From: a virus
Virus genome (UHGV): UHGV-0098506
DNA: 24,443 nucleotides
Reading direction: 5' to 3' (one strand)
Shown here: piece by piece, positions 1 through 24,443 of the stretch
How positions within the stretch are numbered: the stretch's first letter is position 1
Layout of the letters: every line of letters begins with the position of its first letter
Position numbers and translations under genes: made by a program
The notes under the pieces: model-generated
What the model was told of the DNA's origin: nothing
What the model saw: the letters and a program-made list of their open reading frames with translations, nothing else
Database searches by the model: none

Positions 1-35
1 GAAGGTCGTAGGTTCGACTCCTATTATCGGCACCA
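1..35 (+). tRNA. 3'-terminal fragment of a tRNA gene (T-arm, acceptor stem, CCA), most likely tRNA-Thr (thrW-type); serves as the prophage attachment-site core (attL side)
   Basis: Window opens with GAAGGTCGTAGGTTCGACTCCTATTATCGGCACCA: GGTTCGACTCC is a canonical T-loop/T-stem and the 3' end carries CCA. From memory it matches the 3' end of E. coli/Salmonella thrW, a known lambdoid/P22 integration site. An integrase gene ends 15 bp away. Confidence 0.7.
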
Positions 36-49
36 TTTAAATCAATAAG

Positions 50-1210
50 TTACCTAGCATTTAAGTAAACCACGTTCTCCTCTTGTGCCGTATTTGTGCC
101 ATTGCGACTTATAATCGCATCGATTTTGCTCGCGTGCTCGGTGAGATGCCCGGCTGAAAGGTGGGCGTATCTTTGAACCATTTCGAGAGTTTCCCATCCT
201 CCCATCTCTTTAAGTGCAAGAAGAGAGACACCGGACTGAACCAGCCAGCTTGCCCAGGTATGCCTCAGGTCATGGAAGCGGAAGTTGCTAATGCCTGCCC
301 GCTTTAACGCTCCCTTCCATGCCTTGTTGCTGTCGGTTCTCATCTTCCTTACCGCTGCTGTTTTTGTTCCGTCGCTTCGGTAGGCAGGTTTGGTGTGGAC
401 AAATACCCATCTCTTATGGAGCCCCTGCTGTTTTCTTAATATCTGGCATGCGGTTTCGTTAAGAGGAACTCCGATCGCATTGCCAGCTTTTGTTTCATCA
501 GGGTGCATCCATGCCATTTTCTTATCCAGATCGACCTGTGACCACTCAAGGTCTGTAACGTTGGAACGGCGAAGGCCTGTCGTGATTGCAAACATGACCA
601 CAGGGAAGAAATGAGGAGCAATTTCTGCAAACAGGCGCTTCGACTCCTCCTCTGTAAGCCATCTGATTCGTCCATTCTTAACGCGTGGTGTTGATATTTT
701 GGGCGCCCTGTCAAGCCATCCCCATTCAACAGCCATATTGAGAATAGCGCGAAGTATTGCCAGATGCCGCGTCTTCGTTCCTTTACTTGCCAGCTTTGGT
801 TTATACTCCGGCACTGGCTTGCCAAGCCGCAAACACCTGTCCCGGCTCATCTCCCAGTTCAGGCGATGGCGGCGGTTTTCCATCCCGTCTACCGCCTCCA
901 TTATTTTTTCTGTTGTTATGTCAGAGAGAATGGTTTCTCTGAAGTGCAACATCCAGAACGATATAATGCTCTTGTCATCATCAATGGACTTCTTATCCGA
1001 TTTCTCACGCAGCCACCGTATGCAGGCTTCCTTGAATAGCTTTTTCGGTGATTCCCCGAGATTTTTTACTCTCCACGCTTCTGCTTTCAGACGATCGTGA
1101 AGTTCTTGCGCTTGCCTTTTGTCCGATGTTTCAAGAGAGCGTCTAACTCTTGATCCATCTGGCGCGACGAAATCACAGTGCCACGTGCCACCGCGTAGTT
1201 TGATTGACAT
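50..1210 (-). CDS. int: Tyrosine site-specific integrase (P22/lambdoid Int family)
   Basis: 386-aa ORF next to the tRNA fragment. C-terminal region contains RFHDLRHTWASWLVQSGV...LKEMGGWETLEMVQRYAHL, the R..H-x-x-R...Y catalytic signature of tyrosine recombinases. N-terminal region resembles P22 Int as I recall it. Confidence 0.9.
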   Translation of the reverse strand: MSIKLRGGTWHCDFVAPDGSRVRRSLETSDKRQAQELHDRLKAEAWRVKNLGESPKKLFKEACIRWLREKSDKKSIDDDKSIISFWMLHFRETILSDITTEKIMEAVDGMENRRHRLNWEMSRDRCLRLGKPVPEYKPKLASKGTKTRHLAILRAILNMAVEWGWLDRAPKISTPRVKNGRIRWLTEEESKRLFAEIAPHFFPVVMFAITTGLRRSNVTDLEWSQVDLDKKMAWMHPDETKAGNAIGVPLNETACQILRKQQGLHKRWVFVHTKPAYRSDGTKTAAVRKMRTDSNKAWKGALKRAGISNFRFHDLRHTWASWLVQSGVSLLALKEMGGWETLEMVQRYAHLSAGHLTEHASKIDAIISRNGTNTAQEENVVYLNAR

Positions 1211-1434
1211 GCTTTAACCTCCTGCACATCAACCGCATTCACCGCGCTATTGTGTCTCACAGACTTAAGCGCCGCAATGCAGTCTGACTTGCAAATGCGA
1301 TATGGACTTTTAGGTTTATCTGGATTTATCTTTGCGGCCTGAAGTCGTCCACTTCGTATCCACTGCGTGATAGTGCCTTTGTCTACCTTCAGATACGATG
1401 CTGCCTCTTCACGAGTGAAGATTTCTTCTTCCAC
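1087..1434 (-). CDS. xis: Excisionase (Xis, ~115 aa, P22-size class), GTG start with a GGAGA Shine-Dalgarno
   Basis: ORF immediately upstream of and overlapping int by ~124 nt in another frame. N-terminal EEAASYLKVDKGTITQWIRSGRL is a helix-turn-helix typical of excisionase/AlpA-family proteins. Position is the classic xis-int one. Confidence 0.7.
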   Translation of the reverse strand: MEEEIFTREEAASYLKVDKGTITQWIRSGRLQAAKINPDKPKSPYRICKSDCIAALKSVRHNSAVNAVDVQEVKACQSNYAVARGTVISSRQMDQELDALLKHRTKGKRKNFTIV

Positions 1435-1519
1435 TTGGAATCTCCATTTATTGAGTTGGTATTATTGCGGTAGGTCTGGATATCTTGAGAAATGAACAGG
1501 CCTCATCGAGTGTGAGGCG

Positions 1520-1864
1520 TTAGTCCTTGCGTAGCTCGCTAATTCTTCTGTAAGTCTCTGGTGCTTTGTTTTCGTGTATCTTCATTTCAGACTTCAACAG
1601 AGCAACGAGCGAATCCCATTCGTTGAGGATGCCTTTGAATGCCGGAACGCGCTTTGCAACCTTGTCGAATGAATCTCTGATTTCTGGAATCTGCTCAACA
1701 AGTGCAACGCATCGCCGGAAATCGGCTGCATCATGTGGAGCGCCGAAGTGATGACCATAGATATTCTTTTTCAGTCCACATGCGATTGAGGCAAGAGTTG
1801 CGCTACTGATGCCGACATCGCCAGTCGATTGCCATTTCAAAACCTTCATAGCCAAATCTGACAT
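1520..1864 (-). CDS. Hypothetical early-left accessory protein (114 aa)
   Basis: ATG at 1864 preceded by GGAGA. Sits downstream of an intrinsic terminator. No family recognised. Confidence 0.55.
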   Translation of the reverse strand: MSDLAMKVLKWQSTGDVGISSATLASIACGLKKNIYGHHFGAPHDAADFRRCVALVEQIPEIRDSFDKVAKRVPAFKGILNEWDSLVALLKSEMKIHENKAPETYRRISELRKD

Positions 1865-1902
1865 TTCTTGTCTCCATAAAACAAAACTCGCCGTAGCGAT
1901 TT

Positions 1903-1935
1903 CAGATAAAAGAAATCCTCGCGAGTGCGAGGATT
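1903..1935 (-). terminator. Rho-independent terminator (leftward transcript)
   Basis: On the minus strand: AATCCTCGC-ACTC-GCGAGGATT hairpin followed by TCTTTTATCT. Confidence 0.5.
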
Positions 1936-1964
1936 GTTATTCACCTTTGACGGCAAGTTGCAGG

Positions 1965-2600
1965 TTAGCCACGGTTAACCTCCCACGGCGGTTCTGGTAG
2001 AGGCATCCAGTGGGTTACACCGTCAATTGGTTCGTCGTCGTCGTACTCCAATGCGGCCATATAGAACCCGTCACGACGAGAATAAGAAATCCCTGACATT
2101 ACAATGCCATCCGAAACAACAATAATGTCACCCGTTTCTTCCGGCATTCGCTCACTACAGCTTATCCAACCATCCGGAGTTACCGGAGAGTTGCCGGGTT
2201 CTTTAATGTGCAAGAGAGGTTCACCATCTTTTGGCTCAGGCCACTGGCGCTCCATGTTGATCTTCAATTTATCTTCCATAGCAGCGGTAATTTCAGCATC
2301 GCTGATGCCAGCACGGAGCTGTGCATCCCACAACAGAAACTGCATATCAGCCCACTCGCTAAGATCGTCTGGTTCGGCTGCGGCTTCCAGTGCCTCTTTT
2401 GAGAGGTGTTTCAGTGGACCAATGGGGCCAACGCAGCCAAATGTGGAGTCAGACCATTTGGCATGCTCGTGGCGAATCTGTTCGCGTTCCAGTGATGCCA
2501 GTGCAATTCGTGCTAGTTCCATTTGTTCGCCACGAGTAAGCCCGTTTTCAAGCGGATTTTTAATGAACAATTCAATACGTTCTTTGGTAATAGTGGTCAT
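1965..2600 (-). CDS. Prophage accessory protein: N-terminal MazG-like dATP/dGTP pyrophosphohydrolase-type domain (DUF550-like) plus C-terminal DUF551-like domain
   Basis: 211-aa ORF with AAGGAG Shine-Dalgarno before ATG at 2600. C-terminus has DGWISCSERMPEE...WMPLPEPP, reminiscent of DUF551. N-terminus (KHLSKEALE...EWADMQFLLWD) resembles the DUF550 family. Domain assignment is from memory. Confidence 0.6.
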   Translation of the reverse strand: MTTITKERIELFIKNPLENGLTRGEQMELARIALASLEREQIRHEHAKWSDSTFGCVGPIGPLKHLSKEALEAAAEPDDLSEWADMQFLLWDAQLRAGISDAEITAAMEDKLKINMERQWPEPKDGEPLLHIKEPGNSPVTPDGWISCSERMPEETGDIIVVSDGIVMSGISYSRRDGFYMAALEYDDDEPIDGVTHWMPLPEPPWEVNRG

Positions 2601-2610
2601 GTGTTACTCC

Positions 2611-2874
2611 TTAACCCGCAGTGCTTTCAACTGATGAGGGGAACAAAATCTTTTCATCAAACCCTGCATTCATATCATGAACAGCAACACACCAATCCAC
2701 CGACGAACGATTATCAAGAGCCTCCATGATTTCATCCATGCGGCGTAGGTCATACAGGTAAATGCTTTTATCGCCAATGGTGTAAAAACCAATTTTTTTC
2801 GGTGATGGGCAGCGATCAAGAACGTCCTGTAATTCGTTCAACCATGCCCGTTCTTTTTTTGTTAAAGTTGCCAT
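2611..2874 (-). CDS. Hypothetical protein (87 aa, MATLTKKERAWLNELQDV...)
   Basis: ATG at 2874 preceded by AAGGAG (6-nt spacer). Start lies 1 nt after the stop of the upstream gene. The longer ORF-track start at 2907 lacks a Shine-Dalgarno. Confidence 0.55.
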   Translation of the reverse strand: MATLTKKERAWLNELQDVLDRCPSPKKIGFYTIGDKSIYLYDLRRMDEIMEALDNRSSVDWCVAVHDMNAGFDEKILFPSSVESTAG

Positions 2875-2875
2875 A

Positions 2876-3289
2876 TCACTCTCCTTTGATGCGAATGCCT
2901 GTTGCAATGCTGTTTATGATGCTGTCAGTGCATGGGGTAGAAAGCTGGGCATCTCCAGCAATTTTCATGACCTCAACATCTGCATATCGAATACCGAGGT
3001 GTATCAGACCGGCTATACCTGACTTAAGCCGAGCATTTTCCATAAACAGATCCTTTGCCCGCTGTTTTTCTGCTTCAAGCTCAACACGCAGTTTCCCAAC
3101 CGTTAGTGCAATATCCTCGTTCTCCTGGTCGCGGCGTTTGATGTATTGCTGGTTCCTTTCCCGTTCATCCAGTAGTGCCAGCACAACCTGAGGTGTGACC
3201 TTCATACGAAATGCCAGCAATTTTTGTGGTGTGGCTGCTATTTTTATTGCTTCTGCCGCATCACGCAGTGCCTGATAGTCAATTGTCAT
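2876..3289 (-). CDS. Ea22/Ead-like coiled-coil protein
   Basis: N-terminal MTIDYQALRDAAEA is the hallmark start of lambdoid Ea22/Ead-family proteins, followed by a coiled-coil-like segment (ELEAEKQRAKDL). ATG at 3289 forms an ATGA overlap with the upstream stop. Confidence 0.6.
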   Translation of the reverse strand: MTIDYQALRDAAEAIKIAATPQKLLAFRMKVTPQVVLALLDERERNQQYIKRRDQENEDIALTVGKLRVELEAEKQRAKDLFMENARLKSGIAGLIHLGIRYADVEVMKIAGDAQLSTPCTDSIINSIATGIRIKGE

Positions 3290-3930
3290 TCTCGCCATCC
3301 TTCACAGTTGTAATCACTACAGCCTTCAAAATCATATGGGCTGTACTGCCAGGAGATTTTTCCGCAATGCGGACAATTCCAACGCACCTTCCCGCTTCGC
3401 GACTTCTTTCTTCTGTTCTGCTCTTTCAACCAGTCAGGCATGACCAAACCTGCGCCCTGAACCATTGTTCTGCGGTTAAAGTTATTGATATTGAACGTCC
3501 TGCGCTTTGCTGCATCAGCAATGGAAAATGGCAACCAAACTATTCCTGGTTCGTTTTTGTTGGCGACGCTAAAGATGGTCGCTTTACTGAAGTCATCTGT
3601 TGGCAATCCACCGTGTTGAAGCCAGTAAACATCGTTGCCGTTCCAGCTACCTTTTTTGTAGGCCACATACGCAGTGCAATCTGACTCAATCAGGCTTTCT
3701 GTAGGGATGTACTGGCAATCAACGTGCCACACTGCCATTGCATCCACGCTATCAGCGCAAACAGGCTGATCGATATCTCGCCCACAATTCCAGGCTTTTT
3801 GGGCTTCTTCCAGCGTGTAAACATGAGCGCGATCGATATCAGAACTGTAACCATTGCCGTTATGGCAATGGAATGAAGCGTTATTGCCCACAGTTTCACG
3901 CGAGCACATCATGTAAAAACGGTTAGTCAC
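3286..3930 (-). CDS. Hypothetical Cys/His-rich protein (214 aa) with C-terminal CxxC...C..C zinc-ribbon-like motif
   Basis: GTG start at 3930 preceded by AAGGAGG at optimal spacing. Sequence ends NCPHCGKISWQYSPYDFEGCSDYNCEGW. No known family recognised. Confidence 0.55.
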   Translation of the reverse strand: MTNRFYMMCSRETVGNNASFHCHNGNGYSSDIDRAHVYTLEEAQKAWNCGRDIDQPVCADSVDAMAVWHVDCQYIPTESLIESDCTAYVAYKKGSWNGNDVYWLQHGGLPTDDFSKATIFSVANKNEPGIVWLPFSIADAAKRRTFNINNFNRRTMVQGAGLVMPDWLKEQNRRKKSRSGKVRWNCPHCGKISWQYSPYDFEGCSDYNCEGWRE

Positions 3931-3947
3931 TGGCTGCCTCCTTTGCG

Positions 3948-4112
3948 CTACATCGCATTCAGATATTTGTTGTCATTAACAGAGCTGAAACTATTTCTCT
4001 TAAGCAATTCCTCTCTCGATGGCATTGGCTTTACGCGTTGGCGAATAATCATTTCTGCCGGAAGAATGCCGGGATTGTATGCAAGTCCTCTCATGGTAAA
4101 TTCCTCAGTCAT
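3948..4112 (-). CDS. Small hypothetical protein (~54 aa, [26 protein letters not shown]...)
   Basis: ATG at 4112 overlaps the stop of the upstream ORF (ATGACTGA); a second in-frame ATG at 4094 is preceded by GAGGAA. The ORF-track start at 4244 gives a longer version that overlaps the upstream gene. Confidence 0.3.
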
Positions 4113-4398
4113 TACTGATAGCGCCATAGCGTGAGCGGTAATTACGCAGGCGCGGGTCAATTTCAGGGAAGTGGGTATATGTGGCTTTGCGGAATGGTCG
4201 GATTGATGTCTGGTAAATTCGCTCGCGTTCTTCTTTCTCTGCAAGCCATATACAGTGGCGAAATTCCTTTTCCTCTTTCGTTTCCTGCGGTAGCGACATT
4301 ATCCGATCGTAGTTTTTTCTGAATTTATCCAGCACCTCCGATACGGAATTGCCGGAACAGCGGCGCGGGTCGTCCTCACCATACAGAGGCGCTGGCAT
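4105..4398 (-). CDS. Hypothetical protein (97 aa)
   Basis: ATG at 4398 preceded by AAGGA. Begins 24 nt after the ssb stop, same strand. Confidence 0.5.
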
Positions 4399-4421
4399 AA
4401 TGGAATCCTTATGTTGCTACT

Positions 4422-4820
4422 TTAGAAGGGAATTGAATCGTCGTATTCAGGATGATTTTGATGATTGCTACTTTGCTGCTGTTGGCTGTTTCCTGAAGTT
4501 GCAAATCCAATCTTTGCATTCAGTAATTCAAGAGTGATTGATTGACCATTTTGCCCCTGATAAACATCAACCCTGATGTTTTCTCCGGTAATTTCCACAA
4601 TGCCACCTTCAACAAGAACACTACGGTAGTAATCCGCTTGCGCTCCCGGCTTGGCAAATACAACGGCGCTGTAGTTTGTCCATTCTTTCTTTTTTGTCAG
4701 GCGATCGTAATACTGAACTCCAGCACGGATGTTGAATCCGATATTTTCCCCGGCCTGAAACTCTCTTGCGGGCTTGTTTAGTCTTACAGTAATCGAGTGT
4801 GCCATTAAGCAGCCGCTCAT
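4422..4820 (-). CDS. ssb: Single-stranded DNA-binding protein (SSB family)
   Basis: C-terminal acidic tail ...PEYDDSIPF matches the SSB C-terminal D-D-D-I-P-F motif, preceded by a Gln/Gly-rich linker and an OB-fold-like N-terminus. ATG at 4820 overlaps the erf stop (ATGA coupling); alternative ATG at 4805. Confidence 0.8.
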   Translation of the reverse strand: MSGCLMAHSITVRLNKPAREFQAGENIGFNIRAGVQYYDRLTKKKEWTNYSAVVFAKPGAQADYYRSVLVEGGIVEITGENIRVDVYQGQNGQSITLELLNAKIGFATSGNSQQQQSSNHQNHPEYDDSIPF

Positions 4821-5410
4821 TCTAATTCGTCTCGTCTTATGTTGTAAACGTCCTGCGCTTTGTGCTGCTCCGGTGTGCCTTCGAGCATCTTCCACGCTTT
4901 GGCGAACGCCTGTTTAAGCTCTTCCACGGTGTTTTTCTGCATTGCTGCGTCAGTGAATGCTTTTAGAACCTGTTCAGGTGTAGGTGATGGTTTTGATTGC
5001 TTTGCTGCTGCGTTCTGCTGATGTTTATGCTCGTCGGTATCTGCATCTTTCGCATCATCAATGCCGAATAAACCATTGAGGCAATACTTGCGTGCATAAG
5101 AGCTTGTAGCTCCAGTAACTTGTGCAGAATCCATTCCTTTCTTGCTTTCTTCCTCTCGTGCAAGAGCGGTTGCCGTATGACTGTTTTCGCCATCGGTAAT
5201 AGTTGCCGTGGCTTTCACGTAATACCGATCACCAATCAACACAACTTCATCGCTGATTGATAAAAACAGGCCATTCAGTAACGGCTTAACGCCTTCAAGA
5301 ATGTCTTCGCAGCTTCTGTATTTATATTTGCCGAATGAGTTGTACTGATTCTTTGGCGCGTTCAGATTCTCCTGAATGGCTGCCAGTCTTGCGTAAAATT
5401 CTTTGCTCAT
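4817..5410 (-). CDS. erf: Erf-family single-strand annealing recombinase
   Basis: N-terminus from the internal ATG (MSKEFYARLAAIQENLNAPKNQYNSFGKYKYRSCEDILEGVKPLL...) closely matches P22 Erf as I recall it. The longer ORF-track start at 5440 is a TTG. Confidence 0.85.
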   Translation of the reverse strand: MSKEFYARLAAIQENLNAPKNQYNSFGKYKYRSCEDILEGVKPLLNGLFLSISDEVVLIGDRYYVKATATITDGENSHTATALAREEESKKGMDSAQVTGATSSYARKYCLNGLFGIDDAKDADTDEHKHQQNAAAKQSKPSPTPEQVLKAFTDAAMQKNTVEELKQAFAKAWKMLEGTPEQHKAQDVYNIRRDELE

Positions 5411-5511
5411 ATGTTTGTTCTCAGAATGGACATGGCCCAAGGAAATAACGCTGGTTTAATACTTCGACTCTGGACAAATTAAGGCATACCCGCATTCCTT
5501 CGCGGTCGCCA

Positions 5512-5670
5512 TTATGGCGATACCAGAGAGCTTTCTGCGTGTACATGCGTCTCTGTAACTTGCTCTCCTTCACTGTGGTTGCAAGTGACATGAATATCTC
5601 CTTCGTTACCGATTAATTCTTTCATCTGACGAATGAATTCTTCGTCTGACCAGTTATCCGTAAAACTCAT
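5512..5670 (-). CDS. Small protein (52 aa) translationally coupled to the cIII-like gene; occupies the kil-like position
   Basis: ATG at 5670 overlaps the stop of the upstream cIII-like ORF (ATGA). The kil-like label is by position only, not sequence. Confidence 0.4.
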   Translation of the reverse strand: MSFTDNWSDEEFIRQMKELIGNEGDIHVTCNHSEGEQVTETHVHAESSLVSP

Positions 5671-5837
5671 GGACGGCCTTGTTGTTTCAAAATATCCCAA
5701 AGCTTTTCGAGCAAACTTTTCACTCTTGGTTGTTTAAAGTCTGCTCCGGTTAAAATATTTTTTCGTGAATGCTGTACCGATAAAATCGGGTTGAAAGGGC
5801 GAACCGATGCCGCCCCTGCAATAGCGAACTGTTGCAT
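5667..5837 (-). CDS. cIII: cIII-like protein (56 aa; FtsH-inhibitor family), below the 60-aa cutoff of the ORF track
   Basis: Translation MQQFAIAGAASVRPFNPILSVQHSRKNILTGADFKQPRVKSLLEKLWDILKQQGRP. N-terminus MQ-FAIAG matches lambda cIII (MQYAIAG...) and the size fits. ATG at 5837 preceded by AAGGAG. Confidence 0.6.
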   Translation of the reverse strand: MQQFAIAGAASVRPFNPILSVQHSRKNILTGADFKQPRVKSLLEKLWDILKQQGRP

Positions 5838-5912
5838 AGGATGCTCCTTCTGTTTGATTGCATAACGAAAACGCCTCGAGTGAAGCGTTATTGGTATGCG
5901 GTAAAGCCGCGC

Positions 5913-6224
5913 TTAGGCGGCTGATGTTTCTTCTTTCAGGCTTTCGAGATATTTACGTGGGTCGTCGTAACATTGGCATTCGCTGTACCAATCCACCCAG
6001 CGATCAGTAAGCCCCATCTCTGATAAATCTTCATCGGTAAGGCTCTCATCCCACATCTCAAGGCCGTTAGCATTGCAGTAATCAGGCTTGATGTTGTTGT
6101 CATACTGAAAGGCGTCATAATCAGCCAGTGCGTCCATCAGGCGAACACCCTCTTCAACACTTGCCACTTCTACGATGAACGGCTTCATCGGTACTTGCGG
6201 GATATGCCAGACACGTAATTTCAT
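5913..6224 (-). CDS. Hypothetical acidic protein (103 aa, MKLRVWHIPQVPMKPF...)
   Basis: ATG at 6224 preceded by GGAGAA, immediately after an intrinsic terminator. The longer ORF-track start at 6278 would run into that terminator. Confidence 0.55.
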   Translation of the reverse strand: MKLRVWHIPQVPMKPFIVEVASVEEGVRLMDALADYDAFQYDNNIKPDYCNANGLEMWDESLTDEDLSEMGLTDRWVDWYSECQCYDDPRKYLESLKEETSAA

Positions 6225-6235
6225 ATTTTCTCCGT

Positions 6236-6263
6236 TAAAAAAATCGCCCTCACACTGGAGGGC
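6236..6263 (-). terminator. Rho-independent terminator (tL1-like) between the N-proximal unknown gene and downstream early-left genes
   Basis: Minus strand: GCCCTC-CAGTGT-GAGGGC hairpin followed by GA and T7. A second 9-bp stem hairpin (GTGTATTCA...TGAATACAC, 6325-6352) precedes it. Confidence 0.6.
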
Positions 6264-6367
6264 AAAGAAGATTTCCAATAATCAGAACAAGTCGGCTCCT
6301 GTTTAGTTACGAGCGACATTGCTCCGTGTATTCACTCGTTGGAATGAATACACAGTGCTTATTCGTA

Positions 6368-6838
6368 CTAATAAAACACCCAGTTTTCTGTTTCTTGGTT
6401 GTGTCCAAAGTTATATTCAATATCTGGTGTTGATGTATCAATATTCTTCATCCCATCAACAAGAGTTGATACAACAGCCAAATCTTGTTTGATTCTCATT
6501 AAATGGTATTTCTTCCGGCGCAATAAACTTTCAATGGCAAGTTTCTTCGTTGGGAATGCAAAAGATCTTTCTGCATTTTTTGCTACTTTCTTAATTGCAT
6601 ATCTATTTCTCTTTTGTTTCCATTCCTGTAACCACCGATTTGGTGCTGGTTTAAAATTAACAATCCAATGCGCAGGAACCAACCATGCATAATGCTCTGT
6701 CTGATGAAAAGCTATATATTGAAGTGCGAATATTTTGATCCCATCCTCTTCAACTGCCGCATGGAATCTCCAGAAAACAGGCATTCCATCATGTTCAGTT
6801 TCTGATTCAGGAAAAGGTACGCTCCATGATTTTGTCAT
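6368..6838 (-). CDS. Hypothetical protein (156 aa), AT-rich gene directly downstream of N
   Basis: ATG at 6838 preceded by GAGGTGAG, 9 nt after the N stop. Coding region is visibly AT-richer than its flanks. No family recognised. Confidence 0.6.
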   Translation of the reverse strand: MTKSWSVPFPESETEHDGMPVFWRFHAAVEEDGIKIFALQYIAFHQTEHYAWLVPAHWIVNFKPAPNRWLQEWKQKRNRYAIKKVAKNAERSFAFPTKKLAIESLLRRKKYHLMRIKQDLAVVSTLVDGMKNIDTSTPDIEYNFGHNQETENWVFY

Positions 6839-6846
6839 ATCTCACC

Positions 6847-7146
6847 TCAAATAAGTGGTTTGCTGCCTAATTTCATTTTTTGGCGACCAACACAAGTCAC
6901 ACCCATTTCACTGCGTGGCTTGCGGTAGTAAATACGATTCTGTTTATGCTCGACTTCTTCTGCCTTCTTGCAGCGAAGGCTTCCGAGTGATGCTGCTTTA
7001 TCTGCTCTGACGCAACCAGAGAGCTTTAGCGCAATCTTTCGCGCCAGTCGCTGCTCTTGCATTGCCTGTTCACGTTGAGCCTGTCTGCGTGCTCTGCGGC
7101 GATTTCTGGCGTTATCGTCAGCCAGATATGTAATGACTACTGTCAT
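6847..7146 (-). CDS. N: Antitermination protein N (lambda-N family)
   Basis: From the internal ATG (MTVVITYLADDNARNRRRARRQAQREQ...) there is an arginine-rich motif at the N-terminus. C-terminus RIYYRKPRSEMGVTCVGRQKMKLGSKPLI parallels the lambda N C-terminus. GGAGG Shine-Dalgarno before ATG at 7146. Confidence 0.8.
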   Translation of the reverse strand: MTVVITYLADDNARNRRRARRQAQREQAMQEQRLARKIALKLSGCVRADKAASLGSLRCKKAEEVEHKQNRIYYRKPRSEMGVTCVGRQKMKLGSKPLI

Positions 7147-7159
7147 GTTGACCTCCGAT

Positions 7160-7230
7160 GAAACAACTTTGGAATTGATAGTGATTGCAAAGTTGTTTCT
7201 GGCCCCTCGAATTGAGGGGCAGAAAGAGCA
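7160..7230 (-). promoter_or_regulatory. Structured N leader: 12-bp-stem hairpin adjacent to the N Shine-Dalgarno plus a second boxA/boxB-like element
   Basis: Minus strand reads TGCTCTTT-CT-GCCCCTC-AATTC-GAGGGGC, then GAAACAACTTTG-(16 nt)-CAAAGTTGTTTC, then ATCGGAGGTCAAC-ATG. This resembles the RNase III-sensitive leader hairpin of lambda N. Confidence 0.4.
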
Positions 7231-7457
7231 TCTCGCCACCTAATAGTTCGATGCTCGGATCGATAGATTTAATTAACCTCGGTTTTGAAGTTATGCATTC
7301 ACATAAATCCTCCTGTTGCATGTGCAGCATTGGCTGTGTTTGGCGGCTGCATTTCGCCTATGGAATTGACTTTGGCGGTGACGCGCCGGGTGCTTATCTT
7401 CCGGTTGCCGTCGTGCAGCTGCACTTCACGTCACCCCAAAGCCAACTACTCTTTGGT

Positions 7458-7498
7458 TCCCGCATTTCGGCGGGACAATCCCATCAATGTTAAAGAGC
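7458..7498 (-). promoter_or_regulatory. nutL (boxA GCTCTTTAACA plus boxB hairpin TCCCGCCGAAATGCGGGA on the leftward transcript)
   Basis: The same boxA-spacer-boxB arrangement occurs on the plus strand at 9129-9172 between cro and cII. Paired identical copies in the pL and pR leaders define the nut sites. Confidence 0.65.
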
Positions 7499-7544
7499 CT
7501 GCCAATCTGTTCCGTTTGGCTACCAGCGTCCTGCTGATGGCTAA

Positions 7545-7629
7545 AGAATACTGTAGGTATTTTATTGTGTAAATACCCAAGGTATTTATTTTTGGTGAAA
7601 TAATGATAAGCAAATGAATACAAAGGATA
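7545..7629 (-). promoter_or_regulatory. OL/pL: three 13-bp operators (ATAC-N5-GTAT family) overlapping a leftward promoter (-35 TTTACA, 17-bp spacer, -10 TATTCT)
   Basis: Operator-like sites at 7548-7560, 7573-7585 and 7617-7629 share ATAC...GTAT half-sites with those in OR. Promoter hexamers on the minus strand at 7568-7573 and 7545-7550. Confidence 0.55.
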
Positions 7630-7718
7630 TTTATTTTTTTCGGTGTCTGCTTGTTCAGTGCTTTTTATGCGGGATATGTGAAGTGGATCCCGATAGCTAT
7701 TGCTGCCGGGATTATAGG

Positions 7719-8087
7719 TTAGTCAGCGAAGGTTAAGACGAGAATTACCTTAATGATGTCTGCTACAACAGACACGGCCATAGATAAACCAAAGACGATC
7801 CAAGCCACAGTGATGTCTTCACTACCATCGTATAGAGTTCCGTAATCACTGGTGTAAGGCGTAAATGTCGCGCCTTGATACAATAGGTATAAGCTTGATC
7901 CATAGAGGATAAATGCAGATATCCCTTGTATTGCTATGATCACAAGAATCATGAAACGAGCTGATCTATGCGCCCAAGCCTGGCTTATTTTTTCTGATAG
8001 AGATTTCGCAATAAAAGCATGCGCTAAGCCGTAAATTGTCGAGATTGCCAACATCCCAAAAAAGCTTGCTATAGCGGTTCCAACCAT
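7719..8087 (-). CDS. Small multi-pass membrane protein (~122 aa) behind cI on the same strand; function unknown (candidate exclusion/abortive-infection protein)
   Basis: Starts 17 nt after the cI stop with AAGGGG 6 nt before ATG at 8087; the ORF-track start at 8108 is a TTG overlapping the cI stop. Three to four hydrophobic segments (AIASFFGMLAISTIYGLAHAFI, FMILVIIAIQGISAFILYG, VAWIVFGLSMAVSVVADIIKVILVL). Confidence 0.6.
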   Translation of the reverse strand: MVGTAIASFFGMLAISTIYGLAHAFIAKSLSEKISQAWAHRSARFMILVIIAIQGISAFILYGSSLYLLYQGATFTPYTSDYGTLYDGSEDITVAWIVFGLSMAVSVVADIIKVILVLTFAD

Positions 8088-8104
8088 AAGCGCCCCTTGC
8101 GTGA

Positions 8105-8821
8105 TCAAACCAGCCTTAGTTTTGTCTCAATTGCAACGCCTATAATCTTGCAGTTTCCATTGATTGGCACGAGAGGCCATGCAGGATTAAGTCCCTTGAG
8201 GTATTTATTTCCGCCGTCGATTATCAGCTTCTTGAATGTTGCTTCGTTAGAGTCAGAAAGTTTTGCTATGACCAAGCTGCCGTTGATCGCCTCCCTTCCG
8301 GTATCGAAAAGAACGAATGTTCCCTCTGGAATGCTTAACCCAACCGGTGCCGTCATTGAATCACCTTCCACTTTAAGCCAAAACGCATTACCTTGAATAT
8401 GCGCGTCAGACTCAAGCCAAACATCTATGTCTTTAATGGTGTATGGTTCGCATGCTTCACACCACGAGCCAGCCTGGATACTGCTTAACACCGGATACCT
8501 CTTTCCTGCTCTGTATTCCCCTGCATACCTTACGTTGGCATCGCTCTTAAGGCTTTCTGCCTGTTCTGCAACCTTGGCAGCAATTGACTGGCTAAAATCA
8601 GCAATTGAGACTTGCAACAATCGTGCAAAACCAGATGCAACCTCAACGTTTAGCGCGTTTCTGCCATTAAGATAATGGCCTACCGCTCCTTGGGTGATAC
8701 CCAGTTCATCAGCGATTGAGTATTGGGTTATTCCCAATTCTTTCTTTTTTGACTCATACAAAGCCTTAAGCCGCTTAGCGTCTTCCAGCTGTTCTGTCGT
8801 CAGTGATTTTTTATTTTCCAT
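8105..8821 (-). CDS. cI: CI-type prophage repressor (N-terminal HTH, C-terminal S24 LexA-like autopeptidase domain)
   Basis: N-terminal HTH (ELGITQYSIADELGITQGAVGHYLNG). Candidate Ala-Gly cleavage site followed by S24 motifs (GDSM...GTFVLFD...KKL). Divergent from cro across an operator region. Confidence 0.9.
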   Translation of the reverse strand: MENKKSLTTEQLEDAKRLKALYESKKKELGITQYSIADELGITQGAVGHYLNGRNALNVEVASGFARLLQVSIADFSQSIAAKVAEQAESLKSDANVRYAGEYRAGKRYPVLSSIQAGSWCEACEPYTIKDIDVWLESDAHIQGNAFWLKVEGDSMTAPVGLSIPEGTFVLFDTGREAINGSLVIAKLSDSNEATFKKLIIDGGNKYLKGLNPAWPLVPINGNCKIIGVAIETKLRLV

Positions 8822-8833
8822 AGCTTAATTCTA

Positions 8834-8898
8834 ATAGCTAAGGTACTTAAACTAAAAATACCCTGAGTATTGATTGCTTTGAATACCTGTAGTATTCT
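8834..8898. promoter_or_regulatory. OR region: three operator-like 13-mers with pR (-35 TTGATT, 17 bp, -10 TATTCT) and a divergent pRM candidate (TAGAAT 7 nt upstream of the cI ATG)
   Basis: Sites ATAGCTAAGGTAC (8834-8846), ATACCCTGAGTAT (8858-8870) and ATACCTGTAGTAT (8883-8895). pR hexamers at 8870-8875 and 8893-8898. Confidence 0.55.
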
Positions 8899-8927
8899 TT
8901 GTTCATGGTTAATAACGGAGAGTGCTT

Positions 8928-9122
8928 ATGATTCGAATGACACTTGCCGATTACGCCAAAATCCATGGACAGGCTAAAGCAGCCAGTGACTTTGGTGTAA
9001 TCCAGTGCGCTATCAGCAAGGCCATTCTGGCAGGCCGTAACATCATGGTTACGGTAAAGCCTGATGGCAGTGTGATTGGAGAGGAAGTTCGTCCTTTCCC
9101 AAGCAACAAGAAAAACAAATAG
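8928..9122 (+). CDS. cro: Cro repressor
   Basis: [62 protein letters not shown] parallels lambda Cro along its whole length. GGAG 8 nt upstream of ATG at 8928; the ORF-track start at 8922 is a GTG. Confidence 0.85.
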
Positions 9123-9128
9123 TAACAC

Positions 9129-9172
9129 CGCTCTTTAACAGTCATGGTCCTCATTCCCGCCGAAATGCGGGA
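9129..9172 (+). promoter_or_regulatory. nutR (boxA CGCTCTTTAACA plus boxB hairpin TCCCGCCGAAATGCGGGA)
   Basis: Consensus boxA 7 nt after the cro stop. boxB is identical to the nutL copy. A further hairpin GCGCAT-AAGTTG-ATGCGC follows at 9178-9195. Confidence 0.65.
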
Positions 9173-9230
9173 ATACAACGCGCATAAGTTGATGCGCATA
9201 ACTTATTATTTGTTAAGGAAATACTTACAT

Positions 9231-9509
9231 ATGGAACTTACAAGTACTCGCAAGAAAGCGAATGCAATTACAAGCAACATCCTGAATCGAATTGCTGTAC
9301 GTGGTCAGCGAAAGGTTGCTGATGCATTAGGGATCAATGAATCGCAAATTTCGCGATGGAAAGACAGCTTTATCCCAAAGATGGCCATGCTTCTGGCTGT
9401 TCTTGAATGGGGTGTTGAAGACGAGGAGTTGGCTGAACTGGCTAAGAAAGTAGCCAGAATGCTGACAAAAGAAAAAGCCCCGAAGAACGGCGAATTCTTC
9501 GAGGCCTGA
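9231..9509 (+). CDS. cII: CII transcriptional activator
   Basis: From the internal ATG: ...GINESQISRWKDSFIPKMAMLLAVLEWGV... matches the lambda CII core (SQISRWK...IPKFSMLLAVLEWGV). The ORF-track start at 9144 would run through nutR. Confidence 0.85.
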   Translation: MELTSTRKKANAITSNILNRIAVRGQRKVADALGINESQISRWKDSFIPKMAMLLAVLEWGVEDEELAELAKKVARMLTKEKAPKNGEFFEA

Positions 9510-9535
9510 TGTAGAAAGACTGGATCAATCCACAG
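9467..9535 (-). ncRNA. Candidate OOP-like antisense RNA; the terminator is clear, the 5' end is approximate
   Basis: Minus strand within the cII 3' end: 11-bp stem GCCUCGAAGAA / UUCUUCGGGGC with a 7-nt loop, followed by UUUUUCUUUU. A -10-like TCATAAT lies ~70 nt upstream on the same strand. This is the position of lambda oop. Confidence 0.4.
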
Positions 9536-9543
9536 GAGTAATT

Positions 9544-9705
9544 ATGACAAAACGTCGTAAGAAATACCAGGAAAAAGAAGAGATTCGACACCCTGATTCA
9601 CCTGAGGGATTAGTGGTAGCCGCAGCAAATAACAGGGCGTTCGCAGAGCGCCTTGTTGGTGTTTACAGACTAGCCAAAGCAGGAGTGAAACATGGGCGTC
9701 GTTAA
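9544..9705 (+). CDS. Small basic ORF (53 aa, MTKRRKKYQEKEEIRHPDSPEGL...) between cII and the initiator gene
   Basis: AGGAG 5 nt upstream of ATG. Overlaps the first alternative start of the O-like gene and the candidate oop promoter region. Confidence 0.3.
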   Translation: MTKRRKKYQEKEEIRHPDSPEGLVVAAANNRAFAERLVGVYRLAKAGVKHGRR

Positions 9706-10582
9706 GTTAGCTGATTACAGGCATAACCCTGTACAACATCAGGAGGCATCCAGTATGGGGTATGTCTCTATACACCGCCAGTTTATGGACAGCAGGCTCT
9801 ATAAGGACTCTCAGGCAGTACATCTTTGGCTTCACTTAATCCTCAAGGCTAATCACGAATCTACTGTCGTCAATACGGATATCGGTCCGATAACTGTTGA
9901 TCGCGGTCAGATGATAACTGGACGCCCGTCGCTGGTCAGAGAAACATTCATCCCAGACAACAAAGTTCGGAGCTTATTACGGACTTTTGAGTCGAAAGGG
10001 ATGCTTAATATTTGCTCGATGGGGAAGAAATTTAGCCTGTTTACAATCGTTAAATATGACGATTTTCAGGCAAAAAATTGTCCAACAGTTGTCCAGCAGT
10101 TGTCCAACGCAAACACCAGTAATGGCGCGCCTCTCAGCGAAGATTGTCCAACGGTTGTCCAACGGTTGTCCATAAACAATAATATAAATAATATCTCTAA
10201 TACTGACGTATTAGAGAGTACCGCAGCAGACAAAAAGTCTGACAAGAAAAAACCTTCCGTTAGCTGTCAGGATGTTGTCGATGCTTACCACGAAATCCTT
10301 CCTGAAGCGCCAAAAATCCGCGCACTGAATGACAAGCGTAAAAACCAGATCCGAACGTTCTGGCGCAAAGCCGGAGTGATAACCCGCCAGCTTGACGGGC
10401 ATGGGTTCACGATGCAGGACTGGAGAAATTATTTGAGCTACGTAGGCGAAAATTGCCGATGGATGTTCGAAGAGCGTCCAAACCATCAACGCGGAACCGT
10501 CTGGCACAAAAAGGGATTTGATTTCCTGCTTAACGATAATACCTACCTGAAAGTTCGTGAGGGTGAACACGATGACCGATAA
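9692..10582 (+). CDS. Replication initiator (lambda O / P22 gp18 functional analogue) carrying the origin iterons in its coding sequence
   Basis: Gene sits directly upstream of a DnaB-like helicase gene and contains two clusters of TTGTCCAAC iterons plus an AT-rich tract. Two plausible starts: ATG 9692 (AGGAG upstream) or ATG 9755 (AGGAGG upstream). Confidence 0.7.
   Translation: MGVVKLADYRHNPVQHQEASSMGYVSIHRQFMDSRLYKDSQAVHLWLHLILKANHESTVVNTDIGPITVDRGQMITGRPSLVRETFIPDNKVRSLLRTFESKGMLNICSMGKKFSLFTIVKYDDFQAKNCPTVVQQLSNANTSNGAPLSEDCPTVVQRLSINNNINNISNTDVLESTAADKKSDKKKPSVSCQDVVDAYHEILPEAPKIRALNDKRKNQIRTFWRKAGVITRQLDGHGFTMQDWRNYLSYVGENCRWMFEERPNHQRGTVWHKKGFDFLLNDNTYLKVREGEHDDR
10077..10200 (+). 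repeat. Replication origin: six ~9-bp iterons (TTGTCCAAC/TTGTCCAGC/TTGTCCATA) in two triplets at 11-bp phasing, followed by an AT-rich tract
   Basis: Iterons at 10078, 10089, 10100 and 10144, 10155, 10166. The two triplets are 44 bp apart (4 x 11). AT-rich AAACAATAATATAAATAATATCTCTAATA follows. Confidence 0.7.
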
Positions 10583-12008
10583 TTTTTATGCGCCGCCCCA
10601 TAGCATCGAGGCAGAGCAGGCGGTGATTGGTGGATTGCTTCTGGATGATGACAGCAGTGAGCGCGTCCGGAAAGTTCTGGCGATGCTGAAGCCTGATTCA
10701 TTTTACAGCCGACCACACAAAATCCTTTTCGAAGAAATAACCAGAATGCACCGGGAGCAAAAGCCAGTAGATGGGCTGACGCTTTTCGATGAACTGGAGC
10801 GTAAATCGTTAACTGTGTCTGTTGGCGGTTTTGCTTATATCGCTGAGATCGCAAAGAACACGCCAAGCGCAGCAAACATCGTTGCCTATGCAATGCAGGT
10901 TCGTGAAACCGCAATGGAACGCTACGCCATCAACCGCATGACTGAAGCGACGGAATTGCTCTATTCCCGCAACGGAATGACTGCAACGCAGAAGTACGAA
11001 GCTATTCAGTCGATTTTCACGCAACTGACAGACCATGCAAAAACCGGATCGCGTCGCGGCCTTCGTTCATTTGGTGAGGTCATGGAAGACTGGGTTAGCG
11101 ACCTTGAGAAGCGATTTGACCCATCAGGCGAACAACGGGGAATGAGCACAGGGATCCCATCGCTGGACAGGATGCTGTCACCGAAAGGTCTGGTGAAAGG
11201 CTCTCTATTTGTCATTGGCGCTCGCCCTAAGATGGGGAAAACGACGCTATACAGCCAGATGGCAATCAATTGCGCAGTGCATGAGAAAAAGCCCGCTTTG
11301 ATGTTCAGCCTTGAAATGCCAGGTGATCAGATACTGGAAAAACTGGTAGGGCAGAAGTCTGGTGTTAACCCGAATATTTTTTACCTTCCGGCGACAAATG
11401 ACGCTGATGACGGCTATCAGGGTGATTACGATGGTGACTTCAACAGGGCGATCGAAACAGCCAATCGCTTGAGTGAAATCGACCTGCTTTACATCGACGA
11501 CACGCCGGGATTATCTCTGGCTCAAATCGTCAGCGAAAGCCGTCGAATCAAGCGAGAAAAAGGATGTGTTGGCATGATTCTGGTCGATTACCTGACACTA
11601 ATGACCGCTGAGAAGGCCGATCGCAACGACCTTGCTTACGGCATGATCACCAAAGGACTGAAGAACCTTGCCAAAGAGCTTGATTGCGTTGTTGTGCTTC
11701 TGACGCAGCTTAACCGCGCACTGGAAAGCAGAACCAATAAACGCCCATTACCAAGTGACTCACGAGATACAGGGCAGATTGAACAGGATTGCGATTATTG
11801 GGTCGGGATCCATCGTGAAGGCGCTTTTGATGACAGTGTTCCACCTGGTGAAACTGAACTAATCCTTCGTCTCAATCGTCATGGCAATACCGGCACGGTG
11901 TATTGCATTCAGGCAAATGGCGCTATTTATGACACAGACCAACAGTCTGCTGAAATGCGCCGACGTGAACGCGAGGAACCGCAGTCCAAGAAGAAAGGAG
12001 GATTCTGA
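10572..12008 (+). CDS. DnaB-family replicative helicase (P22 gp12-type)
   Basis: N-terminal DnaB-N-like region (PHSIEAEQAVIGGLLLD), Walker A (GARPKMGKTT), Walker B (LVDYLTLM) and a C-terminal RecA-like fold. ATG at 10572 overlaps the upstream gene end. Confidence 0.9.
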   Translation: MTDNFYAPPHSIEAEQAVIGGLLLDDDSSERVRKVLAMLKPDSFYSRPHKILFEEITRMHREQKPVDGLTLFDELERKSLTVSVGGFAYIAEIAKNTPSAANIVAYAMQVRETAMERYAINRMTEATELLYSRNGMTATQKYEAIQSIFTQLTDHAKTGSRRGLRSFGEVMEDWVSDLEKRFDPSGEQRGMSTGIPSLDRMLSPKGLVKGSLFVIGARPKMGKTTLYSQMAINCAVHEKKPALMFSLEMPGDQILEKLVGQKSGVNPNIFYLPATNDADDGYQGDYDGDFNRAIETANRLSEIDLLYIDDTPGLSLAQIVSESRRIKREKGCVGMILVDYLTLMTAEKADRNDLAYGMITKGLKNLAKELDCVVVLLTQLNRALESRTNKRPLPSDSRDTGQIEQDCDYWVGIHREGAFDDSVPPGETELILRLNRHGNTGTVYCIQANGAIYDTDQQSAEMRRREREEPQSKKKGGF

Positions 12009-12035
12009 TGACCATCTACATCACTGAGCTAATAA

Positions 12036-12068
12036 CAGGCCTGCTGGTAATCGCAGGCCTTTTTATTT
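12036..12068 (+). terminator. Rho-independent terminator after the helicase gene (tR2-like), followed by a G9 homopolymer
   Basis: CAGGCCTGC-TGGTAATC-GCAGGCCT followed by TTTTATTT, then GGGGGGGGG at 12069-12077. Confidence 0.6.
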
Positions 12069-12083
12069 GGGGGGGGGTAAATC

Positions 12084-12290
12084 GTGGCTGAGTTAATTTT
12101 CTCTGCATTGAGGATTCTCGGTGCTATGTGGATGGTGGCGACGTTCATTGTTGTTGCCAGCAGTTTTGTCCGGTTGGTAGGCGAAGGTAAAGACCTGGTG
12201 GGTGTGCTTTTCGGTAGCATTCTCATGTGGGTGATTATCGGTGTTATGCCTGTCGCTGTAGCAAAAATGGCGTGGCGTTTTGTGAGTTGA
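12084..12290 (+). CDS. Small hydrophobic protein (68 aa, two predicted TM helices), GTG start
   Basis: GTG at 12084 lies 6 nt after the G9 tract, which could serve as a G-rich Shine-Dalgarno. Strongly hydrophobic (MWMVATFIVVASSFV...ILMWVIIGVMPVAVA). Confidence 0.35.
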   Translation: MAELIFSALRILGAMWMVATFIVVASSFVRLVGEGKDLVGVLFGSILMWVIIGVMPVAVAKMAWRFVS

Positions 12291-12307
12291 ACTGAGGGTA
12301 AGTATCG

Positions 12308-12628
12308 ATGGACGAATCAAGAAAGCAGTTTGAAGAAAGTTGGTTGCGACGTGGAGGCGAATCTTCAGACCTTATCCGTTACCCTGAAAATCACCATGAA
12401 ATTGGCAGTGGTGATATTGGTGGTCAATACGTGATGGACGATGTTCAAGGCCACTGGCAAACGTGGCAGGCATCGCGAGCAGCTATTGAAATAACCGCGC
12501 CAAAGTTTATCGACAGCAGAGAAGCATTAGCCAAAGGGTTTACTGTTGATTATTCCAATGGCTTCGGTGATGCAATGGATGCTTATGAGGAAAACATCCG
12601 CGCTGCTGGAATCAAAGTGAAGGAGTGA
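12308..12628 (+). CDS. Hypothetical nin-region protein (106 aa)
   Basis: GAGGGTAAG upstream of ATG. No family recognised. Confidence 0.5.
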   Translation: MDESRKQFEESWLRRGGESSDLIRYPENHHEIGSGDIGGQYVMDDVQGHWQTWQASRAAIEITAPKFIDSREALAKGFTVDYSNGFGDAMDAYEENIRAAGIKVKE

Positions 12629-12630
12629 GC

Positions 12631-12816
12631 ATGAGTCGACGAAGTAGCTTTTTGGGGTTTGTAATATTCCTGTCCTGCACTGGTTACATCGTAATCTGGT
12701 CAATTTCGAACATTGACCGTGGCGGGGAATATCTCATTGTAATGTTCTTTCCTTTGTTTCTTGGGTGGTACGCCGCAAGGTTGCTGGAAGAATGGGGTTA
12801 CAGGCATAAAAAATAA
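12631..12816 (+). CDS. Small membrane protein (61 aa)
   Basis: ATG at 12631 preceded by AAGGAG and abutting the upstream stop. Two hydrophobic segments. Confidence 0.45.
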   Translation: MSRRSSFLGFVIFLSCTGYIVIWSISNIDRGGEYLIVMFFPLFLGWYAARLLEEWGYRHKK

Positions 12817-12827
12817 AGGAGTGTTCA

Positions 12828-13238
12828 GTGAAGCAAACAATATTCCTCCGAACTAAGCAACAACAGCAAGCCGCAATCAACGCCATCCTCGCAACTCCTC
12901 TCGATAAAGACAAGCCAGTCACCATCCGCATTACTGACTACAAGCGAAATCTTGACCAGAACGCAAAATTTCACGCGATGGTCGCAGATATCGCCAGGCA
13001 AGTTCAGTGGCGCGATAAATGGTTAAAACCAGAACAATGGAAGGTTTTGTTGATCAGCGGTCATGCAGTGGCAACAAAGCAGGAAGCTGATGTTTTGCCC
13101 GGGCTTGAAGGCGAATACGTCAACATCCGCGAAAGCAGCGCGCAGATGAGTGTGAAGCGTATGGCAAGTCTGATTGAGTACACAACAGCGTGGGCTATTG
13201 GTCAGGGTGTCAGATTTACCGACAGGAGGTACGAATGA
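12828..13238 (+). CDS. ninB: NinB (Orf-family recombination mediator)
   Basis: GTG start with AAGGAG Shine-Dalgarno. Resembles lambda NinB ([22 protein letters not shown]... versus lambda RSLDQNRKLWACLGDVSRQVEW...) from memory. Confidence 0.8.
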
Positions 13239-13411
13239 GACGACAGCGACGAAGTTTCACCGACATCATCTGCGAAAACTGCAAATACCTTCCAACGAAA
13301 CGCTCCAGAAATAAACGCAAGCCAATCCCAAAAGAATCTGACGTAAAAACCTTCAATTACACAGCTCACCTGTGGGATATCCGGTGGCTAAGATATCGTG
13401 CGAGGAAATGA
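13235..13411 (+). CDS. ninE: NinE
   Basis: From the internal ATG (ATGA overlap with ninB stop, AGGAGG Shine-Dalgarno): [53 protein letters not shown], essentially lambda NinE as recalled. Confidence 0.8.
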
Positions 13412-13815
13412 CAATGCTTTTAATTCAACCTGGATTTGGCCTTAGCATCAAAAAAGGGCACATGTTCGGCGAGAAAGAGTCTCAACGAAAAATGGTGTCT
13501 ATCCGGTTGCCATTTATCAGTATTTATTGGCTAAACAGGGAGGCAACAAATTATTGGTATACCTGCGCCAGAGCAGCATTTAACGACCCTGACTGGTTTG
13601 TTAAAAACCACCACGCAGTTCGTCAGGCAAAGAGAAAGGCCAACATGACATACATGAAGGCGTATCAAAAAGCATGGAAAGAACACCGCGATCGATACCA
13701 ACAAGACATGGAAAAGCTTGAATCAGAAAACATGGAATTAAGACGAAAGCTCGGTGAAGCAAAACGAGACATTGATGCTTACAAGCGACTTTTTAATGGT
13801 GAAAGCCATGCTTAG
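13408..13815 (+). CDS. Hypothetical nin-region protein (135 aa) with C-terminal coiled coil
   Basis: ATG at 13408 in an ATGA overlap with the ninE stop, GAGGAA upstream. No family recognised. Confidence 0.55.
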
Positions 13816-13984
13816 CCCATCCCAAACCCTTCAATACCAGAAAGAAAGCGTCGAGCGGGCTTTAACGTGCGCTAACTGCGGTCAGAAGCTGCATGTGCTG
13901 GAAGTTCACGTGTGTGAGCACTGCTGTGCAGAACTGATGAGCGATCCGAATAGCTCAATGTACGAGGAAGAAGACGATGAATGA
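13808..13984 (+). CDS. ninF: NinF
   Basis: From the internal ATG: [58 protein letters not shown], nearly identical to lambda NinF as recalled. Confidence 0.8.
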   Translation: MLSPSQTLQYQKESVERALTCANCGQKLHVLEVHVCEHCCAELMSDPNSSMYEEEDDE

Positions 13985-14699
13985 GTTAATAAATGGCAAT
14001 GCCATCAAAATGACAAGCATTGAAATCGCTGAGTTGGTTGGTAAGCGTCATGACAATGTGAAACGTACCATCGAAACGCTGGCTAAAAATGGTGTTATCC
14101 GGCTTCCTCAAATTGAGGATCGTGGAAGAATCAATGGGTTAGGCTTAAATCAAAGTTTTTGTGTGTATGTATTCGAAGGCGAACAAGGAAAGCGAGACAG
14201 TATTGTCGTTGTTGCCCAGTTGTCGCCGTAATTCACCGCTCGCCTTGTTGACCGCTGGCGAGAGCTTGAAGAAGCTGCGGTTAATATCCCAAAAACGCTA
14301 CCAGAAGCGTTGCGCCTTGCTGCTGACCTTGCTGAGCAGAAAATGCAACTGGAAAACCAGCTCGCAATTGCCGCACCTAAAGTTGAGTTTGCCGATCGCG
14401 TTGGCGAGGCCAGCGGAATTTTGATTGGAAACTTTGCAAAGGTTGTTGGAATTGGTCCAAACAAACTGTTTGCGTGGATGCGCGATCACAAAATCCTTAT
14501 TGCTTCAGGTTCCCGGCGCAATGTGCCAATGCAGGAATATATGGATCGCGGCTATTTCACAGTGAAAGAAACAGCGTTCAACACAAATCACGGAATACAG
14601 ATATCGTTCACCACAAAAATCACCGGGCGTGGTCAACAGTGGCTGACCAGAAGGCTGCTCTATAGCGGAATGCTGAAAGTAACAGGGGAGGCTGCTTAA
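13977..14699 (+). pseudogene. Antirepressor/Roi-like gene (N-terminal Rha/ORF6N-like DNA-binding domain plus C-terminal KilA-C/ANT domain) interrupted by an in-frame TAA at 14229-14231
   Basis: ORF 13977-14231 and the region 14232-14699 are in the same frame, separated only by TAA. Read-through translation gives ...VVVAQLSP*FTARLVDRWRELEEAAVNIPKTLPEALRLAADLAEQKMQLENQL..., continuous with a KilA-C-type C-terminal domain. Confidence 0.55.
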
Positions 14700-14989
14700 T
14701 GGCTAAACTACGCAAAGAAGCGCGCGGCAGAGAATGCCAGGTACGTATTTACGGCGTATGCAATGGCAACCCTGAAACTACAGTTCTGGCACATTACCGG
14801 ATGGCTGGAATTTGCGGAACGGGAATGAAGCCTGACGACCTGATCGGCGCATGGGCTTGTAGCGCGTGTCACGATGAAATCGACCGACGTACCCATAACC
14901 TCGACAACAAAGACGCCAGACTTTACCACCTCGAAGGCGTGATCAGGACGCAGGCGATACTGCTGAAGGAGGGGAAGATTAAGTCATGA
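14699..14989 (+). CDS. YbcO-like DUF1364 protein (putative nuclease, Cys-rich)
   Basis: MAKLRKEARGRECQVRIYGVCNGNPETTVLAHYR...ACSACHDEIDRRTH closely resembles E. coli DLP12 YbcO as recalled. Sits immediately upstream of rusA. Confidence 0.75.
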   Translation: MAKLRKEARGRECQVRIYGVCNGNPETTVLAHYRMAGICGTGMKPDDLIGAWACSACHDEIDRRTHNLDNKDARLYHLEGVIRTQAILLKEGKIKS

Positions 14990-15348
14990 ACGAATATCAG
15001 TTTGTGCTTCCATACCCGCCGTCGGTGAACACCTACTGGCGAAGACGGGGAAGCCAATACTACATCAGCGATAAAGGCCAGAAATACCGAAAAGACGTTC
15101 AGCAAATCATCCGCCAACTCAAGTTAGACATTTTCACCAAATCACGACTCCGTATCAAAGTCATCGCAGACGTTCCAGACTCCCGCCGCCGCGACCTCGA
15201 CAACATCCTGAAAGGTTTACTCGACTCCCTTATCCACGCCGGATTTGCGGAAGACGACGAGCAATTCGATGACATTCGCGTAATTCGTGGCGTGAAAGTA
15301 CCAGGCGGAAGGCTTGGAATAAAAATCACCGAACTGGAGAACGCATGA
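14986..15348 (+). CDS. rusA: RusA Holliday-junction resolvase
   Basis: 120 aa with conserved RusA features (PPSVNTYW, acidic DxD and DNIxK-type catalytic region: RRRDLDNILKGLLDSL). ATGA overlap with upstream stop. Confidence 0.9.
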   Translation: MNEYQFVLPYPPSVNTYWRRRGSQYYISDKGQKYRKDVQQIIRQLKLDIFTKSRLRIKVIADVPDSRRRDLDNILKGLLDSLIHAGFAEDDEQFDDIRVIRGVKVPGGRLGIKITELENA

Positions 15349-15533
15349 ACGCCACAATTCAAACGATACCAGAGCTTCTTATCCAGACACGAGGCAATCA
15401 GACCGAAGTGGCGAGGATGCTTTCCTGCGCAAGAGGAACAGTGCTCAAGTACAACCGAGACAGCAAAGGCGAGCGTCACGTAATAGTTAACGGCGTCCTG
15501 ATGGTCAAACAGGGCAAAAGGGGAAGGCCATGA
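15345..15533 (+). CDS. ninH: NinH-like small DNA-binding protein
   Basis: IPELLIQTRGNQTEVARMLSCARGTVLKY parallels lambda NinH (IPDMLVEAYGNQTEVARRLKCSRGTVRKY). ATGA overlap with rusA stop. Confidence 0.75.
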   Translation: MNATIQTIPELLIQTRGNQTEVARMLSCARGTVLKYNRDSKGERHVIVNGVLMVKQGKRGRP

Positions 15534-16153
15534 GACTCGAAAGCGTAGCTAAATTTCATTCGCCAAAAAGCCCGATGATGAGTGACTCACCACGGGCCAC
15601 GGCTTCTGACTCTCTTTCCGGTACTGATGTGATGGCTGCTATGGGGATGGCGCAATCACAAGCCGGATTCGGAATGGCTGCATTCTGCGGTAAGCATGAA
15701 CTCAGCCAGAACGACAAACAAAAGGCTATCAACTATCTGATGCAATTTGCACACAAGGTATCGGGGAAATACCGTGGTGTGGCAAAGCTCGAAGGAAATA
15801 CTAAGGCAAAGGTACTGCAAGTGCTCGCAACATTCGCTTATGCGGATTATTGCCGTAGTGCCGCGACGCCGGGCGCAAGATGCAGAGATTGCCACGGTAC
15901 AGGCCGTGCGGTTGATATAGCCAAAACGGAGCAGTGGGGGAGAGTTGTTGAGAAAGAGTGCGGAAGATGCAAAGGTGTCGGCTATTCAAGAATGCCAGCA
16001 AGCGCCGCATATCGCGCTGTAACGATGCTAATCCCAAACCTTACTCAACCCACCTGGTCACGCACTGTTAAGCCGCTGTATGACGCTCTGGTGGTGCAAT
16101 GCCACAAGGAAGAGTCAATCGCAGACAATATTTTGAATGCGGTCACACGTTAG
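15530..16153 (+). CDS. Q: Late-gene antiterminator Q (lambda-type)
   Basis: 207 aa. N-terminus MRLESVAKFHSPKSPMMSDSPRATASD and the Cys-rich zinc-binding region match lambda Q as I recall it. Followed by a lambda-like pR' promoter. Confidence 0.9.
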   Translation: MRLESVAKFHSPKSPMMSDSPRATASDSLSGTDVMAAMGMAQSQAGFGMAAFCGKHELSQNDKQKAINYLMQFAHKVSGKYRGVAKLEGNTKAKVLQVLATFAYADYCRSAATPGARCRDCHGTGRAVDIAKTEQWGRVVEKECGRCKGVGYSRMPASAAYRAVTMLIPNLTQPTWSRTVKPLYDALVVQCHKEESIADNILNAVTR

Positions 16154-16195
16154 CAGCATGATTGCCACGGATGGCAACATATTAACGGCATAATA

Positions 16196-16231
16196 TTGAC
16201 TTTTTGAATAAAGTTGGGTAAATTTGACTCA
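16196..16231 (+). promoter_or_regulatory. Late promoter pR' with qut region (-35 TTGACT, 17-bp spacer, -10 TAAATT)
   Basis: TTGACT at 16196-16201 and TAAATT at 16219-16224. Sequence resembles the lambda pR'/qut element immediately downstream of Q. Confidence 0.65.
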
Positions 16232-16258
16232 ACGATGGATAAATGCACTCGTTAAATA

Positions 16259-16290
16259 AAGCCCTGAGTTAATAGCTCGGGGCTTTTTTG
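16259..16290 (+). terminator. tR'-type intrinsic terminator ~60 nt downstream of the pR' start
   Basis: AGCCCTGAG-TTAATAG-CTCGGGGCT followed by TTTTTT. Confidence 0.6.
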
Positions 16291-16587
16291 CGTTTTAAGC
16301 ACGGCCTTTCTGAAAGCACATCAAACCAAATACCAGACAGACAAAAATAATCACCTTATCCGCTGTGGCTACGGTGCGGTGTGCTTTGCATAAAAGAAAA
16401 CCAGCTCAATGGCTGGCTTCGTGAAAGCGGGTGGCAAGAGGTTGCGCTAACAACCTCCTGCCGTTTTGCCCGTGCATATCGGTCACGAACAAATCTGATT
16501 ACTAAACACAGTAGCCTGGATTTGTTCTATCAGTAATCGACCTTATTCCTAATTAAATAGAGCAAATCCCCTTATTGGGGGTAAGAC

Positions 16588-16911
16588 ATGAAGATGCCAG
16601 AAAAACATGACCTGTTAGCCGCCATTCTCGCGGCAAAGGAACAAGGCATCGGGGCAATCCTTGCGTTTGCAATGGCGTACCTTCGCGGCAGATATAATGG
16701 CGGTGCGTTTACAAAAACAGTAATCGACGCAACGATGTGCGCCATTATCGCCTGGTTCATTCGTGACCTTCTCGACTTCGCCGGACTAAGTAGCAATCTC
16801 GCTTATATAACGAGCGTGTTCATCGGCTACATCGGTACTGACTCGATTGGTTCGCTTATCAAACGCTTCGCTGCTAAAAAAGCCGGAGTAGAAGATGGTG
16901 GAAATCAATAA
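16588..16911 (+). CDS. S: Holin S (class I, lambda-type) with dual-start motif
   Basis: [39 protein letters not shown]... is the lambda S protein as recalled. Met1-Lys2-Met3 dual start. Upstream CCCC-TTATT-GGGG stem-loop (16567-16581) overlaps the Shine-Dalgarno (sdi-like). Confidence 0.9.
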
Positions 16912-17371
16912 TCAACGTAAGGCGTTCCTCGATATGCTGGCGTGGTCAGAGGGAACTGATAACGGACGGCAGAAAACCAGAAATCATGGTTATGACGTCA
17001 TTGTAGGAGGAGAGCTATTCACTGATTACTCCGATCACCCTCGCAAACTTGTCACGCTAAACCCCAAACTCAAATCAACAGCAGCCGGACGTTACCAGCT
17101 TCTTTCCCGTTGGTGGGATGCCTATCGTAAGCAGCTTGGCCTGAAAGACTTCTCTCCGAAAAGCCAGGACGCTGTTGCGCTGCAGCAGATTAAGGAGCGT
17201 GGCGCTTTACCGATGATTGATCGCGGTGATATCCGTCAGGCTATCGACCGTTGCAGCAATATCTGGGCTTCACTGCCGGGTGCTGGTTATGGTCAGTTCG
17301 AGCATAAGGCAGACAGCCTGATTGCAAAATTCAAAGAAGCAGGCGGAACGGTCAGAGAGATTGAGGTATGA
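16895..17371 (+). CDS. R: Endolysin R (lambda-type lytic transglycosylase)
   Basis: [51 protein letters not shown]... matches lambda R as recalled. Overlaps the end of S. Confidence 0.9.
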
Positions 17372-17835
17372 GTAGAGTAACCGCGATTATCTCCGCTCTG
17401 GTTATCTGCATCATCGTTTGCCTGTCATGGGCTGTTAATCATTACCGTGATAACGCCATGACCTACAAAGAGCAGCGCGATAACAAGGCCAGTGAACTGG
17501 AGAGGGCGAACGCCACCATTACTGACATGCAGCAGCTCCAGCGTGATGCTGATGCACTCGATGCTAAATACGCGAAGGAGTTAGCTGATGCGAAAGCTGA
17601 AAATGATGCTCTTCGGCGCAAGCTTGATAATGGTGGCAGGGTGCTCGTCAAAGGAAAATGCCCTGTGCCATCCTCAGACGAAACCTCCAGCGCCTCCGGC
17701 ATGGGCAATGATGCCACCGTCGAACTCTCTCCAGTTGCTGGACGAAACGTTCTCGGTGTCCGGGACGGAATTATCCGCGACCAAACAGCACTGAGAACGC
17801 TTCAGGAATACATCAGGACGCAATGCCTTCGATGA
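17368..17835 (+). CDS. Rz: Spanin inner-membrane subunit Rz
   Basis: N-terminal TM helix ([18 protein letters not shown]) then coiled-coil periplasmic domain. ATGA overlap with R stop. Lambda Rz-like. Confidence 0.85.
17588..17794 (+). CDS. Rz1: Spanin outer-membrane lipoprotein Rz1, embedded in the +1 frame of Rz
   Basis: Signal peptide with lipobox (LIMVAGC) followed by a Pro-rich mature region ([13 protein letters not shown]). AAGGAG 7 nt upstream. Entirely inside Rz. Confidence 0.8.
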
Positions 17836-18008
17836 TAGCGATAATTCTACTCATCATCCTTCACATCTGGCTCTGTAGACAGGGTGGTGATCACTTCTGG
17901 AGTAAATCCAGATTAAACATCTCATTGCTGATGCTTGATATTGAGCATCTGGCGCGCGGTAAGGGGCTGCGTTGAGATAAGAGCCAGTCATCACAAACAC
18001 CAGGATTT

Positions 18009-18034
18009 AGCCTCGCATTCGCGGGGCTTTTTTA
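18009..18034 (+). terminator. Intrinsic terminator after the lysis cassette
   Basis: AGCCTCGC-ATTC-GCGGGGCT (one wobble) followed by TTTTT. A second hairpin CGCGC-TTCACA-CGCGCG follows at 18047-18065. Confidence 0.5.
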
Positions 18035-18180
18035 TATCTGCAACAAACGCGCTTCACACGCGCGACTTTTGAACACAGAACCTTTCAGGATGACCCTTGA
18101 GGATGCCGGTTTGGTTATCGGTGCCTTTCTGTGGGCCGGAATCCTGTGTGACAAGGTTCATCACTAAAAGGTAATCACTG

Positions 18181-18711
18181 ATGAAGTACCCAACAGTTAT
18201 TGTCAATGGTGTGTCCGTTCGTGTTGATGAGGATGGACGCTACAACTTAAACGATCTCCATGCAGCAGCAGTTGCAAATGGAGAGGCTACAGAGCAACAG
18301 CGCCCAAGCCAGTTTTTGCGTAGCGCGCAGATAAAACGCTTCATAAAAGCACTGGAGGCCAAAGTGCAAAAAAGCACTTTGGAACAAATTCAACCACTTA
18401 AAATAATCAAAGGTGGTGCAGAACCAGGTGTGTGGGGTGTTGAACTTCTGGCAATCAGATATGCAGCATGGATTAAGCCGGAATTTGAAATCGAAGTTTA
18501 TGAAGTTTTCAAAACGGTCGTCCGTCTCGGCGTTGGCGCAATGTCCCGTCTGAATAGAATCGATCACATCATCAATACTGAAACCAAAGCGATAAGCCAG
18601 TGCGCAAGCCAAATGGCTAAGTGGGGCGTTGGTGGGCGAAAAAGATTGCTTCATGTTGCACGTGAGAGAGCGGCAAATGAAGTGCAAATGTATTTGCCCG
18701 GAATGGTGTGA
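18181..18711 (+). CDS. KilA-N domain protein
   Basis: N-terminal region (VNGVSVRVDEDGRYNLNDLHAAA...PSQFLRSAQIKRFIKALE) is a typical KilA-N/APSES-type DNA-binding domain. Sits between lysis and packaging genes. Confidence 0.7.
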   Translation: MKYPTVIVNGVSVRVDEDGRYNLNDLHAAAVANGEATEQQRPSQFLRSAQIKRFIKALEAKVQKSTLEQIQPLKIIKGGAEPGVWGVELLAIRYAAWIKPEFEIEVYEVFKTVVRLGVGAMSRLNRIDHIINTETKAISQCASQMAKWGVGGRKRLLHVARERAANEVQMYLPGMV

Positions 18712-18967
18712 TTTCGCAGGTTAATCCAGTTTTTGCATTACGGCAGTACCACGAAGCAACCCAAGCCAGTAAGTGGGGAAATAACACTGGCAGCCACTGA
18801 AAGATGAACCTCCTGCCTTATGGCAAAAAAGATTCTTTGTGGTGGCGGACTGATGGAAAGACATCGGTTATTGCAGAGACCATTCAATGAGTGGTCTCGA
18901 CAATGGCTTATACCCTACACGGGATAACTTAACTGATATCCCTTTTAACGGATAAACGGAGCCAACA

Positions 18968-19210
18968 ATGGCAGAGATTATTCCCATGACTGAAGAACAG
19001 AAATTCCAGTTAGAGATTTACAAACTGGTCATGAACCAGAACGCAGCTGCAGAGGAAGCATTTCAGTTCATTGGCACTGACGAGCTGAAGCTTGAGCTAT
19101 TCAAAATTCACTTCCAGTCAGGCGGCGCTAATTCAGATATCACGACCCGCACAATCGAAGCGGTGCGTAAATCGAAGGAAGCGTTAGACCTGTTCACTAC
19201 CGGAGCATGA
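18968..19210 (+). CDS. Hypothetical protein (80 aa)
   Basis: GGAG upstream of ATG. No family recognised. Confidence 0.5.
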   Translation: MAEIIPMTEEQKFQLEIYKLVMNQNAAAEEAFQFIGTDELKLELFKIHFQSGGANSDITTRTIEAVRKSKEALDLFTTGA

Positions 19211-19239
19211 TGCTCAACCTGAAATAACGATTAAGTGAG

Positions 19240-19734
19240 ATGAATATGGCAGCACCAAAGGGCAACCGATTCTGGGAGGCCCGCAGTAGTCATGGGCGAA
19301 ACCCTAAATTCGAATCGCCTGAGGCGCTGTGGGCTGCTTGTTGTGAATACTTCGAGTGGGCTGATGATAACCCGCTATGGGAGGGTAAGGTATTTTCATA
19401 TCAGGGAGAAATAATTAAGGCTAATGTCCCTAAGATGCGAGCCATGACTATTTCAGGATTGTGTACCTTCCTTGATATCACCAGGCAAACATGGGGAACC
19501 TTCCGGTCAATGGAAGGTTTTTCTGACGTCACATCACGAGCGGAAGACATCATCTACGACCAGAAATTCTCTGGCGCAGCCGCTGACCTTCTCAACGCTA
19601 ACATCATCGCCCGTGATTTGGGCCTCAAAGAGCAGTCGCAAGTTGAAGACGTGACACCTGATAAGGGAGATCGCGATAAGCGACGCTCTCGTATCAAGGA
19701 GCTATTCAACCGTGGAACTGGACGCGATTCTTGA
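19240..19734 (+). CDS. Terminase small subunit (P22 gp3 family)
   Basis: [38 protein letters not shown]...[56 protein letters not shown] matches P22 gp3 closely as recalled. True start probably the ATG at 19246. Confidence 0.85.
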
Positions 19735-21208
19735 TAACCTGAGCGACGAAGAGCAAATCGAGTTGCTCGAGCTACTCGAAGAAGAAGAGAACTACCGGAA
19801 CACACACCTGCTATATGAATTTACGCCATACAGCAAACAGCGTGAGTTCATCGATGCCGGGCATGACTATCCAGAGCGATGTTTTATGGCTGGTAACCAG
19901 CTTGGTAAGTCATTTACTGGTGCTGCTGAAGTCGCATTTCACCTTACCGGGCGTTATCCGGGCACAAAAGGCTATCCTGCTGATGGTAAATATGGCGGGG
20001 AGTGGAAAGGTAAGCGTTTCTATGAGCCTGTTGTCTTCTGGATTGGTGGCGAGACAAACGAGACTGTAACCAAAACGACTCAACGCATCCTGTGCGGTCG
20101 TATCGAAGAGAATGATGAGCCTGGCTACGGTTCCATACCGAAAGAGGACATCATTAGCTGGAAGAAGTCTCCTTTCTTTCCGAACCTTGTTGATCATCTT
20201 CTGGTTAAGCATCACACGGCTGATGGCGTTGAAGATGGAATTTCAATCTGCTACTTCAAACCATACTCGCAAGGCCGCGCTCGCTGGCAGGGTGACACAA
20301 TCCACGGCGTGTGGTTTGACGAAGAGCCACCATACAGCATTTATGGCGAAGGTCTTACCCGTACCAACAAATACGGTCAATTCTCAATTCTGACGTTTAC
20401 CCCGCTAATGGGGATGTCTGACGTTGTTACCAAGTTCCTGAAGAACCCCAGCAAGTCGCAGAAAGTGGTCAACATGACCATCTATGACGCTGAGCACTAC
20501 ACCGACGAGCAGAAAGAGCAAATCATCGCATCCTATCCTGAGCATGAGAGAGAGGCGCGTGCTCGCGGTATTCCTACGATGGGTAGTGGTCGAATCTTCC
20601 AGATACCGGAAGAGACGATTAAGTGTCAGCCGTTCGAGTGTCCTGATCACTTCTACGTCATCAATGCAATGGACTTCGGATGGGATCACCCACAGGCACA
20701 CATCCAGCTTTGGTGGGATAAAGACGAGGACGTGATTTATCTTTCTCGCGTCTGGAAGGCCAAACAGAAGAAGGCGACAGAGGCATGGAGTGCTGTTAAA
20801 GCATGGAGCAAAAACACCCCTACGGCTTGGCCTCATGACGGGCATCAGCACGAAAAGGGAGGCGGCGCTCAGCTCAAGGAACAATACGCCGACGCTGGGT
20901 TCGACATGTTGCCAGATCATGCAACATGGCCTGATGGAGGTAATGCGGTCGAACCCGGGATAGCAGAGATACGCGACATGATGCTCGACGGTCGTTTCAA
21001 GGTATTTAACACCTGCGAGCCATTCTTTGAAGAGTTTCGCCTGTATCACCGAGATGAGAACGGGAAGATCGTCAAGCTAAATGACGACATCCTTTCTGCT
21101 GTTCGCTATGGCTACATGATGAGGCGTTTTGCAATACAGATGCGAGACATCAAAGATCCTAAAGAGATTGATTACTCAAGCTACAACATACCTTGCGGAG
21201 TTGGATGA
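19712..21208 (+). CDS. Terminase large subunit (P22 gp2 family)
   Basis: 498 aa. N-terminus [37 protein letters not shown] as in P22 gp2. ATPase Walker A-like [15 protein letters not shown] start overlapping the end of the small subunit gene. Confidence 0.9.
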
Positions 21209-23409
21209 TGGCTGATGATAGAAAGATGACTGACTGGCATCGCAAGGTGCTGTGCAACTTTGATAATGCCTGGTCAGCAACGCAGGATATGCGTGAGCAG
21301 ATTGTTGAGGCTCAACGTTTCGTCCGGGTATCCGGCGCACAGTGGGAAGGCAGCACAAACGCTGGTTACTCATTTGATGAAGGCAGGTTTGAGCATTATC
21401 CGCGCTTTGAACTGAATAAGATTGCCCGTGAATGTGATCGCATCATTGGCGAGTATCGACAGAATCGCATAAGCGTTAAATTCAGGCCGAAGGACGATAA
21501 GGCATCGGAAGCGTTAGCCGAAAAGATGAACGGCAAATTCCGCGCTGACTATCAGGAAACATCCGGTGGCGAAGCGTGTGATAACGCATTTGATGATGCT
21601 GTAACGGGCGGATTCGGTTGTTTCCGCATGTGTGCCGATTACGAAGATGAAATGGATCCGAGTAACGAGCAGCGACGCATCAGCCTTCTTCCTGTTTACG
21701 ACCCAGCGACATGCGTCTTCTTCGATCAGGACAGCAAGCAATATGACCGCTCTGATGCTATGTGGGCTATGGAAATGTTCTCCATGACGCCTAAAGCGTT
21801 CGAGGCTGAATACCCTGATTCCATCGCGGCAAGCCTTTCTCGTGATGACACTGGCACTCAATATGACTGGTCAACGCCTGACGCCATCTATGTTGGACGT
21901 TACTACGAAGTCCGCATAGAGAAGGTGAAGCTCACGGCGTGGCGTAACCCTGTTAGCGGAGAAACGGCAATCTATGATGAAGAGCAAATCAAAGATATTG
22001 TCGACGAGCTGACCGATGGTGCATTCGAACTGATTGGCGAGCGAACGGTGAAGAAACGCCGAGTTTATTGCGGTCTTCTGTCTGGCGCTGAATGGCTGGA
22101 AGAACCGAAGCGTATTCCGGGCGAACATATTCCTCTCATCCCGGTATATGGGCGTCGTTCATTTGTTGATAATCAGGAGCGAATCGAAGGCCACGCAGCA
22201 AAAGCGATGGATGCACAGCGTCTTGAGAACCTGATGGTTTCCATGATTGCAGATAATGCTACTCAGGCTGGCGGTGATGGCATTCCTATCGTGGATGTTG
22301 ATTTCATTCCCGGTCCATTAATGAATCACTGGGCAGAGAGGAATAAGAAAAGACCTGCAGTTCTTCCCATGACCAGCAAGAAGGACAAAAACGGAACGGT
22401 CATTTCAGAGGCTCAGGTTGCTGGCTGGACACCTCCGACACAAATGCCTCCTGCTCTTGCCGGGCTATTGCAGTACACCGGAACGGCTATTCAGCAAATT
22501 ACAGGTGCGTCGCAGCTTGAGAACATGCCGAGCAACGTCGCTACCGATACCGTTGATAGCATCTTTAACAGGATGGACACGCAGTCCTATATCTACATGG
22601 ACAACATGGCTAAATCCATGCGTCGCGCTGGCGTTGTGTGGCTTTCTATGGCGCGTGAGGTCTATGGCAGTGATACGCCGATGCGTATCGTTAATGAGGA
22701 CGGCAGCGATGACGTGGCGCTGATGACTGGTGAAGTGGTTGACCGTCAGACAGGGCAGGTTATCGCGCTTAATGACCTTTCGCAGGGCAACTATGAAGTG
22801 ACTGTCGATGTCGGTCAGTCGTTCGCTACTCGCCGTGATGCAACGGTTAAGTCGTTACTTTCCATGCTGGCACTTATCCCACCAGGAACGCCGAAGCACG
22901 ACCTTGTATCGTCGATGATTCTCGACAATATGGACGGCGAAGGGATGGGCGATCTGAAAGAATACAACCGCAATCAGTTGCTTCTGTCTGGCGTTATCAA
23001 GCCGAGAACACCTGAAGAACAGCAGATGGTTGAGCAGGCGAAACAACAACAGGCCATTCAGCCAGATCCGGCTATGGTTGCAGCGCAAGGTCAGCTTCTT
23101 GCAGGTCAGGCTGAATTGCAGAAAGCGCAGAACGAACAGGCAGCCATTCAGGTTAAAGCATTCCAGGCACAGACTGATGCTCAGGTTGCAGCGGCAAACG
23201 TTGTGAAAATCCTCGCATCTGCCGATAGCCAGCAGAAATCTGATATCCGCGAGGCTCTGAAACTGCTCGGACAGTTCCAGCAACAGCAAGGAGACAATGC
23301 CCGTGCTGATGCAGAGCTTGTCCTGAAAAGTCAGGCACAGGGTCATGCGCAGCGCATGGACATCAGCAGCATCCTGCAAAAATCAACTCAGCAACAACCA
23401 CAGCAGTAA
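21205..23409 (+). CDS. Portal protein (P22 gp1 family)
   Basis: ~735 aa. C-terminal Gln/Ala-rich coiled-coil barrel segment ([46 protein letters not shown]...) parallels the P22 portal C-terminus. Follows the large terminase gene with overlap. Start at ATG 21205 or 21208. Confidence 0.9.
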   Translation: [734 protein letters not shown]

Positions 23410-23499
23410 TTAACCCATAACGTGCAATGGCTGTCTTTATGAGGCCTGGCACCCTATTGCCTTCCGATGGGCTGAACATCGAGTAAACAGGGGTAACAA

Positions 23500-24393
23500 A
23501 TGGACCAGATGGCAGAAAACACACCAGAAGTTGAAATCGAAACCGACGCGTCAGAGCAGATTCCTGATGATGTCGAACTGGCTGAAGAAGTCGAAACAGA
23601 AGATGGCAGTGAGTCCTCCGGCAATGATGCAGAGGAAGCTACTGAAACTGATGACGACGAATCAGAACAGGAATTCTACTTTGGTGACGAAAAGCTGGAT
23701 TCGCCAACCAGCGAAGATGGCGCAGAGCATGGACTGGTAAAACACCTTCGCAAGACGATTAAAGAGAAAGACCGCGAGCTGAAAGAGCTGATGCGTCAGT
23801 CTCAGAAACCCGTCGAGCAGCAGCCGGTAATCACTCAACCACCGCGAATGCCAAAACTGGATGATGAGGACATCGGTTTCGATGAAGAAATCTATCAGCA
23901 ACGCATGGCTAAGTGGGCAGAGGATAACGGAAAGTACCAGCAACAGGAGATGGCTCGCAAGCAGAAGGAGCAGGAGCTTCAGGCTGCTTATCAAGAGCGA
24001 TTATCCAAATATCAGCAACGTGTTAAGGCTCTCAAGGTTCCTGGCTATCAGGAAGCAGAGCAGGCCGTACTCGAGGAAATCCCCATCGAGACACAAAACG
24101 CGATCCTGTTTGAGTCAGAGAAGCCGGAAATCGTTGTTCTGGCACTCGGTCGCAACGCTGAACTGCGCAAGCAACTGGCAGAAGCTACCAACCCCGTAGC
24201 AATTGGTCGTCTGCTGGAACGTATCGAATCTAAGGCCAGAATCATGCCAAAAGCAAAAACCACGGCAGCCACAACCCCGACAGTTAAGGGGAGCAACGGC
24301 GCAGTAATCAATAACCTCGACAAACTGAAAGCCAAGGCGCTGGAAACTGGTGACTGGACGCCGTATTTCGCCGCTAAAAAGGCAAAAAAATAA
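23500..24393 (+). CDS. Scaffolding protein (by synteny and composition)
   Basis: 297 aa, very acidic N-terminus, helical Gln/Glu/Lys-rich body, basic C-terminus. Lies between portal and the next head gene as in P22 (gp8 position). Sequence diverges from P22 gp8. Confidence 0.6.
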   Translation: MDQMAENTPEVEIETDASEQIPDDVELAEEVETEDGSESSGNDAEEATETDDDESEQEFYFGDEKLDSPTSEDGAEHGLVKHLRKTIKEKDRELKELMRQSQKPVEQQPVITQPPRMPKLDDEDIGFDEEIYQQRMAKWAEDNGKYQQQEMARKQKEQELQAAYQERLSKYQQRVKALKVPGYQEAEQAVLEEIPIETQNAILFESEKPEIVVLALGRNAELRKQLAEATNPVAIGRLLERIESKARIMPKAKTTAATTPTVKGSNGAVINNLDKLKAKALETGDWTPYFAAKKAKK

Positions 24394-24411
24394 CCTATCG
24401 GAGCATTAAGC

Positions 24412-24443
24412 ATGGCTAACCAATTAGCAAAAGACCTTGAAAT
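24412..24443 (+). CDS. 5' end of next head gene (probably coat/major capsid protein), truncated by window end
   Basis: GGAG Shine-Dalgarno then ATG GCT AAC CAA TTA GCA AAA GAC CTT GAA. Position after scaffold gene. Confidence 0.35.
   Translation, partial: MANQLAKDLE

Follow-up and report, generated by a model that had tools for sequence, protein, structure and literature searches.

A probable mosaic accessory region at the promoter-distal end of a lambdoid pL operon, with an orphan zinc-ribbon protein family

Between xis (1087-1434) and ssb (4422-4805), the 24,443-nt phage sequence analysed here (the window) carries seven open reading frames on the minus strand, at 1520-4398. The first question was whether these genes act together or are separate acquisitions. 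The second question was what one of them, ORF-E, may do. We put at roughly three in four the probability that a lambdoid prophage has at 1520-4398 the accessory end of its early-left (pL) operon, a promoter-distal mosaic built of independently exchangeable cassettes and not one system. The ORF-E family is the worthwhile orphan in this otherwise ordinary region.

All seven ORFs matched a PHROG family (E 1e-33 to 1e-119), and 4/7 matched a Pfam family. By these matches the seven leftward ORFs that an earlier note on this DNA had placed between xis and ssb are all real genes. The four that were looked up by exact sequence were all present in a public protein collection. The genes share one strand, have ribosome-binding sites (RBSs) and are tightly spaced; start codons were revised for three of the seven (the DUF2737 gene, ORF-C and ORF-D). 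Several ATGA couplings had been described, but reading of the junctions found a single one, where the ORF-E stop overlaps the ORF-D start (3289-3286). The ORF-D/ORF-C junction is TGAtATG, and the remaining junctions are gaps of 10–17 nt with an RBS inside each. It is scarcely credible that any of DUF2737, ORF-C and ORF-A, the small ORFs, is spurious. They are short and functionally unassigned, and the DUF2737 gene has a premature stop compared with its relatives, but their PHROG and Pfam matches reach E 1e-28 to 1e-52, their length and sequence are kept down to 51–60% identity in other genera, each is preceded by an RBS at the right distance, and the AF2 model of ORF-C is confident.

The region had been described as a block of unknowns with only two tentative assignments. 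This stands for 4/7 products (DUF2737, phrog_2457, phrog_1714 and phrog_1229), which have no functional assignment. It fails for the first gene, whose product, Abc2, is structurally and biochemically characterised, and the count of two was too low, as Abc2 (PF11043) and DUF2737 (a Pfam family) are also assigned. The abc2 gene (4105-4398, minus strand, anti-RecBCD protein 2, 97 aa) matched PF11043 over its full length (E 4.3e-63) and phrog_656 (E 1.5e-54). Using phmmer, residues 1-97 were matched to P22 Abc2 in PDB 8B1T/8B1U (E 1.3e-57, ~90% identity). In PGAP annotation the orthologue is called 'phage anti-RecBCD protein', and the gene is present in 1100/5426 complete E. coli genomes. On the minus strand it follows erf (4817-5440) and ssb as the final gene of the adjoining recombination module, and it belongs to that module and not to the accessory cassettes. 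The Rec-module concept joins SAP, SSB and anti-RecBCD functions, and Abc2 binds RecC (PMC12315714). The protein encoded here would bind RecC and re-programme RecBCD for recombination by the phage Erf and SSB, as established for P22 Abc2.

The next ORF, 98 aa at 3948-4244, is over-extended. Its residues 51-98 matched PF10930 model positions 1-48 (E 2.7e-28), and it matched phrog_1117 at E 5.2e-33. The DUF2737 gene proper occupies 3948-4094 (minus strand, 48 aa) and does not overlap abc2; its GAGGA RBS reaches into the stop codon of abc2. When aligned with mEp213 and E. coli FXCREC035, the gene shows a TGG>TAG change at 3950-3948, which leaves the protein 7 residues shorter than its 55-aa relatives. 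With this shortening, the DUF2737 stop no longer overlaps the start of the next gene in a GTGA.

Four genes lie downstream of ORF-E, all on the minus strand. ORF-D (2876-3289, 137 aa, ATG at 3289) is a short Ead/Ea22-like protein; its PF13935 match (E 1.7e-21, residues 5-109) upholds the Ea22-like coiled coil proposed earlier. It consists of an N-terminal segment and coiled coil without the lambda-type C-terminal domain (CTD), and none of its PDB matches includes the lambda Ea22 CTD. It is probably a truncated Ea22-type coiled coil. P7 Upf88.3 is 75% identical over the first 81 ORF-D residues and also has the last 9 in common. ORF-C (2611-2874, 87 aa, acidic, pI 4.8) matched phrog_1714 (E 4.1e-50) from ORF residue 12, and its start was set to ATG 2874. 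Its 132 homologues are all from Enterobacterales and all 'hypothetical'. The AF2 model (pLDDT 91.1) is a small alpha/beta domain, and neither sequence nor profile searches gave a PDB match. ORF-C is present in 979/5426 complete E. coli genomes.

ORF-B (1965-2600, 211 aa) contains a PF04447 domain (residues 42-137, nt 2190-2477, full-model match, E 2.6e-40) and a DUF551 domain (PF04448, residues 144-205, nt 1986-2171, E 2.5e-15), in line with the DUF550/DUF551-like, pyrophosphohydrolase-type protein suggested earlier. PF04447 is the MazG-like dATP/dGTP pyrophosphohydrolase family, formerly DUF550. An acidic motif, E69-x2-E72...E82-x2-D85, was read directly from the sequence; sequence search found no solved relative. 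ORF-B is predicted to be a fusion of a MazG-like nucleotide pyrophosphohydrolase with a DUF551 domain. ORF-A (1520-1864, 114 aa, basic, pI 8.95) matched phrog_1229 (E 5.1e-52). Its 63 homologues, from Escherichia, Cronobacter and Citrobacter only, are all 'hypothetical'. ORF-A is always next to xis, adjoins xis/torI in mEp213 and FXCREC035, and is found in 940/5426 complete E. coli genomes.

An internal terminator had been placed at 1903-1935, and a terminator scan and RNA folding confirmed an intrinsic terminator at 1935-1904 on the minus strand. It lies 30 nt after the ORF-B stop and has a 9-bp G+C-rich stem (AATCCTCGC/GCGAGGATT) at 1935-1914 that closes a 4-nt loop and is followed by a T-run tail, UUUCUUUUAU, to 1904 (dG -20.8 kcal/mol, z -3.96, 0/200 shuffles as stable). 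The same cassette in other phages follows different genes and precedes ORF-A or a lambda-p35-like gene, and in mEp213 and FXCREC035 a different terminator precedes ORF-A. The terminator is a conserved mosaic joint. A second, weak hairpin, TCGC-TACG-GCGA followed by GTTTTGTTTT (1878-1899, minus strand), was read from the sequence and aligned relatives and is uncertain; it lies below the 5-pair threshold of the scan and was not called, and in relatives the stem has 5 bp (CTCGC/GCGAG). The scan also returned a weak terminator-like hairpin (6 pairs, 7-nt loop, poor T-tail) at 1500-1518 on the minus strand, after ORF-A and before xis.

As for the sub-operon regulation that the terminator was taken to suggest, it is plausible only in the form usual for lambdoid phages, with an N-like antiterminator and nut-like sites. 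The phage has an N-like antiterminator (phrog_271, E 1.1e-37), cIII and kil-region genes, cI, cII, DnaB and Q. A nut-like site at 7499-7455 (minus strand) combines the boxA-like GGCTCTTTA with a CCCGC..GCGGG hairpin, and an exact boxA lies at 9129 (plus strand), before cII. The nut assignment is one of short motifs, boxA with one mismatch being found 7 times against 5.6 expected, which is no enrichment. Since an N-like antiterminator and boxA/boxB-like nut sites are present, transcription from pL should pass through the terminator. By analogy with lambda biology, the seven genes would be expressed from pL within minutes of infection or induction, and N-modified RNA polymerase would pass 1935-1904. 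ORF-A, xis and int would be transcribed only under antitermination, the terminator otherwise insulating them.

The operon would read leftward as the N-like antiterminator, a phrog_1636 gene, a gp17-like exclusion gene, cIII, erf, ssb, abc2 and DUF2737, then ORF-E, the short Ea22-like gene, ORF-C, the DUF550/DUF551 gene, the terminator(s), ORF-A, xis and int. A synteny comparison had been suggested, and it revealed a mosaic with varying members. No phage or E. coli genome record has >80% of 1400-4500 in one place. Among 80 loci with ORF-E at 96–100% identity, DUF2737 was found in 26, abc2 in 19, an ORF-B-like gene in 15, ORF-A in 11 and ORF-C in 6. The gene just upstream of near-identical ORF-E copies comes from at least 9 families. 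A single anti-defence operon of seven co-functioning genes would suit their tight packing on one strand, the one start/stop overlap and the membership of Abc2, a known counter-defence protein. Against this stand not only the variable slot upstream of ORF-E and the lack of any genome with 80% or more of the block, but also the occurrence of each gene without the others, prevalences that differ four-fold, and the terminator that splits the block. We regard a single system as very improbable, and comparative genomics largely refutes it. The cassette reading agrees in part with the non-essential, anti-defence-enriched region described in the earlier note: this is a non-essential mosaic lambdoid early-left region with one counter-defence gene, Abc2. 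Any anti-defence role of the functionally unassigned ORFs is a conjecture from context.

ORF-E (3286-3930, minus strand, 214 aa, phrog_2457) starts at GTG 3930. Its AAGGAGG RBS, said earlier to be the strongest of the block, is indeed the longest Shine-Dalgarno match there. The joint sequence at ORF-E is common to mEp213, which is without ORF-E, and ORF-E is probably a stand-alone cassette placed at a conserved RBS/start joint. An exact-sequence look-up placed the protein on 966 contigs. It occurs in 271/5426 complete E. coli genomes, and its family in 161/50,697 phage records. ORF-E has no match in Pfam, NCBIfam or PADLOC, and a literature search found no paper mentioning the phrog_2457 family.

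Residues 1-150 make up an acidic N-terminal region with two lobes. They are followed by a very basic helix/linker (151-180, net charge +5.8) and a C-terminal Cys4 zinc ribbon, C186-x2-C189...C204-x4-C209 (3304-3375, minus strand). Conservation was examined in 91 full-length relatives at 21–49% identity to ORF-E. C186, C189 and C204 are kept in 93–96% and C209 in 80%, and CxxC replaces the second Cys pair in some members; these four and a few polar residues are the conserved positions of the family. The zinc-ribbon-like CPHCG...C....C end noticed earlier is therefore conserved, while "Cys-rich" is apt for the four C-terminal cysteines only, the other six being incidental and not conserved. The AlphaFold model is confident (pLDDT 93), and the two libraries searched, PDB and BFVD, contained no fold relative. 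Residues ~153-206 have a weak profile likeness to eL43, a zinc-ribbon protein of the ribosome, at E 0.1-2, below significance.

Most likely, we infer, ORF-E acts early, as an 'establishment' protein with affinity for nucleic acid. The odds of nucleic-acid binding itself are about even; it would occur through the basic helix and Cys4 zinc ribbon. The novel N-terminal domain has a conserved polar pocket (Y28, D71, Q73, N99, D100, R143), which may bind or modify a ligand or host factor. A counter-defence or host-takeover role is a tentative and rather doubtful proposal. The P7 record labels Upf87.6, 98% identical to ORF-E, 'putative tyrosine protein phosphatase'. ORF-E residues 20-32 (FHCHNGNGYSSDI) do fit the PROSITE-style pattern [LIVMF]-H-C-x2-G-x3-[STC]-[STAGP]-x-[LIVMFY], which we take to be a tyrosine phosphatase signature. 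However, only 5 of the 91 family members have Cys at the putative catalytic position 22, against 46 with Ala and 17 with Gly, His21 is mostly Trp, and phosphatase models of Pfam and NCBIfam did not match ORF-E. The chance that ORF-E is a phosphatase is negligible, and for the family the 5/91 count refutes it.

The ORF-E family is deep, with homologues at 21–79% identity in Enterobacterales, Vibrio, Acinetobacter, Pseudomonas and Methyloprofundus. Phages that differ widely from one another carry such homologues in their early operons. The homologue adjoins exonuclease, Mu-Gam-like and DNA methyltransferase genes in Vibrio phage D80 and three methyltransferases in F116. A cI-like repressor and integrase flank it in 8-11/51 species-level genome loci. 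P1-like phage-plasmids carry most E. coli plasmid copies. ORF-E has many unrelated neighbours, so context is weak evidence for its role.

Two neighbours call for comment. ORF-E and the downstream Ead/Ea22-like protein could be an obligate two-gene module, translationally coupled by the ATGA overlap and joint in action; a zinc-ribbon DNA binder, for instance, might pair with a coiled-coil oligomeriser to influence the lysis-lysogeny decision. An Ead/Ea22-like gene comes next in 78/79 loci with ORF-E at 96–100% identity, usually starting on the ORF-E stop codon, the pair recurs in P7 (upf87.6/upf88.3) and P1-like plasmids, and lambda Ea22 is pro-lysogenic (PMC10834534). Nevertheless, we consider this module unlikely. 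The pairing is limited to near-identical enterobacterial copies and may reflect a co-inherited block ending inside the Ea22 coiled coil, as the Ea22-like proteins are 39–98% identical while ORF-E stays at 96–100%. The homologues of F116, Acinetobacter, Vibrio H8 and D80, Methyloprofundus and a 564-kb contig are followed by genes that are not related to Ea22, copies on MOBH plasmids have no Ea22 neighbour, and in mEp213 DUF2737 is joined directly to the Ea22-like gene, ORF-E being absent.

A similarly improbable reading is that ORF-E is an RNA-directed factor or enzyme partnered with an ASCH-like (PUA-fold) protein, its eL43-like zinc ribbon binding RNA, such as tRNA or rRNA that is modified, repaired or protected during takeover. 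In 38/80 IMG/VR loci a member of a 190–250-aa ASCH-like family precedes ORF-E on the same strand, 0–1.3 kb away, its alleles 40–99% identical while ORF-E is constant at 96–100%. In F116, Acinetobacter indicus, Rheinheimera and Candidatus Pantoea borealis the two genes are immediate neighbours, with one or the other first, and both families are rare (349/50,697 phage records for the ASCH-like one). The ORF-E tail resembles eL43, which binds rRNA, but not significantly, the Pfam ASCH match is weak and found in 2/6 members of the family, and no catalytic motif can be named. Moreover, the window has no ASCH-like gene, one lies within 6 kb of an ORF-E homologue in only 4/51 species-level genome loci, and ASCH genes are common in such accessory regions, so that the enrichment may reflect region rather than function.

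As a mosaic accessory end of a pL operon, the block can be compared with the lambda exo-xis and P22 'ea' regions. All lie between the Rec module and xis-int on the same strand, presumably under the same early N-dependent transcription logic, and consist of non-essential mosaic small genes including an Ead/Ea22-type protein. Gene content differs almost wholly from lambda: orf60a, orf61, orf63, orf73 and ea8.5 are absent, the Ea22-like protein has no lambda C-terminal domain, and the Rec module is Erf/SSB/Abc2 instead of Exo/Beta/Gam. Abc2 aligns end to end with its P22 counterpart, is equally 97 aa and is likewise found by erf, but abc1 is absent and an HK97-gp40-type SSB lies between erf and abc2. 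ORF-B shares the whole PF04447 model and the ExxE...ExxD motif with the MazG-like all-alpha NTP pyrophosphohydrolases, a family named after phage MazZ. It differs from these enzymes in its fusion to DUF551; no solved chain was found to resemble it in sequence, and its phage has no Z-genome (purZ-type) context.

ORF-E has likenesses of three kinds. With ribosomal protein eL43 (L37ae) it has in common a basic helix and, behind it, CxxC...C(x2-4)C, and eL43 from several species aligned by profile to residues 153-206; the E-values make this a resemblance and not homology, and eL43 has no counterpart to the 150-residue N-terminal region. On MOBH conjugative plasmids, ORF-E homologues (~52% identity) stand in one-directional small-gene arrays with Lar, CcdAB or psiA, recalling the leading regions in which anti-defence genes are enriched (Samuel et al. 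2024, PMC11541004). These would be leading regions as judged by psiA/Lar proximity, and several plasmid matches are phage-plasmids or prophages and not leading regions; the family is not in PADLOC and not named in the papers searched. The third likeness is to P7, where an Ead-like gene again overlaps the end of Upf87.6, which belongs to an early, repressor-controlled operon under a C1 operator; the genes ahead of it there are an ASCH-like one and a small zinc-ribbon one, and here DUF2737 and abc2.

The block at 1520-4398 (minus strand) is an ordinary lambdoid accessory region, and phrog_2457, the family of its 214-aa protein ORF-E (3286-3930), is the sole element of real interest in it. The earlier note described the region correctly, with some boundaries mis-set and the well-known abc2 gene missed. 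What is gained is a corrected gene map, the independence of the cassettes, and the singling out of one orphan family, phrog_2457.

The window represents the left arm and early region of a phage or prophage of lambdoid (HK97/mEp213-like) type. In a megablast search, positions 1-8000 matched 649 phage records; the best matches were mEp213, mEp043, HK542, HK446 and Stx phages, at ~97% identity over only ~50% coverage. The early-left (pL) operon lies on the minus strand. It begins with an N-like antiterminator gene (6847-~7150; phrog_271, 1.1e-37), directly followed by a phrog_1636 gene (6368-6838; 6.1e-110) whose 156-aa product has no assigned function and no Pfam match. A P22 gp17-like superinfection-exclusion gene (5913-6278; PF17420, 1.2e-55) is situated between the N-like gene and cIII (5667-5837), and two small kil-region genes separate cIII from erf (4817-5440). 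An SSB-type gene (4422-4805), the seven ORFs of the block, xis (1087-1434) and int (50-1210) complete the operon. To the right of it is cI (8105-8821), and the right side also holds cII, a DnaB-type helicase and Q. A 122-129-aa gene at 7719-8108 (minus strand; phrog_6534, 2.9e-79) overlaps the cI stop by 4 nt, so the two genes are probably transcribed together in the lysogen. Lambdoid prophages often place exclusion or defence genes at this position; neither PADLOC nor Pfam matched the phrog_6534 gene. The window (1-24443) contains no tRNA gene, and no Rfam family reached the gathering threshold. Chi sites (GCTGGTGG) numbered 0 on both strands, which is uninformative because only 0.5 were expected.

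The seven ORFs are real genes, as the earlier note had supposed: each falls in a PHROG family (E 1e-33 to 1e-119), four also match Pfam, and the exact sequences of the four that were looked up (ORF-A, ORF-B, ORF-C and ORF-E) are all present in the public collection. Three starts, those of the DUF2737 gene, ORF-C and ORF-D, needed correction. ORF-C starts at ATG 2874 (2611-2874; 87 aa) and ORF-D at ATG 3289 (2876-3289; 137 aa), and a 98-aa ORF at 3948-4244 was over-extended, the true DUF2737 gene being 3948-4094 (48 aa). With these corrections a single ATGA overlap is left, between ORF-E and ORF-D at 3289-3286, where several had been described. The ORF-D/ORF-C junction is TGAtATG, and the remaining junctions are gaps of 10-17 nt that hold an RBS. 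NCBIfam had no match for any protein of the block. PADLOC gave 0 families at E <= 0.01 among the eight proteins tested; its contents are defence rather than anti-defence families, so this result excludes known defence families only. Sequence and profile searches of the PDB found no match for ORF-A, ORF-B, ORF-C, ORF-D, ORF-E or the DUF2737 protein, Abc2 being the sole exception, and literature searches turned up no functional study of the block's unknown genes.

The label "unknown" does not fit the whole block, since a textbook gene, abc2, had been overlooked at 4105-4398. Its product matches PF11043 over the full length (positions 1-97 of 97; 4.3e-63) and phrog_656 (1.5e-54). In phmmer, residues 1-97 match P22 Abc2 (PDB 8B1T chain A) at 1.3e-57 with ~90% identity. 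By these matches the gene is identified as abc2. Directly upstream are the SSB-type gene (4422-4805) and then erf (4817-5440), which is the position of a recombination module. Abc2 prevents Chi activation of RecBCD. By analogy, the protein encoded here would re-programme RecBCD and support recombination by Erf and SSB. Abc2 binds RecC, and the lambdoid anti-RecBCD gene is part of a "Rec module" together with an annealing protein and an SSB (PMC12315714). The first gene of the block is therefore a well-studied member of the module next to it.

Next to abc2, the DUF2737 gene (PF10930 at 2.7e-28, 98 bits, cut-off 25) is preceded by a GAGGA RBS, which shares bases with the abc2 stop codon. A TGG>TAG change at 3948-3950 cuts its product to 48 aa, seven codons shorter than its relatives. 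The relatives in mEp213 and E. coli FXCREC035 are 55 aa long, with a TGA stop that overlaps the GTG start of the next gene (GTGA coupling). The joint GCGCAAAGGAGGCAgCCAGTGA, in the 3931-3947 region, precedes ORF-E in the window; in mEp213, which is without ORF-E, the same joint precedes an Ea22-like gene. The product of that phage's gene 35 (gp35; 645 nt, 214 aa) was considered as an ORF-E homologue and rejected. It is Ead/Ea22-like by alignment, the equal length is coincidental, and mEp213 is absent from the tblastn match list.

Some part of 1400-4500 was matched in 3578/5426 complete E. coli genomes, and at least 80% of it in one place was matched in 0 phage records and 0/5426 of these genomes. 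The individual genes were found at different frequencies: abc2 in 1100, ORF-C in 979, ORF-A (1520-1864; phrog_1229) in 940 and ORF-E in 271 of the 5426 genomes, with 175/281 ORF-E places on plasmids. Among 80 IMG/VR loci carrying ORF-E at 96-100% identity, 26 also carried DUF2737, 19 abc2, 15 an ORF-B-like gene, 11 ORF-A and 6 ORF-C. In the same loci the upstream neighbour of ORF-E came from at least nine unrelated families. At the level of sequence, the block was shown to be a mosaic of independent cassettes set at conserved RBS and terminator joints, not a unit. Lambdoid phages carry shuffled, non-essential early genes in the corresponding region.

The internal terminator that the earlier note had placed at 1903-1935 was borne out as a predicted hairpin and U-tract by scan and folding. 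On the minus strand it spans 1935-1904, with a 9-bp stem at 1935-1914 that has 5 G-C pairs, directly followed by the U-rich tail UUUCUUUUAU to 1904. The folding energy is -20.8 kcal/mol (z -3.96 versus shuffles). A second, weak hairpin with a T-run follows at 1899-1878, and a consensus scan found no promoter before ORF-A. The cassette of 1878-1935 was compared among loci of relatives (L001, L013, L017, L035, L049-L052, L058 and L088), where it follows varied genes and precedes either ORF-A or a lambda-p35-like gene. By this comparison the terminator cassette is a conserved mosaic joint. ORF-A of mEp213 and FXCREC035 is preceded by a different terminator, AAACCGCCTGATGGCGGTTTTTTT. With either terminator before ORF-A, the genes ORF-A, xis and int are therefore set apart from the upstream cassettes in each arrangement examined.

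The N-like protein also matches PF25694 weakly (0.0016, below the cut-off). Two nut-like sites were picked out by eye. The candidate nutL at 7499-7455 (minus strand) has a boxA-like GGCTCTTTA and a hairpin, CCCGC-CGAAAT-GCGGG, and the candidate nutR at 9129-9137 (plus strand) is an exact boxA, CGCTCTTTA, just before cII; when one mismatch is allowed, boxA matches show no enrichment relative to shuffles. The N-like gene and the nut-like sites therefore mark a classical pL operon under N antitermination, with the block at its distal end. Following lambda biology, the seven genes would be transcribed from pL right after infection or induction, and N-modified polymerase would read past the 1935-1904 terminator, so that ORF-A, xis and int would depend on antitermination.

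ORF-D matches PF13935 (Ead/Ea22) at 1.7e-21 over residues 5-109 and model positions 2-139. It consists of the N-terminal segment and coiled coil alone, at 137 aa compared with 182 aa for lambda Ea22, and is without the lambda-type C-terminal domain; PDB matches at E <= 10 were chance coiled coils only. The C-terminal domain of lambda Ea22 is dimeric with a solved NMR structure, these domains vary among Ea22 variants, and tetrameric, pro-lysogenic activity is known only for Ea22 of lambda and Stx phage (PMC10834534). ORF-B (1965-2600) matches both PF04447 (2.6e-40, 137 bits, cut-off 23) and DUF551 (PF04448; 2.5e-15, 57.5 bits, cut-off 22). PF04447, formerly DUF550, is a dATP/dGTP pyrophosphohydrolase family (MazG-like). 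The metal-binding acidic motif of MazG-type enzymes, ExxE...ExxD, can be read from the ORF-B translation as E69, E72, E82 and D85. A sequence search of the PDB found no solved close relative. A nucleotide pool is the probable substrate of hydrolysis by ORF-B. ORF-C (phrog_1714) occurs only in prophages of Enterobacterales, where every copy is annotated "hypothetical"; its predicted model is a confident small alpha/beta protein (pLDDT 91). ORF-A is equally restricted in distribution and equally without annotation. A homology of ORF-A with DUF550 through one relative (P0376) was rejected, as that protein arose by a deletion that joined two neighbouring genes of a decayed prophage. Six further proteins (P0328, P0330, P0345, P0350, P0362 and P0367) are apparent ORF-A fusions, including fusions with Erf, Ea22 and Kil. 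These are probably deletion chimeras of the same kind.

ORF-E, to which the earlier note had given the strongest Shine-Dalgarno of the block, does have the longest match, AAGGAGG, 6 nt before the GTG start. Its exact sequence is found on 966 contigs of the public protein collection. A word-indexed search gave 160 homologues of 209-231 aa, of which 0 have a Pfam domain, and an exhaustive search gave 857 representatives at E<1e-3. Four relatives with extra parts (P0193, P0208, P0210 and P0201) have no Pfam domain in those parts. By tblastn ORF-E was found in 161 phage records, including P7 (Upf87.6), P1 variants, SJ46, IME10, Av-05, many Vibrio phages, F116 and Burkholderia phages. It is also found in 409 plasmids and in 51 species-level genomes, from Kluyvera to Shewanella, Aeromonas and Pseudomonas. 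Conservation of the family extends from E. coli as far as Vibrio, Acinetobacter and Pseudomonas. Databases already contain many members, yet the family is unnamed, without a Pfam model and without a PDB fold match.

The AlphaFold2 model of ORF-E, from a 36-sequence alignment, has a pLDDT of 93.4 and a pTM of 0.77, and Foldseek against the PDB and BFVD returned homologue fragments only. Conservation was scored over 91 full-length members at 21-49% identity. Residues kept in at least 85% are G15, G27, Y28, A43, P56, D71, Q73, G98, N99, A117, R143, C186, C189 and C204. The last three are kept at 93-96%, followed by D100 (82%) and C209 (80%), and some members carry a CxxC variant of the second cysteine pair. 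The model has strands at 182-185 and 192-195, in the region of the ribbon. The C-terminus is predicted from sequence and model to be a Cys4 zinc ribbon. The description of ORF-E as a Cys-rich zinc-ribbon protein therefore holds for the four ribbon cysteines, which are conserved, and fails for the other six, which are not (n=91). Net charge is -6 over residues 1-80 and +5.8 over residues 151-180. Residues 1-82 and 83-150 align locally in hhalign (E 0.0036, 9% probability) and not at all globally, which is only suggestive of an internal duplication in the N-terminal region.

The P7 homologue is annotated "putative tyrosine phosphatase", an annotation backed by a PROSITE-like match to 'HCxxGxxxS'. 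A tyrosine phosphatase requires an invariant catalytic Cys in the HCx5R/S loop. In the ORF-E family position 22 is Cys in 5/91 members, Ala in 46 and Gly in 17. The match is therefore spurious, because Cys22 is usually Ala, and this assignment was rejected.

The neighbours of ORF-E elsewhere bear on its role. In P7 a C1 operator stands ahead of the operon that contains the homologue. In Vibrio phage D80 an exonuclease and a Mu-Gam-like gene precede it and a DNA methyltransferase follows, and in F116 it stands beside three methyltransferases. In Vibrio H8 it has a cI-type repressor on one side and integrase on the other, as it does in 8-11 of the 51 species-level loci. Copies of ~52% identity (L092 7001-7618, L093 6992-7651, L095 8001-8660, L100 9001-9618) occur on conjugative MOBH plasmids of Citrobacter, Klebsiella and Providencia, within long arrays in which small genes all point the same way. 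Such an array either includes CcdAB and a restriction-alleviation gene of the Lar family or ends with psiA at a distance of 1.5-2 kb. The thread common to these contexts is predicted early expression on entry. A homologue of 50% identity was also seen on ~564-565-kb metagenomic contigs (L010/L011, 6001-6648), surrounded by dozens of small ORFs without Pfam matches; such a contig could derive from a chromosome or from a very large phage.

Two neighbours recur. An Ead/Ea22-like gene follows ORF-E in 78/79 enterobacterial loci and in none of the distant loci examined, and the pairing is most simply the co-inheritance of a block. The second is an ASCH-like family of 190-250 aa, found within 1.3 kb upstream of ORF-E on the same strand in 38/80 IMG/VR loci, with alleles 40-99% identical across the 38. 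It adjoins ORF-E directly, in either order, in F116, Acinetobacter indicus, Rheinheimera and Candidatus Pantoea borealis. Examples are P7 upf86.8 (L003 3174-3755), F116 p07 (L004 3327-4004), L006 2064-2729, L007 6644-7393, L059 4427-5008 and L096 4478-5173, and the family motifs are KTQTRR, PGDRLWVRETW, PSIHMPRWASR and ANPWVWVIEF. This family occurs in only 349/50,697 phage records, is near ORF-E in only 4/51 species-level genome loci, and has no member in the window. It is a lead, not proof, pointing to an RNA- or nucleic-acid-directed function of ORF-E.

We propose that ORF-E may be a stand-alone early establishment protein in which a basic helix and the zinc ribbon would provide anchoring to nucleic acid, and the new N-terminal fold would hold a ligand-binding or catalytic pocket. 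We consider the case for nucleic acid binding evenly balanced, and a role in counter-defence or takeover rather unlikely. To the full reading we assign a probability of about one in four. Here phrog_2457 would be a new-fold, zinc-ribbon-anchored "first-minutes" effector common to temperate phages, phage-plasmids and conjugative plasmids. Through a conserved Y28/D71/Q73/N99/D100/R143 pocket it would neutralise or evade nucleic-acid-targeting host defence or re-programme host RNA/DNA metabolism, with an ASCH-like partner in some lineages. If this is true, phrog_2457 is a new class of counter-defence or establishment protein, and such a factor would matter for phage infection and for the spread of plasmids, including resistance; otherwise it simply adds to the viral dark matter.

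Two known systems offer comparisons. With the family profile, ORF-E residues 153-206 align with the rRNA-binding zinc-ribbon protein eL43 at E 0.1-2, which we take as a resemblance and not as homology. The MOBH arrays that carry ORF-E appear, by analogy, to resemble plasmid leading regions, which are rich in anti-defence genes (PMC11541004).

Follow-up and report, generated by a model that had tools for sequence, protein, structure and literature searches.

In the viral genome UHGV-0098506, several reading frames of fewer than 60 codons are packed between a homologue of P22 gene 17 and the recombination genes, which raises the question of which of them are genuine genes and how their translation is linked. 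The window analyzed here comprises the whole 24,443-nucleotide stretch of DNA and is 96–97% identical to P22-like and lambdoid phages. On its minus strand, the genes follow the order gene 17, cIII (56 aa), orf52, orf56b, erf, the ssb-like gene and abc2 (Table 1), and the same gene order is found in the annotations of HK97, HK542, 720R6, Sf6 and HK620. In the alignment, HK97, HK542 and 720R6 are devoid of a gene 17 homologue at the place where the window has one. The region is very probably the part of the leftward early (pL) operon that runs from cIII to the recombination genes in an E. coli lambdoid phage or prophage, mosaic and P22/HK620-like.

As many as 79 ORFs with a length of 25 aa or more overlap the 5-kb stretch around these genes, and a frame of about 55 codons carries no significance by itself; the case for the small genes rests on homology and conservation. 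All of them are 98–100% identical to genes annotated in HK542, Sf6 and other phages and are, in this respect, already known. An NCBIfam search of the small ORFs gave no meaningful match for any of them, and Rfam at gathering thresholds gave no match across the whole window.

Table 1. Features of the cIII-to-recombination segment, in window coordinates.
Feature	Position	Strand	Evidence or remark
gene 17 homologue (P22 gene 17, superinfection exclusion)	5913..6224	-	Pfam GP17 E 7e-56; upstream of cIII
Hairpin followed by T-rich tract, cIII leader	5870..5889	-	kept in HK97, HK542 and 720R6
Shine–Dalgarno AAGGAG of the cIII-like gene	5844..5849	-	6 nt before ATG; SD/anti-SD duplex −8.0 kcal/mol
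cIII-like gene, 56 aa (MQQFAIAG...KQQGRP)	5667..5837	-	PHROG 550
ATGA junction, cIII stop / orf52 start	5667..5670	-	TGA 5669-5667 overlaps ATG 5670-5668
orf52, 52 aa	5512..5670	-	PHROG 2123 E 7e-42; 100% identical to Sf6 gp30
Shine–Dalgarno AAGGAG of orf56b, inside orf52	5598..5603	-	6 nt before ATG; dG −8.8
orf56b, 56 aa	5421..5591	-	PHROG 1723 E 9.4e-36; 100% identical to Sf6 gene 29
erf (strand-annealing protein), 197 aa	4817..5410	-	Pfam ERF (PF04404) E 2e-44
Private G-to-T change (GGA to TGA)	4819..4819	-	creates the erf stop and ATGA
ssb-like gene (HK97 gp40 type), 127 aa from the conserved ATG	4422..4805	-	PHROG 44 E 8.5e-27

Annotation of the short genes and their starts

A preliminary description of this DNA, made from the sequence alone, had pointed to short genes concealed by a length cutoff and to ORF starts placed too far upstream. 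The second point is correct for erf (TTG 5440), ssb (GTG 4895) and gene 17 (TTG 6278), all of which are TTG or GTG extensions: in curated relatives, the starts correspond to ATG 5410, ATG 4805 and ATG 6224, respectively, and the extended starts are devoid of a Shine–Dalgarno sequence (SD; dG +0.6 for erf, −2.5 for ssb and +0.4 for gene 17). As to the short genes, a 60-codon cutoff conceals three real ones within 420 bases, the third of which, orf56b, had been overlooked in that description as well. Gene callers that forbid long overlaps also lose this nested gene, which is absent from the RefSeq record of HK542 and from several GenBank records. The PHROG-derived labels 'CIII anti-termination' and 'recombinase' are misleading for these small proteins. 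The region offers little biological news, and its practical lessons concern annotation.

The cIII/orf52 junction and the nature of orf52

The cIII-like gene would be translated from its own strong SD. Its stop codon had been described as overlapping the start of the 52-aa ORF, which is borne out by the ATGA at this junction. The ATGA before orf52 is kept in 158/158 related loci, i.e., in 79/79 with this cIII upstream and in 79/79 with an HK97-type kil upstream. Since the SD of orf52 is weak (dG −3.0), the gene would be translated by termination–reinitiation at the ATGA; the pair combines the features of coupled genes, namely a shared ATGA, its conservation in relatives and a weak downstream SD.

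The 52-aa frame follows cIII as kil does in lambda and had accordingly been taken for a kil-position ORF, but it is Sf6 gene 30 and not kil. Searches of orf52 and orf56b against the Kil families of lambda, HK97 and P22 (PHROG, Pfam and BLASTP) gave neither a match nor an alignment, and tblastn of the three Kil types against the window returned only noise and no recognizable kil. In Sf6 and HK97, kil lies between cIII and gene 30, whereas in the window the cIII stop is joined directly to orf52. The co-occurrence of kil and orf52/orf56b in both HK97 and Sf6 indicates that they are not alternatives to each other.

A different likeness is with P22 Arf (accessory recombination function), for which a genetic phenotype has been described (PMC12315714). 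The conserved N-terminus of orf52, MSFTDNWSDEEFIR, contains an Arf-like motif, (W/F)SDEEFI, common to both proteins. Both arf and orf52 are located between cIII/kil and erf, each joined to its neighbour by a four-base overlap of the ATGA type. The hhalign comparison of orf52 with P22 Arf yielded E 6.6e-4 as a single comparison, with 27% probability and over 17 columns only; PHROG 2445, used for the Arf comparison, gave E 0.038, and the Pfam Arf model PF17585 did not match orf52.

The tail of orf52 is unconstrained, and the same orf52-type N-terminus carries three alternative and unrelated tails, in forms of 52/56, 35/36 and 60 aa. In the part of orf52 that does not overlap orf56b, 5 silent and 9 replacement variants point to weak constraint only, and in one relative orf52 is interrupted by a stop at its codon 8 while orf56b remains intact. 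This variation would be expected if orf52 were not a functional protein itself, its first ~20 codons mattering instead as a coupling or leader frame that delivers ribosomes from cIII/kil towards the recombination genes, or as a conserved joint in the DNA at which mosaic exchange occurs; the tail, which varies freely while orf56b stays constant, would then simply be the other frame of hkaM/orf56b. We regard this explanation as possible, though not likely, given that the N-terminal 14–16 residues are conserved at the protein level in all variants, that the motif is common with an Arf protein of demonstrable phenotype, that the 35-aa form has an acidic tail end like that of Arf, and that the ATG is present in every locus.

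In a separate observation, the orf52-type gene repeatedly overprints differing hkaM alleles; the 60-aa form overlaps a different HkaM allele in the same manner as the form in the window.

A private substitution at the erf/ssb junction

The product of erf matches the Pfam ERF model with 151.7 bits, against a gathering cut-off of 25. The SD of erf is weak and the gene starts 10 nt after the orf56b stop; erf would be translationally coupled to orf56b.

At the other end of erf, the preliminary description had erf and ssb joined in the same way as cIII and orf52. An ATGA is indeed present in the window, but it results from a private substitution and is not a conserved design. In the relatives, the conserved arrangement is a TAATG preceded by GAAGGAG, and ssb is annotated from the TAATG start; there, ssb would start at TAATG behind GAAGGAG. 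All 61 of the 61 IMG/VR relatives with this erf/ssb junction carry GGA or GGG in place of the TGA, and their erf ends in TAATG. In the window, the G-to-T change at 4819 creates an erf stop (4819-4817) overlapping an ATG (4820-4818) in the reading frame of the ssb-like ORF. Erf is hence four residues shorter here than in its relatives, as seen in the alignment with HK97, HK542 and 720R6. The same change turns the ssb SD from GAAGGAG into GAATGAG, weakening it from a dG of −8.4 in relatives to −2.6 here.

Since a single substitution ends Erf early, removes the ssb SD and creates an in-frame ATG, two routes to Ssb can be envisaged. In one, coupling would start the protein at the new ATG at 4820, giving five extra residues and a length of 132 aa; in the other, the old ATG would still serve as the start, but poorly. 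In both cases the product ends in ...DDSIPF.

Searching IMG/VR for the exact junction sequence of the window gave no match, and among 5,426 complete E. coli genomes none matched it at 100%. A single base that is absent from the 61 relatives with the junction, from the rest of IMG/VR and from the complete E. coli genomes could reflect a sequencing or assembly error in the source of the window instead of a real mutation. This is unlikely in our view: finished assemblies rarely contain substitution errors, the G-to-T change is clean and has no anomalies next to it, and private point mutations are common in prophages.

The cIII-like gene

The cIII proteins of lambda and P22 (C3) and those of HK022 and HK97 are inhibitors of FtsH that protect CII. 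In lambda cIII, residues 14–37 form a continuous amphipathic helix that is essential for activity.

The 56-aa ORF with an AAGGAG, as claimed in the preliminary description, is present on the minus strand, and its product is identical to HK542 gp32 in 55/56 residues. The cIII-like identity also proposed for it is supported by three matches. The product matches PHROG 550 with E 3.6e-22, compared with 1.4e-31 for lambda cIII, 3.4e-28 for P22 C3 and 2.6e-13 for HK97 cIII; hhalign aligns it end-to-end with the lambda-type cIII alignment (88.7% probability, E 2.6e-6); and BLASTP finds a member of Pfam Lambda_CIII (PF02061) at E 1e-8. The pairwise alignment to lambda or P22 cIII, which had been suggested as a check, is only marginal (E 0.027 and 0.008, respectively).

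The Pfam cIII models themselves, PF02061 (lambda type) and PF08134 (HK022 type), did not match the product at a threshold as loose as E 10; the positive controls, namely the proteins of lambda, P22 and HK97, scored 1e-26 to 1e-30. NCBIfam likewise gave no match to the product. Judging by its sequence, the 56-aa protein is a cIII homologue and, because it falls outside both Pfam models, represents a third sequence type in addition to those of lambda and HK022. Only two cIII classes are recognized by Kobiler et al. 2007 (PMC1838920), and the 56-aa type is not among them.

The position of the gene is that of a cIII: in a comparison across the window, HK542, 720R6, HK97, Sf6, HK620, lambda and P22, the gene follows N in the pL operon and precedes kil or the recombination genes. 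Besides this place, a similar size and PHROG 550, which it has in common with the cIII of lambda, P22, HK022 and HK97, the product has the termini of known cIII proteins, an N-terminal MQxAIAG and a C-terminal DIL(N/K)Q(P/Q)G(V/R)P. By analogy with lambda cIII, it would slow the degradation of CII by FtsH.

The helix region is where the protein departs from lambda cIII. Within the stretch that corresponds to the lambda helix 14–37 it is longer by 13 residues, Gly and Pro among them; the distal half, SLLEKLWDILKQ, is the only clearly kept part of the lambda-type helix, and the peak hydrophobic moment is lower, at 0.67 against 0.81–0.90. These insertions may have broken the amphipathic helix, in which case the ORF would descend from cIII but have lost FtsH inhibition and have a different function or none, a reading with which its absence from the Pfam models and from the two published classes would agree. 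We consider such a loss quite unlikely, as the gene keeps a strong SD and both conserved cIII ends (MQQFAIAG and DILKQQGRP), occupies the place of cIII in phages otherwise without one, and encodes a nearly invariant protein, with at least 96% identity in the best 80 of its 255 IMG/VR relatives.

The orf52/orf56b overlap

orf56b lies in the +1 frame relative to orf52 and has 80 nt in common with it. Variants in this overlap were collected from loci chosen via cIII, without regard to either of the overlapping frames. Among the 18 variants, 10 are silent in orf56b and change orf52, 3 do the reverse and 5 change both, while the respective proportions expected from all possible single changes are 19.5%, 22.5% and 57.6% (binomial P = 7e-4). 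Substitutions in the overlap thus favour the orf56b frame. The AAGGAG and ATG of orf56b are found in 124/124 loci carrying the gene, and translation would start independently at this internal SD.

It is extremely improbable that orf52 and orf56b together encode a single product through programmed +1 frameshifting, and we reject this reading: two extra bases in the HK97 reference do fuse the two frames into exactly such a protein, the 83-aa gp42, and seven public protein clusters consist of 81–82-aa fusions, but each of the latter seven changes frame at a position of its own, a pattern consistent with random one-base deletions or errors of assembly, the two extra bases occur only in the HK97 reference among the loci examined, orf56b has its own SD and ATG throughout and stands alone in other phages including HK620, and no slippery site is evident in the overlap (by inspection only).

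orf56b as a member of the HkaM family

Profile comparison places orf56b in the HkaM family of HK620 (PHROG 1723), with hhalign of the orf56b family alignment against HK620 HkaM giving 98.4% and E 8.9e-15. Members that are 38–48% identical keep the whole frame of 56–60 aa as a stand-alone gene. A locus search with a narrower family alignment yielded only 8 loci among species-representative genomes, and a profile search with the orf56b family against 1.84 billion representatives gave no hits other than family members and low-complexity noise. The AlphaFold2 model is a helical hairpin with pLDDT 92, and a fold search of this model against BFVD and PDB found nothing below E 0.4, only generic helical hairpins.

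Two other identities were tried for orf56b and rejected. A diverged Kil was suggested by an A..(F/Y)..GD..M pattern seen by eye, and lambda Kil and orf56b are both helical hairpins of about 50 aa with a GD turn; there is, however, no sequence match and no BLASTP alignment between them, the family members have no Kil Pfam match, those scanned have no Kil PHROG match, and Kil and orf56b co-occur in HK97 and Sf6. A homologue of Arf was considered from the position of orf56b, which is exactly that of Arf next to erf, but hhalign gave E 0.32.

The gene next to orf56b is a strand-annealing gene in 31/31 readable loci, at a distance of 1–13 nt. The strand-annealing types behind the orf56b family include ERF (two types), Rad52-like and Sak4/AAA_24 (two sizes), and in Sf6, HK620 and L090 the HkaM-family gene is likewise directly upstream of the strand-annealing gene. 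The family is strictly linked to strand-annealing genes of unrelated folds. As the HkaM-type gene stays 5' of the annealing gene while Erf, Rad52-like and Sak4 proteins swap, the HkaM/Sf6-gp29 family might be a general accessory factor of phage recombination modules, independent of the fold of the annealing protein; we put this forward very tentatively and with low confidence.

A PF C-terminus is invariant in 25/25 aligned family members and in HK620 HkaM, usually as FLGxxPF. This terminus, placed on a helical hairpin, resembles the ...IPF/...PPF tips of neighbouring phage SSBs and of the host SSB. Given this likeness, the orf56b protein could dock on the proteins to which the SSB tail binds, or compete for them.

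Comparison with known systems

HK620 HkaM (NP_112046) was first labelled 'arf' by its position and later termed an orphan of unknown function. It is about 32% identical to orf56b; both are helical, both end in PF and both are encoded immediately upstream of a strand-annealing gene. HkaM differs in preceding Sak4 and not Erf, and in having no overlap with an orf52-type gene. In HK620, Sak4 and SSB account for the full recombineering activity of the four-gene module (PMC5928155), and HkaM is therefore not needed in that assay. In the annotation of Sf6, the genes of gp30 and gp29 likewise lie directly upstream of erf and overlap out of frame by 80 nt; HK97 gp42/gp42.1 and the corresponding pairs of HK022 and HK106 are further equivalents of orf52/orf56b.

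Operon Context of the Small Genes

The window is a lambdoid E. coli phage or prophage, a mosaic of the P22/HK620-like kind, with piecewise identity of 96–97% to phages phiv205-1, mEpX2, HK542, HK620 and 720R6. All genes under study lie on the minus strand in the leftward early operon, in the order gene 17, a 56-aa ORF, a 52-aa ORF (orf52), erf, an SSB-like gene and an abc2-type ORF. Positions 3000–8000 are overlapped by 79 ORFs of 25 aa or longer, so an ORF of about 56 aa is not informative by its size, and the case for the small genes rests on homology.

Features of the leftward early operon and its ORF-track starts
Feature	Position	Strand	Remarks
Gene 17	5913-6224	minus	Pfam GP17, E 7e-56
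56-aa cIII-type ORF	5837-5667	minus	MQQFAIAGAASVRPFNPILSVQHSRKNILTGADFKQPRVKSLLEKLWDILKQQGRP; AAGGAG 6 bases before ATG
orf52	5670-5512	minus	ATG overlaps cIII TGA as ATGA
orf56b	5591-5421	minus	56 aa; +1 frame relative to orf52; 80 nt shared
erf	4817-5410	minus	Pfam ERF, E 2e-44
erf stop/ATGA	erf 5410-4817; ATG at 4820	minus	ATG in frame with ssb-like ORF
SSB-like gene	3' of erf	minus	PHROG 44
abc2-type ORF	4105-4398	minus	Own sequence; abc2 annotation at same place in relatives
Upstream-extended ORF-track starts	erf TTG 5440; ssb GTG 4895; gene 17 TTG 6278	minus	No Shine-Dalgarno

The earlier suspicion that several ORF-track starts are TTG or GTG extensions is borne out by their missing Shine-Dalgarno (SD) sequences and by curated relatives, in which erf, ssb and gene 17 start at the positions corresponding to 5410, 4805 and 6224. 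A 98-aa ORF with a TTG start (3948-4244, minus) is probably another such extension, with a likely ATG near 4112 overlapping the end of abc2; in HK97 and HK620 a DUF2737 protein of 54 aa comes after abc2, and the final 54 residues of the ORF lie where that protein would be, a match of position. At 5913-6265 (minus), the homologue of P22 gene 17 separates a terminator-like hairpin (6265-6244) from the conserved cIII leader. Since the same hairpin directly adjoins the leader in HK97, HK542 and 720R6, the insertion looks like a moron.

A Divergent cIII Homologue

The 56-aa ORF, previously described as cIII-like with an AAGGAG SD, was found as described, the energy of its SD/anti-SD duplex being -8.0 kcal/mol. 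The pairwise comparison proposed as its check proved marginal (E 0.027 against lambda cIII, 0.008 against P22 C3), and neither Pfam PF02061 nor PF08134 matched, even at E 10; the control cIII proteins of lambda, P22 and HK97 scored 1e-26 to 1e-30 against the Pfam models. The cIII assignment is supported by PHROG 550, the family common to lambda, P22 and HK97 cIII (E 3.6e-22), and by profile–profile alignment to the lambda-type proteins over the whole length (88.7% probability, E 2.6e-6). A 43-aa protein from a related locus (L173), itself a Pfam Lambda_CIII hit, also aligns end to end (38% identity, E 1e-8), sharing the start MQQ(F/Y)A(I/V)AG and the very end LKQ(Q/K)GRP. Homology to cIII is well supported, and the product is predicted to inhibit FtsH.

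Compared with the L173 protein, the window cIII is longer by 13 residues, Gly and Pro among them, inside the stretch equivalent to the essential amphipathic helix 14–37 of lambda cIII. Its peak hydrophobic moment is lower, at 0.67 versus 0.81–0.90. Kobiler et al. 2007 (PMC1838920) distinguished no cIII classes beyond the two of lambda and HK022; the window protein represents a third type, already named as cIII in RefSeq (HK542 gp32). The type is common, having 255 relatives in IMG/VR, the best 80 of which show 96–98% identity.

A Nested Gene of the HkaM Family

A third small gene, orf56b, was overlooked in the preliminary description. It matches PHROG 1723, and its AAGGAG, 6 bases before the ATG, is the strongest site of the region (dG -8.8), kept together with the ATG in 124/124 related loci carrying the gene. 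Sf6 gene 29 is 100% identical, and in its annotation it overlaps gene 30 by the same 80 nt. The AlphaFold2 model is a helical hairpin (pLDDT 92; helices 7–27 and 30–49, tail less ordered), for which fold searches returned generic hairpins only.

Variants in the overlap (n = 18) were counted in loci chosen through cIII, so that the sample is unbiased between the two frames. Ten were silent in orf56b and replacements in orf52, three the reverse, and five replacements in both, these categories making up 19.5%, 22.5% and 57.6% of all possible single changes, respectively. The excess of the first category (binomial P = 7e-4, the variants not all being independent) shows constraint on the orf56b frame, the orf52 tail being not visibly constrained. 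Homologues down to 38–48% identity keep the whole 56–62-aa frame as a stand-alone gene.

In HK97, gp42 (83 aa) comprises both frames fused through two extra bases. A programmed frameshift joining them was rejected because, among the loci examined, these bases occur in the HK97 reference only, and because the frame switch of other 81–82-aa fusions in public data falls at seven separate positions, in the manner of random one-base deletions. The HK97 bases probably reflect an indel specific to that reference or an early sequencing mistake. Both gp42 and gp42.1 (2523-2774 of the HK97 locus, L001) are due to them, and they also seeded the 'recombinase' labels on these small proteins in RefSeq and PHROG.

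Over its full length, HkaM of HK620 is matched by the orf56b family alignment (98.4%, E 8.9e-15). HkaM originally received the label 'arf' because of its position and was subsequently termed an orphan of unknown function; it was not required in the HK620 recombineering assay, since sak4 and ssb gave the full activity of the four-gene module (PMC5928155). Comparisons with Kil and with Arf gave no sign that orf56b is related to either. Linkage was assessed in the window (5421-5591, minus) and in related loci L167, L170-L177, L181-L201, L090, L203 and L204. A strand-annealing protein gene begins 1–13 nt after the family member in 31/31 readable loci, not all independent, and the linkage holds in Sf6, HK620 and L090. 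The annealing genes encode ERF (two types), Rad52-like or Sak4/AAA_24 (two sizes) proteins, and near-identical family members precede different ones. In gene order, the HkaM family is strictly linked to annealing genes of unrelated folds. Its members end in PF (25/25 aligned and HkaM), usually as FLGxxPF, an end that the nearby phage SSBs seem to resemble (...DDSIPF in the window, ...NDYPPF in HK620).

The 52-aa ORF

As previously noted, the cIII stop overlaps the orf52 start as ATGA. The label 'kil-position' holds for place only: orf52 matched no Kil family, which rules it out as kil, and no kil of lambda, HK97 or P22 type is recognisable in the window. The protein has 100% identity to that of Sf6 gene 30. 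A true kil separates cIII from the orf52-type gene in HK97 and Sf6, whereas in the window an HK542-type cIII is joined to it directly. The ATGA is kept in 79/79 loci retrieved via orf56b and 79/79 via cIII, with either window-type cIII or HK97-type kil upstream. The SD of orf52 is weak (dG -3.0), and translation is likely by termination–reinitiation coupling.

The N-terminus MSFTDNWSDEEFIR precedes three unrelated tails, in forms of 52/56, 35/36 and 60 aa, the 35/36-aa form ending in an acidic run. The motif (W/F)SDEEFI is common to orf52 and P22 Arf, a weak likeness (E 0.038 against PHROG 2445; 17 columns at E 6.6e-4 in hhalign), and Pfam Phage_Arf did not match. In L090 (1668-1944), a 60-aa gene with the same MSFTDNWSDE N-terminus overlaps a quite different 62-aa HkaM-type ORF out of frame by 95 nt, followed by Rad52-like and SSB genes; overprinting thus recurs with different alleles. 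Loci L087 and L114 (1668-2972) carry the acidic-tail variant, then an ORF of 103 aa and an apparently RecT-like protein of 303 aa; they lack an HkaM-type gene, so the family seems absent from that module type.

The erf/ssb Junction

That erf and ssb are joined in the same way is true of the letters only, as their ATGA is private to the window. Relatives read GAA GGA GCG GCT GCT TAA TGG, in which erf ends in TAATG and GAAGGAG is the ssb SD (dG -8.4). At this place the window reads GAA TGA, with TGA instead of the GGA or GGG present in 61/61 IMG/VR relatives carrying the junction. Its junction 32-mer is absent from IMG/VR, and the 65-nt junction had no 100% match in complete E. coli genomes. One substitution, G to T at 4819, shortens Erf by its final four residues, leaves ssb with a weaker SD (-2.6) and creates the in-frame ATG of the ATGA. 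The ATGA reflects a mutation private to the window, or perhaps an error of sequencing, and not a conserved design.

At 4805-4822 (minus) and its equivalents in L171-L201, annealing proteins of different folds mostly end in ...AA, and the Erf modules aligned here have this end followed by TAATG, the ssb start. The boundary looks like a conserved sequence for mosaic exchange.

Comparison with Known Phages

Together, the described ORFs, SD, overlaps and extended starts are all present, so the preliminary description is accurate as gene-finding in a well-known phage module. All genes here were previously annotated in the curated genomes of Sf6, HK542, HK106 and HK620; the points of note are the third type of cIII homologue, a predicted FtsH inhibitor beside those of lambda and HK022, and the strict linkage of the HkaM family to annealing genes of unrelated folds.

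Follow-up and report, generated by a model that had tools for sequence, protein, structure and literature searches.

The 156-aa gene downstream of N in a P22-like prophage is an exchangeable accessory cassette that ends at a terminator of the lambdoid backbone

In a P22-like lambdoid prophage of E. coli, the antiterminator gene N is followed by an AT-rich 156-aa open reading frame (ORF) that constitutes an exchangeable accessory cassette, bounded by the junction between the N stop codon and a Shine-Dalgarno sequence and, at the other end, by a terminator element of the phage backbone. This conclusion is firmly supported by the comparisons that follow. The ORF is not a self-contained moron in the strict promoter-gene-terminator sense. 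We analysed a 24,443-nt stretch of DNA (UHGV virus genome UHGV-0098506), hereafter the window, in which the prophage runs from its left end through integrase, early-left genes, N, cI, cro, replication, lysis, terminase, portal and scaffold. Read along the minus strand, the region of interest comprises a candidate pL promoter, a candidate nutL site, N, the 156-aa ORF, a hairpin, a terminator and a homologue of P22 gene 17.

The ORF occupies positions 6368-6838 of the minus strand. Its ATG lies 8 nt past the N stop codon (TGA 6849-6847), which places the start of the gene at +9, and the GAGGTGA that comes before it matches the anti-Shine-Dalgarno sequence over 7 nt; the first-pass annotation of this DNA, which had placed a 156-aa ORF with a good Shine-Dalgarno sequence 9 nt after the N stop, was accurate on these points. 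That annotation had also called the gene AT-richer than its neighbours, and windowed GC values agree: the ORF has a GC content of 36.7% compared with a window mean of 47.7% (sd 3.1%, 471-nt windows), so that it ranks at the 0.4th percentile and is practically the stretch with the lowest GC in the window; its GC3 is 29% compared with 42% for N and 52% for the gene 17 homologue. A 97-aa antisense ORF (6399-6692, plus strand) inside the gene accompanies it wherever it occurs and probably arises as a by-product of the AT-rich sense frame.

The encoded protein matches PHROG 1636 from end to end (residues 1-156 on profile positions 1-156 of 156, E 6.1e-110), a family labelled 'unknown function'. It is 97-98% identical to L0079 of phage 933W (AAD25424.1) and to gp45 of HK97 (NP_037731.1), both annotated 'hypothetical', and to an unannotated ORF of H-19B located between N and gene 17. 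These counterparts likewise have 156 aa, lie directly downstream of N and are followed by the same hairpin and terminator element; in HK97, a 471-nt CDS sits in the same position. The 156-aa ORF is the same gene as HK97 gp45, 933W L0079 and PHROG 1636. We found it in 598 of 5426 complete E. coli genomes (about 11%), at up to four copies per genome, where its annotation is always 'hypothetical protein'. The reading frame was intact in 32 of 32 copies, representing 23 alleles, and a median pN/pS of 0.096 across these alleles reveals purifying selection. Together, these results indicate that the ORF is a real, constrained gene. Literature searches on L0079/933W and HK97 gp45 returned nothing on it; the 'gp45' of the OLD preprint is a gene of a different phage, not HK97 gp45.

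We assessed the variability of the position after N in 80 IMG/VR loci selected for an N with at least 96% identity to that of the window. The 156-aa gene was present in 29 of these loci and absent from 48, and three loci were truncated. Among the 29 carriers, 25 have the gene directly at +9, and the other four have another gene in between. Altogether, we distinguished 16 arrangements of the DNA downstream of N; the slot is hypervariable, and so does vary among close relatives as had been expected of it. At its proximal end, the cassette junction consists of the N stop codon, the Shine-Dalgarno sequence and the spacer to the ATG (TGA GGTGAGAT, 6839-6849, minus strand). Among 15 representative loci that differ in cargo, nine have unrelated genes starting at a common ...TTATTTGA GGTGA(G/T)AT ATG, with divergence right after the ATG.

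The genes that take the place of the 156-aa gene are diverse. The first-pass annotation had named the N-proximal slot as one where lambdoid phages carry ral, and 16 of the 80 loci indeed have Ral (PF11058, E 4e-48) as their cargo instead, with the same N in front of it. Other loci hold a 207-aa Nmad5-domain protein (PF18757), a PAPS-reductase-like protein (phrog_424), membrane proteins of 140 and 149 aa, or several small proteins, often in combinations; most slot-mates have no assigned function. One further alternative, a 107-aa protein (MEALVVERSEDGYW...) at the common junction in loci L013, L047 and L052, is orf184 (AFM76385.1). The PAPS-reductase-like protein has 285 aa and is accompanied by a 43-aa ORF; this pair and the Nmad5 protein (L040 3310-4303, and L003, L020 and L030 downstream of N) suggest DNA-modification functions in this hotspot. 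Mutation of Nmad5 evades Tmn (PMC11846954). We considered the Nmad5 slot-mate as a known anti-defence protein and rejected this reading: it is only predicted to be associated with modification.

The distal boundary proved to be independent of the gene. As the first-pass annotation had reported, a hairpin with a 9-bp stem and a clean intrinsic terminator precede the next gene on the minus strand: the hairpin (6324-6355) has 14 pairs with a perfect 9-bp core (6345-6353 with 6326-6334), and the terminator (6237-6265) has a stem at 6244-6265 (8 pairs, 5 of them G-C), a loop of 6 and a run of seven T (6237-6243). The 143-nt intergenic RNA has a folding energy of -47.2 kcal/mol (z = -5.1 versus shuffles), and Rfam searches matched no family anywhere in the window, including the boundary element. 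Hairpin, spacer and terminator together form a 121-nt element (6238-6358, minus strand) that is identical at 121 of 121 nt to lambda 33,925-34,045, in a phage that lacks the 156-aa gene. Its presence does not depend on the cargo: 77 of the 80 N loci have it, the other three being the truncated ones, and the distance to it from the N stop ranges from 218 to 1758 nt, as set by the cargo. It also occurs in 327 phage records, where HK97 and mEp234 annotate it as 'putative terminator'. The lambda counterpart (L088 926-1046) lies between ea10 and ral, just downstream of ral; we take it to be the tL2 terminator region described by Luk and Szybalski. The gene-specific part downstream of the ORF is only the 9 nt between its stop codon and the hairpin. 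The earlier statement that the gene is closed off by its own terminator therefore does not hold: the comparisons indicate that hairpin and terminator are a shared backbone element, not the gene's own.

Two observations concern this element beyond its place at the edge of the cassette. Between the P22-like prophage and lambda, this non-coding sequence is 100% identical in spite of different flanking genes, and its role may go beyond termination: it could, for instance, anchor the recombination by which cassettes are exchanged, or be a site of RNA processing. In L046, a 113-aa ORF on the opposite strand (about 4278-4619, that is, 978-1319 nt past the N stop) overlaps the position of the boundary element; by eye it resembles an N-terminal (OrfA) fragment of an IS3-type transposase.

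The gene is not tied to one N. The N of the window (6847-7146, minus strand; 99 aa; phrog_271, E 1e-36) has a phi21-like C-terminal part and an arginine-rich N-terminus of its own, and its match to Pfam N_peptide is weak (E 9e-4, below the cut-off of that family). In a second survey, of 80 loci chosen for carrying the 156-aa gene, the boundary element lay directly after the gene in 68 of 79. The gene follows a phi21-like N in 34 loci (with an 8-nt gap in 14) and a 933W-type N in 24 (with a 58-nt gap in 19); in the remaining 19 loci it mostly follows lambda N or a P22 gp24-type N, mostly with an 8-nt gap. The gap is 8 nt behind three unrelated N types, and behind a fourth it is 58 nt. The difference in spacing separates the window, with its phi21-like N and 8-nt gap, from HK97, 933W and H-19B, which have the 933W-type N and the 58-nt gap. 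We found that the 58-nt spacers of 933W (L001 6001-6062) and H-19B (L002 3000-3061) are homologous to the last 54 nt of the phi21-type N of the window plus the Shine-Dalgarno sequence, and the equal spacing in HK97 (L087 1467-1524) leads us to infer the same origin there. This homology suggests an old recombination event within the 3' end of N, with the spacer as its relic.

The signals around the gene place it on the early leftward transcript. In a consensus scan of positions 5500-9200, we found a single promoter-like site, compared with 7.0 +/- 2.5 in shuffles; this is the candidate pL (TTTACA-17-TATTCT, 7545-7573, minus strand). The same scan detected no promoter-like site between the candidate pL and the ATG of the 156-aa ORF. 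A conserved private promoter is also implausible because the gene abuts four unrelated N types, so that such a promoter would have to lie in unrelated coding sequences. A candidate nutL (boxA GCTCTTTAAC, boxB TCCCGCCGAAATGCGGGA) is located at 7455-7498 on the minus strand, assigned by its similarity to nutR, as the same motifs occur downstream of cro (9130-9180). We had considered the hairpin at 7202-7220 as the nutL boxB, and the comparison with nutR instead places the nutL candidate at 7455-7498. The rejected site is part of an element of its own (7202-7230, minus strand), a perfect 7-bp G+C-rich hairpin (GCCCCTC-AATTC-GAGGGGC) that lies 56 nt upstream of the N start, behind a boxA-like TGCTCTTTC, and may serve in the processing of the N leader or in translational control.

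Downstream of N, we found no terminator-like site before 6265, and the terminator at 6237-6265 is the first such site downstream of pL and N on the minus strand. Since the 156-aa gene would share the pL message with N and precedes this first intrinsic terminator, its product is likely to appear at once, with no need for N, although this timing could be changed by Rho-dependent termination or RNA processing. We propose that the gene is transcribed from pL on the N message with no transcription signals of its own, and that the ORF is translated from its strong Shine-Dalgarno sequence, with the ATG 8 nt past the N stop. Synthesis of the product would then begin as soon as infection or induction takes place, ahead of any action of N, and N-modified polymerase would subsequently read through into gp17, cIII and beyond.

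The protein itself has few points of contact with characterized families. Apart from PHROG 1636, the 156-aa sequence matched nothing in Pfam, NCBIfam or the PDB sequences, and no homology to a known anti-defence family appeared in these searches. The best result in PADLOC was Cas1_II (E 0.009, 13 bits over 45 residues), which we took as noise. The first-pass annotation could assign the protein to no family, and we found none of known function for it with these resources. A profile search of 1.8 billion cluster representatives returned 88 relatives, most of them 135-155 aa long and about 20-25% identical; distant relatives also fall in PHROGs 13631 and 25384, both 'unknown function', and 63 of 63 distant relatives also match PHROG 1636. 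Searching Pfam with these 63 relatives singly and the PDB sequences with a profile gave no match. Two apparent multi-domain relatives, P0059 (940 aa) and P0081 (444 aa), were low-complexity or repeat artefacts and thus offer no informative domain fusions. The three distant relatives that could be placed lie on 40-53-kb phage-like contigs, and two of them belong to early operons, close to genes for integrase, methyltransferases, SSB or replication.

Prophages of Pectobacterium, Brenneria, Cronobacter, Rosenbergiella and Symbiopectobacterium carry closer homologues, 55-73% identical, and 40 alignment columns are invariant. The Pectobacterium (L089 5001-5477) and Brenneria (L090 5001-5477) homologues, at 58-62% identity, are located directly upstream of xis-int, the far end of the early-left operon, and the Rosenbergiella homologue is upstream of recT. 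This distal placement in Pectobacterium and Brenneria shows that the N-proximal position is not fixed for the family outside E. coli phages.

The 156-aa protein has a mass of 18.6 kDa, a pI of 9.25, no Cys and 7 Trp. No transmembrane segment is predicted, consistent with a soluble protein. Its core is very basic (residues 61-125, pI 11.2, 18 K/R) and both ends are acidic. AlphaFold, with an input alignment that took in distant homologues, gave a model with pLDDT 91 and pTM 0.77. The predicted strands span residues 19-30, 33-46, 50-55 and 83-86, and short helices and a long helix (98-130) complete the secondary structure; the C-terminal tail, at pLDDT 80-87, bears a conserved F-G-H-N-x-E-T motif. 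The predicted fold is thus a three-stranded beta-sheet with small helices, a beta-hairpin, a 33-residue helix and a conserved tail at the C-terminus that packs back, and as modelled it appears to have no counterpart in solved structures. Foldseek against BFVD gave 12 matches at E < 1e-3, all of them uncharacterised proteins of unrelated phages, including Erwinia phiEa2809, Achromobacter phiAxp-3, Delftia RG-2014 and phages of Rhizobium, Sinorhizobium, Tenacibaculum and Cellulophaga. Across the wide family, T47, K87, R91, A94 and A101 are most conserved, followed by G33, H45, F95, L105, K109, D119, T150 and F155. An AP2-like or Int-arm-like reading of the protein was tested and found to be without support.

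The first-pass annotation had interpreted the gene as a horizontally acquired moron. Morons of lambdoid phages, such as HK97 gp15, are a concept from Juhala, Hendrix and colleagues, and the 156-aa gene resembles them in being extra relative to close relatives, in its deviant base composition and in having a terminator downstream. It differs from them in its lack of a promoter of its own, in a terminator that belongs to the backbone, and in its place within a repressed early operon rather than in an autonomous late-region unit. Hence the part of the interpretation that concerned anomalous composition and a variable slot stood, and the part that required an own promoter and an own terminator did not. 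We consider it very unlikely that the gene is a classical moron, that is, a lysogenic-conversion or superinfection-exclusion gene expressed from the repressed prophage by its own promoter and terminator for the protection or benefit of the lysogen. Such a gene would fit the low GC relative to the neighbours, the variable presence among close relatives and the terminator downstream. Its surroundings fit too: lambda sieB lies within the N-to-ral interval, accessory regions also hold exclusion genes, and the next gene (5913-6224, minus strand; PF17420, E 7e-56; phrog_1510) is the P22 gene 17 homologue, whose Pfam family, GP17, is described as 'superinfection exclusion gene product 17'. However, the terminator is common to all cargo types and identical in lambda, the only promoter-like site upstream is pL, and the gene keeps its 8-nt or 58-nt spacing behind four N types. 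Moreover, PADLOC yielded only the Cas1_II match, and the protein has no transmembrane segment, unlike SieB-like exclusion proteins.

Elsewhere in the window, a 129-aa multi-pass membrane protein is encoded at 7719-8108 on the minus strand, with its start overlapping the stop of a cI-like repressor gene (8105-8821). Its location between cI and pL corresponds to that of lambda rex, and the gene is a candidate for lysogen-expressed exclusion or defence.

Comparison with known systems bears on what the gene might do. The lambda N-to-ral interval (sieB, orf28, ral) is the same slot, with the same 121-nt element at its distal edge, and ral, like the 156-aa gene, is a small gene of the early pL operon. 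Ral modulates type I restriction-modification, a mechanism that is not transferable to the 156-aa protein: Ral has 66 aa, the two share no sequence similarity (no match to PF11058), and the 156-aa protein lacks a Cys motif. The orf184 gene of an mEp-type record (JQ182733) occupies the same slot and junction, 9 nt past the N stop, and encodes a 107-aa protein unrelated to the 156-aa protein. It is reported to trigger the gop-beta-cII abortive system and to belong to the same accessory region as ral (Silas et al. 2023, bioRxiv 10.1101/2023.04.06.535777). The slot has the make-up of an accessory region in the sense of Silas et al. 2023, as a fixed N/Shine-Dalgarno junction and the 121-nt element enclose variable content, and it holds known counter-defence genes, with Ral and orf184 as slot-mates. 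We did not find the 156-aa protein sequence in the supplements that list the 200 tested genes (bioRxiv 10.1101/2023.04.06.535777). Gene and hotspot are both listed in databases, and the literature already recognises the hotspot. As a separate observation, a 56-aa ORF (MSLATTVKESKLQRRMY...) at 5421-5591 on the minus strand of the window is a close relative of orf168 (AFH20475.1), which was among the 200 accessory genes screened by Silas et al. (bioRxiv 10.1101/2023.04.06.535777).

We tentatively favor, at somewhat less than an even chance, the idea that the 156-aa protein is an immediate-early counter-defence or host-directed binding protein. Early in infection, the product would bind a host or rival macromolecule, whether nucleic acid or protein, and would thereby serve in counter-defence or host takeover, in the manner of its slot-mates Ral and orf184. 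The counter-defence role and the binding mechanism are a guess from position and charge only: the guess draws on the slot-mates (Ral, orf184 and modification-associated genes), the neighboring gp17, the probable timing of expression and the basic, conserved surface. Position is a poor guide here: most of the slot-mates have no assigned function themselves. More doubtful is the broader proposal that this widespread, phage-specific family with a new fold provides an immediate-early inhibitor, or a sensed trigger, of a bacterial immune system that works by an undescribed mechanism.

The same features can be read without reference to host defences. The very basic conserved core, with K87, R91 and K109 kept in distant relatives, fits a DNA- or RNA-binding regulator equally well, the gene is always co-oriented with the early-left recombination, xis and int genes, and virulent phages that infect many different hosts likewise encode structural relatives. 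The protein could therefore be a phage-internal nucleic-acid-binding factor that tunes early development and does not act on host defences; the processes in question would be transcription, RNA stability, recombination or replication, or the lysis-lysogeny decision. We regard this factor as unlikely, and the assignment to these processes as just as unlikely, given that the gene is dispensable, being absent from 48 of 77 informative loci with the same N, where unrelated genes take its place, and has no tie to one recombination or replication module (Erf in HK97 and H-19B, Red in 933W). Lambdoid early-left accessory genes also include host inhibitors such as lambda Kil, and the position of the 156-aa gene in the early pL operon, upstream of cIII and of kil in related phages, together with its probable immediate-early expression, would suit a Kil-like blocker of growth or division, or another takeover factor, that is toxic alone and not aimed at immunity. 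Against such an inhibitor, the protein has no homology to any known inhibitor and its sequence indicates no target; its stable carriage in 11% of complete E. coli genomes, with intact frames and no decay, is uninformative on toxicity. We consider this host-physiology reading quite improbable. Our preferred reading remains, at its tentative strength, that of a counter-defence or host-directed binding protein.

Our findings correct a common misreading, in that low GC and a terminator downstream do not by themselves make a gene a moron; in this case the terminator belongs to the backbone, as a landmark for the distal edge of a site of cassette exchange. The gene itself is carried by model and medically relevant phages (HK97 and the Shiga-toxin phages 933W and H-19B) and by about one in nine complete E. 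coli genomes, and has never been given a function. Its placement in the N-proximal accessory region of ral and orf184, together with its probable immediate-early expression, makes it a cheap, well-defined candidate for counter-defence and abortive-trigger screens, and the confidently predicted fold, with no solved relative, makes the protein a reasonable structural target.

Follow-up and report, generated by a model that had tools for sequence, protein, structure and literature searches.

The region described here is very probably the immunity switch (CI/Cro) of a lambdoid prophage with the immunity module of phage HK620. It lies in a 24,443-nt stretch of viral DNA (UHGV-0098506), all of which is referred to below as the window, and across 1.9 kb (positions 7400-9300) it shares 99.0-99.2% nucleotide identity with HK620 (AF335538), HK630, mEpX2 and others. 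A sequence-only reading of this DNA had proposed that its operators define the immunity group of the prophage. The operator type is indeed a distinct one, but comparison of the motif and the repressor with known immunity groups leads to HK620, and the group has already been named immHK620 and annotated in AF335538; judged by its sequence, the immunity region is of this type, known since 2001. As to what sets the module apart from that of lambda, we somewhat favour the reading that it has a third left operator at a recurrent distance of 45 bp from OL2 and that it is a natural two-bp variant of lambda specificity with matched changes in CI and Cro.

The same module is present in HK630, HK140, mEpX2, HF4s, phi296/phi367 and several Stx2c phages, and the same region is found in 146 of 5426 complete E. 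coli genomes (~2.7%). At the protein level, the N-terminal domain of cI is 98.9% identical to that of HK620 and 100% identical to those of mEpX2, HK140 and HF4s. In alignments of the window with HK620 and mEpX2 every base of OL1, OL2, the 7616-7632 site, OR1, OR2 and OR3 is invariant; the three promoters of HK620 are identical to those of the window, and the handful of substitutions all lie outside the operators. HK620 has about 43% of the window in common, the rest of the prophage being a different mosaic. The AF335538 record annotates OL1-3, OR1-3, pL, pR, pRE and the nut sites, and its OL1, OL2, OR1-3, pL and pR fall on the positions given here; HK620 itself was reportedly the subject of a 2001 article by Clark, Inwood, Cloutier and Dhillon (J Mol Biol 311:657). 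The published plating data are for mEpX2 against other groups: this phage is reported to differ in immunity group from lambda, HK022 and phi80 and from four further mEp phages, and lambda/HK022/mEpX2 triple lysogens have been constructed (PMC3442831, the one source for heteroimmunity to HK022). Membership in the HK620 group predicts which superinfecting phages would be excluded, including some Stx2c-converting phages with the same module.

The divergent repressor and cro genes flank a tripartite OR, in which OR1 and OR2 overlap pR while OR3 overlaps pRM (Table 1). The cI product gives an ungapped alignment with the N-terminal domain of the lambda repressor (1LMB, E 4e-24), has the recognition helix TQGAVGHYLNG and contains the features of autocleavage in its translation, namely an Ala-Gly site (IQAGSW), a serine (GDSMTAP) and a lysine (TFKKL). 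Among PDB entries the best matches of Cro are lambda Cro structures, again in an ungapped alignment (E 5e-19). Downstream of cI and in the same orientation lies hkaS, for which a Pfam search returned no match.

Table 1. Features of the immunity region in window coordinates, with operator scores on the 17-bp matrix
Feature	Position	Strand	Sequence or elements	Remarks
pL	7545-7573	-	-35 TTTACA (7573-7568), 17-bp spacer, -10 TATTCT (7550-7545)	From promoter scan
OL1	7546-7562		GAATACTGTAGGTATTT	Exact 13-mer core (7548-7560); 18.5 bits; OL1 in AF335538; overlaps pL -10
OL2	7571-7587		AAATACCCAAGGTATTT	Exact core (7573-7585); 20.0 bits; annotated in AF335538; overlaps pL -35
Probable OL3	7616-7632		GAATACAAAGGATATTT	13-mer ATACAAAGGATAT (7618-7630), 1 mismatch; 11.0 bits, sixth in window; inside HK620 'tIMM'
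hkaS	7719-8087	-		Small hydrophobic protein; ORF list, AF335538 annotation
Extra exact 13-mer	7878-7890			Inside hkaS ORF; missed in the sequence-only reading
cI repressor	8105-8821	-		HTH_3 N-terminal domain (PF01381), Peptidase_S24 C-terminal domain (PF00717)
pRM candidate	8828-8856	-	-10 TAGAAT (8833-8828), 17-bp spacer, weak -35 TTTAGT (8856-8851)	
OR3	8832-8848		TAATAGCTAAGGTACTT	13-mer ATAGCTAAGGTAC (8834-8846), 2 core mismatches; 15.2 bits; OR3 in AF335538; overlaps pRM -10
OR2	8856-8872		AAATACCCTGAGTATTG	Exact core (8858-8870); 17.9 bits; annotated in AF335538
pR	8870-8898	+	-35 TTGATT (8870-8875), 17-bp spacer, -10 TATTCT (8893-8898)	Read from sequence
OR1	8881-8897		GAATACCTGTAGTATTC	Exact core (8883-8895); 17.2 bits; annotated in AF335538; overlaps pR -10
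cro	8928-9122	+		Lambda Cro family (PF09048, E 3.6e-26)

The operators had been recognized as three 13-bp sites of the ATAC-N5-GTAT type in each of OL and OR. Four exact 13-mers and imperfect third sites at 8832-8848 and 7616-7632 bear out a tripartite OR and make a tripartite OL probable; the 13-bp description is exact for those four, and the informative unit is the 17-mer TAATACC-N3-GGTATTA rather than the 13-mer. Exact 13-mers are enriched about 24-fold in the 24-kb window (five, where 0.21 would be expected), and none of 100 shuffled sequences contained as many as five. On a position weight matrix for the 17-bp operator, trained on four other phages only, the six switch sites are the top six of the whole window. 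The centres of OL1 and OL2 are 25 bp apart, those of OR3, OR2 and OR1 lie at -19, -43 and -68 relative to the cI ATG, and the last 3 bp of OR2 double as the first three of the pR -35. The fifth exact 13-mer, at 7878-7890, was considered as an extra conserved operator and rejected, as the conserved flanks are missing from its 17-mer, whose score is 5.9 bits; it is probably a chance match, or a weak site at best, and the loci compared contained no diverged hkaS homologue with which to compare it.

Conservation was assessed over 36 distinct loci, comprising the window, four phages and 31 genomes that represent about 20 genera. In the 35 relatives, from other genera of Enterobacterales, the N-terminal domain of cI is 60-84% identical to that of the window, and the recognition helix is kept with minor substitutions. 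Sites of at least 12 bits are found at OR1 in all 36 loci, at OR2 in 32 and at OR3 in 30, their centres lying near -68, -43 and -19 relative to the cI start codon, while the central triplets of the operators are variable (29 distinct) and the spacers have diverged too. On the left side, the OL1-OL2 spacing is 24-25 bp in 26 of 26 distinct loci with an OL pair, and the OL2-OL3 spacing seems to fall into three discrete classes (21, 29-30 and 45 bp) among about 20 related prophages. A possible co-variation of a Gly45-to-Ser change (in phage Fostie and in locus L037) with AGTAC half-sites was dropped, because three other loci (L020, L034 and L035) keep Gly45 and yet have deviant OR2 sites.

Within the putatively tripartite OL that overlaps pL, OL1 and OL2 are clear and the third site is weak, lying far from OL2 (45 bp between centres) and overlapping a feature that GenBank calls a terminator (tIMM). 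It is conceivable, if unlikely, that OL has two working operators only and that a cI-hkaS transcript ends at the palindrome at 7616-7632, which would then be the tIMM terminator and no repressor site. AF335538 labels the positions corresponding to 7606-7636 as tIMM; one half of the palindrome is degenerate (ATAT); its 11.0 bits, taken alone, do not exceed the maxima expected by chance in 24 kb (mean maximum 10.4 +/- 2.2 bits in simulated sequences with the same dinucleotide make-up); and a third OL site of at least 10 bits is absent in several relatives (L018, L024, L028, L030, L034 and L035). However, the minus-strand RNA at 7616-7632 folds no better than shuffled sequences (-3.9 kcal/mol, z 0.04), a terminator scan returned nothing at that position, and a score of at least 9 bits would arise by chance in the 100 bp next to OL2 with a probability of about 0.006. 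In eight loci, moreover, a site lies at exactly 45 bp from OL2 (10.8-15.4 bits in the seven others, in which the sequence between the sites has diverged), with the AATAC and GTATT halves kept and the centre and the OL2-OL3 spacer diverged, a pattern that we regard as the trace of a protein-binding site and not of a hairpin.

Both pL and pR coincide with the AF335538 annotation and, as had been claimed from the sequence, have the same -10, TATTCT, which OL1 and OR1 respectively overlap (by 3 bp when the proximal 13-mer is considered). The outer ends of these two hexamers are also the limits, 7545-8898, that the sequence-only reading gave for the region. The generic promoter scan required 9 of 12 consensus positions; pR, with 8, falls short of this, as does pRM, whose -35 has 3 of 6 consensus positions. 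The TAGAAT hexamer of pRM adjoins OR3, and 6 nt (TAAGCT) separate it from the cI ATG, so that the A at 8821 is the seventh nucleotide after the hexamer, just where the start codon had been placed. We predict from this arrangement that the A of the ATG is the +1 of pRM and that the transcript is leaderless, as in lambda. Since cI mRNA made from pRE, which is annotated at about 9215-9254, has a long leader anyway, only the pRM transcript of the lysogen bears on this prediction.

Alternatively, cI might not be leaderless in the lysogen, the TAGAAT being coincidental and pRM starting further upstream, or translation of cI beginning at another codon, although we consider this quite improbable. The -35 is poor; footprints, EMSA and 5'-end mapping for the HK620 immunity type were sought in the searchable full-text literature and none was found; and in four Morganella relatives the hexamer is only 3 nt from the predicted ATG, which indicates that the geometry is not universal. 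Against this, a TAnnAT hexamer adjoins OR3 in 34 of the 36 loci, and the lambda-like gap between hexamer and ATG is 5-7 nt in 32 of them (6 nt in 24). The TAAGCT that precedes the ATG is without a Shine-Dalgarno sequence, the N-terminal arm of cI aligns residue for residue with that of lambda CI, the geometry equals that of lambda pRM, and in P22 the annotated pRM 5' end is just 4 nt from the c2 start.

We place OL3 at 7616-7632, while the HK620 GenBank record puts it at 7593-7609, at a distance of 22 bp from OL2. Lambda has 20 bp between OL2 and OL3, and eight relatives have an OL3 at 21 bp from OL2, so the GenBank position is plausible in itself, but it is highly improbable as the true OL3, for 7593-7609 (TGGTGAAATAATGATAA) scores -22.4 bits, is not helped by a one-base shift of register and differs at one base (G/A) between the window and HK620, in contrast to the clear 12-19-bit sites of the relatives with the 21-bp spacing. 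The GenBank OL3 and tIMM are probably a mis-annotation, copied from the HK620 record.

These features can be combined into a model of the switch. The repressor, a lambda CI homologue, would bind as a dimer to the 17-bp TAATACC-N3-GGTATTA operators; OR1 and OR2 lie over the -10 and -35 of pR, as OL1 and OL2 do over those of pL, so that both early operons would be kept shut in the lysogen. OR2 adjoins the weak -35 of pRM, with its centre at nearly the same distance from the ATG as in lambda. In lambda CI, Asp38 is part of the positive-control patch. The repressor described here keeps this residue, which suggests that it probably activates its own, predicted leaderless, pRM transcript. OR3, at its lambda-like position over the -10 of pRM, would turn off cI expression once repressor is abundant or Cro is bound, and the third and weaker site in OL, at 45 bp from OL2, may be available for long-range cooperation between OL and OR. 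The Peptidase_S24 domain would make the switch SOS-inducible. As to specificity, the Ser-Gly...Ala of lambda CI at residues 45, 46 and 49 is replaced by Gly-Ala...His in the repressor, and Cro differs from its lambda counterpart at residues 28 and 31, changes that may match the altered half-site positions 3 and 4; this putative assignment of residues to base pairs is by analogy with the lambda co-crystal structures.

The result has little significance beyond annotation, and it makes no open question newly testable. From the comparative set comes a 17-bp model of the operators of the family that is well supported, and an immHK620-like type is widespread, occurring in about 20 genera of Enterobacterales. 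If the proposed specificity relationship is true, this immunity type could serve as a convenient natural system for the co-evolution of repressor, Cro and operator specificity.

Besides HK620, lambda is among the closest known systems. Its CI is homologous (53% identity in the N-terminal domain, ungapped), as is its Cro, and 17-bp operators and an S24 autocleavage domain are found in both. The lambda OR3, OR2 and OR1 are centred at -19, -42 and -66, compared with -19, -43 and -68 in the window, corresponding to spacings of 24 and 23 bp against 25 and 24 bp; lambda OR2 likewise overlaps the pR -35 by 3 bp (TTG), and lambda pRM, read as CAT, 6 nt and AATCTA, has the same 6-nt gap. The differences lie in the recognition helix (QSGVGALFNG in lambda, QGAVGHYLNG in the window), in the half-site (TATCACC against TAATACC, which differ at positions 3 and 4 and have positions 1, 2, 5, 6 and 7 in common), in OL3, 20 bp from OL2 in lambda and 45 bp in the window, and in hkaS, which replaces rexA and rexB. 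The claim that the operator type is unlike those of lambda and P22 stands, the annotated operators of both phages scoring at most 5.3 bits on the matrix. Lambda operators, of the TATCACCGC half-site type, range from -7.0 to +5.3 bits; by half-site and recognition helix the module does not belong to the lambda immunity group (imm lambda).

P22 has a tripartite OR and OL between divergent repressor and cro, as the window probably does, and its nearly leaderless pRM resembles the predicted leaderless one of the window. Its operators are unrelated (ATTTAAG...CTTAAAT type), the DNA-binding domain of its repressor is distantly related, and no site in the P22 OR and OL intervals reached 4.4 bits, the fourth-best score of the scanned region; membership in the P22 immunity (immC) is likewise not indicated by the sequence. 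The 434 operators are of the ACAA-N6-TTGT type, and it is on this textbook knowledge that their difference from those of the window rests. The putative operators of the Salmonella phage epsilon34 (WTACRAWWTGTAT; Villafane et al. 2008, PMC2629481) have the same 13-bp ATAC-N5-GTAT core, and its recognition helix is similar (TKGAVSHWLNGRR compared with TQGAVGHYLNGRN), but the flanks differ, so that none of its sites exceeds 5.7 bits on the 17-bp matrix. The N-terminal domain of the epsilon34 repressor is short and has no N-terminal arm, the epsilon34 Cro is of the HTH_3 type and not of the lambda Cro family, and only two sites are annotated in each of the epsilon34 operators.

Divergent early promoters, one at each end, bound this interval of a lambdoid prophage; four genes, assigned from the ORF map and Pfam, are listed with the other features in the table. 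The sequence-only reading had ascribed immunity specificity to it, and that interpretation was right, but sequence comparison matched the interval to an already annotated object: 7400-9300 is 99.0-99.2% identical to the coliphage HK620 immunity region (AF335538). Equally close are HK630, HK140, mEpX2, HZ41, HF4s, phi296/phi367 and two Stx2c-converting phages, and at least 80% of the region is present in 146 of 5426 complete E. coli genomes. The HK620 record gives pL, OL1, OL2, OL3, tIMM, cI, OR3, OR2, OR1 and pR as well as cro, nutL, nutR, pRE and a cII binding site. Its OL1, OL2, OR1, OR2 and OR3 17-mers centre exactly on the window's 13-mers when a 1-bp indel at 7634 is allowed for, and all operator bases are invariant in an alignment of the window, HK620 and mEpX2. 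Elsewhere the window differs from HK620 in its mosaic make-up and carries P22-like morphogenesis genes, about 43-51% of its length being common to any one phage, so that, judged by sequence, this is a prophage with the HK620 immunity module and distinct from HK620 itself. A search of the accessible literature found no binding or transcript-mapping reports for this immunity type, and the HK620 operator annotation appears to have been made by sequence inspection. Our additions, all three modest, are a cross-genus operator model for the HK620-type family, a half-site that is a two-position variant of that of lambda with matched changes in repressor and Cro, and a probable correction of the OL3 and tIMM annotation.

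Features of the immunity interval in window coordinates
Feature	Position	Strand	Remarks
N-like ORF	6847-7239	minus	
pL	7573-7545	minus	TTTACA-17-TATTCT (promoter scan)
Exact 13-mers at pL	7548, 7573		
GenBank OL3	7593-7609		AF335538 7888-7904
GenBank tIMM	7606-7636		AF335538 7901-7931
OL3, predicted	7616-7632		GAATACAAAGGATATTT; 13-mer 7618-7630, ATACAAAGGATAT
hkaS	7719-8087	minus	small hydrophobic ORF downstream of cI
13-mer within hkaS	7878-7890		17-mer 7876-7892
Repressor cI	8105-8821	minus	HTH_3 and Peptidase_S24 domains (ORF map, Pfam)
OR3 core	8834-8846		ATAGCTAAGGTAC
Exact 13-mers at pR	8858, 8883		
pR	8870-8898		TTGATT-17-TATTCT, read from sequence
Cro, lambda family	8928-9122	plus	PF09048
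cII	9231-9509		ORF map and Pfam

To the left, the N-like ORF has an arginine-rich N-terminus (NARNRRRARRQAQREQ) and a C-terminal part that we take to resemble the N proteins of phage 21 and H-19B. The layout of the ORFs between nutL and N differs from the HK620 record, and a mosaic junction may therefore sit just left of the immunity region.

Exact ATAC-N5-GTAT 13-mers number five in the 24.4-kb window against 0.21 expected, a count reached in 0 of 100 shuffles. Four are the sites claimed at pL and pR; a 13-mer with one mismatch adjoins OL2, and the OR3 core has two mismatches. Both promoters have TATTCT as their -10 hexamer, which in each case shares 3 bp with the proximal 13-mer; TAGAAT-TAAGCT-ATG on the minus strand makes the A of the cI start codon the seventh nucleotide after a -10-like hexamer. 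Every particular of the earlier observation was thereby confirmed. Reading the sequence before the cI ATG revealed no Shine-Dalgarno sequence.

Searching by tblastn with the repressor N-terminal domain retrieved four phages from other genera (Hafnia phage Pocitis76, Serratia phage OS31, Erwinia phage Eho49 and Escherichia phage Fostie; 68-84% identity), and a 17-bp position weight matrix was built from these alone, leaving the window out. The six best sites in the window were OL2 (20.0 bits), OL1 (18.5), OR2 (17.9), OR1 (17.2), OR3 (15.2) and 7616-7632 (11.0), compared with a mean maximum of 10.4 +/- 2.2 bits in Markov-simulated 24-kb sequences. The fifth exact 13-mer, which the sequence-only reading did not mention, lies within hkaS (codons ~66-70), between OL and OR. 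At 5.9 bits, and with the conserved A2A3/T15T16 flanks missing from its 17-mer, it is probably due to chance, a weak internal site being the lesser possibility.

Surveying one genome per species yielded 33 prophage loci from some 20 Enterobacterales genera (60-84% identity), and the recognition helix [ST]QGAVGHYLNGRN is kept in the relative loci with minor substitutions. Sites of at least 12 bits occur at OR1 in 36, at OR2 in 32 and at OR3 in 30 of 36 distinct loci, centred at about -68, -43 and -19 from the cI ATG; the central triplets vary (29 distinct among 84 sites), as do the inter-operator spacers. Together these amount to a clear phylogenetic footprint. Its informative unit, the 17-mer TAATACY-N3-RGTATTA, is conserved at 79-100% in positions 2-6 and has the 13-mer as its core. 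Within ~140 bp upstream of cI, the Morganella prophages L029, L031, L032 and L036 keep OR1, OR2 and only the left half of OR3, and only 3 nt separate their -10-like hexamer from the predicted ATG, which points to either an OR with two operators or another start for cI.

The GenBank OL3, which carries a G/A difference between window and HK620, shows no operator similarity, scoring -22 bits in any nearby register. OL1 and OL2 are spaced 24-25 bp apart in all 26 distinct relatives with a clear pair, and the distance of the third site from OL2 falls into discrete classes of 21 bp (8 loci), 29-30 bp (4) and 45 bp (8). Members of the last class include the window and OS31, together with prophages in Serratia, Pantoea, Tatumella, Kluyvera and Phytobacter; they retain both halves, AATAC and GTATT, while centre and spacer diverge. 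In the window this site, the best candidate, lies within the annotated tIMM. A terminator-only role, which that annotation would imply, is the less likely rival: the minus-strand RNA of tIMM folds no better than shuffles (-3.9 kcal/mol, z 0.04), and a terminator scan there found nothing. Given the score of the GenBank OL3, the conserved 45-bp site and a tIMM without a hairpin, we place the predicted OL3 at 7616-7632 with moderate confidence, and the HK620 GenBank OL3 and tIMM look misassigned.

All eight loci of the 45-bp class (window 7560-7640 and the OL regions of relatives L004, L009, L012, L014, L015, L038 and L039) carry TATTTATTTT next to the distal site on its cI side, and seven of them carry TATTTATTTTT there. 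In most, OL1 and OL2 are also followed by a TTATT-type tract; such sequences could reflect duplication of OL2 with its flank, or else an A/T tract lying upstream of pL. The Pocitis76 record annotates a tRNA-Gly (3923-4002) between OL and the N gene, the expected place of nutL.

The claim that the operators are unlike those of lambda and P22 also held: on the HK620-type matrix the lambda operators reach between -7.0 and +5.3 bits, and the P22 OR and OL intervals contain no site reaching 4.4 bits, the fourth-best score in the scanned 4.5-kb stretch. The 434 operators, ACAA-N6-TTGT, are likewise unlike ATAC-N5-GTAT. The N-terminal domain of the mEpX2 repressor is identical to that of the window, and mEpX2 is reported to differ in immunity group from lambda, HK022, phi80 and four further mEp phages, with lambda/HK022/mEpX2 triple lysogens having been made (PMC3442831). 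In Salmonella phage epsilon34 (EU570103 30838-32831) the putative operators (WTACRAWWTGTAT; PMC2629481) share the 13-mer core and the recognition helix (TKGAVSHWLNGRR) is similar, whereas the operator flanks differ (at most 5.7 bits) and repressor and Cro are of other lineages, the repressor having a short N-terminal domain and the Cro being unrelated.

The geometry parallels that of lambda: relative to the cI ATG, the centres of OR3, OR2 and OR1 lie at -19, -42 and -66 in lambda and at -19, -43 and -68 in the window; in both, the last three bases of OR2 (TTG) overlap the pR -35, and 6 nt separate the pRM -10 (TAGATT in lambda, TAGAAT here) from the ATG. A TAnnAT hexamer abuts OR3 in 34 of the 36 loci, 6 nt from the ATG in 24 and 5-7 nt in 32, and the annotated P22 pRM 5' end is 4 nt from the c2 start. 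Geometry and conservation together thus lend good support to the predicted leaderless cI transcript. Asp38, part of the positive-control patch in lambda, is retained, which fits OR2-dependent activation of pRM.

Alignment to the lambda counterparts is gap-free for both the repressor N-terminal domain (1LMB, E 4e-24) and Cro (E 5e-19), and the half-site, TAATACC in the HK620-type family and TATCACC as the consensus of annotated lambda operators, differs at positions 3 and 4 only. In lambda co-crystals Gln44 reads base pair 2, Ser45 base pair 4, and Asn55 and Lys4 base pair 6. Gln33, Gln44, Asn52, Asn55 and Lys4 are the same in the window's repressor, whereas Ser45-Gly46 and Ala49 are replaced by Gly-Ala and His, and Ser28 and Asn31 of Cro by Cys and Ser. 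By analogy with these contacts, the residue changes would fall where the operator changes.

Follow-up and report, generated by a model that had tools for sequence, protein, structure and literature searches.

What is the function of the small protein encoded directly behind the cI repressor gene in this lambdoid immunity region? The window analysed here is the whole 24,443-nt stretch of the virus genome UHGV-0098506, and the gene in question, hkaS, occupies the slot between cI and OL/pL. The cI-to-N interval is a documented hotspot of prophage-expressed defence genes such as rexAB and bstA (PMC8585504, citing Degnan 2007). A reading of the sequence alone (hereafter the sequence-only reading) had proposed a candidate single-gene, membrane-acting determinant of defence or exclusion. 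Our own survey of the slot in lambdoid phages agrees with the hotspot description: lambda carries rexAB there, 434, Sf6 and Huey carry hex, Erwinia phage 49 carries an ORF of 200 aa whose TPR matches are weak and below threshold, and Serratia OS31 and mEp213 carry no gene. The product of hkaS is a reasonable candidate for excluding other phages from the lysogen. We assign a probability of about 0.4 to the reading that HkaS is a prophage-expressed inner-membrane exclusion protein protecting the lysogen from other phages.

The open reading frame had been placed at 7719-8108. This frame is real, but it corresponds to a TTG-extended form of 129 aa that overlaps the cI stop codon (TGA, 8105-8107). 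Translation more likely starts with the ATG at 8087, for a CDS of 7719..8087. The resulting 122-aa form agrees end to end with HkaS of phage HK620, with the RefSeq call and with PHROG 6534. As had been read from the sequence, this start lies 17 nt past the cI stop on the same strand, here the minus strand. The spacer, TCACGCAAGGGGCGCTT, includes a good Shine-Dalgarno sequence, AAGGGG, followed by the hkaS ATG. The window protein matches the PHROG 6534 profile with E=2.4e-79 (residues 1-122 on 1-122 of 122) and is 99.2% identical to HK620 HkaS; the accompanying cI is 99.6% identical to that of HK620 and contains HTH_3 (E=8e-10) and Peptidase_S24 (E=5e-24) domains.

Table 1. Features of the cI-hkaS immunity region, in window coordinates.
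Feature	Position	Strand	Basis or remarks
OL operator triplet and pL-like promoter	7545..7632	-	Operators 7546-7562, 7571-7587, 7616-7632; -35 starts at 7573, -10 ends at 7545
Hairpin	7687..7712	-	7 nt past the hkaS stop; -13.7 kcal/mol, z=-3.1
hkaS CDS, 122 aa (likely start)	7719..8087	-	ORF, ATG and Shine-Dalgarno, PHROG 6534, HK620 hkaS
cI-hkaS spacer, 17 nt	8088..8104	-	Shine-Dalgarno AAGGGG (plus-strand CCCCTT, 8093-8098)
cI repressor, HK620 immunity type, 238 aa	8105..8821	-	First gene of the two-gene unit
OR operator triplet	8832..8897		Operators 8832-8848, 8856-8872, 8881-8897; operator motif search; HK620 OR1-3 and pR annotated at the homologous place
cro (lambda-type Cro)	8922..9122	+	Pfam Cro, E=4e-26; divergent from cI

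Six copies of the operator motif AAATACC-N3-GGTATTT are present in the window, where 0.8 would be expected by chance; three of them form OL and three OR, and OL1-3 and pL are annotated in HK620 at the place homologous to the window OL. Only cI and hkaS lie between the two triplets, which bears out both the rexB-like position behind cI and the absence of a RexA-like partner; moreover, no conserved partner gene of hkaS was found in any context examined. The OR region (8832..8897) should hold pRM and pR. A consensus promoter scan detected no pRM in the OR region, and on the minus strand neither cI nor the spacer contained a promoter-like site. Downstream of hkaS, a scan for consensus terminators on the minus strand yielded no canonical one, only a hairpin. 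A hairpin occurs at the same place past hkaS in all five lineages with differing sequence, the Buttiauxella copy being a canonical terminator with a T6 run. The window hairpin is likely to be the 3′ end or a terminator element of the cI-hkaS transcript, its terminator role being putative since it has no U-tract. HK620's authors placed tIMM about 80-110 nt past the hkaS stop. An Rfam scan of the window returned no RNA family.

The short spacer with its Shine-Dalgarno sequence, the lack of internal minus-strand promoter-like sites in the consensus scan, the hairpin past the stop, the bracketing by OL and OR and the tIMM annotation lead us to view hkaS as the second of two genes in the immunity operon of HK620-type lambdoid prophages. 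In the lysogen, pRM would drive transcription of hkaS together with cI, as would pRE while lysogeny is being established, so that HkaS is probably made in every lysogen. The surrounding block, at about 7500-9500, is common to 72-80 of 80 related viral contigs (78-80 of 80 for 7600-9200), and its flanks are mosaic. The cro gene belongs to this co-inherited block.

Searches with hidden Markov models and structure revealed no homology to a housekeeping, structural or other known protein. No Pfam family scored above cutoff: Cation_ATPase_C, the sole match to a transporter or stress family, reached 17.6 bits where the cutoff is 27.3, and was rejected as a generic transmembrane match. The NCBIfam scan gave nothing specific, no defence protein model of PADLOC-DB v2 matched at E<=1, a sequence profile search of the PDB had 0 matches, and Foldseek found no match to the predicted model below E=0.1 in the PDB or BFVD. 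Only 12 close relatives were retrieved from 5.8 billion proteins by a word-indexed search, and 2 matches from 1.84 billion representative proteins by an exhaustive profile search. By the measure of these searches, HkaS is a true orphan. The sequence-only reading, which recognised no known family, was correct as to homology; the gene itself was nonetheless already catalogued, as hkaS of HK620 ("unknown", 2001), as PHROG 6534 (function unknown) and as RefSeq WP_000233126.1. A literature search for hkaS and HK620 found no paper on the gene, and a search of the literature on mEpX2 and HK620 lysogens found no phenotype for it. The paper on co-transfer treats cI-cro without mention of hkaS (PMC9836094).

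Hydropathy and an AlphaFold2 model (pLDDT 89, pTM 0.76) agree on three transmembrane helices (approximate residues 1-27, 42-72 and 90-121), and a short amphipathic helix is located at residues 31-38. Of the three to four hydrophobic helices counted earlier, three therefore stand and a fourth does not. HkaS, which would be translated from its own Shine-Dalgarno sequence, is predicted to be a three-pass inner-membrane protein with its N-terminus in the periplasm and its C-terminus in the cytoplasm. The loop charges fit this orientation in all six lineages, loop 1 being net positive and loop 2 net negative. Conservation is highest in the cytoplasmic amphipathic helix and in the C-terminal DxxKxILVLTFAD and lowest in the periplasmic loop, whose mean identity is 49%.

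Class I holins share this predicted arrangement of three helices running N-out/C-in, and polar or charged residues are conserved inside the HkaS helices (Q54, S65, D110, K113). Together with the position of hkaS in the slot of rexAB, between cI and OL/pL, these features are compatible with a Rex-like abortive infection that dispenses with RexA. HkaS would then form a pore or channel comparable to RexB or a holin, closed until a superinfecting phage perturbs the cell; its opening would collapse the membrane potential and abort the infection, the cell being lost. Such a role is unlikely. Holins carry a charged C-terminal tail, which HkaS lacks, and the hhalign probability against the S-type holin of the window is 0.2%, with no Pfam or PHROG holin match. 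A holin or antiholin is ruled out by this lack of homology and by the location of hkaS outside the lysis cassette (~16588-17835).

Rex itself has been described as acting by ion-channel formation and depolarisation (PMC11436027). Lambda RexB is encoded in the identical position, after cI and before tIMM and OL/pL within the immunity operon, and RexB and HkaS are small polytopic inner-membrane proteins (HkaS by prediction) fixed to one cI type. However, RexB has 144 aa, four hydrophobic segments as read from its sequence, and a RexA partner, while no RexA-like sensor is encoded beside hkaS or anywhere else between OL and OR. The two proteins align with an hhalign probability of 0.6%, and the Pfam scan gave no RexB model at E<=1. 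A four-helix RexB homologue is thus ruled out by the helix count and the lack of homology. Moreover, it would be unusual for a single 122-aa protein to combine sensing and killing.

The distribution of hkaS bears on whether the gene is functional at all. All 80 of the viral contigs carry an intact copy, and in each of the 79 whose sequence extends far enough upstream, the copy is directly preceded by cI. Among 5,426 complete E. coli genomes, hkaS and its cI are each found in 146 genomes at 147 places (about 2.7% of genomes; Stx2c phages are among the carriers, as are prophages in strains of O111 and O145), every one of which is covered to at least 80%; the linkage is 1:1 both in these genomes and in phage records. 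Divergent copies in E. coli, Salmonella, Hafnia and Buttiauxella prophages are 52-83% identical and always lie 17-20 nt past cI. In the five divergent lineages the spacer keeps this length and its Shine-Dalgarno sequence while its remaining sequence differs. Frame, 122-aa length, Shine-Dalgarno sequence and C-terminal motif are kept at 52% identity, where synonymous sites are saturated.

The ratio omega for hkaS is about 0.14-0.2 where dS is measurable, compared to 0.03 for cI, and in dN hkaS exceeds cI about 4-5-fold. When near-identical phages are compared, the segregating sites comprise 24 nonsynonymous and 15 synonymous changes in hkaS but 6 and 32 in cI (Fisher p=5e-5). Most hkaS polymorphisms are conservative, with a hot spot at residues 93-94. 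The high nonsynonymous share in an orphan family, and a GC content slightly below that of the neighbouring genes (42% vs 45-48%), are what a spurious or decaying ORF without function might display. This explanation is scarcely credible in view of the confident structure model and of the intact copies described above. Since the frame is intact across lineages with saturated synonymous sites, omega is low and the Shine-Dalgarno sequence is kept, hkaS is more than a chance ORF, a possibility that the conservation data effectively refute; it is a real gene under purifying selection. The fast evolution of HkaS is consistent with a surface that meets the components of incoming phages, but relaxed constraint would account for it as well, and it may simply reflect the weak constraint typical of transmembrane helices.

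The sequence-only reading had also asked whether the slot is variable among related prophages. Within its own cI type it is invariant, whereas more distant cI relatives have another gene or nothing in the hkaS position. We do not count this invariance, which the sequence-only reading had named as a refuting outcome, against a defence role, because rexAB and hex are likewise fixed to their own cI types and because the slot varies farther out. The linkage follows one half of the repressor: hkaS is strictly co-inherited with the C-terminal half of cI, and divergent copies always stand behind the same C-terminal (S24) domain. In Buttiauxella, the N-terminal domain of cI is different and Cro is of the P22 type, but the S24 domain is very similar and hkaS is present. 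Conversely, Serratia OS31, in which the N-terminal domain of cI is much closer to that of the window than the C-terminal domain, has no hkaS.

This association with the S24 domain rather than the DNA-binding domain, along with the cytoplasmic location of the most conserved HkaS surfaces, recalls Hex of phage 434. Hex, a "repressor protection protein" co-transcribed with cI from pRM, is reported to stabilise lysogens by preventing RecA-mediated repressor autocleavage (PMC3564112). Like hkaS, hex directly follows cI and is strictly linked to its own cI type (434, Sf6 gene 38, Huey). By analogy, HkaS could maintain lysogeny by tuning RecA-stimulated cI cleavage or induction, for instance by acting on, or sequestering, the C-terminal domain of cI at the membrane. 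Several observations make this very improbable. Because hkaS starts 17 nt from the end of the S24 coding sequence, its tracking of that domain is fully explained by adjacency. Furthermore, HkaS diverges 4-5 times faster than the near-invariant S24 domain, where tight co-adaptation predicts otherwise. Finally, Hex is unrelated to HkaS (hhalign probability 0.06%); its N-terminus resembles a signal peptide, and it lacks a transmembrane bundle.

A benefit unconnected with phages was also considered, in which HkaS would be a lysogenic-conversion factor, a small membrane protein aiding host fitness in relation to envelope stress, a colicin, an antimicrobial peptide or transport. Prophage "morons" often encode small envelope fitness proteins, among them Lom, Bor and small stress-response proteins (PMC3594210), and hkaS is strictly kept across four genera. 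However, HkaS shows no similarity to any transporter or stress family, and no homologue was found outside prophage immunity cassettes, either on chromosomes or in the plasmid collection. We judge this role quite unlikely.

Exclusion at the inner membrane is the reading that we favour. HkaS would act there alone and interfere with genome entry, in the manner of SieA-, gp15- or Imm-like superinfection exclusion. Such interference appears the most probable mechanism, and a killing-type response less likely. What points to a defence role is position and architecture. A parallel in architecture is provided by P22 SieA, a prophage-expressed, single-gene inner-membrane protein with three predicted transmembrane helices that blocks DNA injection and whose best-conserved motif, FxRYPxEAxxFNK, is on the cytoplasmic side (PMC10883804). 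HkaS is likewise the product of a single gene, with three predicted helices and its best-conserved part predicted to be cytoplasmic. SieA is longer (162-164 aa), and sieA lies between genes 16 and 9, beside ejection-protein genes, in P22-like phages only. It travels with those genes, while hkaS, in the immunity region, accompanies cI in the genomes of podoviruses, siphoviruses and Stx phages. Inspection of the alignments found the SieA motif absent from all HkaS sequences. A distant SieA type is ruled out by motif and location.

HK97 gp15 is a small prophage-expressed inner-membrane protein that stops genome entry without touching the outer-membrane receptor (PMC3594210). HkaS is, by prediction, also a small inner-membrane protein, but the families differ: gp15 has bacterial YebO homologues, whereas HkaS has none, and gp15 forms its own accessory unit in the tail gene cluster instead of belonging to the immunity operon. 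BstA of the Salmonella prophage BTP1 is the product of a single defence gene downstream of cI, presumably sharing the repressor promoter, and is reported to act at phage DNA replication sites, causing abortive infection (PMC8585504). It shares with hkaS the single-gene arrangement behind cI; its reported site of action is not the membrane, where HkaS is predicted to reside, and HkaS matched no PADLOC defence family.

Several points weigh against exclusion. No known exclusion or defence family is homologous to HkaS. The cassette is carried by phages with different virions, namely the P22-like podovirus HK620, the siphoviruses HK630, HK140 and mEpX2, and Stx phages, so that hkaS is not matched to one injection machine. 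In addition, the cytoplasmic location of the best conservation points to a partner that is cytoplasmic or at the inner leaflet, not periplasmic. A more far-reaching proposal is that HkaS would found a new family of stand-alone membrane immunity proteins, one protein of 122 aa with no sensor partner being able to detect and stop superinfecting phages of several virion types; alternatively, it would be coupled to the S24 domain of the repressor, for example through membrane gating of RecA-dependent induction, the two forming a co-evolving two-part switch. We consider this proposal improbable.

Few parts of a prophage are expected to be transcribed in every lysogen, and the immunity operon is one of them. 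A gene behind cI is thus expressed all the time, at a cost that a benefit probably offsets. As RexAB, Hex and BstA illustrate, the slot behind cI holds exclusion, abortive-infection or lysogen-stabilising functions, and hkaS is the cargo of the HK620 immunity type in that slot. If HkaS proves inert or a minor fitness factor, it would be one more hypothetical gene in a known hotspot. A phenotype, if found, would extend the known prophage defences by a very small membrane determinant encoded by a single gene and would be relevant to phage typing of, or phage therapy against, hkaS-carrying strains.

The reading frame behind the HK620-immunity-type repressor gene, hereafter this cI, is hkaS of coliphage HK620 (AF335538), where the product is given as "unknown" and where tIMM, OL1-3 and pL were annotated downstream by the HK620 authors. 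HkaS and PHROG 6534 ("unknown function") align over their full lengths (E=2.4e-79), and its RefSeq entry is WP_000233126.1, "hypothetical protein". The sequence-only reading had placed an ORF of about 122 aa at 7719-8108. A minus-strand ORF does occupy that interval, but as a 129-aa form with a TTG start. The proposed start 17 nt after the cI stop on the same strand was borne out: the cI TGA is followed by the 17-nt spacer TCACGCAAGGGGCGCTT, which contains the Shine-Dalgarno sequence AAGGGG, and immediately by the ATG that likely starts the 122-aa protein.

Six copies of the operator motif AAATACC-N3-GGTATTT lie in the 24.4-kb window, where 0.8 would be expected by chance. The placement of OL and OR leaves cI and hkaS as the sole two genes between them. 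The minus-strand order (OR/pRM, cI, hkaS, hairpin, OL/pL, nutL, N) matches the cI-rexA-rexB-OL layout of lambda. However, unlike lambda, the window has no RexA-like gene, so that the rexB-like position without rexA stands as first described. Overall, the window is a mosaic P22-like prophage with an integrase, Cro, CII protein, replication protein O, a DnaB-type replication protein P, an S-type holin, a terminase and a P22-type portal.

Coordinates of hkaS and of features in its neighbourhood.
Feature	Position	Strand	Remarks
ORF, TTG start, 129 aa	7719..8108	-	TTG overlaps cI stop codon
hkaS CDS, ATG at 8087, 122 aa	7719..8087	-	likely start
HkaS residues 93-94	7806..7811	-	dimorphic
cI-type repressor	8105..8821	-	HTH_3 E=8e-10, Peptidase_S24 E=5e-24
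OR, three operator copies, between cI and cro	8832-8897		motif search
Stable hairpin just after hkaS stop	7687-7712	-	-13.7 kcal/mol, z=-3.1
OL, three operator copies	7546-7632		motif search
pL-like promoter, overlapped by OL copies	7573-7545	-	
nutL-to-N segment	~7285..7450	-	includes 41-aa ORF 7299..7424
156-aa ORF, PHROG 1636 (unknown function)	6368..6838	-	GC 36.7%, GC3 29% (window 47.7%)
P22 gp17-type superinfection exclusion protein	5913..6278	-	PF17420 E=1e-55, PHROG 1510

Hairpins of unrelated sequence are found at the same place in the other four lineages (z -2.8 to -5.4), and that of Buttiauxella, followed by a T6 run, has the form of a canonical terminator. In the window we only infer that the transcript ends at the hairpin, because it has no U-tract and a consensus scan called no terminator there.

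hkaS is a real gene under selection. Its homologues, all of 122 aa, show 83% (Hafnia paralvei according to the source), 61% (Salmonella Mbandaka), 56% (Buttiauxella) and 52-55% (metagenomic) identity. In every context examined they lie 17-20 nt behind a cI and keep a Shine-Dalgarno sequence, while the spacer sequence varies. Omega, taken only where dS was unsaturated, is 0.14-0.2 for hkaS and ~0.03 for cI, and an intact 238-aa cI stands directly upstream in 79/79 contigs including that DNA. It is very improbable that HkaS has no function.

hkaS evolves faster than cI. Identity across lineages is 86-96% for cI and 52-83% for HkaS, with a ~4-5-fold higher dN for hkaS. In the set of 80 near-identical contigs, the segregating sites of hkaS number 15 synonymous and 24 nonsynonymous (23 protein alleles), compared to 32 and 6 (6 alleles) for cI, a gene twice as long (Fisher p=5e-5). 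The HkaS changes are mostly conservative and mostly located in helices 1 and 2. Near the start of helix 3, at its periplasmic end, residues 93-94 show a high-frequency dimorphism (Thr-Val or Ser-Met, plus one Tyr-Met) among otherwise near-identical alleles; selection might explain it, as might two old alleles that hitch-hiked.

The ~7500-9500 block (OL/pL, hkaS, cI, OR, cro, cII) is common to 72-80 of the 80 contigs and its 7600-9200 part to 78-80, with mosaic flanks on both sides. hkaS thus belongs to the immunity cassette rather than being an accessory gene that moves on its own. The nutL-to-N segment, present in HK140, missing from HK620 and found in only 19-35 of 80 related contigs, marks the left mosaic joint of the cassette. 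Sixteen phage records, some phages being deposited twice, carry hkaS (HK620, HK630, HK140, mEpX2, HZ41, HF4s, phi296, phi367, 611R6 and two Stx2c phages), and they are exactly those with this cI at >=99% identity. The cassette is therefore independent of virion type: its carriers include a P22-like podovirus, lambda-like and HK97-like siphoviruses and Stx phages. Of 5,426 complete E. coli genomes, 146 carry hkaS and likewise 146 carry this cI, each at 147 places; no copy of hkaS was found in the plasmid collection searched.

The presence of hkaS goes with the C-terminal half of cI, for which physical adjacency is explanation enough. In a Buttiauxella prophage (CBCPKK010000004.1, 2333-3369), the cI (215 aa) differs from that of the window in its N-terminal DNA-binding domain but has a very similar S24 domain; the prophage also has a P22-type Cro and hkaS. 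This implies a putative joint of recombination within the linker of cI, by which immunity specificity would switch but the S24 domain and hkaS would stay. The cI of Serratia phage OS31 is far closer to the window's in its N-terminal domain than in its S24 domain, and the phage lacks hkaS.

The sequence-only reading had asked whether the slot behind cI varies among related prophages. It does at greater evolutionary depth; the hkaS ORF is intact in 80/80 IMG/VR contigs. The position holds rexAB in lambda, bstA in BTP1 (PMC8585504), hex in 434, Sf6 and Huey, a 200-aa ORF 12 nt after cI with weak, sub-threshold TPR matches in Erwinia phage 49, a 97-aa ORF in Fostie, and a gap in OS31, ENT39118 and mEp213. 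The Hex-type ORF is gene 38 in Sf6, behind a 434-type cI, and is annotated as PagP in Huey. That of 434 (2109-2513), annotated "repressor protection protein", begins with a signal-peptide-like segment, MIRIAALLSILLTTSANSEC, which is odd for the reported action on RecA-mediated repressor cleavage (PMC3564112).

HkaS belongs only to its own orphan family, PHROG 6534. A word-indexed search of 5.8 billion proteins gave 12 relatives (52-98% identity), and an HMM search run exhaustively over 1.84 billion representatives at 50% identity gave two matches, one a fragment. No homology beyond the family was found by sequence or model: Pfam gave sub-threshold generic matches only, NCBIfam, PADLOC and PDB sequence profiles none, and Foldseek against PDB and BFVD none below E=0.1. 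The sequence-only reading, which recognised no known family, was right as to these collections but missed the HK620 and PHROG listings. hkaS shares the position of rexB, but the hhalign probability against lambda RexB was 0.6%; the predicted architecture of HkaS is that of SieA, but the motif FxRYPxEAxxFNK (PMC10883804) is not present. The window's own S-type holin (0.2%) and 434 Hex (0.06%) were likewise rejected as homologues.

Three of the three to four hydrophobic helices first proposed were recovered by hydropathy (residues ~1-27, 42-72 and 90-121), and no fourth transmembrane segment. A confident AlphaFold2 model from an 8-sequence alignment (pLDDT 89.3, pTM 0.76) predicts helices at 2-29, 31-38, 41-74 and 89-121 and a small hairpin at 78-86. 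In six divergent lineages, loop 1 carries 3-5 K/R and 0-1 D/E, and loop 2 carries 0-1 K/R and 2-4 D/E. The positive-inside rule therefore predicts a periplasmic N-terminus and a cytoplasmic C-terminus. Mean pairwise identity is 71% in the cytoplasmic amphipathic stretch K-I-S-Q-A-W-A-H-R-x-A-R-F, 64% in the third helix and 49% in the periplasmic loop; the C-terminal D110-x-x-K113-x-I-L-V-L-T-F-A-D is nearly invariant.

From the operon anatomy, HkaS would be made whenever cI is made, i.e. in the lysogen from pRM. We propose, with a probability of about 0.4, that it may exclude phages at the inner membrane, an entry block being the likeliest mode. The analogy is with P22 SieA (PMC10883804) and reportedly HK97 gp15 (PMC3594210), small single-gene prophage-expressed inner-membrane proteins that block genome entry, as T4 Imm does according to a review table (PMC11436027). 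However, the phages that have the cassette differ greatly in their injection machines and the most conserved HkaS surfaces are cytoplasmic, both of which argue against a simple entry block. RexAB and BstA are exclusion or abortive-infection cargo of the cI-to-pL position (PMC8585504, PMC11436027), and HkaS might by analogy cause Rex-like abortive infection without a partner, which we consider unlikely. A role as host-fitness conversion factor ranks somewhat lower, and a small share, lower again, goes to none of these explanations. Hex is lysogen-stabilising cargo of the same position (PMC3564112); a Hex-like lysogeny modulator would be less probable still.

With the gp17-type gene, the early-left operon of the prophage already holds at least one gene annotated for exclusion. 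The PHROG 1636 ORF, between it and N in the pL operon, deviates strongly in composition and looks like a foreign accessory gene. The sRNA svsR, at the cI 3' end of lambdoid prophage NC-SV in E. coli NC101, is reported to limit phage infection (PMC12803456); if NC-SV has an HK620-type cI and hkaS, hkaS adjoins the svsR locus and could bear on its phenotype.

We rate hkaS as a further immunity-operon accessory gene at the cI-to-pL hotspot, which would not surprise a specialist. Having been listed since 2001, the gene itself is not new; a function would be, and hkaS, which has good support from its evolution, offers a clean and cheap target for experiments.

Follow-up and report, generated by a model that had tools for sequence, protein, structure and literature searches.

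Positions 12828-18034 of the viral DNA analysed here (UHGV virus genome UHGV-0098506, 24,443 nucleotides, hereafter the window) raise the question of whether a temperate phage with a P22-type backbone has acquired a lambda-type nin/Q/lysis block, with a recombination joint in the late leader, as an original prediction made from the sequence alone had proposed. To map the boundaries we compared the region with lambda, P22, HK620, Gally, EP91A, HK97, Kapi1 and CUS-3, and also used a 50-nt sliding identity plot and lambda/P22 diagnostic sites. The mosaic is genuine yet ordinary, a case of known lambdoid modular exchange with recurrent and previously described junctions, and its source is a P22-like (Lederbergvirus) temperate phage or prophage of E. 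coli. Judged by sequence comparison, 12828-18034 is the nin, Q, late-leader and lysis stretch typical of lambdoid phages, made up of at least 10 gene cassettes with different nearest relatives, some lambda, some P22 and most HK97/HK620-type phages.

Mosaic composition of the nin region and its surroundings

The mosaic part of the prediction stands and the single lambda block does not, as 2,238 of the 5,207 bp (43%) can be aligned to lambda, in four separate pieces: fragments of ninE and ninF, Q with pR' (15520-16253), and the S leader, S, R and 5' Rz (16417-17615). At 94-97%, the whole block matches the early-right and lysis region of E. coli HK97/HK022/HK620/Gally/Kapi1-type phages. Neither the phage nor the E. 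coli collections contain a record that covers at least 80% of the whole window, so this combination of modules is itself undocumented.

All genes of 12828-18034 described here lie on the plus strand. The first is ninB (12828..13238; PF05772, E = 4.6e-53), a recombination mediator gene present as the HK620/Kapi1 allele (95-96% nucleotide identity to both), whose product is 38% identical to those of lambda and of P22. The following ninE (13235..13411; PF05322) is common to lambda and P22 at ∼95% nucleotide identity (lambda 95.2% over 13242-13408, P22 94.8% over 13224-13416). Between ninE and ninF lies a cassette encoding a 133-aa ORF (13414..13815; phrog_1511, E = 1.5e-86) that is found in Gally and, interrupted by an internal stop codon, in the EP91A prophage; its slot holds nothing in lambda, HK97 and HK620 and is taken by ninX in P22 and Kapi1. 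ninF (13808..13984; PF05810) is ∼95% identical to both phages at the nucleotide level and P22-type across its full length, with similarity to P22 from 13808 and to lambda only from 13842. NinE and NinF had been taken for near-identical to lambda; at the protein level they are in fact closer to P22 (96% and 96.5%) than to lambda (92% and 88%).

The next four genes (13980-15519) match neither lambda nor P22 at the nucleotide level. All are HK97/HK620-type, namely roi (13977..14699; Rha N-terminus and KilAC/ANT domain) and rusA (14986..15348; Holliday-junction resolvase, PF05866); ybcO (14699..14989; YbcO-family putative nuclease, PF07102, E = 8.7e-45, phrog_131), the homologue of HK620 hkbD and HK97 gp66 and syntenic with both; and ninH (15345..15533; PF06322), the HK97/HK620 allele, whose product is 56% identical to that of lambda and 60% to that of P22. 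In this genome roi is broken by an in-frame TAA at 14229-14231, a codon that reads GAA or GAG (Glu) in relatives, whereas the gene is intact in HK620, Gally, Kapi1, CUS-3 and the EP91A prophage.

Int, Erf, terminase and portal had all been called P22-like; amino acid identity to P22 is 92% for TerL, 76% for Erf, 54% for Int and only 34% for the portal protein. An Erf is among the proteins that the window itself encodes.

Q, the late promoter and the late leader

The first of three late modules (15520-16416) joins Q, here a member of the lambda/P22 gene 23 family, to pR'/qut and a promoter-proximal tR', both P22-type. The late antiterminator gene Q (15530..16153; PF03589, E = 1.3e-57) is 99.5% identical to lambda Q in amino acids and 97.3% in nucleotides, with the single change Q135L, and 97.6% and 95.7% identical to P22 gp23, with five amino acid changes. 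The expected near-identity to lambda is real but not specific to lambda. Within the gene lambda and P22 are 95.0% identical to each other, diagnostic sites of both types are interspersed along its length, and similarity sets in essentially at the start codon for both (lambda at 15520, P22 at 15529). The Q proteins of P22 and epsilon34 have been reported to be ∼99% identical to lambda Q (PMC2629481). Because lambda and P22 share ninE, ninF and Q, all three resemble P22 at least as closely as lambda.

The pR' region (16196..16253, plus strand), comprising the late promoter, the Q-binding element and, with the start placed by homology, the transcript's first 23 nt, had been read as lambda-like and proved to be P22-type throughout. 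A promoter scan places the –35 element TTGACT at 16196-16201 and the –10 element TAAATT at 16219-16224, and the 21-bp Q-binding element (16202-16222) is identical to that of P22 and has two mismatches to that of lambda. Each of the 15 sites in 16203-16269 that distinguish the two phages carries the P22 base. Along Q and pR', lambda-type bases extend as far as 16187, those of P22 type from 16203 to ∼16320, and lambda-type bases resume from 16417-16426 on.

Downstream, a 163-bp late-leader cassette (16254..16416, plus strand) stands in place of lambda 44610-45014, a 405-bp segment with orf-64 and a tR' of lambda's own; the two give no BLAST HSP and are 46% identical in a forced alignment. The tR'-type terminator that had been noticed here was recovered by a terminator scan as a strong intrinsic terminator, with a stem-loop at 16258-16286 and a U-tract to ∼16296 (–23.3 kcal/mol, z = –4.1), and has the same structure as the tR' of P22. 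The first ∼60 nt of the cassette, hairpin included, are clearly homologous to P22's tR', and its right two-thirds are just ∼60% like P22. The leader differs in length from that of lambda, as had been suspected, measuring 434 bp from the Q stop to the S start vs 676 bp. Nucleotide alignment against lambda and P22, in which divergence is far from even, places two sharp breakpoints in the leader, 16253/16254 and 16416/16417. On the minus strand the scan found a terminator-like hairpin with a T-run (16397..16420; –11.9 kcal/mol, z = –3.7) that straddles the second junction, and P22 and HK620 also have a hairpin at this site.

Homology is the basis for a tentative account of late transcription, covering where it starts, how long the terminated RNA is and how Q acts. 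P22's annotated late RNA 5′ end (37887) aligns with 16231, and host RNA polymerase would start at pR' near this position, given the near-identity to the lambda and P22 parts. If Q is lacking, the polymerase would stop at tR' and release an RNA of ∼60 nt, as in P22; the counterpart in lambda is the 194-nt 6S RNA. Q would bind 16202-16222 and modify the paused polymerase, leading to read-through into S, R, Rz/Rz1 and the head genes.

The lysis genes

The second late module (16417-17615) is lambda-type and comprises S and R, preceded by a conserved S leader of 171 bp and followed by codons 1–83 of Rz. The S leader (16417..16587) opens the module as a conserved linker 98.8% identical to lambda, with one hairpin at 16433-16462, followed by GUUUUG, and another at 16566-16582 directly upstream of the S ribosome-binding site. 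The holin gene S (16588..16911; PF05106) has the lambda-type dual start (ATG AAG ATG) and is 99.1% identical to lambda in both amino acids and nucleotides (89.6% in amino acids to P22 gp13). The endolysin R (16895..17371; phrog_90 endolysin) is of the lambda type, with 98.7% amino acid and 95.4% nucleotide identity, and has no match in P22, whose gene 19 lysozyme is unrelated. The claimed near-identity to lambda is thus borne out for S and R. It fails for Rz/Rz1 (61% and 39% amino acid identity).

The i-spanin gene Rz (17368..17835; PF03245) is a chimera. Its codons 1–83 are lambda-like (89% nucleotide identity), the lambda HSP stops at 17615, and from 17616 the gene is the HK620/Kapi1 allele; the whole protein is 90% identical to HK620, 92% to Kapi1 and 49% to P22. 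Embedded in it, the o-spanin lipoprotein gene Rz1 (17588..17794; PF06085) is not lambda-type either (28% amino acid identity to P22). The breakpoint near codon 83 lies where coiled-coil CC1 ends, and Rz1 therefore moves together with CC2 and the C-terminal domain of Rz, the parts for which an interaction has been reported (PMC5295617). The third module (17616-18063) is HK620/Kapi1-type and contains the C-terminal half of Rz, the embedded Rz1 and a 50-aa ORF (17823-17975; phrog_11822). This ORF and the terminator-like hairpin that follows it (18009-18028, terminator scan) are common to Kapi1, HK620 and EP91A, and similarity continues past the ORF to 18035 in Kapi1 and to 18063 in HK620.

The rate of mismatch to lambda changes from segment to segment, being 2.8% in Q, 10.6% in pR', 1.0% in the S leader and S, 4.5% in R and 13.7% in 5′ Rz, and outside these segments similarity to lambda is absent in this comparison. 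The steps from S to R (p = 5.5e-4) and from R to 5′ Rz (p = 1e-4) are to be read with sub-block limits that were picked post hoc.

Origin of the joints and comparison with known phages

The late leader is widespread. Among the phage records listed, about 40 carry the 434-bp leader at 94.7–98.6% identity, and at least 80% of it is covered by 81 phage records in all and by 265 of 5,426 complete E. coli genomes (identity up to 99.8%); carriers include the siphoviruses HK97, HK022, HK140 and the mEp phages and the podoviruses Gally, Sf101 and Emek. Given how common the identical arrangement is, the late-leader joint did not originate in this genome. The predicted joint is present, as two breakpoints around a P22-like piece, and was probably inherited from ancestors, like the other joints. 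Against this common form, lambda is the unusual one. The right-hand breakpoint, 16416/16417, is shared by lambda, Kapi1 and CUS-3, and similarity starts exactly at 16417 in phages with other Q modules, among them Sf6, BTP1, Huey, JEP4 and Oslo. The same slot holds other inserts elsewhere, namely tRNA genes in Kapi1 and ∼665 bp in HK620.

Taken together, we put the probability at roughly 90% that the region is an inherited lambdoid modular mosaic of Q/pR'/tR', lysis and HK620/Kapi1-type modules; no result here speaks against a mosaic. A P22-type genome that fairly recently received one contiguous lambda-derived nin/Q/lysis block, with a single recombination joint in its late leader, would account for the 98.7–99.5% amino acid identity of Q, S and R to lambda and for the two long lambda HSPs (15520-16253 and 16417-17615, 95.6–96.5% nucleotide identity), but this is very improbable given that the aligned 43% is split into four pieces, that ninE, ninF and Q are as near to P22 or nearer, that pR'/qut and tR' are P22-type, and that none of ninB, roi, ybcO, rusA, ninH, 3′ Rz and Rz1 is of the lambda type. 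Nor is the backbone closely P22, with its divergent portal and CUS-3-type head genes, and the leader already exists in many phages and prophages. Still less credible is an internal deletion of ∼242 bp from a lambda-type leader with no foreign replacement: the net lengths and the lambda-like sequence on both flanks would fit, yet the 163 bp do not truly resemble the 405 bp of lambda and begin with P22's tR' hairpin. We give equally little weight to assembly chimeras or other sequencing artefacts. The want of a single record covering the window and the unexpected stop in roi might hint at these, but independent complete genomes span every junction in 12828-18034 contiguously (EP91A as one 6-kb HSP of 96.2% over 12000-17997, Gally over 12596-17597), and the late leader is intact in the 265 complete E. 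coli genomes.

For the inherited mosaic, the joints may have arisen by recombination of lambdoid phages or prophages at short conserved linkers. Nin regions have been described as "typically mosaic" and lysis cassettes as freely mixed and matched (PMC2629481); lambdoid phages are commonly mosaic, and phage Rad52-like recombinases, an Erf included, efficiently recombine diverged sequences (PMC3945230). Homologous exchange at such linkers and illegitimate recombination followed by selection would both yield these data, which do not separate them.

The closest known systems are HK620, Gally, Kapi1, CUS-3 and the EP91A prophage, which share the order ninB, ninE, (cassette), ninF, roi, hkbD/ybcO, rusA, ninH, Q, S, R, Rz/Rz1 and 95–97% nucleotide identity over most of 12828-18034. 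None of the five has all modules together. Gally and EP91A have the 133-aa cassette and a 433–434-bp late leader in common with the window, HK620 and Kapi1 the Rz/Rz1 allele, and CUS-3 the portal and scaffold genes (95.6% nucleotide identity). They differ in that HK620 has its ∼665 extra bp past tR', Kapi1 a lambda-type tR' and two tRNA genes, CUS-3 another Q and another terminase, and Gally, like HK97, a P22-like 3′ half of Rz. Lambda (NC_001416, 43875-46213) resembles the window in the S leader and S (99%), R, Q (one residue apart), the dual start of S and the N-terminal 83 codons of Rz, and differs in the 405-bp segment with its distal tR' and orf-64, two positions of the Q-binding element, the nin region (ninC, ninD, ninG, ninI), 3′ Rz and Rz1. 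P22 (NC_002371, 37185-38556; gene 23 – P late – t late – gene 13) aligns as a single contiguous HSP from Q to the end of the holin gene (88.7%) and shares the promoter-proximal tR' hairpin, the Q-binding element, the 434-bp spacing from Q to holin and 96% of NinE and NinF residues; it differs in the S leader (70% identical), holin (89.5% of nucleotides), endolysin, Rz and portal.

The CUS-3 record (CP000711) annotates "bsq3; boundary sequence" over the stretch at 16417 and "bsq4" after its different Q gene; bsq4 has no counterpart here, and 16417-16587 lies inside bsq3, within a CUS-3 HSP (16417-17483) of 97.0% identity. As cited in PMC3029335, which together with the CUS-3 feature table provides this link, Clark et al. 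(2001, J Mol Biol 311:657) proposed conserved lambdoid boundary sequences as sites of homologous exchange, and in these comparisons 16417-16587 behaves as a conserved linker at which modules swap partners.

Module composition of the window

The integrase gene (50-1210, minus strand) lies at the left end of the 24.4-kb window and is followed by the early-left genes, the immunity region, O/P-type replication genes, nin, Q, the lysis genes, terminase, portal and scaffold. A megablast search of 50,697 phage records returned 764 that match the window, none of the 50,697 covering at least 80% of it (best 51%), and no complete E. coli genome reaching that coverage was found either (best 68%). The top phage matches (95-97% in patches) are phiv205-1, mEpX2, HK620, Kapi1, CUS-3, HK97 and HK022, the best-matching phages being E. 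coli P22-like and HK-series lambdoid phages. Since these lambdoid matches are patchy and no record reaches 80% coverage, the window is a new combination of common lambdoid modules. An Rfam scan of the whole window gave no family at gathering score, and a tRNA search found no tRNA, so the window does not have the tRNA insert that Kapi1 carries in its late leader.

The backbone had been described as P22-like on the basis of Int, Erf, terminase and portal. Identity to P22 is 92% aa and 88% nt (gp2) for the large terminase subunit (TerL), 76% for Erf and 54% for Int, and only 34% aa for the portal, whose alignment with P22 gp1 (E = 8e-99) is full-length. The small and the large terminase subunits are P22-type, on a Pfam profile match (PF16677, GP3_package) and the TerL identity. 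Portal and scaffold follow directly after terminase and belong to the P22 family; as they are 95.6% identical to CUS-3 at the nucleotide level and the portal shares 34% of its residues with that of P22, they are CUS-3-type and not closely P22-type. Membership of the P22-like phages (Lederbergvirus) was assessed on terminase, portal and scaffold, the coat, tail-machine and tailspike genes lying beyond the window end (24443). A sharp mosaic joint is present at 21165-21170, in the 3′ end of the large terminase gene (19712-21208), where the P22-type terminase similarity stops at 21165 and the CUS-3-type similarity begins at 21170, continuing through portal and scaffold to the window end; the terminase of CUS-3 itself differs from that of the window. 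A KilA-N domain gene (PF04383, phrog_129) at 18181-18711 occupies the variable slot that separates the lysis genes from terminase, with no nucleotide match to the same-slot genes of P22, HK620, Gally or Kapi1.

Affinities of the nin, Q and lysis genes

We compared the lambda and P22 genomes with the window by blastn. Lambda aligns to 2,238 of the 5,207 bp of 12828-18034 (43%) in only four pieces, namely 13242-13408 (ninE, 95.2% nt), 13842-13979 (ninF, 96.4%), 15520-16253 (Q and pR′, 96.5%) and 16417-17615 (S leader, S, R and 5′ Rz, 95.6%). P22 matches these ninE and ninF pieces too (94.8%), and in addition a single unbroken HSP (15529-16897, 88.7%) extends from Q to where the holin gene ends.

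The original prediction of a nearly lambda-identical block holds for Q, S and R, whose proteins are 99.5%, 99.1% and 98.7% identical to those of lambda (P22: 97.6%, 89.6% and no match), and fails for Rz and Rz1 (61% and 39% to lambda, 49% and 28% to P22). NinE and NinF do resemble their lambda counterparts (92% and 88% aa) but are closer to those of P22 (96% and 96.5%), and the promoter pR′ lies inside a lambda HSP but has 10.6% mismatch to lambda and P22-type diagnostic sites from 16203 to 16269. NinB is equally distant from both phages (38%), and NinH is 56% identical to lambda and 60% to P22. Judged by these identities, NinE, NinF and Q cannot tell lambda from P22, and the greater part of the nin region belongs to neither type. 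A near-identical Q, NinE or NinF is uninformative on lambda ancestry, as these alleles are also those of P22 and many other lambdoid phages. Elsewhere mismatch to lambda amounts to 2.8% in Q, 1.0% in the S leader plus S, 4.5% in R and 13.7% in 5′ Rz, the S and R blocks differing at p = 5.5e-4 for segment limits picked after inspection of the data.

The slot between ninE and ninF holds a cassette with a 133-aa ORF (13414-13815, phrog_1511) with a predicted coiled-coil C-terminus. This cassette is found in Gally and in the prophage of E. coli EP91A, is absent from lambda, HK97 and HK620, and is replaced by ninX in P22 and Kapi1; the EP91A copy of the ORF has an internal stop. The stretch 13980-15519 comprises roi, a YbcO-family gene, rusA and ninH, all of HK97/HK620 type. 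Within roi (13977-14699) an in-frame TAA at 14229-14231 separates the Rha-type N-terminus from the KilAC/ANT domain, the codon being GAA or GAG (Glu) in HK620, Gally, EP91A, HK97 and Kapi1. It could be a genuine prophage nonsense mutation or a sequencing error; the exact 34-mer across it is absent from the genome_contigs and viral_contigs collections searched.

S is a class I holin (PF05106) with the dual start ATG AAG ATG at 16588, and R is a lambda R-type endolysin (transglycosylase, phrog_90) that gave no Pfam match at E <= 0.01. The architecture of Rz with embedded Rz1 is present (PF03245, PF06085), with the 3′ half of Rz and the entire Rz1 being the HK620/Kapi1 allele and not that of lambda: similarity to lambda decays within Rz and stops at 17615 (codon 83), and the rest of Rz plus Rz1 is 90-92% identical in amino acids to HK620 and Kapi1. 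As residues 27-87 of lambda Rz form the coiled-coil CC1 and it is the C-terminal end of CC2 that is thought to contact Rz1 (PMC5295617), this breakpoint would keep the interacting partners together, leaving the Rz C-terminus with its own Rz1. Directly 3′ of Rz lies a 50-aa ORF (17823-17975, phrog_11822), whose homologue in Kapi1 bears a signal-peptide annotation, and after it a strong terminator-like hairpin (18009-18028) inside the expected late operon.

The late leader and its two breakpoints

Q belongs to the lambda Q family (PF03589, E = 1.3e-57) and shares 206 of 207 residues with lambda Q. Similarity to lambda and P22 begins within 10 nt of its start codon, and the gene is 97.3% identical to lambda and 95.7% to P22 (lambda versus P22, 95.0%), with lambda-type and P22-type diagnostic sites interleaved. 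The last lambda-type diagnostic site is at 16187. A promoter scan places a sigma-70 promoter (TTGACT, 17 nt, TAAATT) downstream of Q at 16196-16224, and the 21-bp Q-binding element between its -35 and -10 (16202-16222) has no mismatch to P22 and two to lambda. The annotated 5′ end of the P22 late RNA aligns to 16231, and the AACGAT at 16231-16236, the putative -10-like pause-inducing hexamer of the conserved early transcribed region, does not vary between the window, lambda and P22.

A tR′-type terminator had been expected at 16259-16290, and an intrinsic terminator is indeed found there (hairpin 16258-16286 and U-tract to 16296; -23.3 kcal/mol, z = -4.1), with the same fold as the annotated t late of P22. 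Its placement (~+28 to +65) is shared with P22, whereas the tR′ of lambda is more distal. By near-identity to the well-studied lambda and P22 parts, Q loaded at pR′/qut would allow RNA polymerase to pass tR′ into the lysis and head genes, and a short RNA of ~60 nt would be made without Q.

Alignment to lambda and P22 mapped the breakpoints to the base, and the single joint proposed for the late leader resolves into two breakpoints bracketing a P22-type terminator cassette (three-way alignment, 50-nt sliding identity plot and count of sites differing between lambda and P22). On the left, lambda similarity breaks off after 16253, at +23 of the pR′ transcript. The 163-bp cassette (16254-16416) opens with the tR′ hairpin and U-tract (16258-16296) and beyond tR′ is ~60% like P22 and unlike lambda, which has an unrelated 405 bp in the same slot (44610-45014) with its own tR′ and orf-64. 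On the right, identity to lambda is 98.8-99.1% from 16417 through S.

Several further elements lie in this leader. A minus-strand terminator-like hairpin with a T-run (16397-16420; -11.9 kcal/mol, z = -3.7) coincides with the 16416/16417 junction and might halt leftward (antisense) transcription toward Q; P22 and HK620 have a hairpin at the same site. In the S leader, a conserved hairpin with a 10-bp stem (16433-16462) is followed by GTTTTG (16463-16468); lambda has a G-C and CUS-3 a U-A pair at stem position 16437:16458, where the window shows an A.C mismatch. The hairpin may be a weak second terminator of the late leader or a structural element of the mRNA, and tandem terminators have reportedly been seen in the lambda late leader. 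We did not take a 51-aa ORF at 16381-16536 as a gene; it is a "hypothetical protein" in few phage records and spans the 16417 junction.

The complete 434-bp Q-S spacer is present at 94.7-98.6% identity in about 40 phage records among the matches listed, and 81 phage records cover at least 80% of it, the carriers including HK544, HK140, HK106, mEp phages, HK022, HK97, Gally, Sf101 and Salmonella phage Emek. Among 5,426 complete E. coli genomes, 265 also contain at least 80% of the spacer, with identity reaching 99.8%. The late-leader joint is inherited and recurrent. Other phages fill the slot differently, Kapi1 with a lambda-type tR′ and two tRNA genes and HK620 with a P22-type tR′ and ~665 bp. 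Lambda, Kapi1 and CUS-3 resume similarity exactly at 16417, and in a spread BLAST sample the matches of Sf6, BTP1, Huey, JEP4, Oslo and others with different Q modules start there too. In the GenBank entry for CUS-3 the sequence preceding S is annotated as "bsq3; boundary sequence", and this feature aligns to 16417-16587 (97.0% HSP). The shared start and this label place the left edge of the lysis module at 16417. Like bsq3, 16417-16587, the 171-bp S leader of this module, acts as a conserved non-coding linker upstream of S whose adjacent modules differ among phages.

An exact search with a 40-mer spanning pR′ and tR′ matched only an E. coli draft contig and a MAG contig labelled Bacillota. 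The latter (JAEZIN010000021.1, Bacillota bacterium) carries the same enterobacterial nin-Q-lysis block at 637-6286 (92.6-98.5%, and 97.1% over a 3.3-kb piece spanning Q and lysis), most likely through assignment to the wrong genome or contamination.

Origin of the joints and comparison with known lambdoid phages

The best explanation for how the joints arose is linker exchange, in which co-resident lambdoid phages and prophages would exchange DNA at conserved linker sequences. In published experiments, diverged sequences are recombined efficiently by Rad52-like recombinases of phages, Erf among them, and lambdoid phages abound in mosaics flanked by traces of homologous recombination (PMC3945230); 16188-16253, which is 89% identical to lambda and adjoins the non-homologous segment, looks like such a trace. 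The joints may also have been made by illegitimate recombination followed by selection. A simple deletion from the lambda leader was rejected on the three-way alignment. The idea of boundary sequences comes from Susskind & Botstein and Clark et al. 2001, as cited in PMC3029335.

It is improbable, in our estimation, that the 163-bp (P22/HK) and 405-bp (lambda) cassettes are functionally non-equivalent. Under such a model the level of basal read-through into the lysis genes could depend on the cassette, or the cassettes could keep antisense transcription out of Q; the P22/HK type combines a tR′ at ~+28 to +65 with a minus-strand terminator on its right border, whereas the lambda type has a distal tR′. 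If true, selection on late-gene timing, not neutral exchange, would keep the junctions at +23 and 16417.

The base-precise module boundaries (15520, 16253/16254, 16416/16417 and 17615/17616) are in line with what is known of modular evolution in lambdoid phages, and the importance of the result extends little beyond correct annotation. The mosaic is real but is already known biology, and all observations fit the published picture of P22-like phages: the Q proteins of P22 and epsilon34 are ~99% identical to that of lambda, mosaicism is typical of nin regions, and phages that are otherwise similar carry shuffled holin and lysin types (PMC2629481, PMC8022706).

Follow-up and report, generated by a model that had tools for sequence, protein, structure and literature searches.

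The closest described relatives of the locus considered here are Roi of phage HK022 and the roi genes of HK620, HK97-like, Kapi1 and Stx phages, which share with it the same position in the nin region and an architecture in which an N-terminal Phage_pRha domain is followed by an ANT/KilAC domain at the C-terminus. HK022 Roi reportedly has a binding site inside its own gene and, in hosts deficient in IHF, inhibits lytic growth. The Rha proteins of P22 and phi80, which belong to the Phage_pRha family and inhibit the growth of phages on IHF-deficient hosts, have this N-terminal domain family in common with Roi. The IHF-related phenotypes of Rha and Roi are said to be similar, whereas the C-terminal half of Rha differs from that of Roi, as does its position in the genome (after the lysis genes). 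The nin region of lambda can be deleted, and neither lambda nor P22 is known to carry roi. A further point of reference is provided by the AriS-like dual-function regulators, in which a variable N-domain is combined with an ANT/KilAC domain at the C-terminus and for which pRha plus KilAC is among the listed architectures (PMC9043618). The ANT/KilAC domain of AriS, a Listeria phage protein, can show activity when produced by itself (Azulay et al. 2022, PMC9043618).

Here we analyzed a stretch of 24,443 nucleotides from the virus genome UHGV-0098506 (the window), in which positions 13977-14699, judged by homology and gene order, are roi, a lambdoid nin-region gene that normally encodes one 240-residue protein with a Phage_pRha N-domain and an ANT/KilAC C-domain. 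In contrast to the phage homologues, which are intact at 240-241 residues, the window reading frame is broken at codon 85 by TAA. An already known gene is present here as a pseudogene allele, an ordinary inactivation and no new gene arrangement.

Layout and identity of the roi locus

The elements of the locus are as follows.

13808..13984, plus strand: ninF, the upstream neighbour, whose 3' end overlaps the roi start; named by synteny with the annotation of Kapi1, HK620 and HK022
13977..14231, plus strand: roi 5' fragment, an open reading frame of 84 codons plus the premature TAA; Phage_pRha-type winged-helix core without the last helix of the domain
14118..14165, plus strand: hypervariable cassette in roi, codons 48-63; predicted beta-hairpin wing
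14229..14231, plus strand: premature stop TAA at codon 85; GAA (Glu) to TAA via G-to-T at 14229, next base T (TAAT context)
14232..14699, plus strand: roi 3' remnant in the same frame, with 155 codons and the normal TAA; Pfam ANT, AlphaFold2 model
14310..14312, plus strand: TTG, first in-frame start-type codon past the stop, without a Shine-Dalgarno sequence
14343..14345, plus strand: first in-frame ATG past the stop, where gene callers begin a 118-residue frame; Shine-Dalgarno signal at background level
14699..14989, plus strand: DUF1364/YbcO-type gene, the downstream neighbour, whose ATG overlaps the roi stop (TAATG); PHROG 131

Past the TAA at 14229-14231 the frame is open until the TAA at 14697-14699, and translation across the premature stop reads ...VVAQLSP*FTARLVDRW... 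(in a longer form, ...IVVVAQLSP*FTARLVDRWRELEE...). The list of open reading frames and this translation both agree with the earlier note on this DNA, which had described two same-frame reading frames split only by the TAA at 14229-14231. The note had also placed an ATG at 14310; the codon there is TTG, and an in-frame ATG follows only at 14343.

Homologues of roi occur in 214 phage records (HK620, HK022, Kapi1, HK633 and many Stx phages among them) at 90-95% identity over the full 723 nucleotides, in ~971 of 5426 complete E. coli genomes with a top identity of 98.6%, and, at the protein level, in more than 7000 clusters containing homologues of the 240-residue Roi. Compared directly, the window copy is 89.9% identical to HK022 roi and 94.9% identical to Kapi1 roi at the nucleotide level over the full 723 nucleotides, and the comparison with HK022 and HK620 roi gave a query cover of 100% at 89.9-94.9% identity. 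The entire roi reading frame matches phrog_63 contiguously, and the collinearity of both pieces with a single 240-residue protein goes well past what chance would give. All records inspected hold one unbroken roi frame of 723-726 nucleotides, located between ninF and DUF1364 (or ninG)-rusA-ninH-Q, and the order in the window is identical to this and to that of Kapi1, HK620 and HK022. The names given to the gene in these records are "DNA-binding protein Roi", "anti-repressor Ant" and "KilAC domain-containing protein"; the anti-repressor labels in RefSeq and PHROGs stem from the name of the ANT/KilAC domain and are no evidence of function.

Inspection of the Pfam matches reveals an ANT/KilAC domain in the 3' part of the locus (E 7e-33) and a weak, partial Phage_pRha match in the 5' part, which covers profile positions 1-26 of 91 and scores 29.0 bits against a cut-off of 29.9. 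In intact homologues, profile positions 1-91 are matched at 36.7-37.5 bits, with Phage_pRha spanning residues 12-99 and ANT residues 126-228. The 84-residue product therefore does not hold the complete Phage_pRha domain (residues 12-99), and the single frame of ~240 residues is interrupted by the in-frame TAA at codon 85, by which the window has a roi pseudogene (a null or truncated allele) in place of a functional family member.

The surrounding genome is a P22-like prophage with ERF, Abc2, a C2-type repressor, Cro, CII, a DnaB-type helicase, a lambda-type Q, a gp3-type small terminase and the P22 portal, as well as an integrase (50-1210, minus strand) and an N-like antiterminator (6847-7146, minus strand). 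The reverse complement of positions 1-49 reads as a tRNA 3' end (...GGTTCGACTCCTATTATCGGCACCA) directly after the integrase gene, and these 49 nucleotides recur beside proA in E. coli chromosomes whose prophages share the integrase but are otherwise quite different. On this comparison the 49 nucleotides are a shared tRNA attachment site, and the tRNA end beside the integrase, together with its recurrence next to proA, marks the element as a prophage integrated in E. coli at a tRNA site beside proA.

Several neighbouring genes deserve separate mention. A KilA-N / phrog_129 'transcriptional regulator' gene at 18181-18711 (plus strand) has the lysis cassette on one side and the small terminase on the other and represents a second shuffled phage-regulator module in the prophage, related prophages having Rha+ORF11CD3, T5orf172 or gp49-like genes at the same spot. 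The phrog_1511 gene at 13414-13815 (plus strand, 133 residues, function unassigned) stands in the spot that NinX or a DNA methylase fills in other phages. Gene callers lengthen ninF to 69 residues (13775-13984, plus strand), which makes it overlap the phrog_1511 gene, while the usual 58-residue ninF begins at 13808. The DUF1364/YbcO gene at 14699-14989 is labelled inconsistently, as 'HNH endonuclease' in PHROGs and some phage records and only as 'DUF1364' in RefSeq.

The premature stop in the protein and among alleles

An AlphaFold2 model based on an alignment of 74 diverse family members (mean pLDDT 79.7) predicts a winged helix composed of a strand at residues 11-13, helices at 14-21 and 25-38 and a hairpin at 45-67 (strands 45-52 and 58-67), followed by helices at 68-82 and 84-101, a linker at 102-107, a long helix at 108-144 and the ANT domain. 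A first model, based on a shallow alignment of 22 sequences at >=84% identity, reached a pLDDT of 40 and was discarded. Neither sequence search nor Foldseek gave a significant match in the PDB, so that there is no solved relative to fix the domain limits. In the 74-member alignment, conservation along the protein is strongest at residues 71-100, with the top score in block 81-90 (QLSPEFTARL). In the model, helix 84-101 is the final one of the conserved N-terminal module, and the stop falls on its N-cap and not in the inter-domain linker.

The one-piece architecture is a consistent property of the family. Close homologues are almost uniformly 240 residues long (top 120), the best 150 representatives of 50%-identity clusters are mostly 225-260 residues long with a single match across both domains, and this arrangement is kept down to ~40% identity. 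No homologue was found that naturally ends near residue 85 and is followed by a separate downstream gene, which is the situation that the earlier note had named as speaking against a broken gene. One 85-residue protein ending in ...SPE (P0185) was considered as a natural terminus and rejected, its three contigs all stopping right there; such look-alikes are contig-end partials, and the protein cluster of the 84-residue product likewise consists mostly of partials.

Among the cluster representatives, the N- and C-modules of the Roi family are shuffled in nature. Rearranged variants (among P0001/P0002, P0143, P0161, P0189 and P0167) include a 304-residue type extended at its front by an extra Rha-like HTH segment, types in which a replication-O-like or NinE N-terminus is fused to Roi from ~residue 72 on, and internal deletions that join residues ~60-100 to ~195; their breakpoints cluster at ~residues 72-81 and 100-130. 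An independent truncated variant, P0122, diverges in sequence past residue 112 and is present on 9 contigs.

Codon 85 is GAA or GAG (Glu) in every intact allele compared; the earlier note had named GAA or CAA as the likely sense codon. The glutamate is invariant in 26 close homologues; of the 74 more distant ones (35-57% identity), 60 have it, and its occurrence in the intact alleles marks the GAA-to-TAA transversion as the derived state. A public intact protein (P0145) is identical to the window read-through with E at position 85, and the DNA that encodes it (L030, ENA ERZ27240415) is the closest intact allele, with 2 of 723 nucleotides different from window roi, namely at 14039 (T/G, synonymous) and at 14229 (T/G), where its codon 85 is GAA. 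A sister intact allele, P0144 (Cys49), was found on at least 24 contigs, in mosaically differing P22-like prophages and in one prophage with an HK97-type capsid head module. The single other substitution that separates the TAA allele from an intact one, together with the lack of added roi changes in its lineage, indicates that the mutation is recent; the earlier note's suggestion of a recent nonsense mutation in a once-intact gene is borne out, with an intact allele at 2/723 nucleotides.

Five non-synonymous differences from the three closest complete-genome alleles (C49R, V201F, K226R, D229Y and N230S) could be read as decay following inactivation. This reading was dropped, as strains EC31 and CFSAN061763 carry four of the five changes in intact alleles and the full set is present in the intact proteins P0144 and P0145. 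In light of these alleles, the window roi is a mosaic and no decayed gene. A hypervariable cassette in the gene comprises codons 48-63, which exist as two haplotypes (DCGRINGLGLNQSFCV and VSERINNLGFNVQYEH) that differ at ~26 of 60 nucleotides between flanks that are ~99% identical. In the window it is of the DCGRINGLGLNQSFCV type and has R at position 49. The cassette coincides with the predicted beta-hairpin wing and may set DNA-site specificity.

The exact 84-residue product was recovered from 9 contigs in at least five sample accessions (ERZ1745027, SRR33453125, DRR327046, SRR17284059 and ERR1018286). Over 3-20 kb, the TAA-allele loci that were retrieved match the window at 99.96-100% identity; CCG TAA TTC is present in all five of the TAA-lineage loci, which show zero further differences inside roi. 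This degree of identity is that of one near-clonal prophage lineage sampled repeatedly. Beyond this lineage, a TAA-containing 26-mer gave zero exact matches in GTDB species representatives and JGI metagenomes, a related 20-mer (CAGTTGTCGCCNTAATTCAC) gave zero exact matches in IMG/VR, and the 101 nucleotides around the stop had no match above 98% in complete E. coli genomes. Since a single-base difference separates the window from an intact allele, a sequencing or assembly artefact with GAA as the true codon is a natural concern, and the earlier note had asked that sequencing error be excluded. The recurrence of the same TAA on 9 contigs from at least five accessions with the archive prefixes ERZ, SRR (twice), DRR and ERR excludes such an error, and we assign it practically no chance of being the explanation.

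Expression of the two pieces and alternative readings

To describe the translation signals of the locus, an anti-Shine-Dalgarno duplex energy was computed for each start and compared with the window background of -2.06 +/- 2.45 kcal/mol. The genes of the nin region (ninB, ninE, the 13414 frame, roi, DUF1364, rusA, ninH and Q) reach -5.9 to -11.8 kcal/mol. Within this range, the roi start is preceded by GAGGAAG (~13964-13970, -5.9), and the gene that begins at 14699 by a strong GGGGAGG (~14685-14691, -11.2 kcal/mol). The two candidate restart codons lie 78 nucleotides (TTG 14310) and 111 nucleotides (ATG 14343) past the stop and have energies of +0.2 and -2.3 kcal/mol, respectively. Gene callers applied to loci L005-L009 begin a 118-residue frame at ATG 14343, and the exact 129-residue product from TTG 14310 is absent from the protein collection. 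A promoter and terminator scan gave no promoter-like site in 13700-15100, and an Rfam scan and repeat search around the stop gave nothing beyond chance. In a non-exhaustive look at the genes called on L005, which is 100% identical to the window, no other disrupted gene was seen in window positions 3977-24231, the product lengths there being as in related prophages.

On balance, it is in our judgment highly probable that a nonsense mutation has simply abolished the function of an accessory regulator and left behind an 84-residue fragment, whose activity is doubtful, along with a 3' remnant that is not translated. The ancestor was a one-piece roi frame of 240 residues, and on this explanation the gene, in a P22-like (Lederbergvirus-type) prophage, was inactivated when one recent G-to-T transversion turned codon 85 from GAA into TAA, a change that is inherited within one prophage lineage. 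The translated product has lost the last helix of the N-domain (Rha-type DNA-binding), the long central helix and the entire ANT/KilAC domain. With both its start codon and its Shine-Dalgarno sequence undamaged, the 84-residue fragment would still be made; it probably is non-functional or weakly functional, being without the most conserved motif and a likely dimerisation helix, and it might still bind DNA as it keeps the helix-turn-helix and the wing. The 3' part, with no ribosome-binding site and with its nearest starts 78-111 nucleotides past the stop, would be essentially untranslated. The downstream nin genes and Q would be little affected, owing to the strong Shine-Dalgarno sequence of the gene at 14699 and an operon that presumably is transcribed by RNA polymerase carrying the modification of the N-like antiterminator; for rusA, ninH and Q, any polar effect should be small. 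As an accessory gene, roi would be lost without penalty in a P22-like prophage, and by analogy with other phages it would be dispensable in the phage of the window.

The main alternative to loss of function is a functional split, in which an N-terminal DNA-binding fragment and an ANT/KilAC part are both active and the latter arises by reinitiation at TTG 14310 or ATG 14343. The arrangement of the domains lends itself to this idea: ATG 14343 (residue 123) is located just upstream of the complete ANT domain (126-228), gene callers predict the 118-residue frame there, stand-alone ANT-only phage proteins of ~120 residues exist (phrog_9438), the KilAC domain is active on its own in Listeria AriS (PMC9043618), and natural shuffling of the N- and C-modules occurs in the family. 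Neither restart codon, however, rises above the Shine-Dalgarno background that the real nin genes clearly exceed, both are distant from the stop, and no promoter-like site was found that could serve the 3' part. Moreover, the stop interrupts the most conserved motif and leaves the linker at 102-107 untouched, no homologue ends at this position, and the allele is limited to one near-clonal lineage without compensatory changes. We consider such a split unlikely, and the earlier note's proposal of separately made domains with a translational restart loses its footing on the TTG at 14310, the background-level restart signals and a stop inside the conserved N-terminal domain. Full-length Roi could instead be produced by read-through or suppression of the stop, as the perfectly kept downstream frame might suggest; an intact frame is expected anyway for a mutation this recent. 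Termination in E. coli is reportedly most efficient where TAA is followed by T, which makes read-through unlikely, and with no recoding signal, repeat or structure found around the site, we regard it as extremely improbable.

A further proposal, compatible with loss of function, concerns why this base changed. The closest intact allele, L030, has GAATTC at the exact spot (~301-306 in L030; 14228-14233 in the window), so that the change from CCG GAA TTC to CCG TAA TTC may have been favoured by loss of an EcoRI-type site, with the nonsense codon tolerated. GAATTC is rarer than expected in the window (3 occurrences versus 10.1 +/- 2.9 in shuffles), and many other alleles are without the site through a synonymous GAG. 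Against this, the GAA-to-GAG change is costless and already common, three other GAATTC sites stay in the window, and one event is indistinguishable from chance. With the synonymous variant this common, the idea is suggestive at most, and selection for site loss appears very unlikely as the driving force. Equally slight is the prospect of a combination, in which a free winged-helix fragment and a KilAC part reinitiated at low level act independently, perhaps also favoured by loss of the EcoRI-type site; if true, it would uncouple regulation of phage genes from a host-directed (for example SOS-modulating) activity.

Comparison with known systems

Under the loss-of-function reading, the locus carries little weight beyond annotation: the called frames of 84 and 118 residues are one roi pseudogene, and an annotation to avoid is that of a small 'Rha-family regulator' next to a separate 'antirepressor'. 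The inhibition of lytic growth in IHF-deficient hosts reported for HK022 Roi implies that a null allele could be neutral or even helpful. If the genetics of HK022 carries over, such an allele could permit growth on IHF-deficient hosts or slightly shift induction, and the window prophage would be a convenient natural roi-minus reference for the poorly understood Roi/KilAC regulators.

Roi and the AriS-like regulators follow the same two-module logic, although the demonstrated relationship between them consists only of shared Pfam domains. The AriS-like architecture is present in the ancestral roi frame and broken in the window allele, in which the KilAC module, unlike that of AriS-like regulators, is cut off from its translation start. 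A closer parallel to the event itself is found in the Stx2a phages PST1-3 and PST1-6, in which roi is interrupted by IS629 (Yin et al. 2015, PMC4587872). As in the window, the same accessory gene is naturally inactivated in a lambdoid prophage that is otherwise apparently complete; the two cases differ in that PST1-3 and PST1-6 have an IS insertion and a different phage backbone, in contrast to the point nonsense mutation described here. Natural loss of roi is thus recurrent, through a point mutation, a truncated variant and an IS insertion, which fits an accessory role for the gene.
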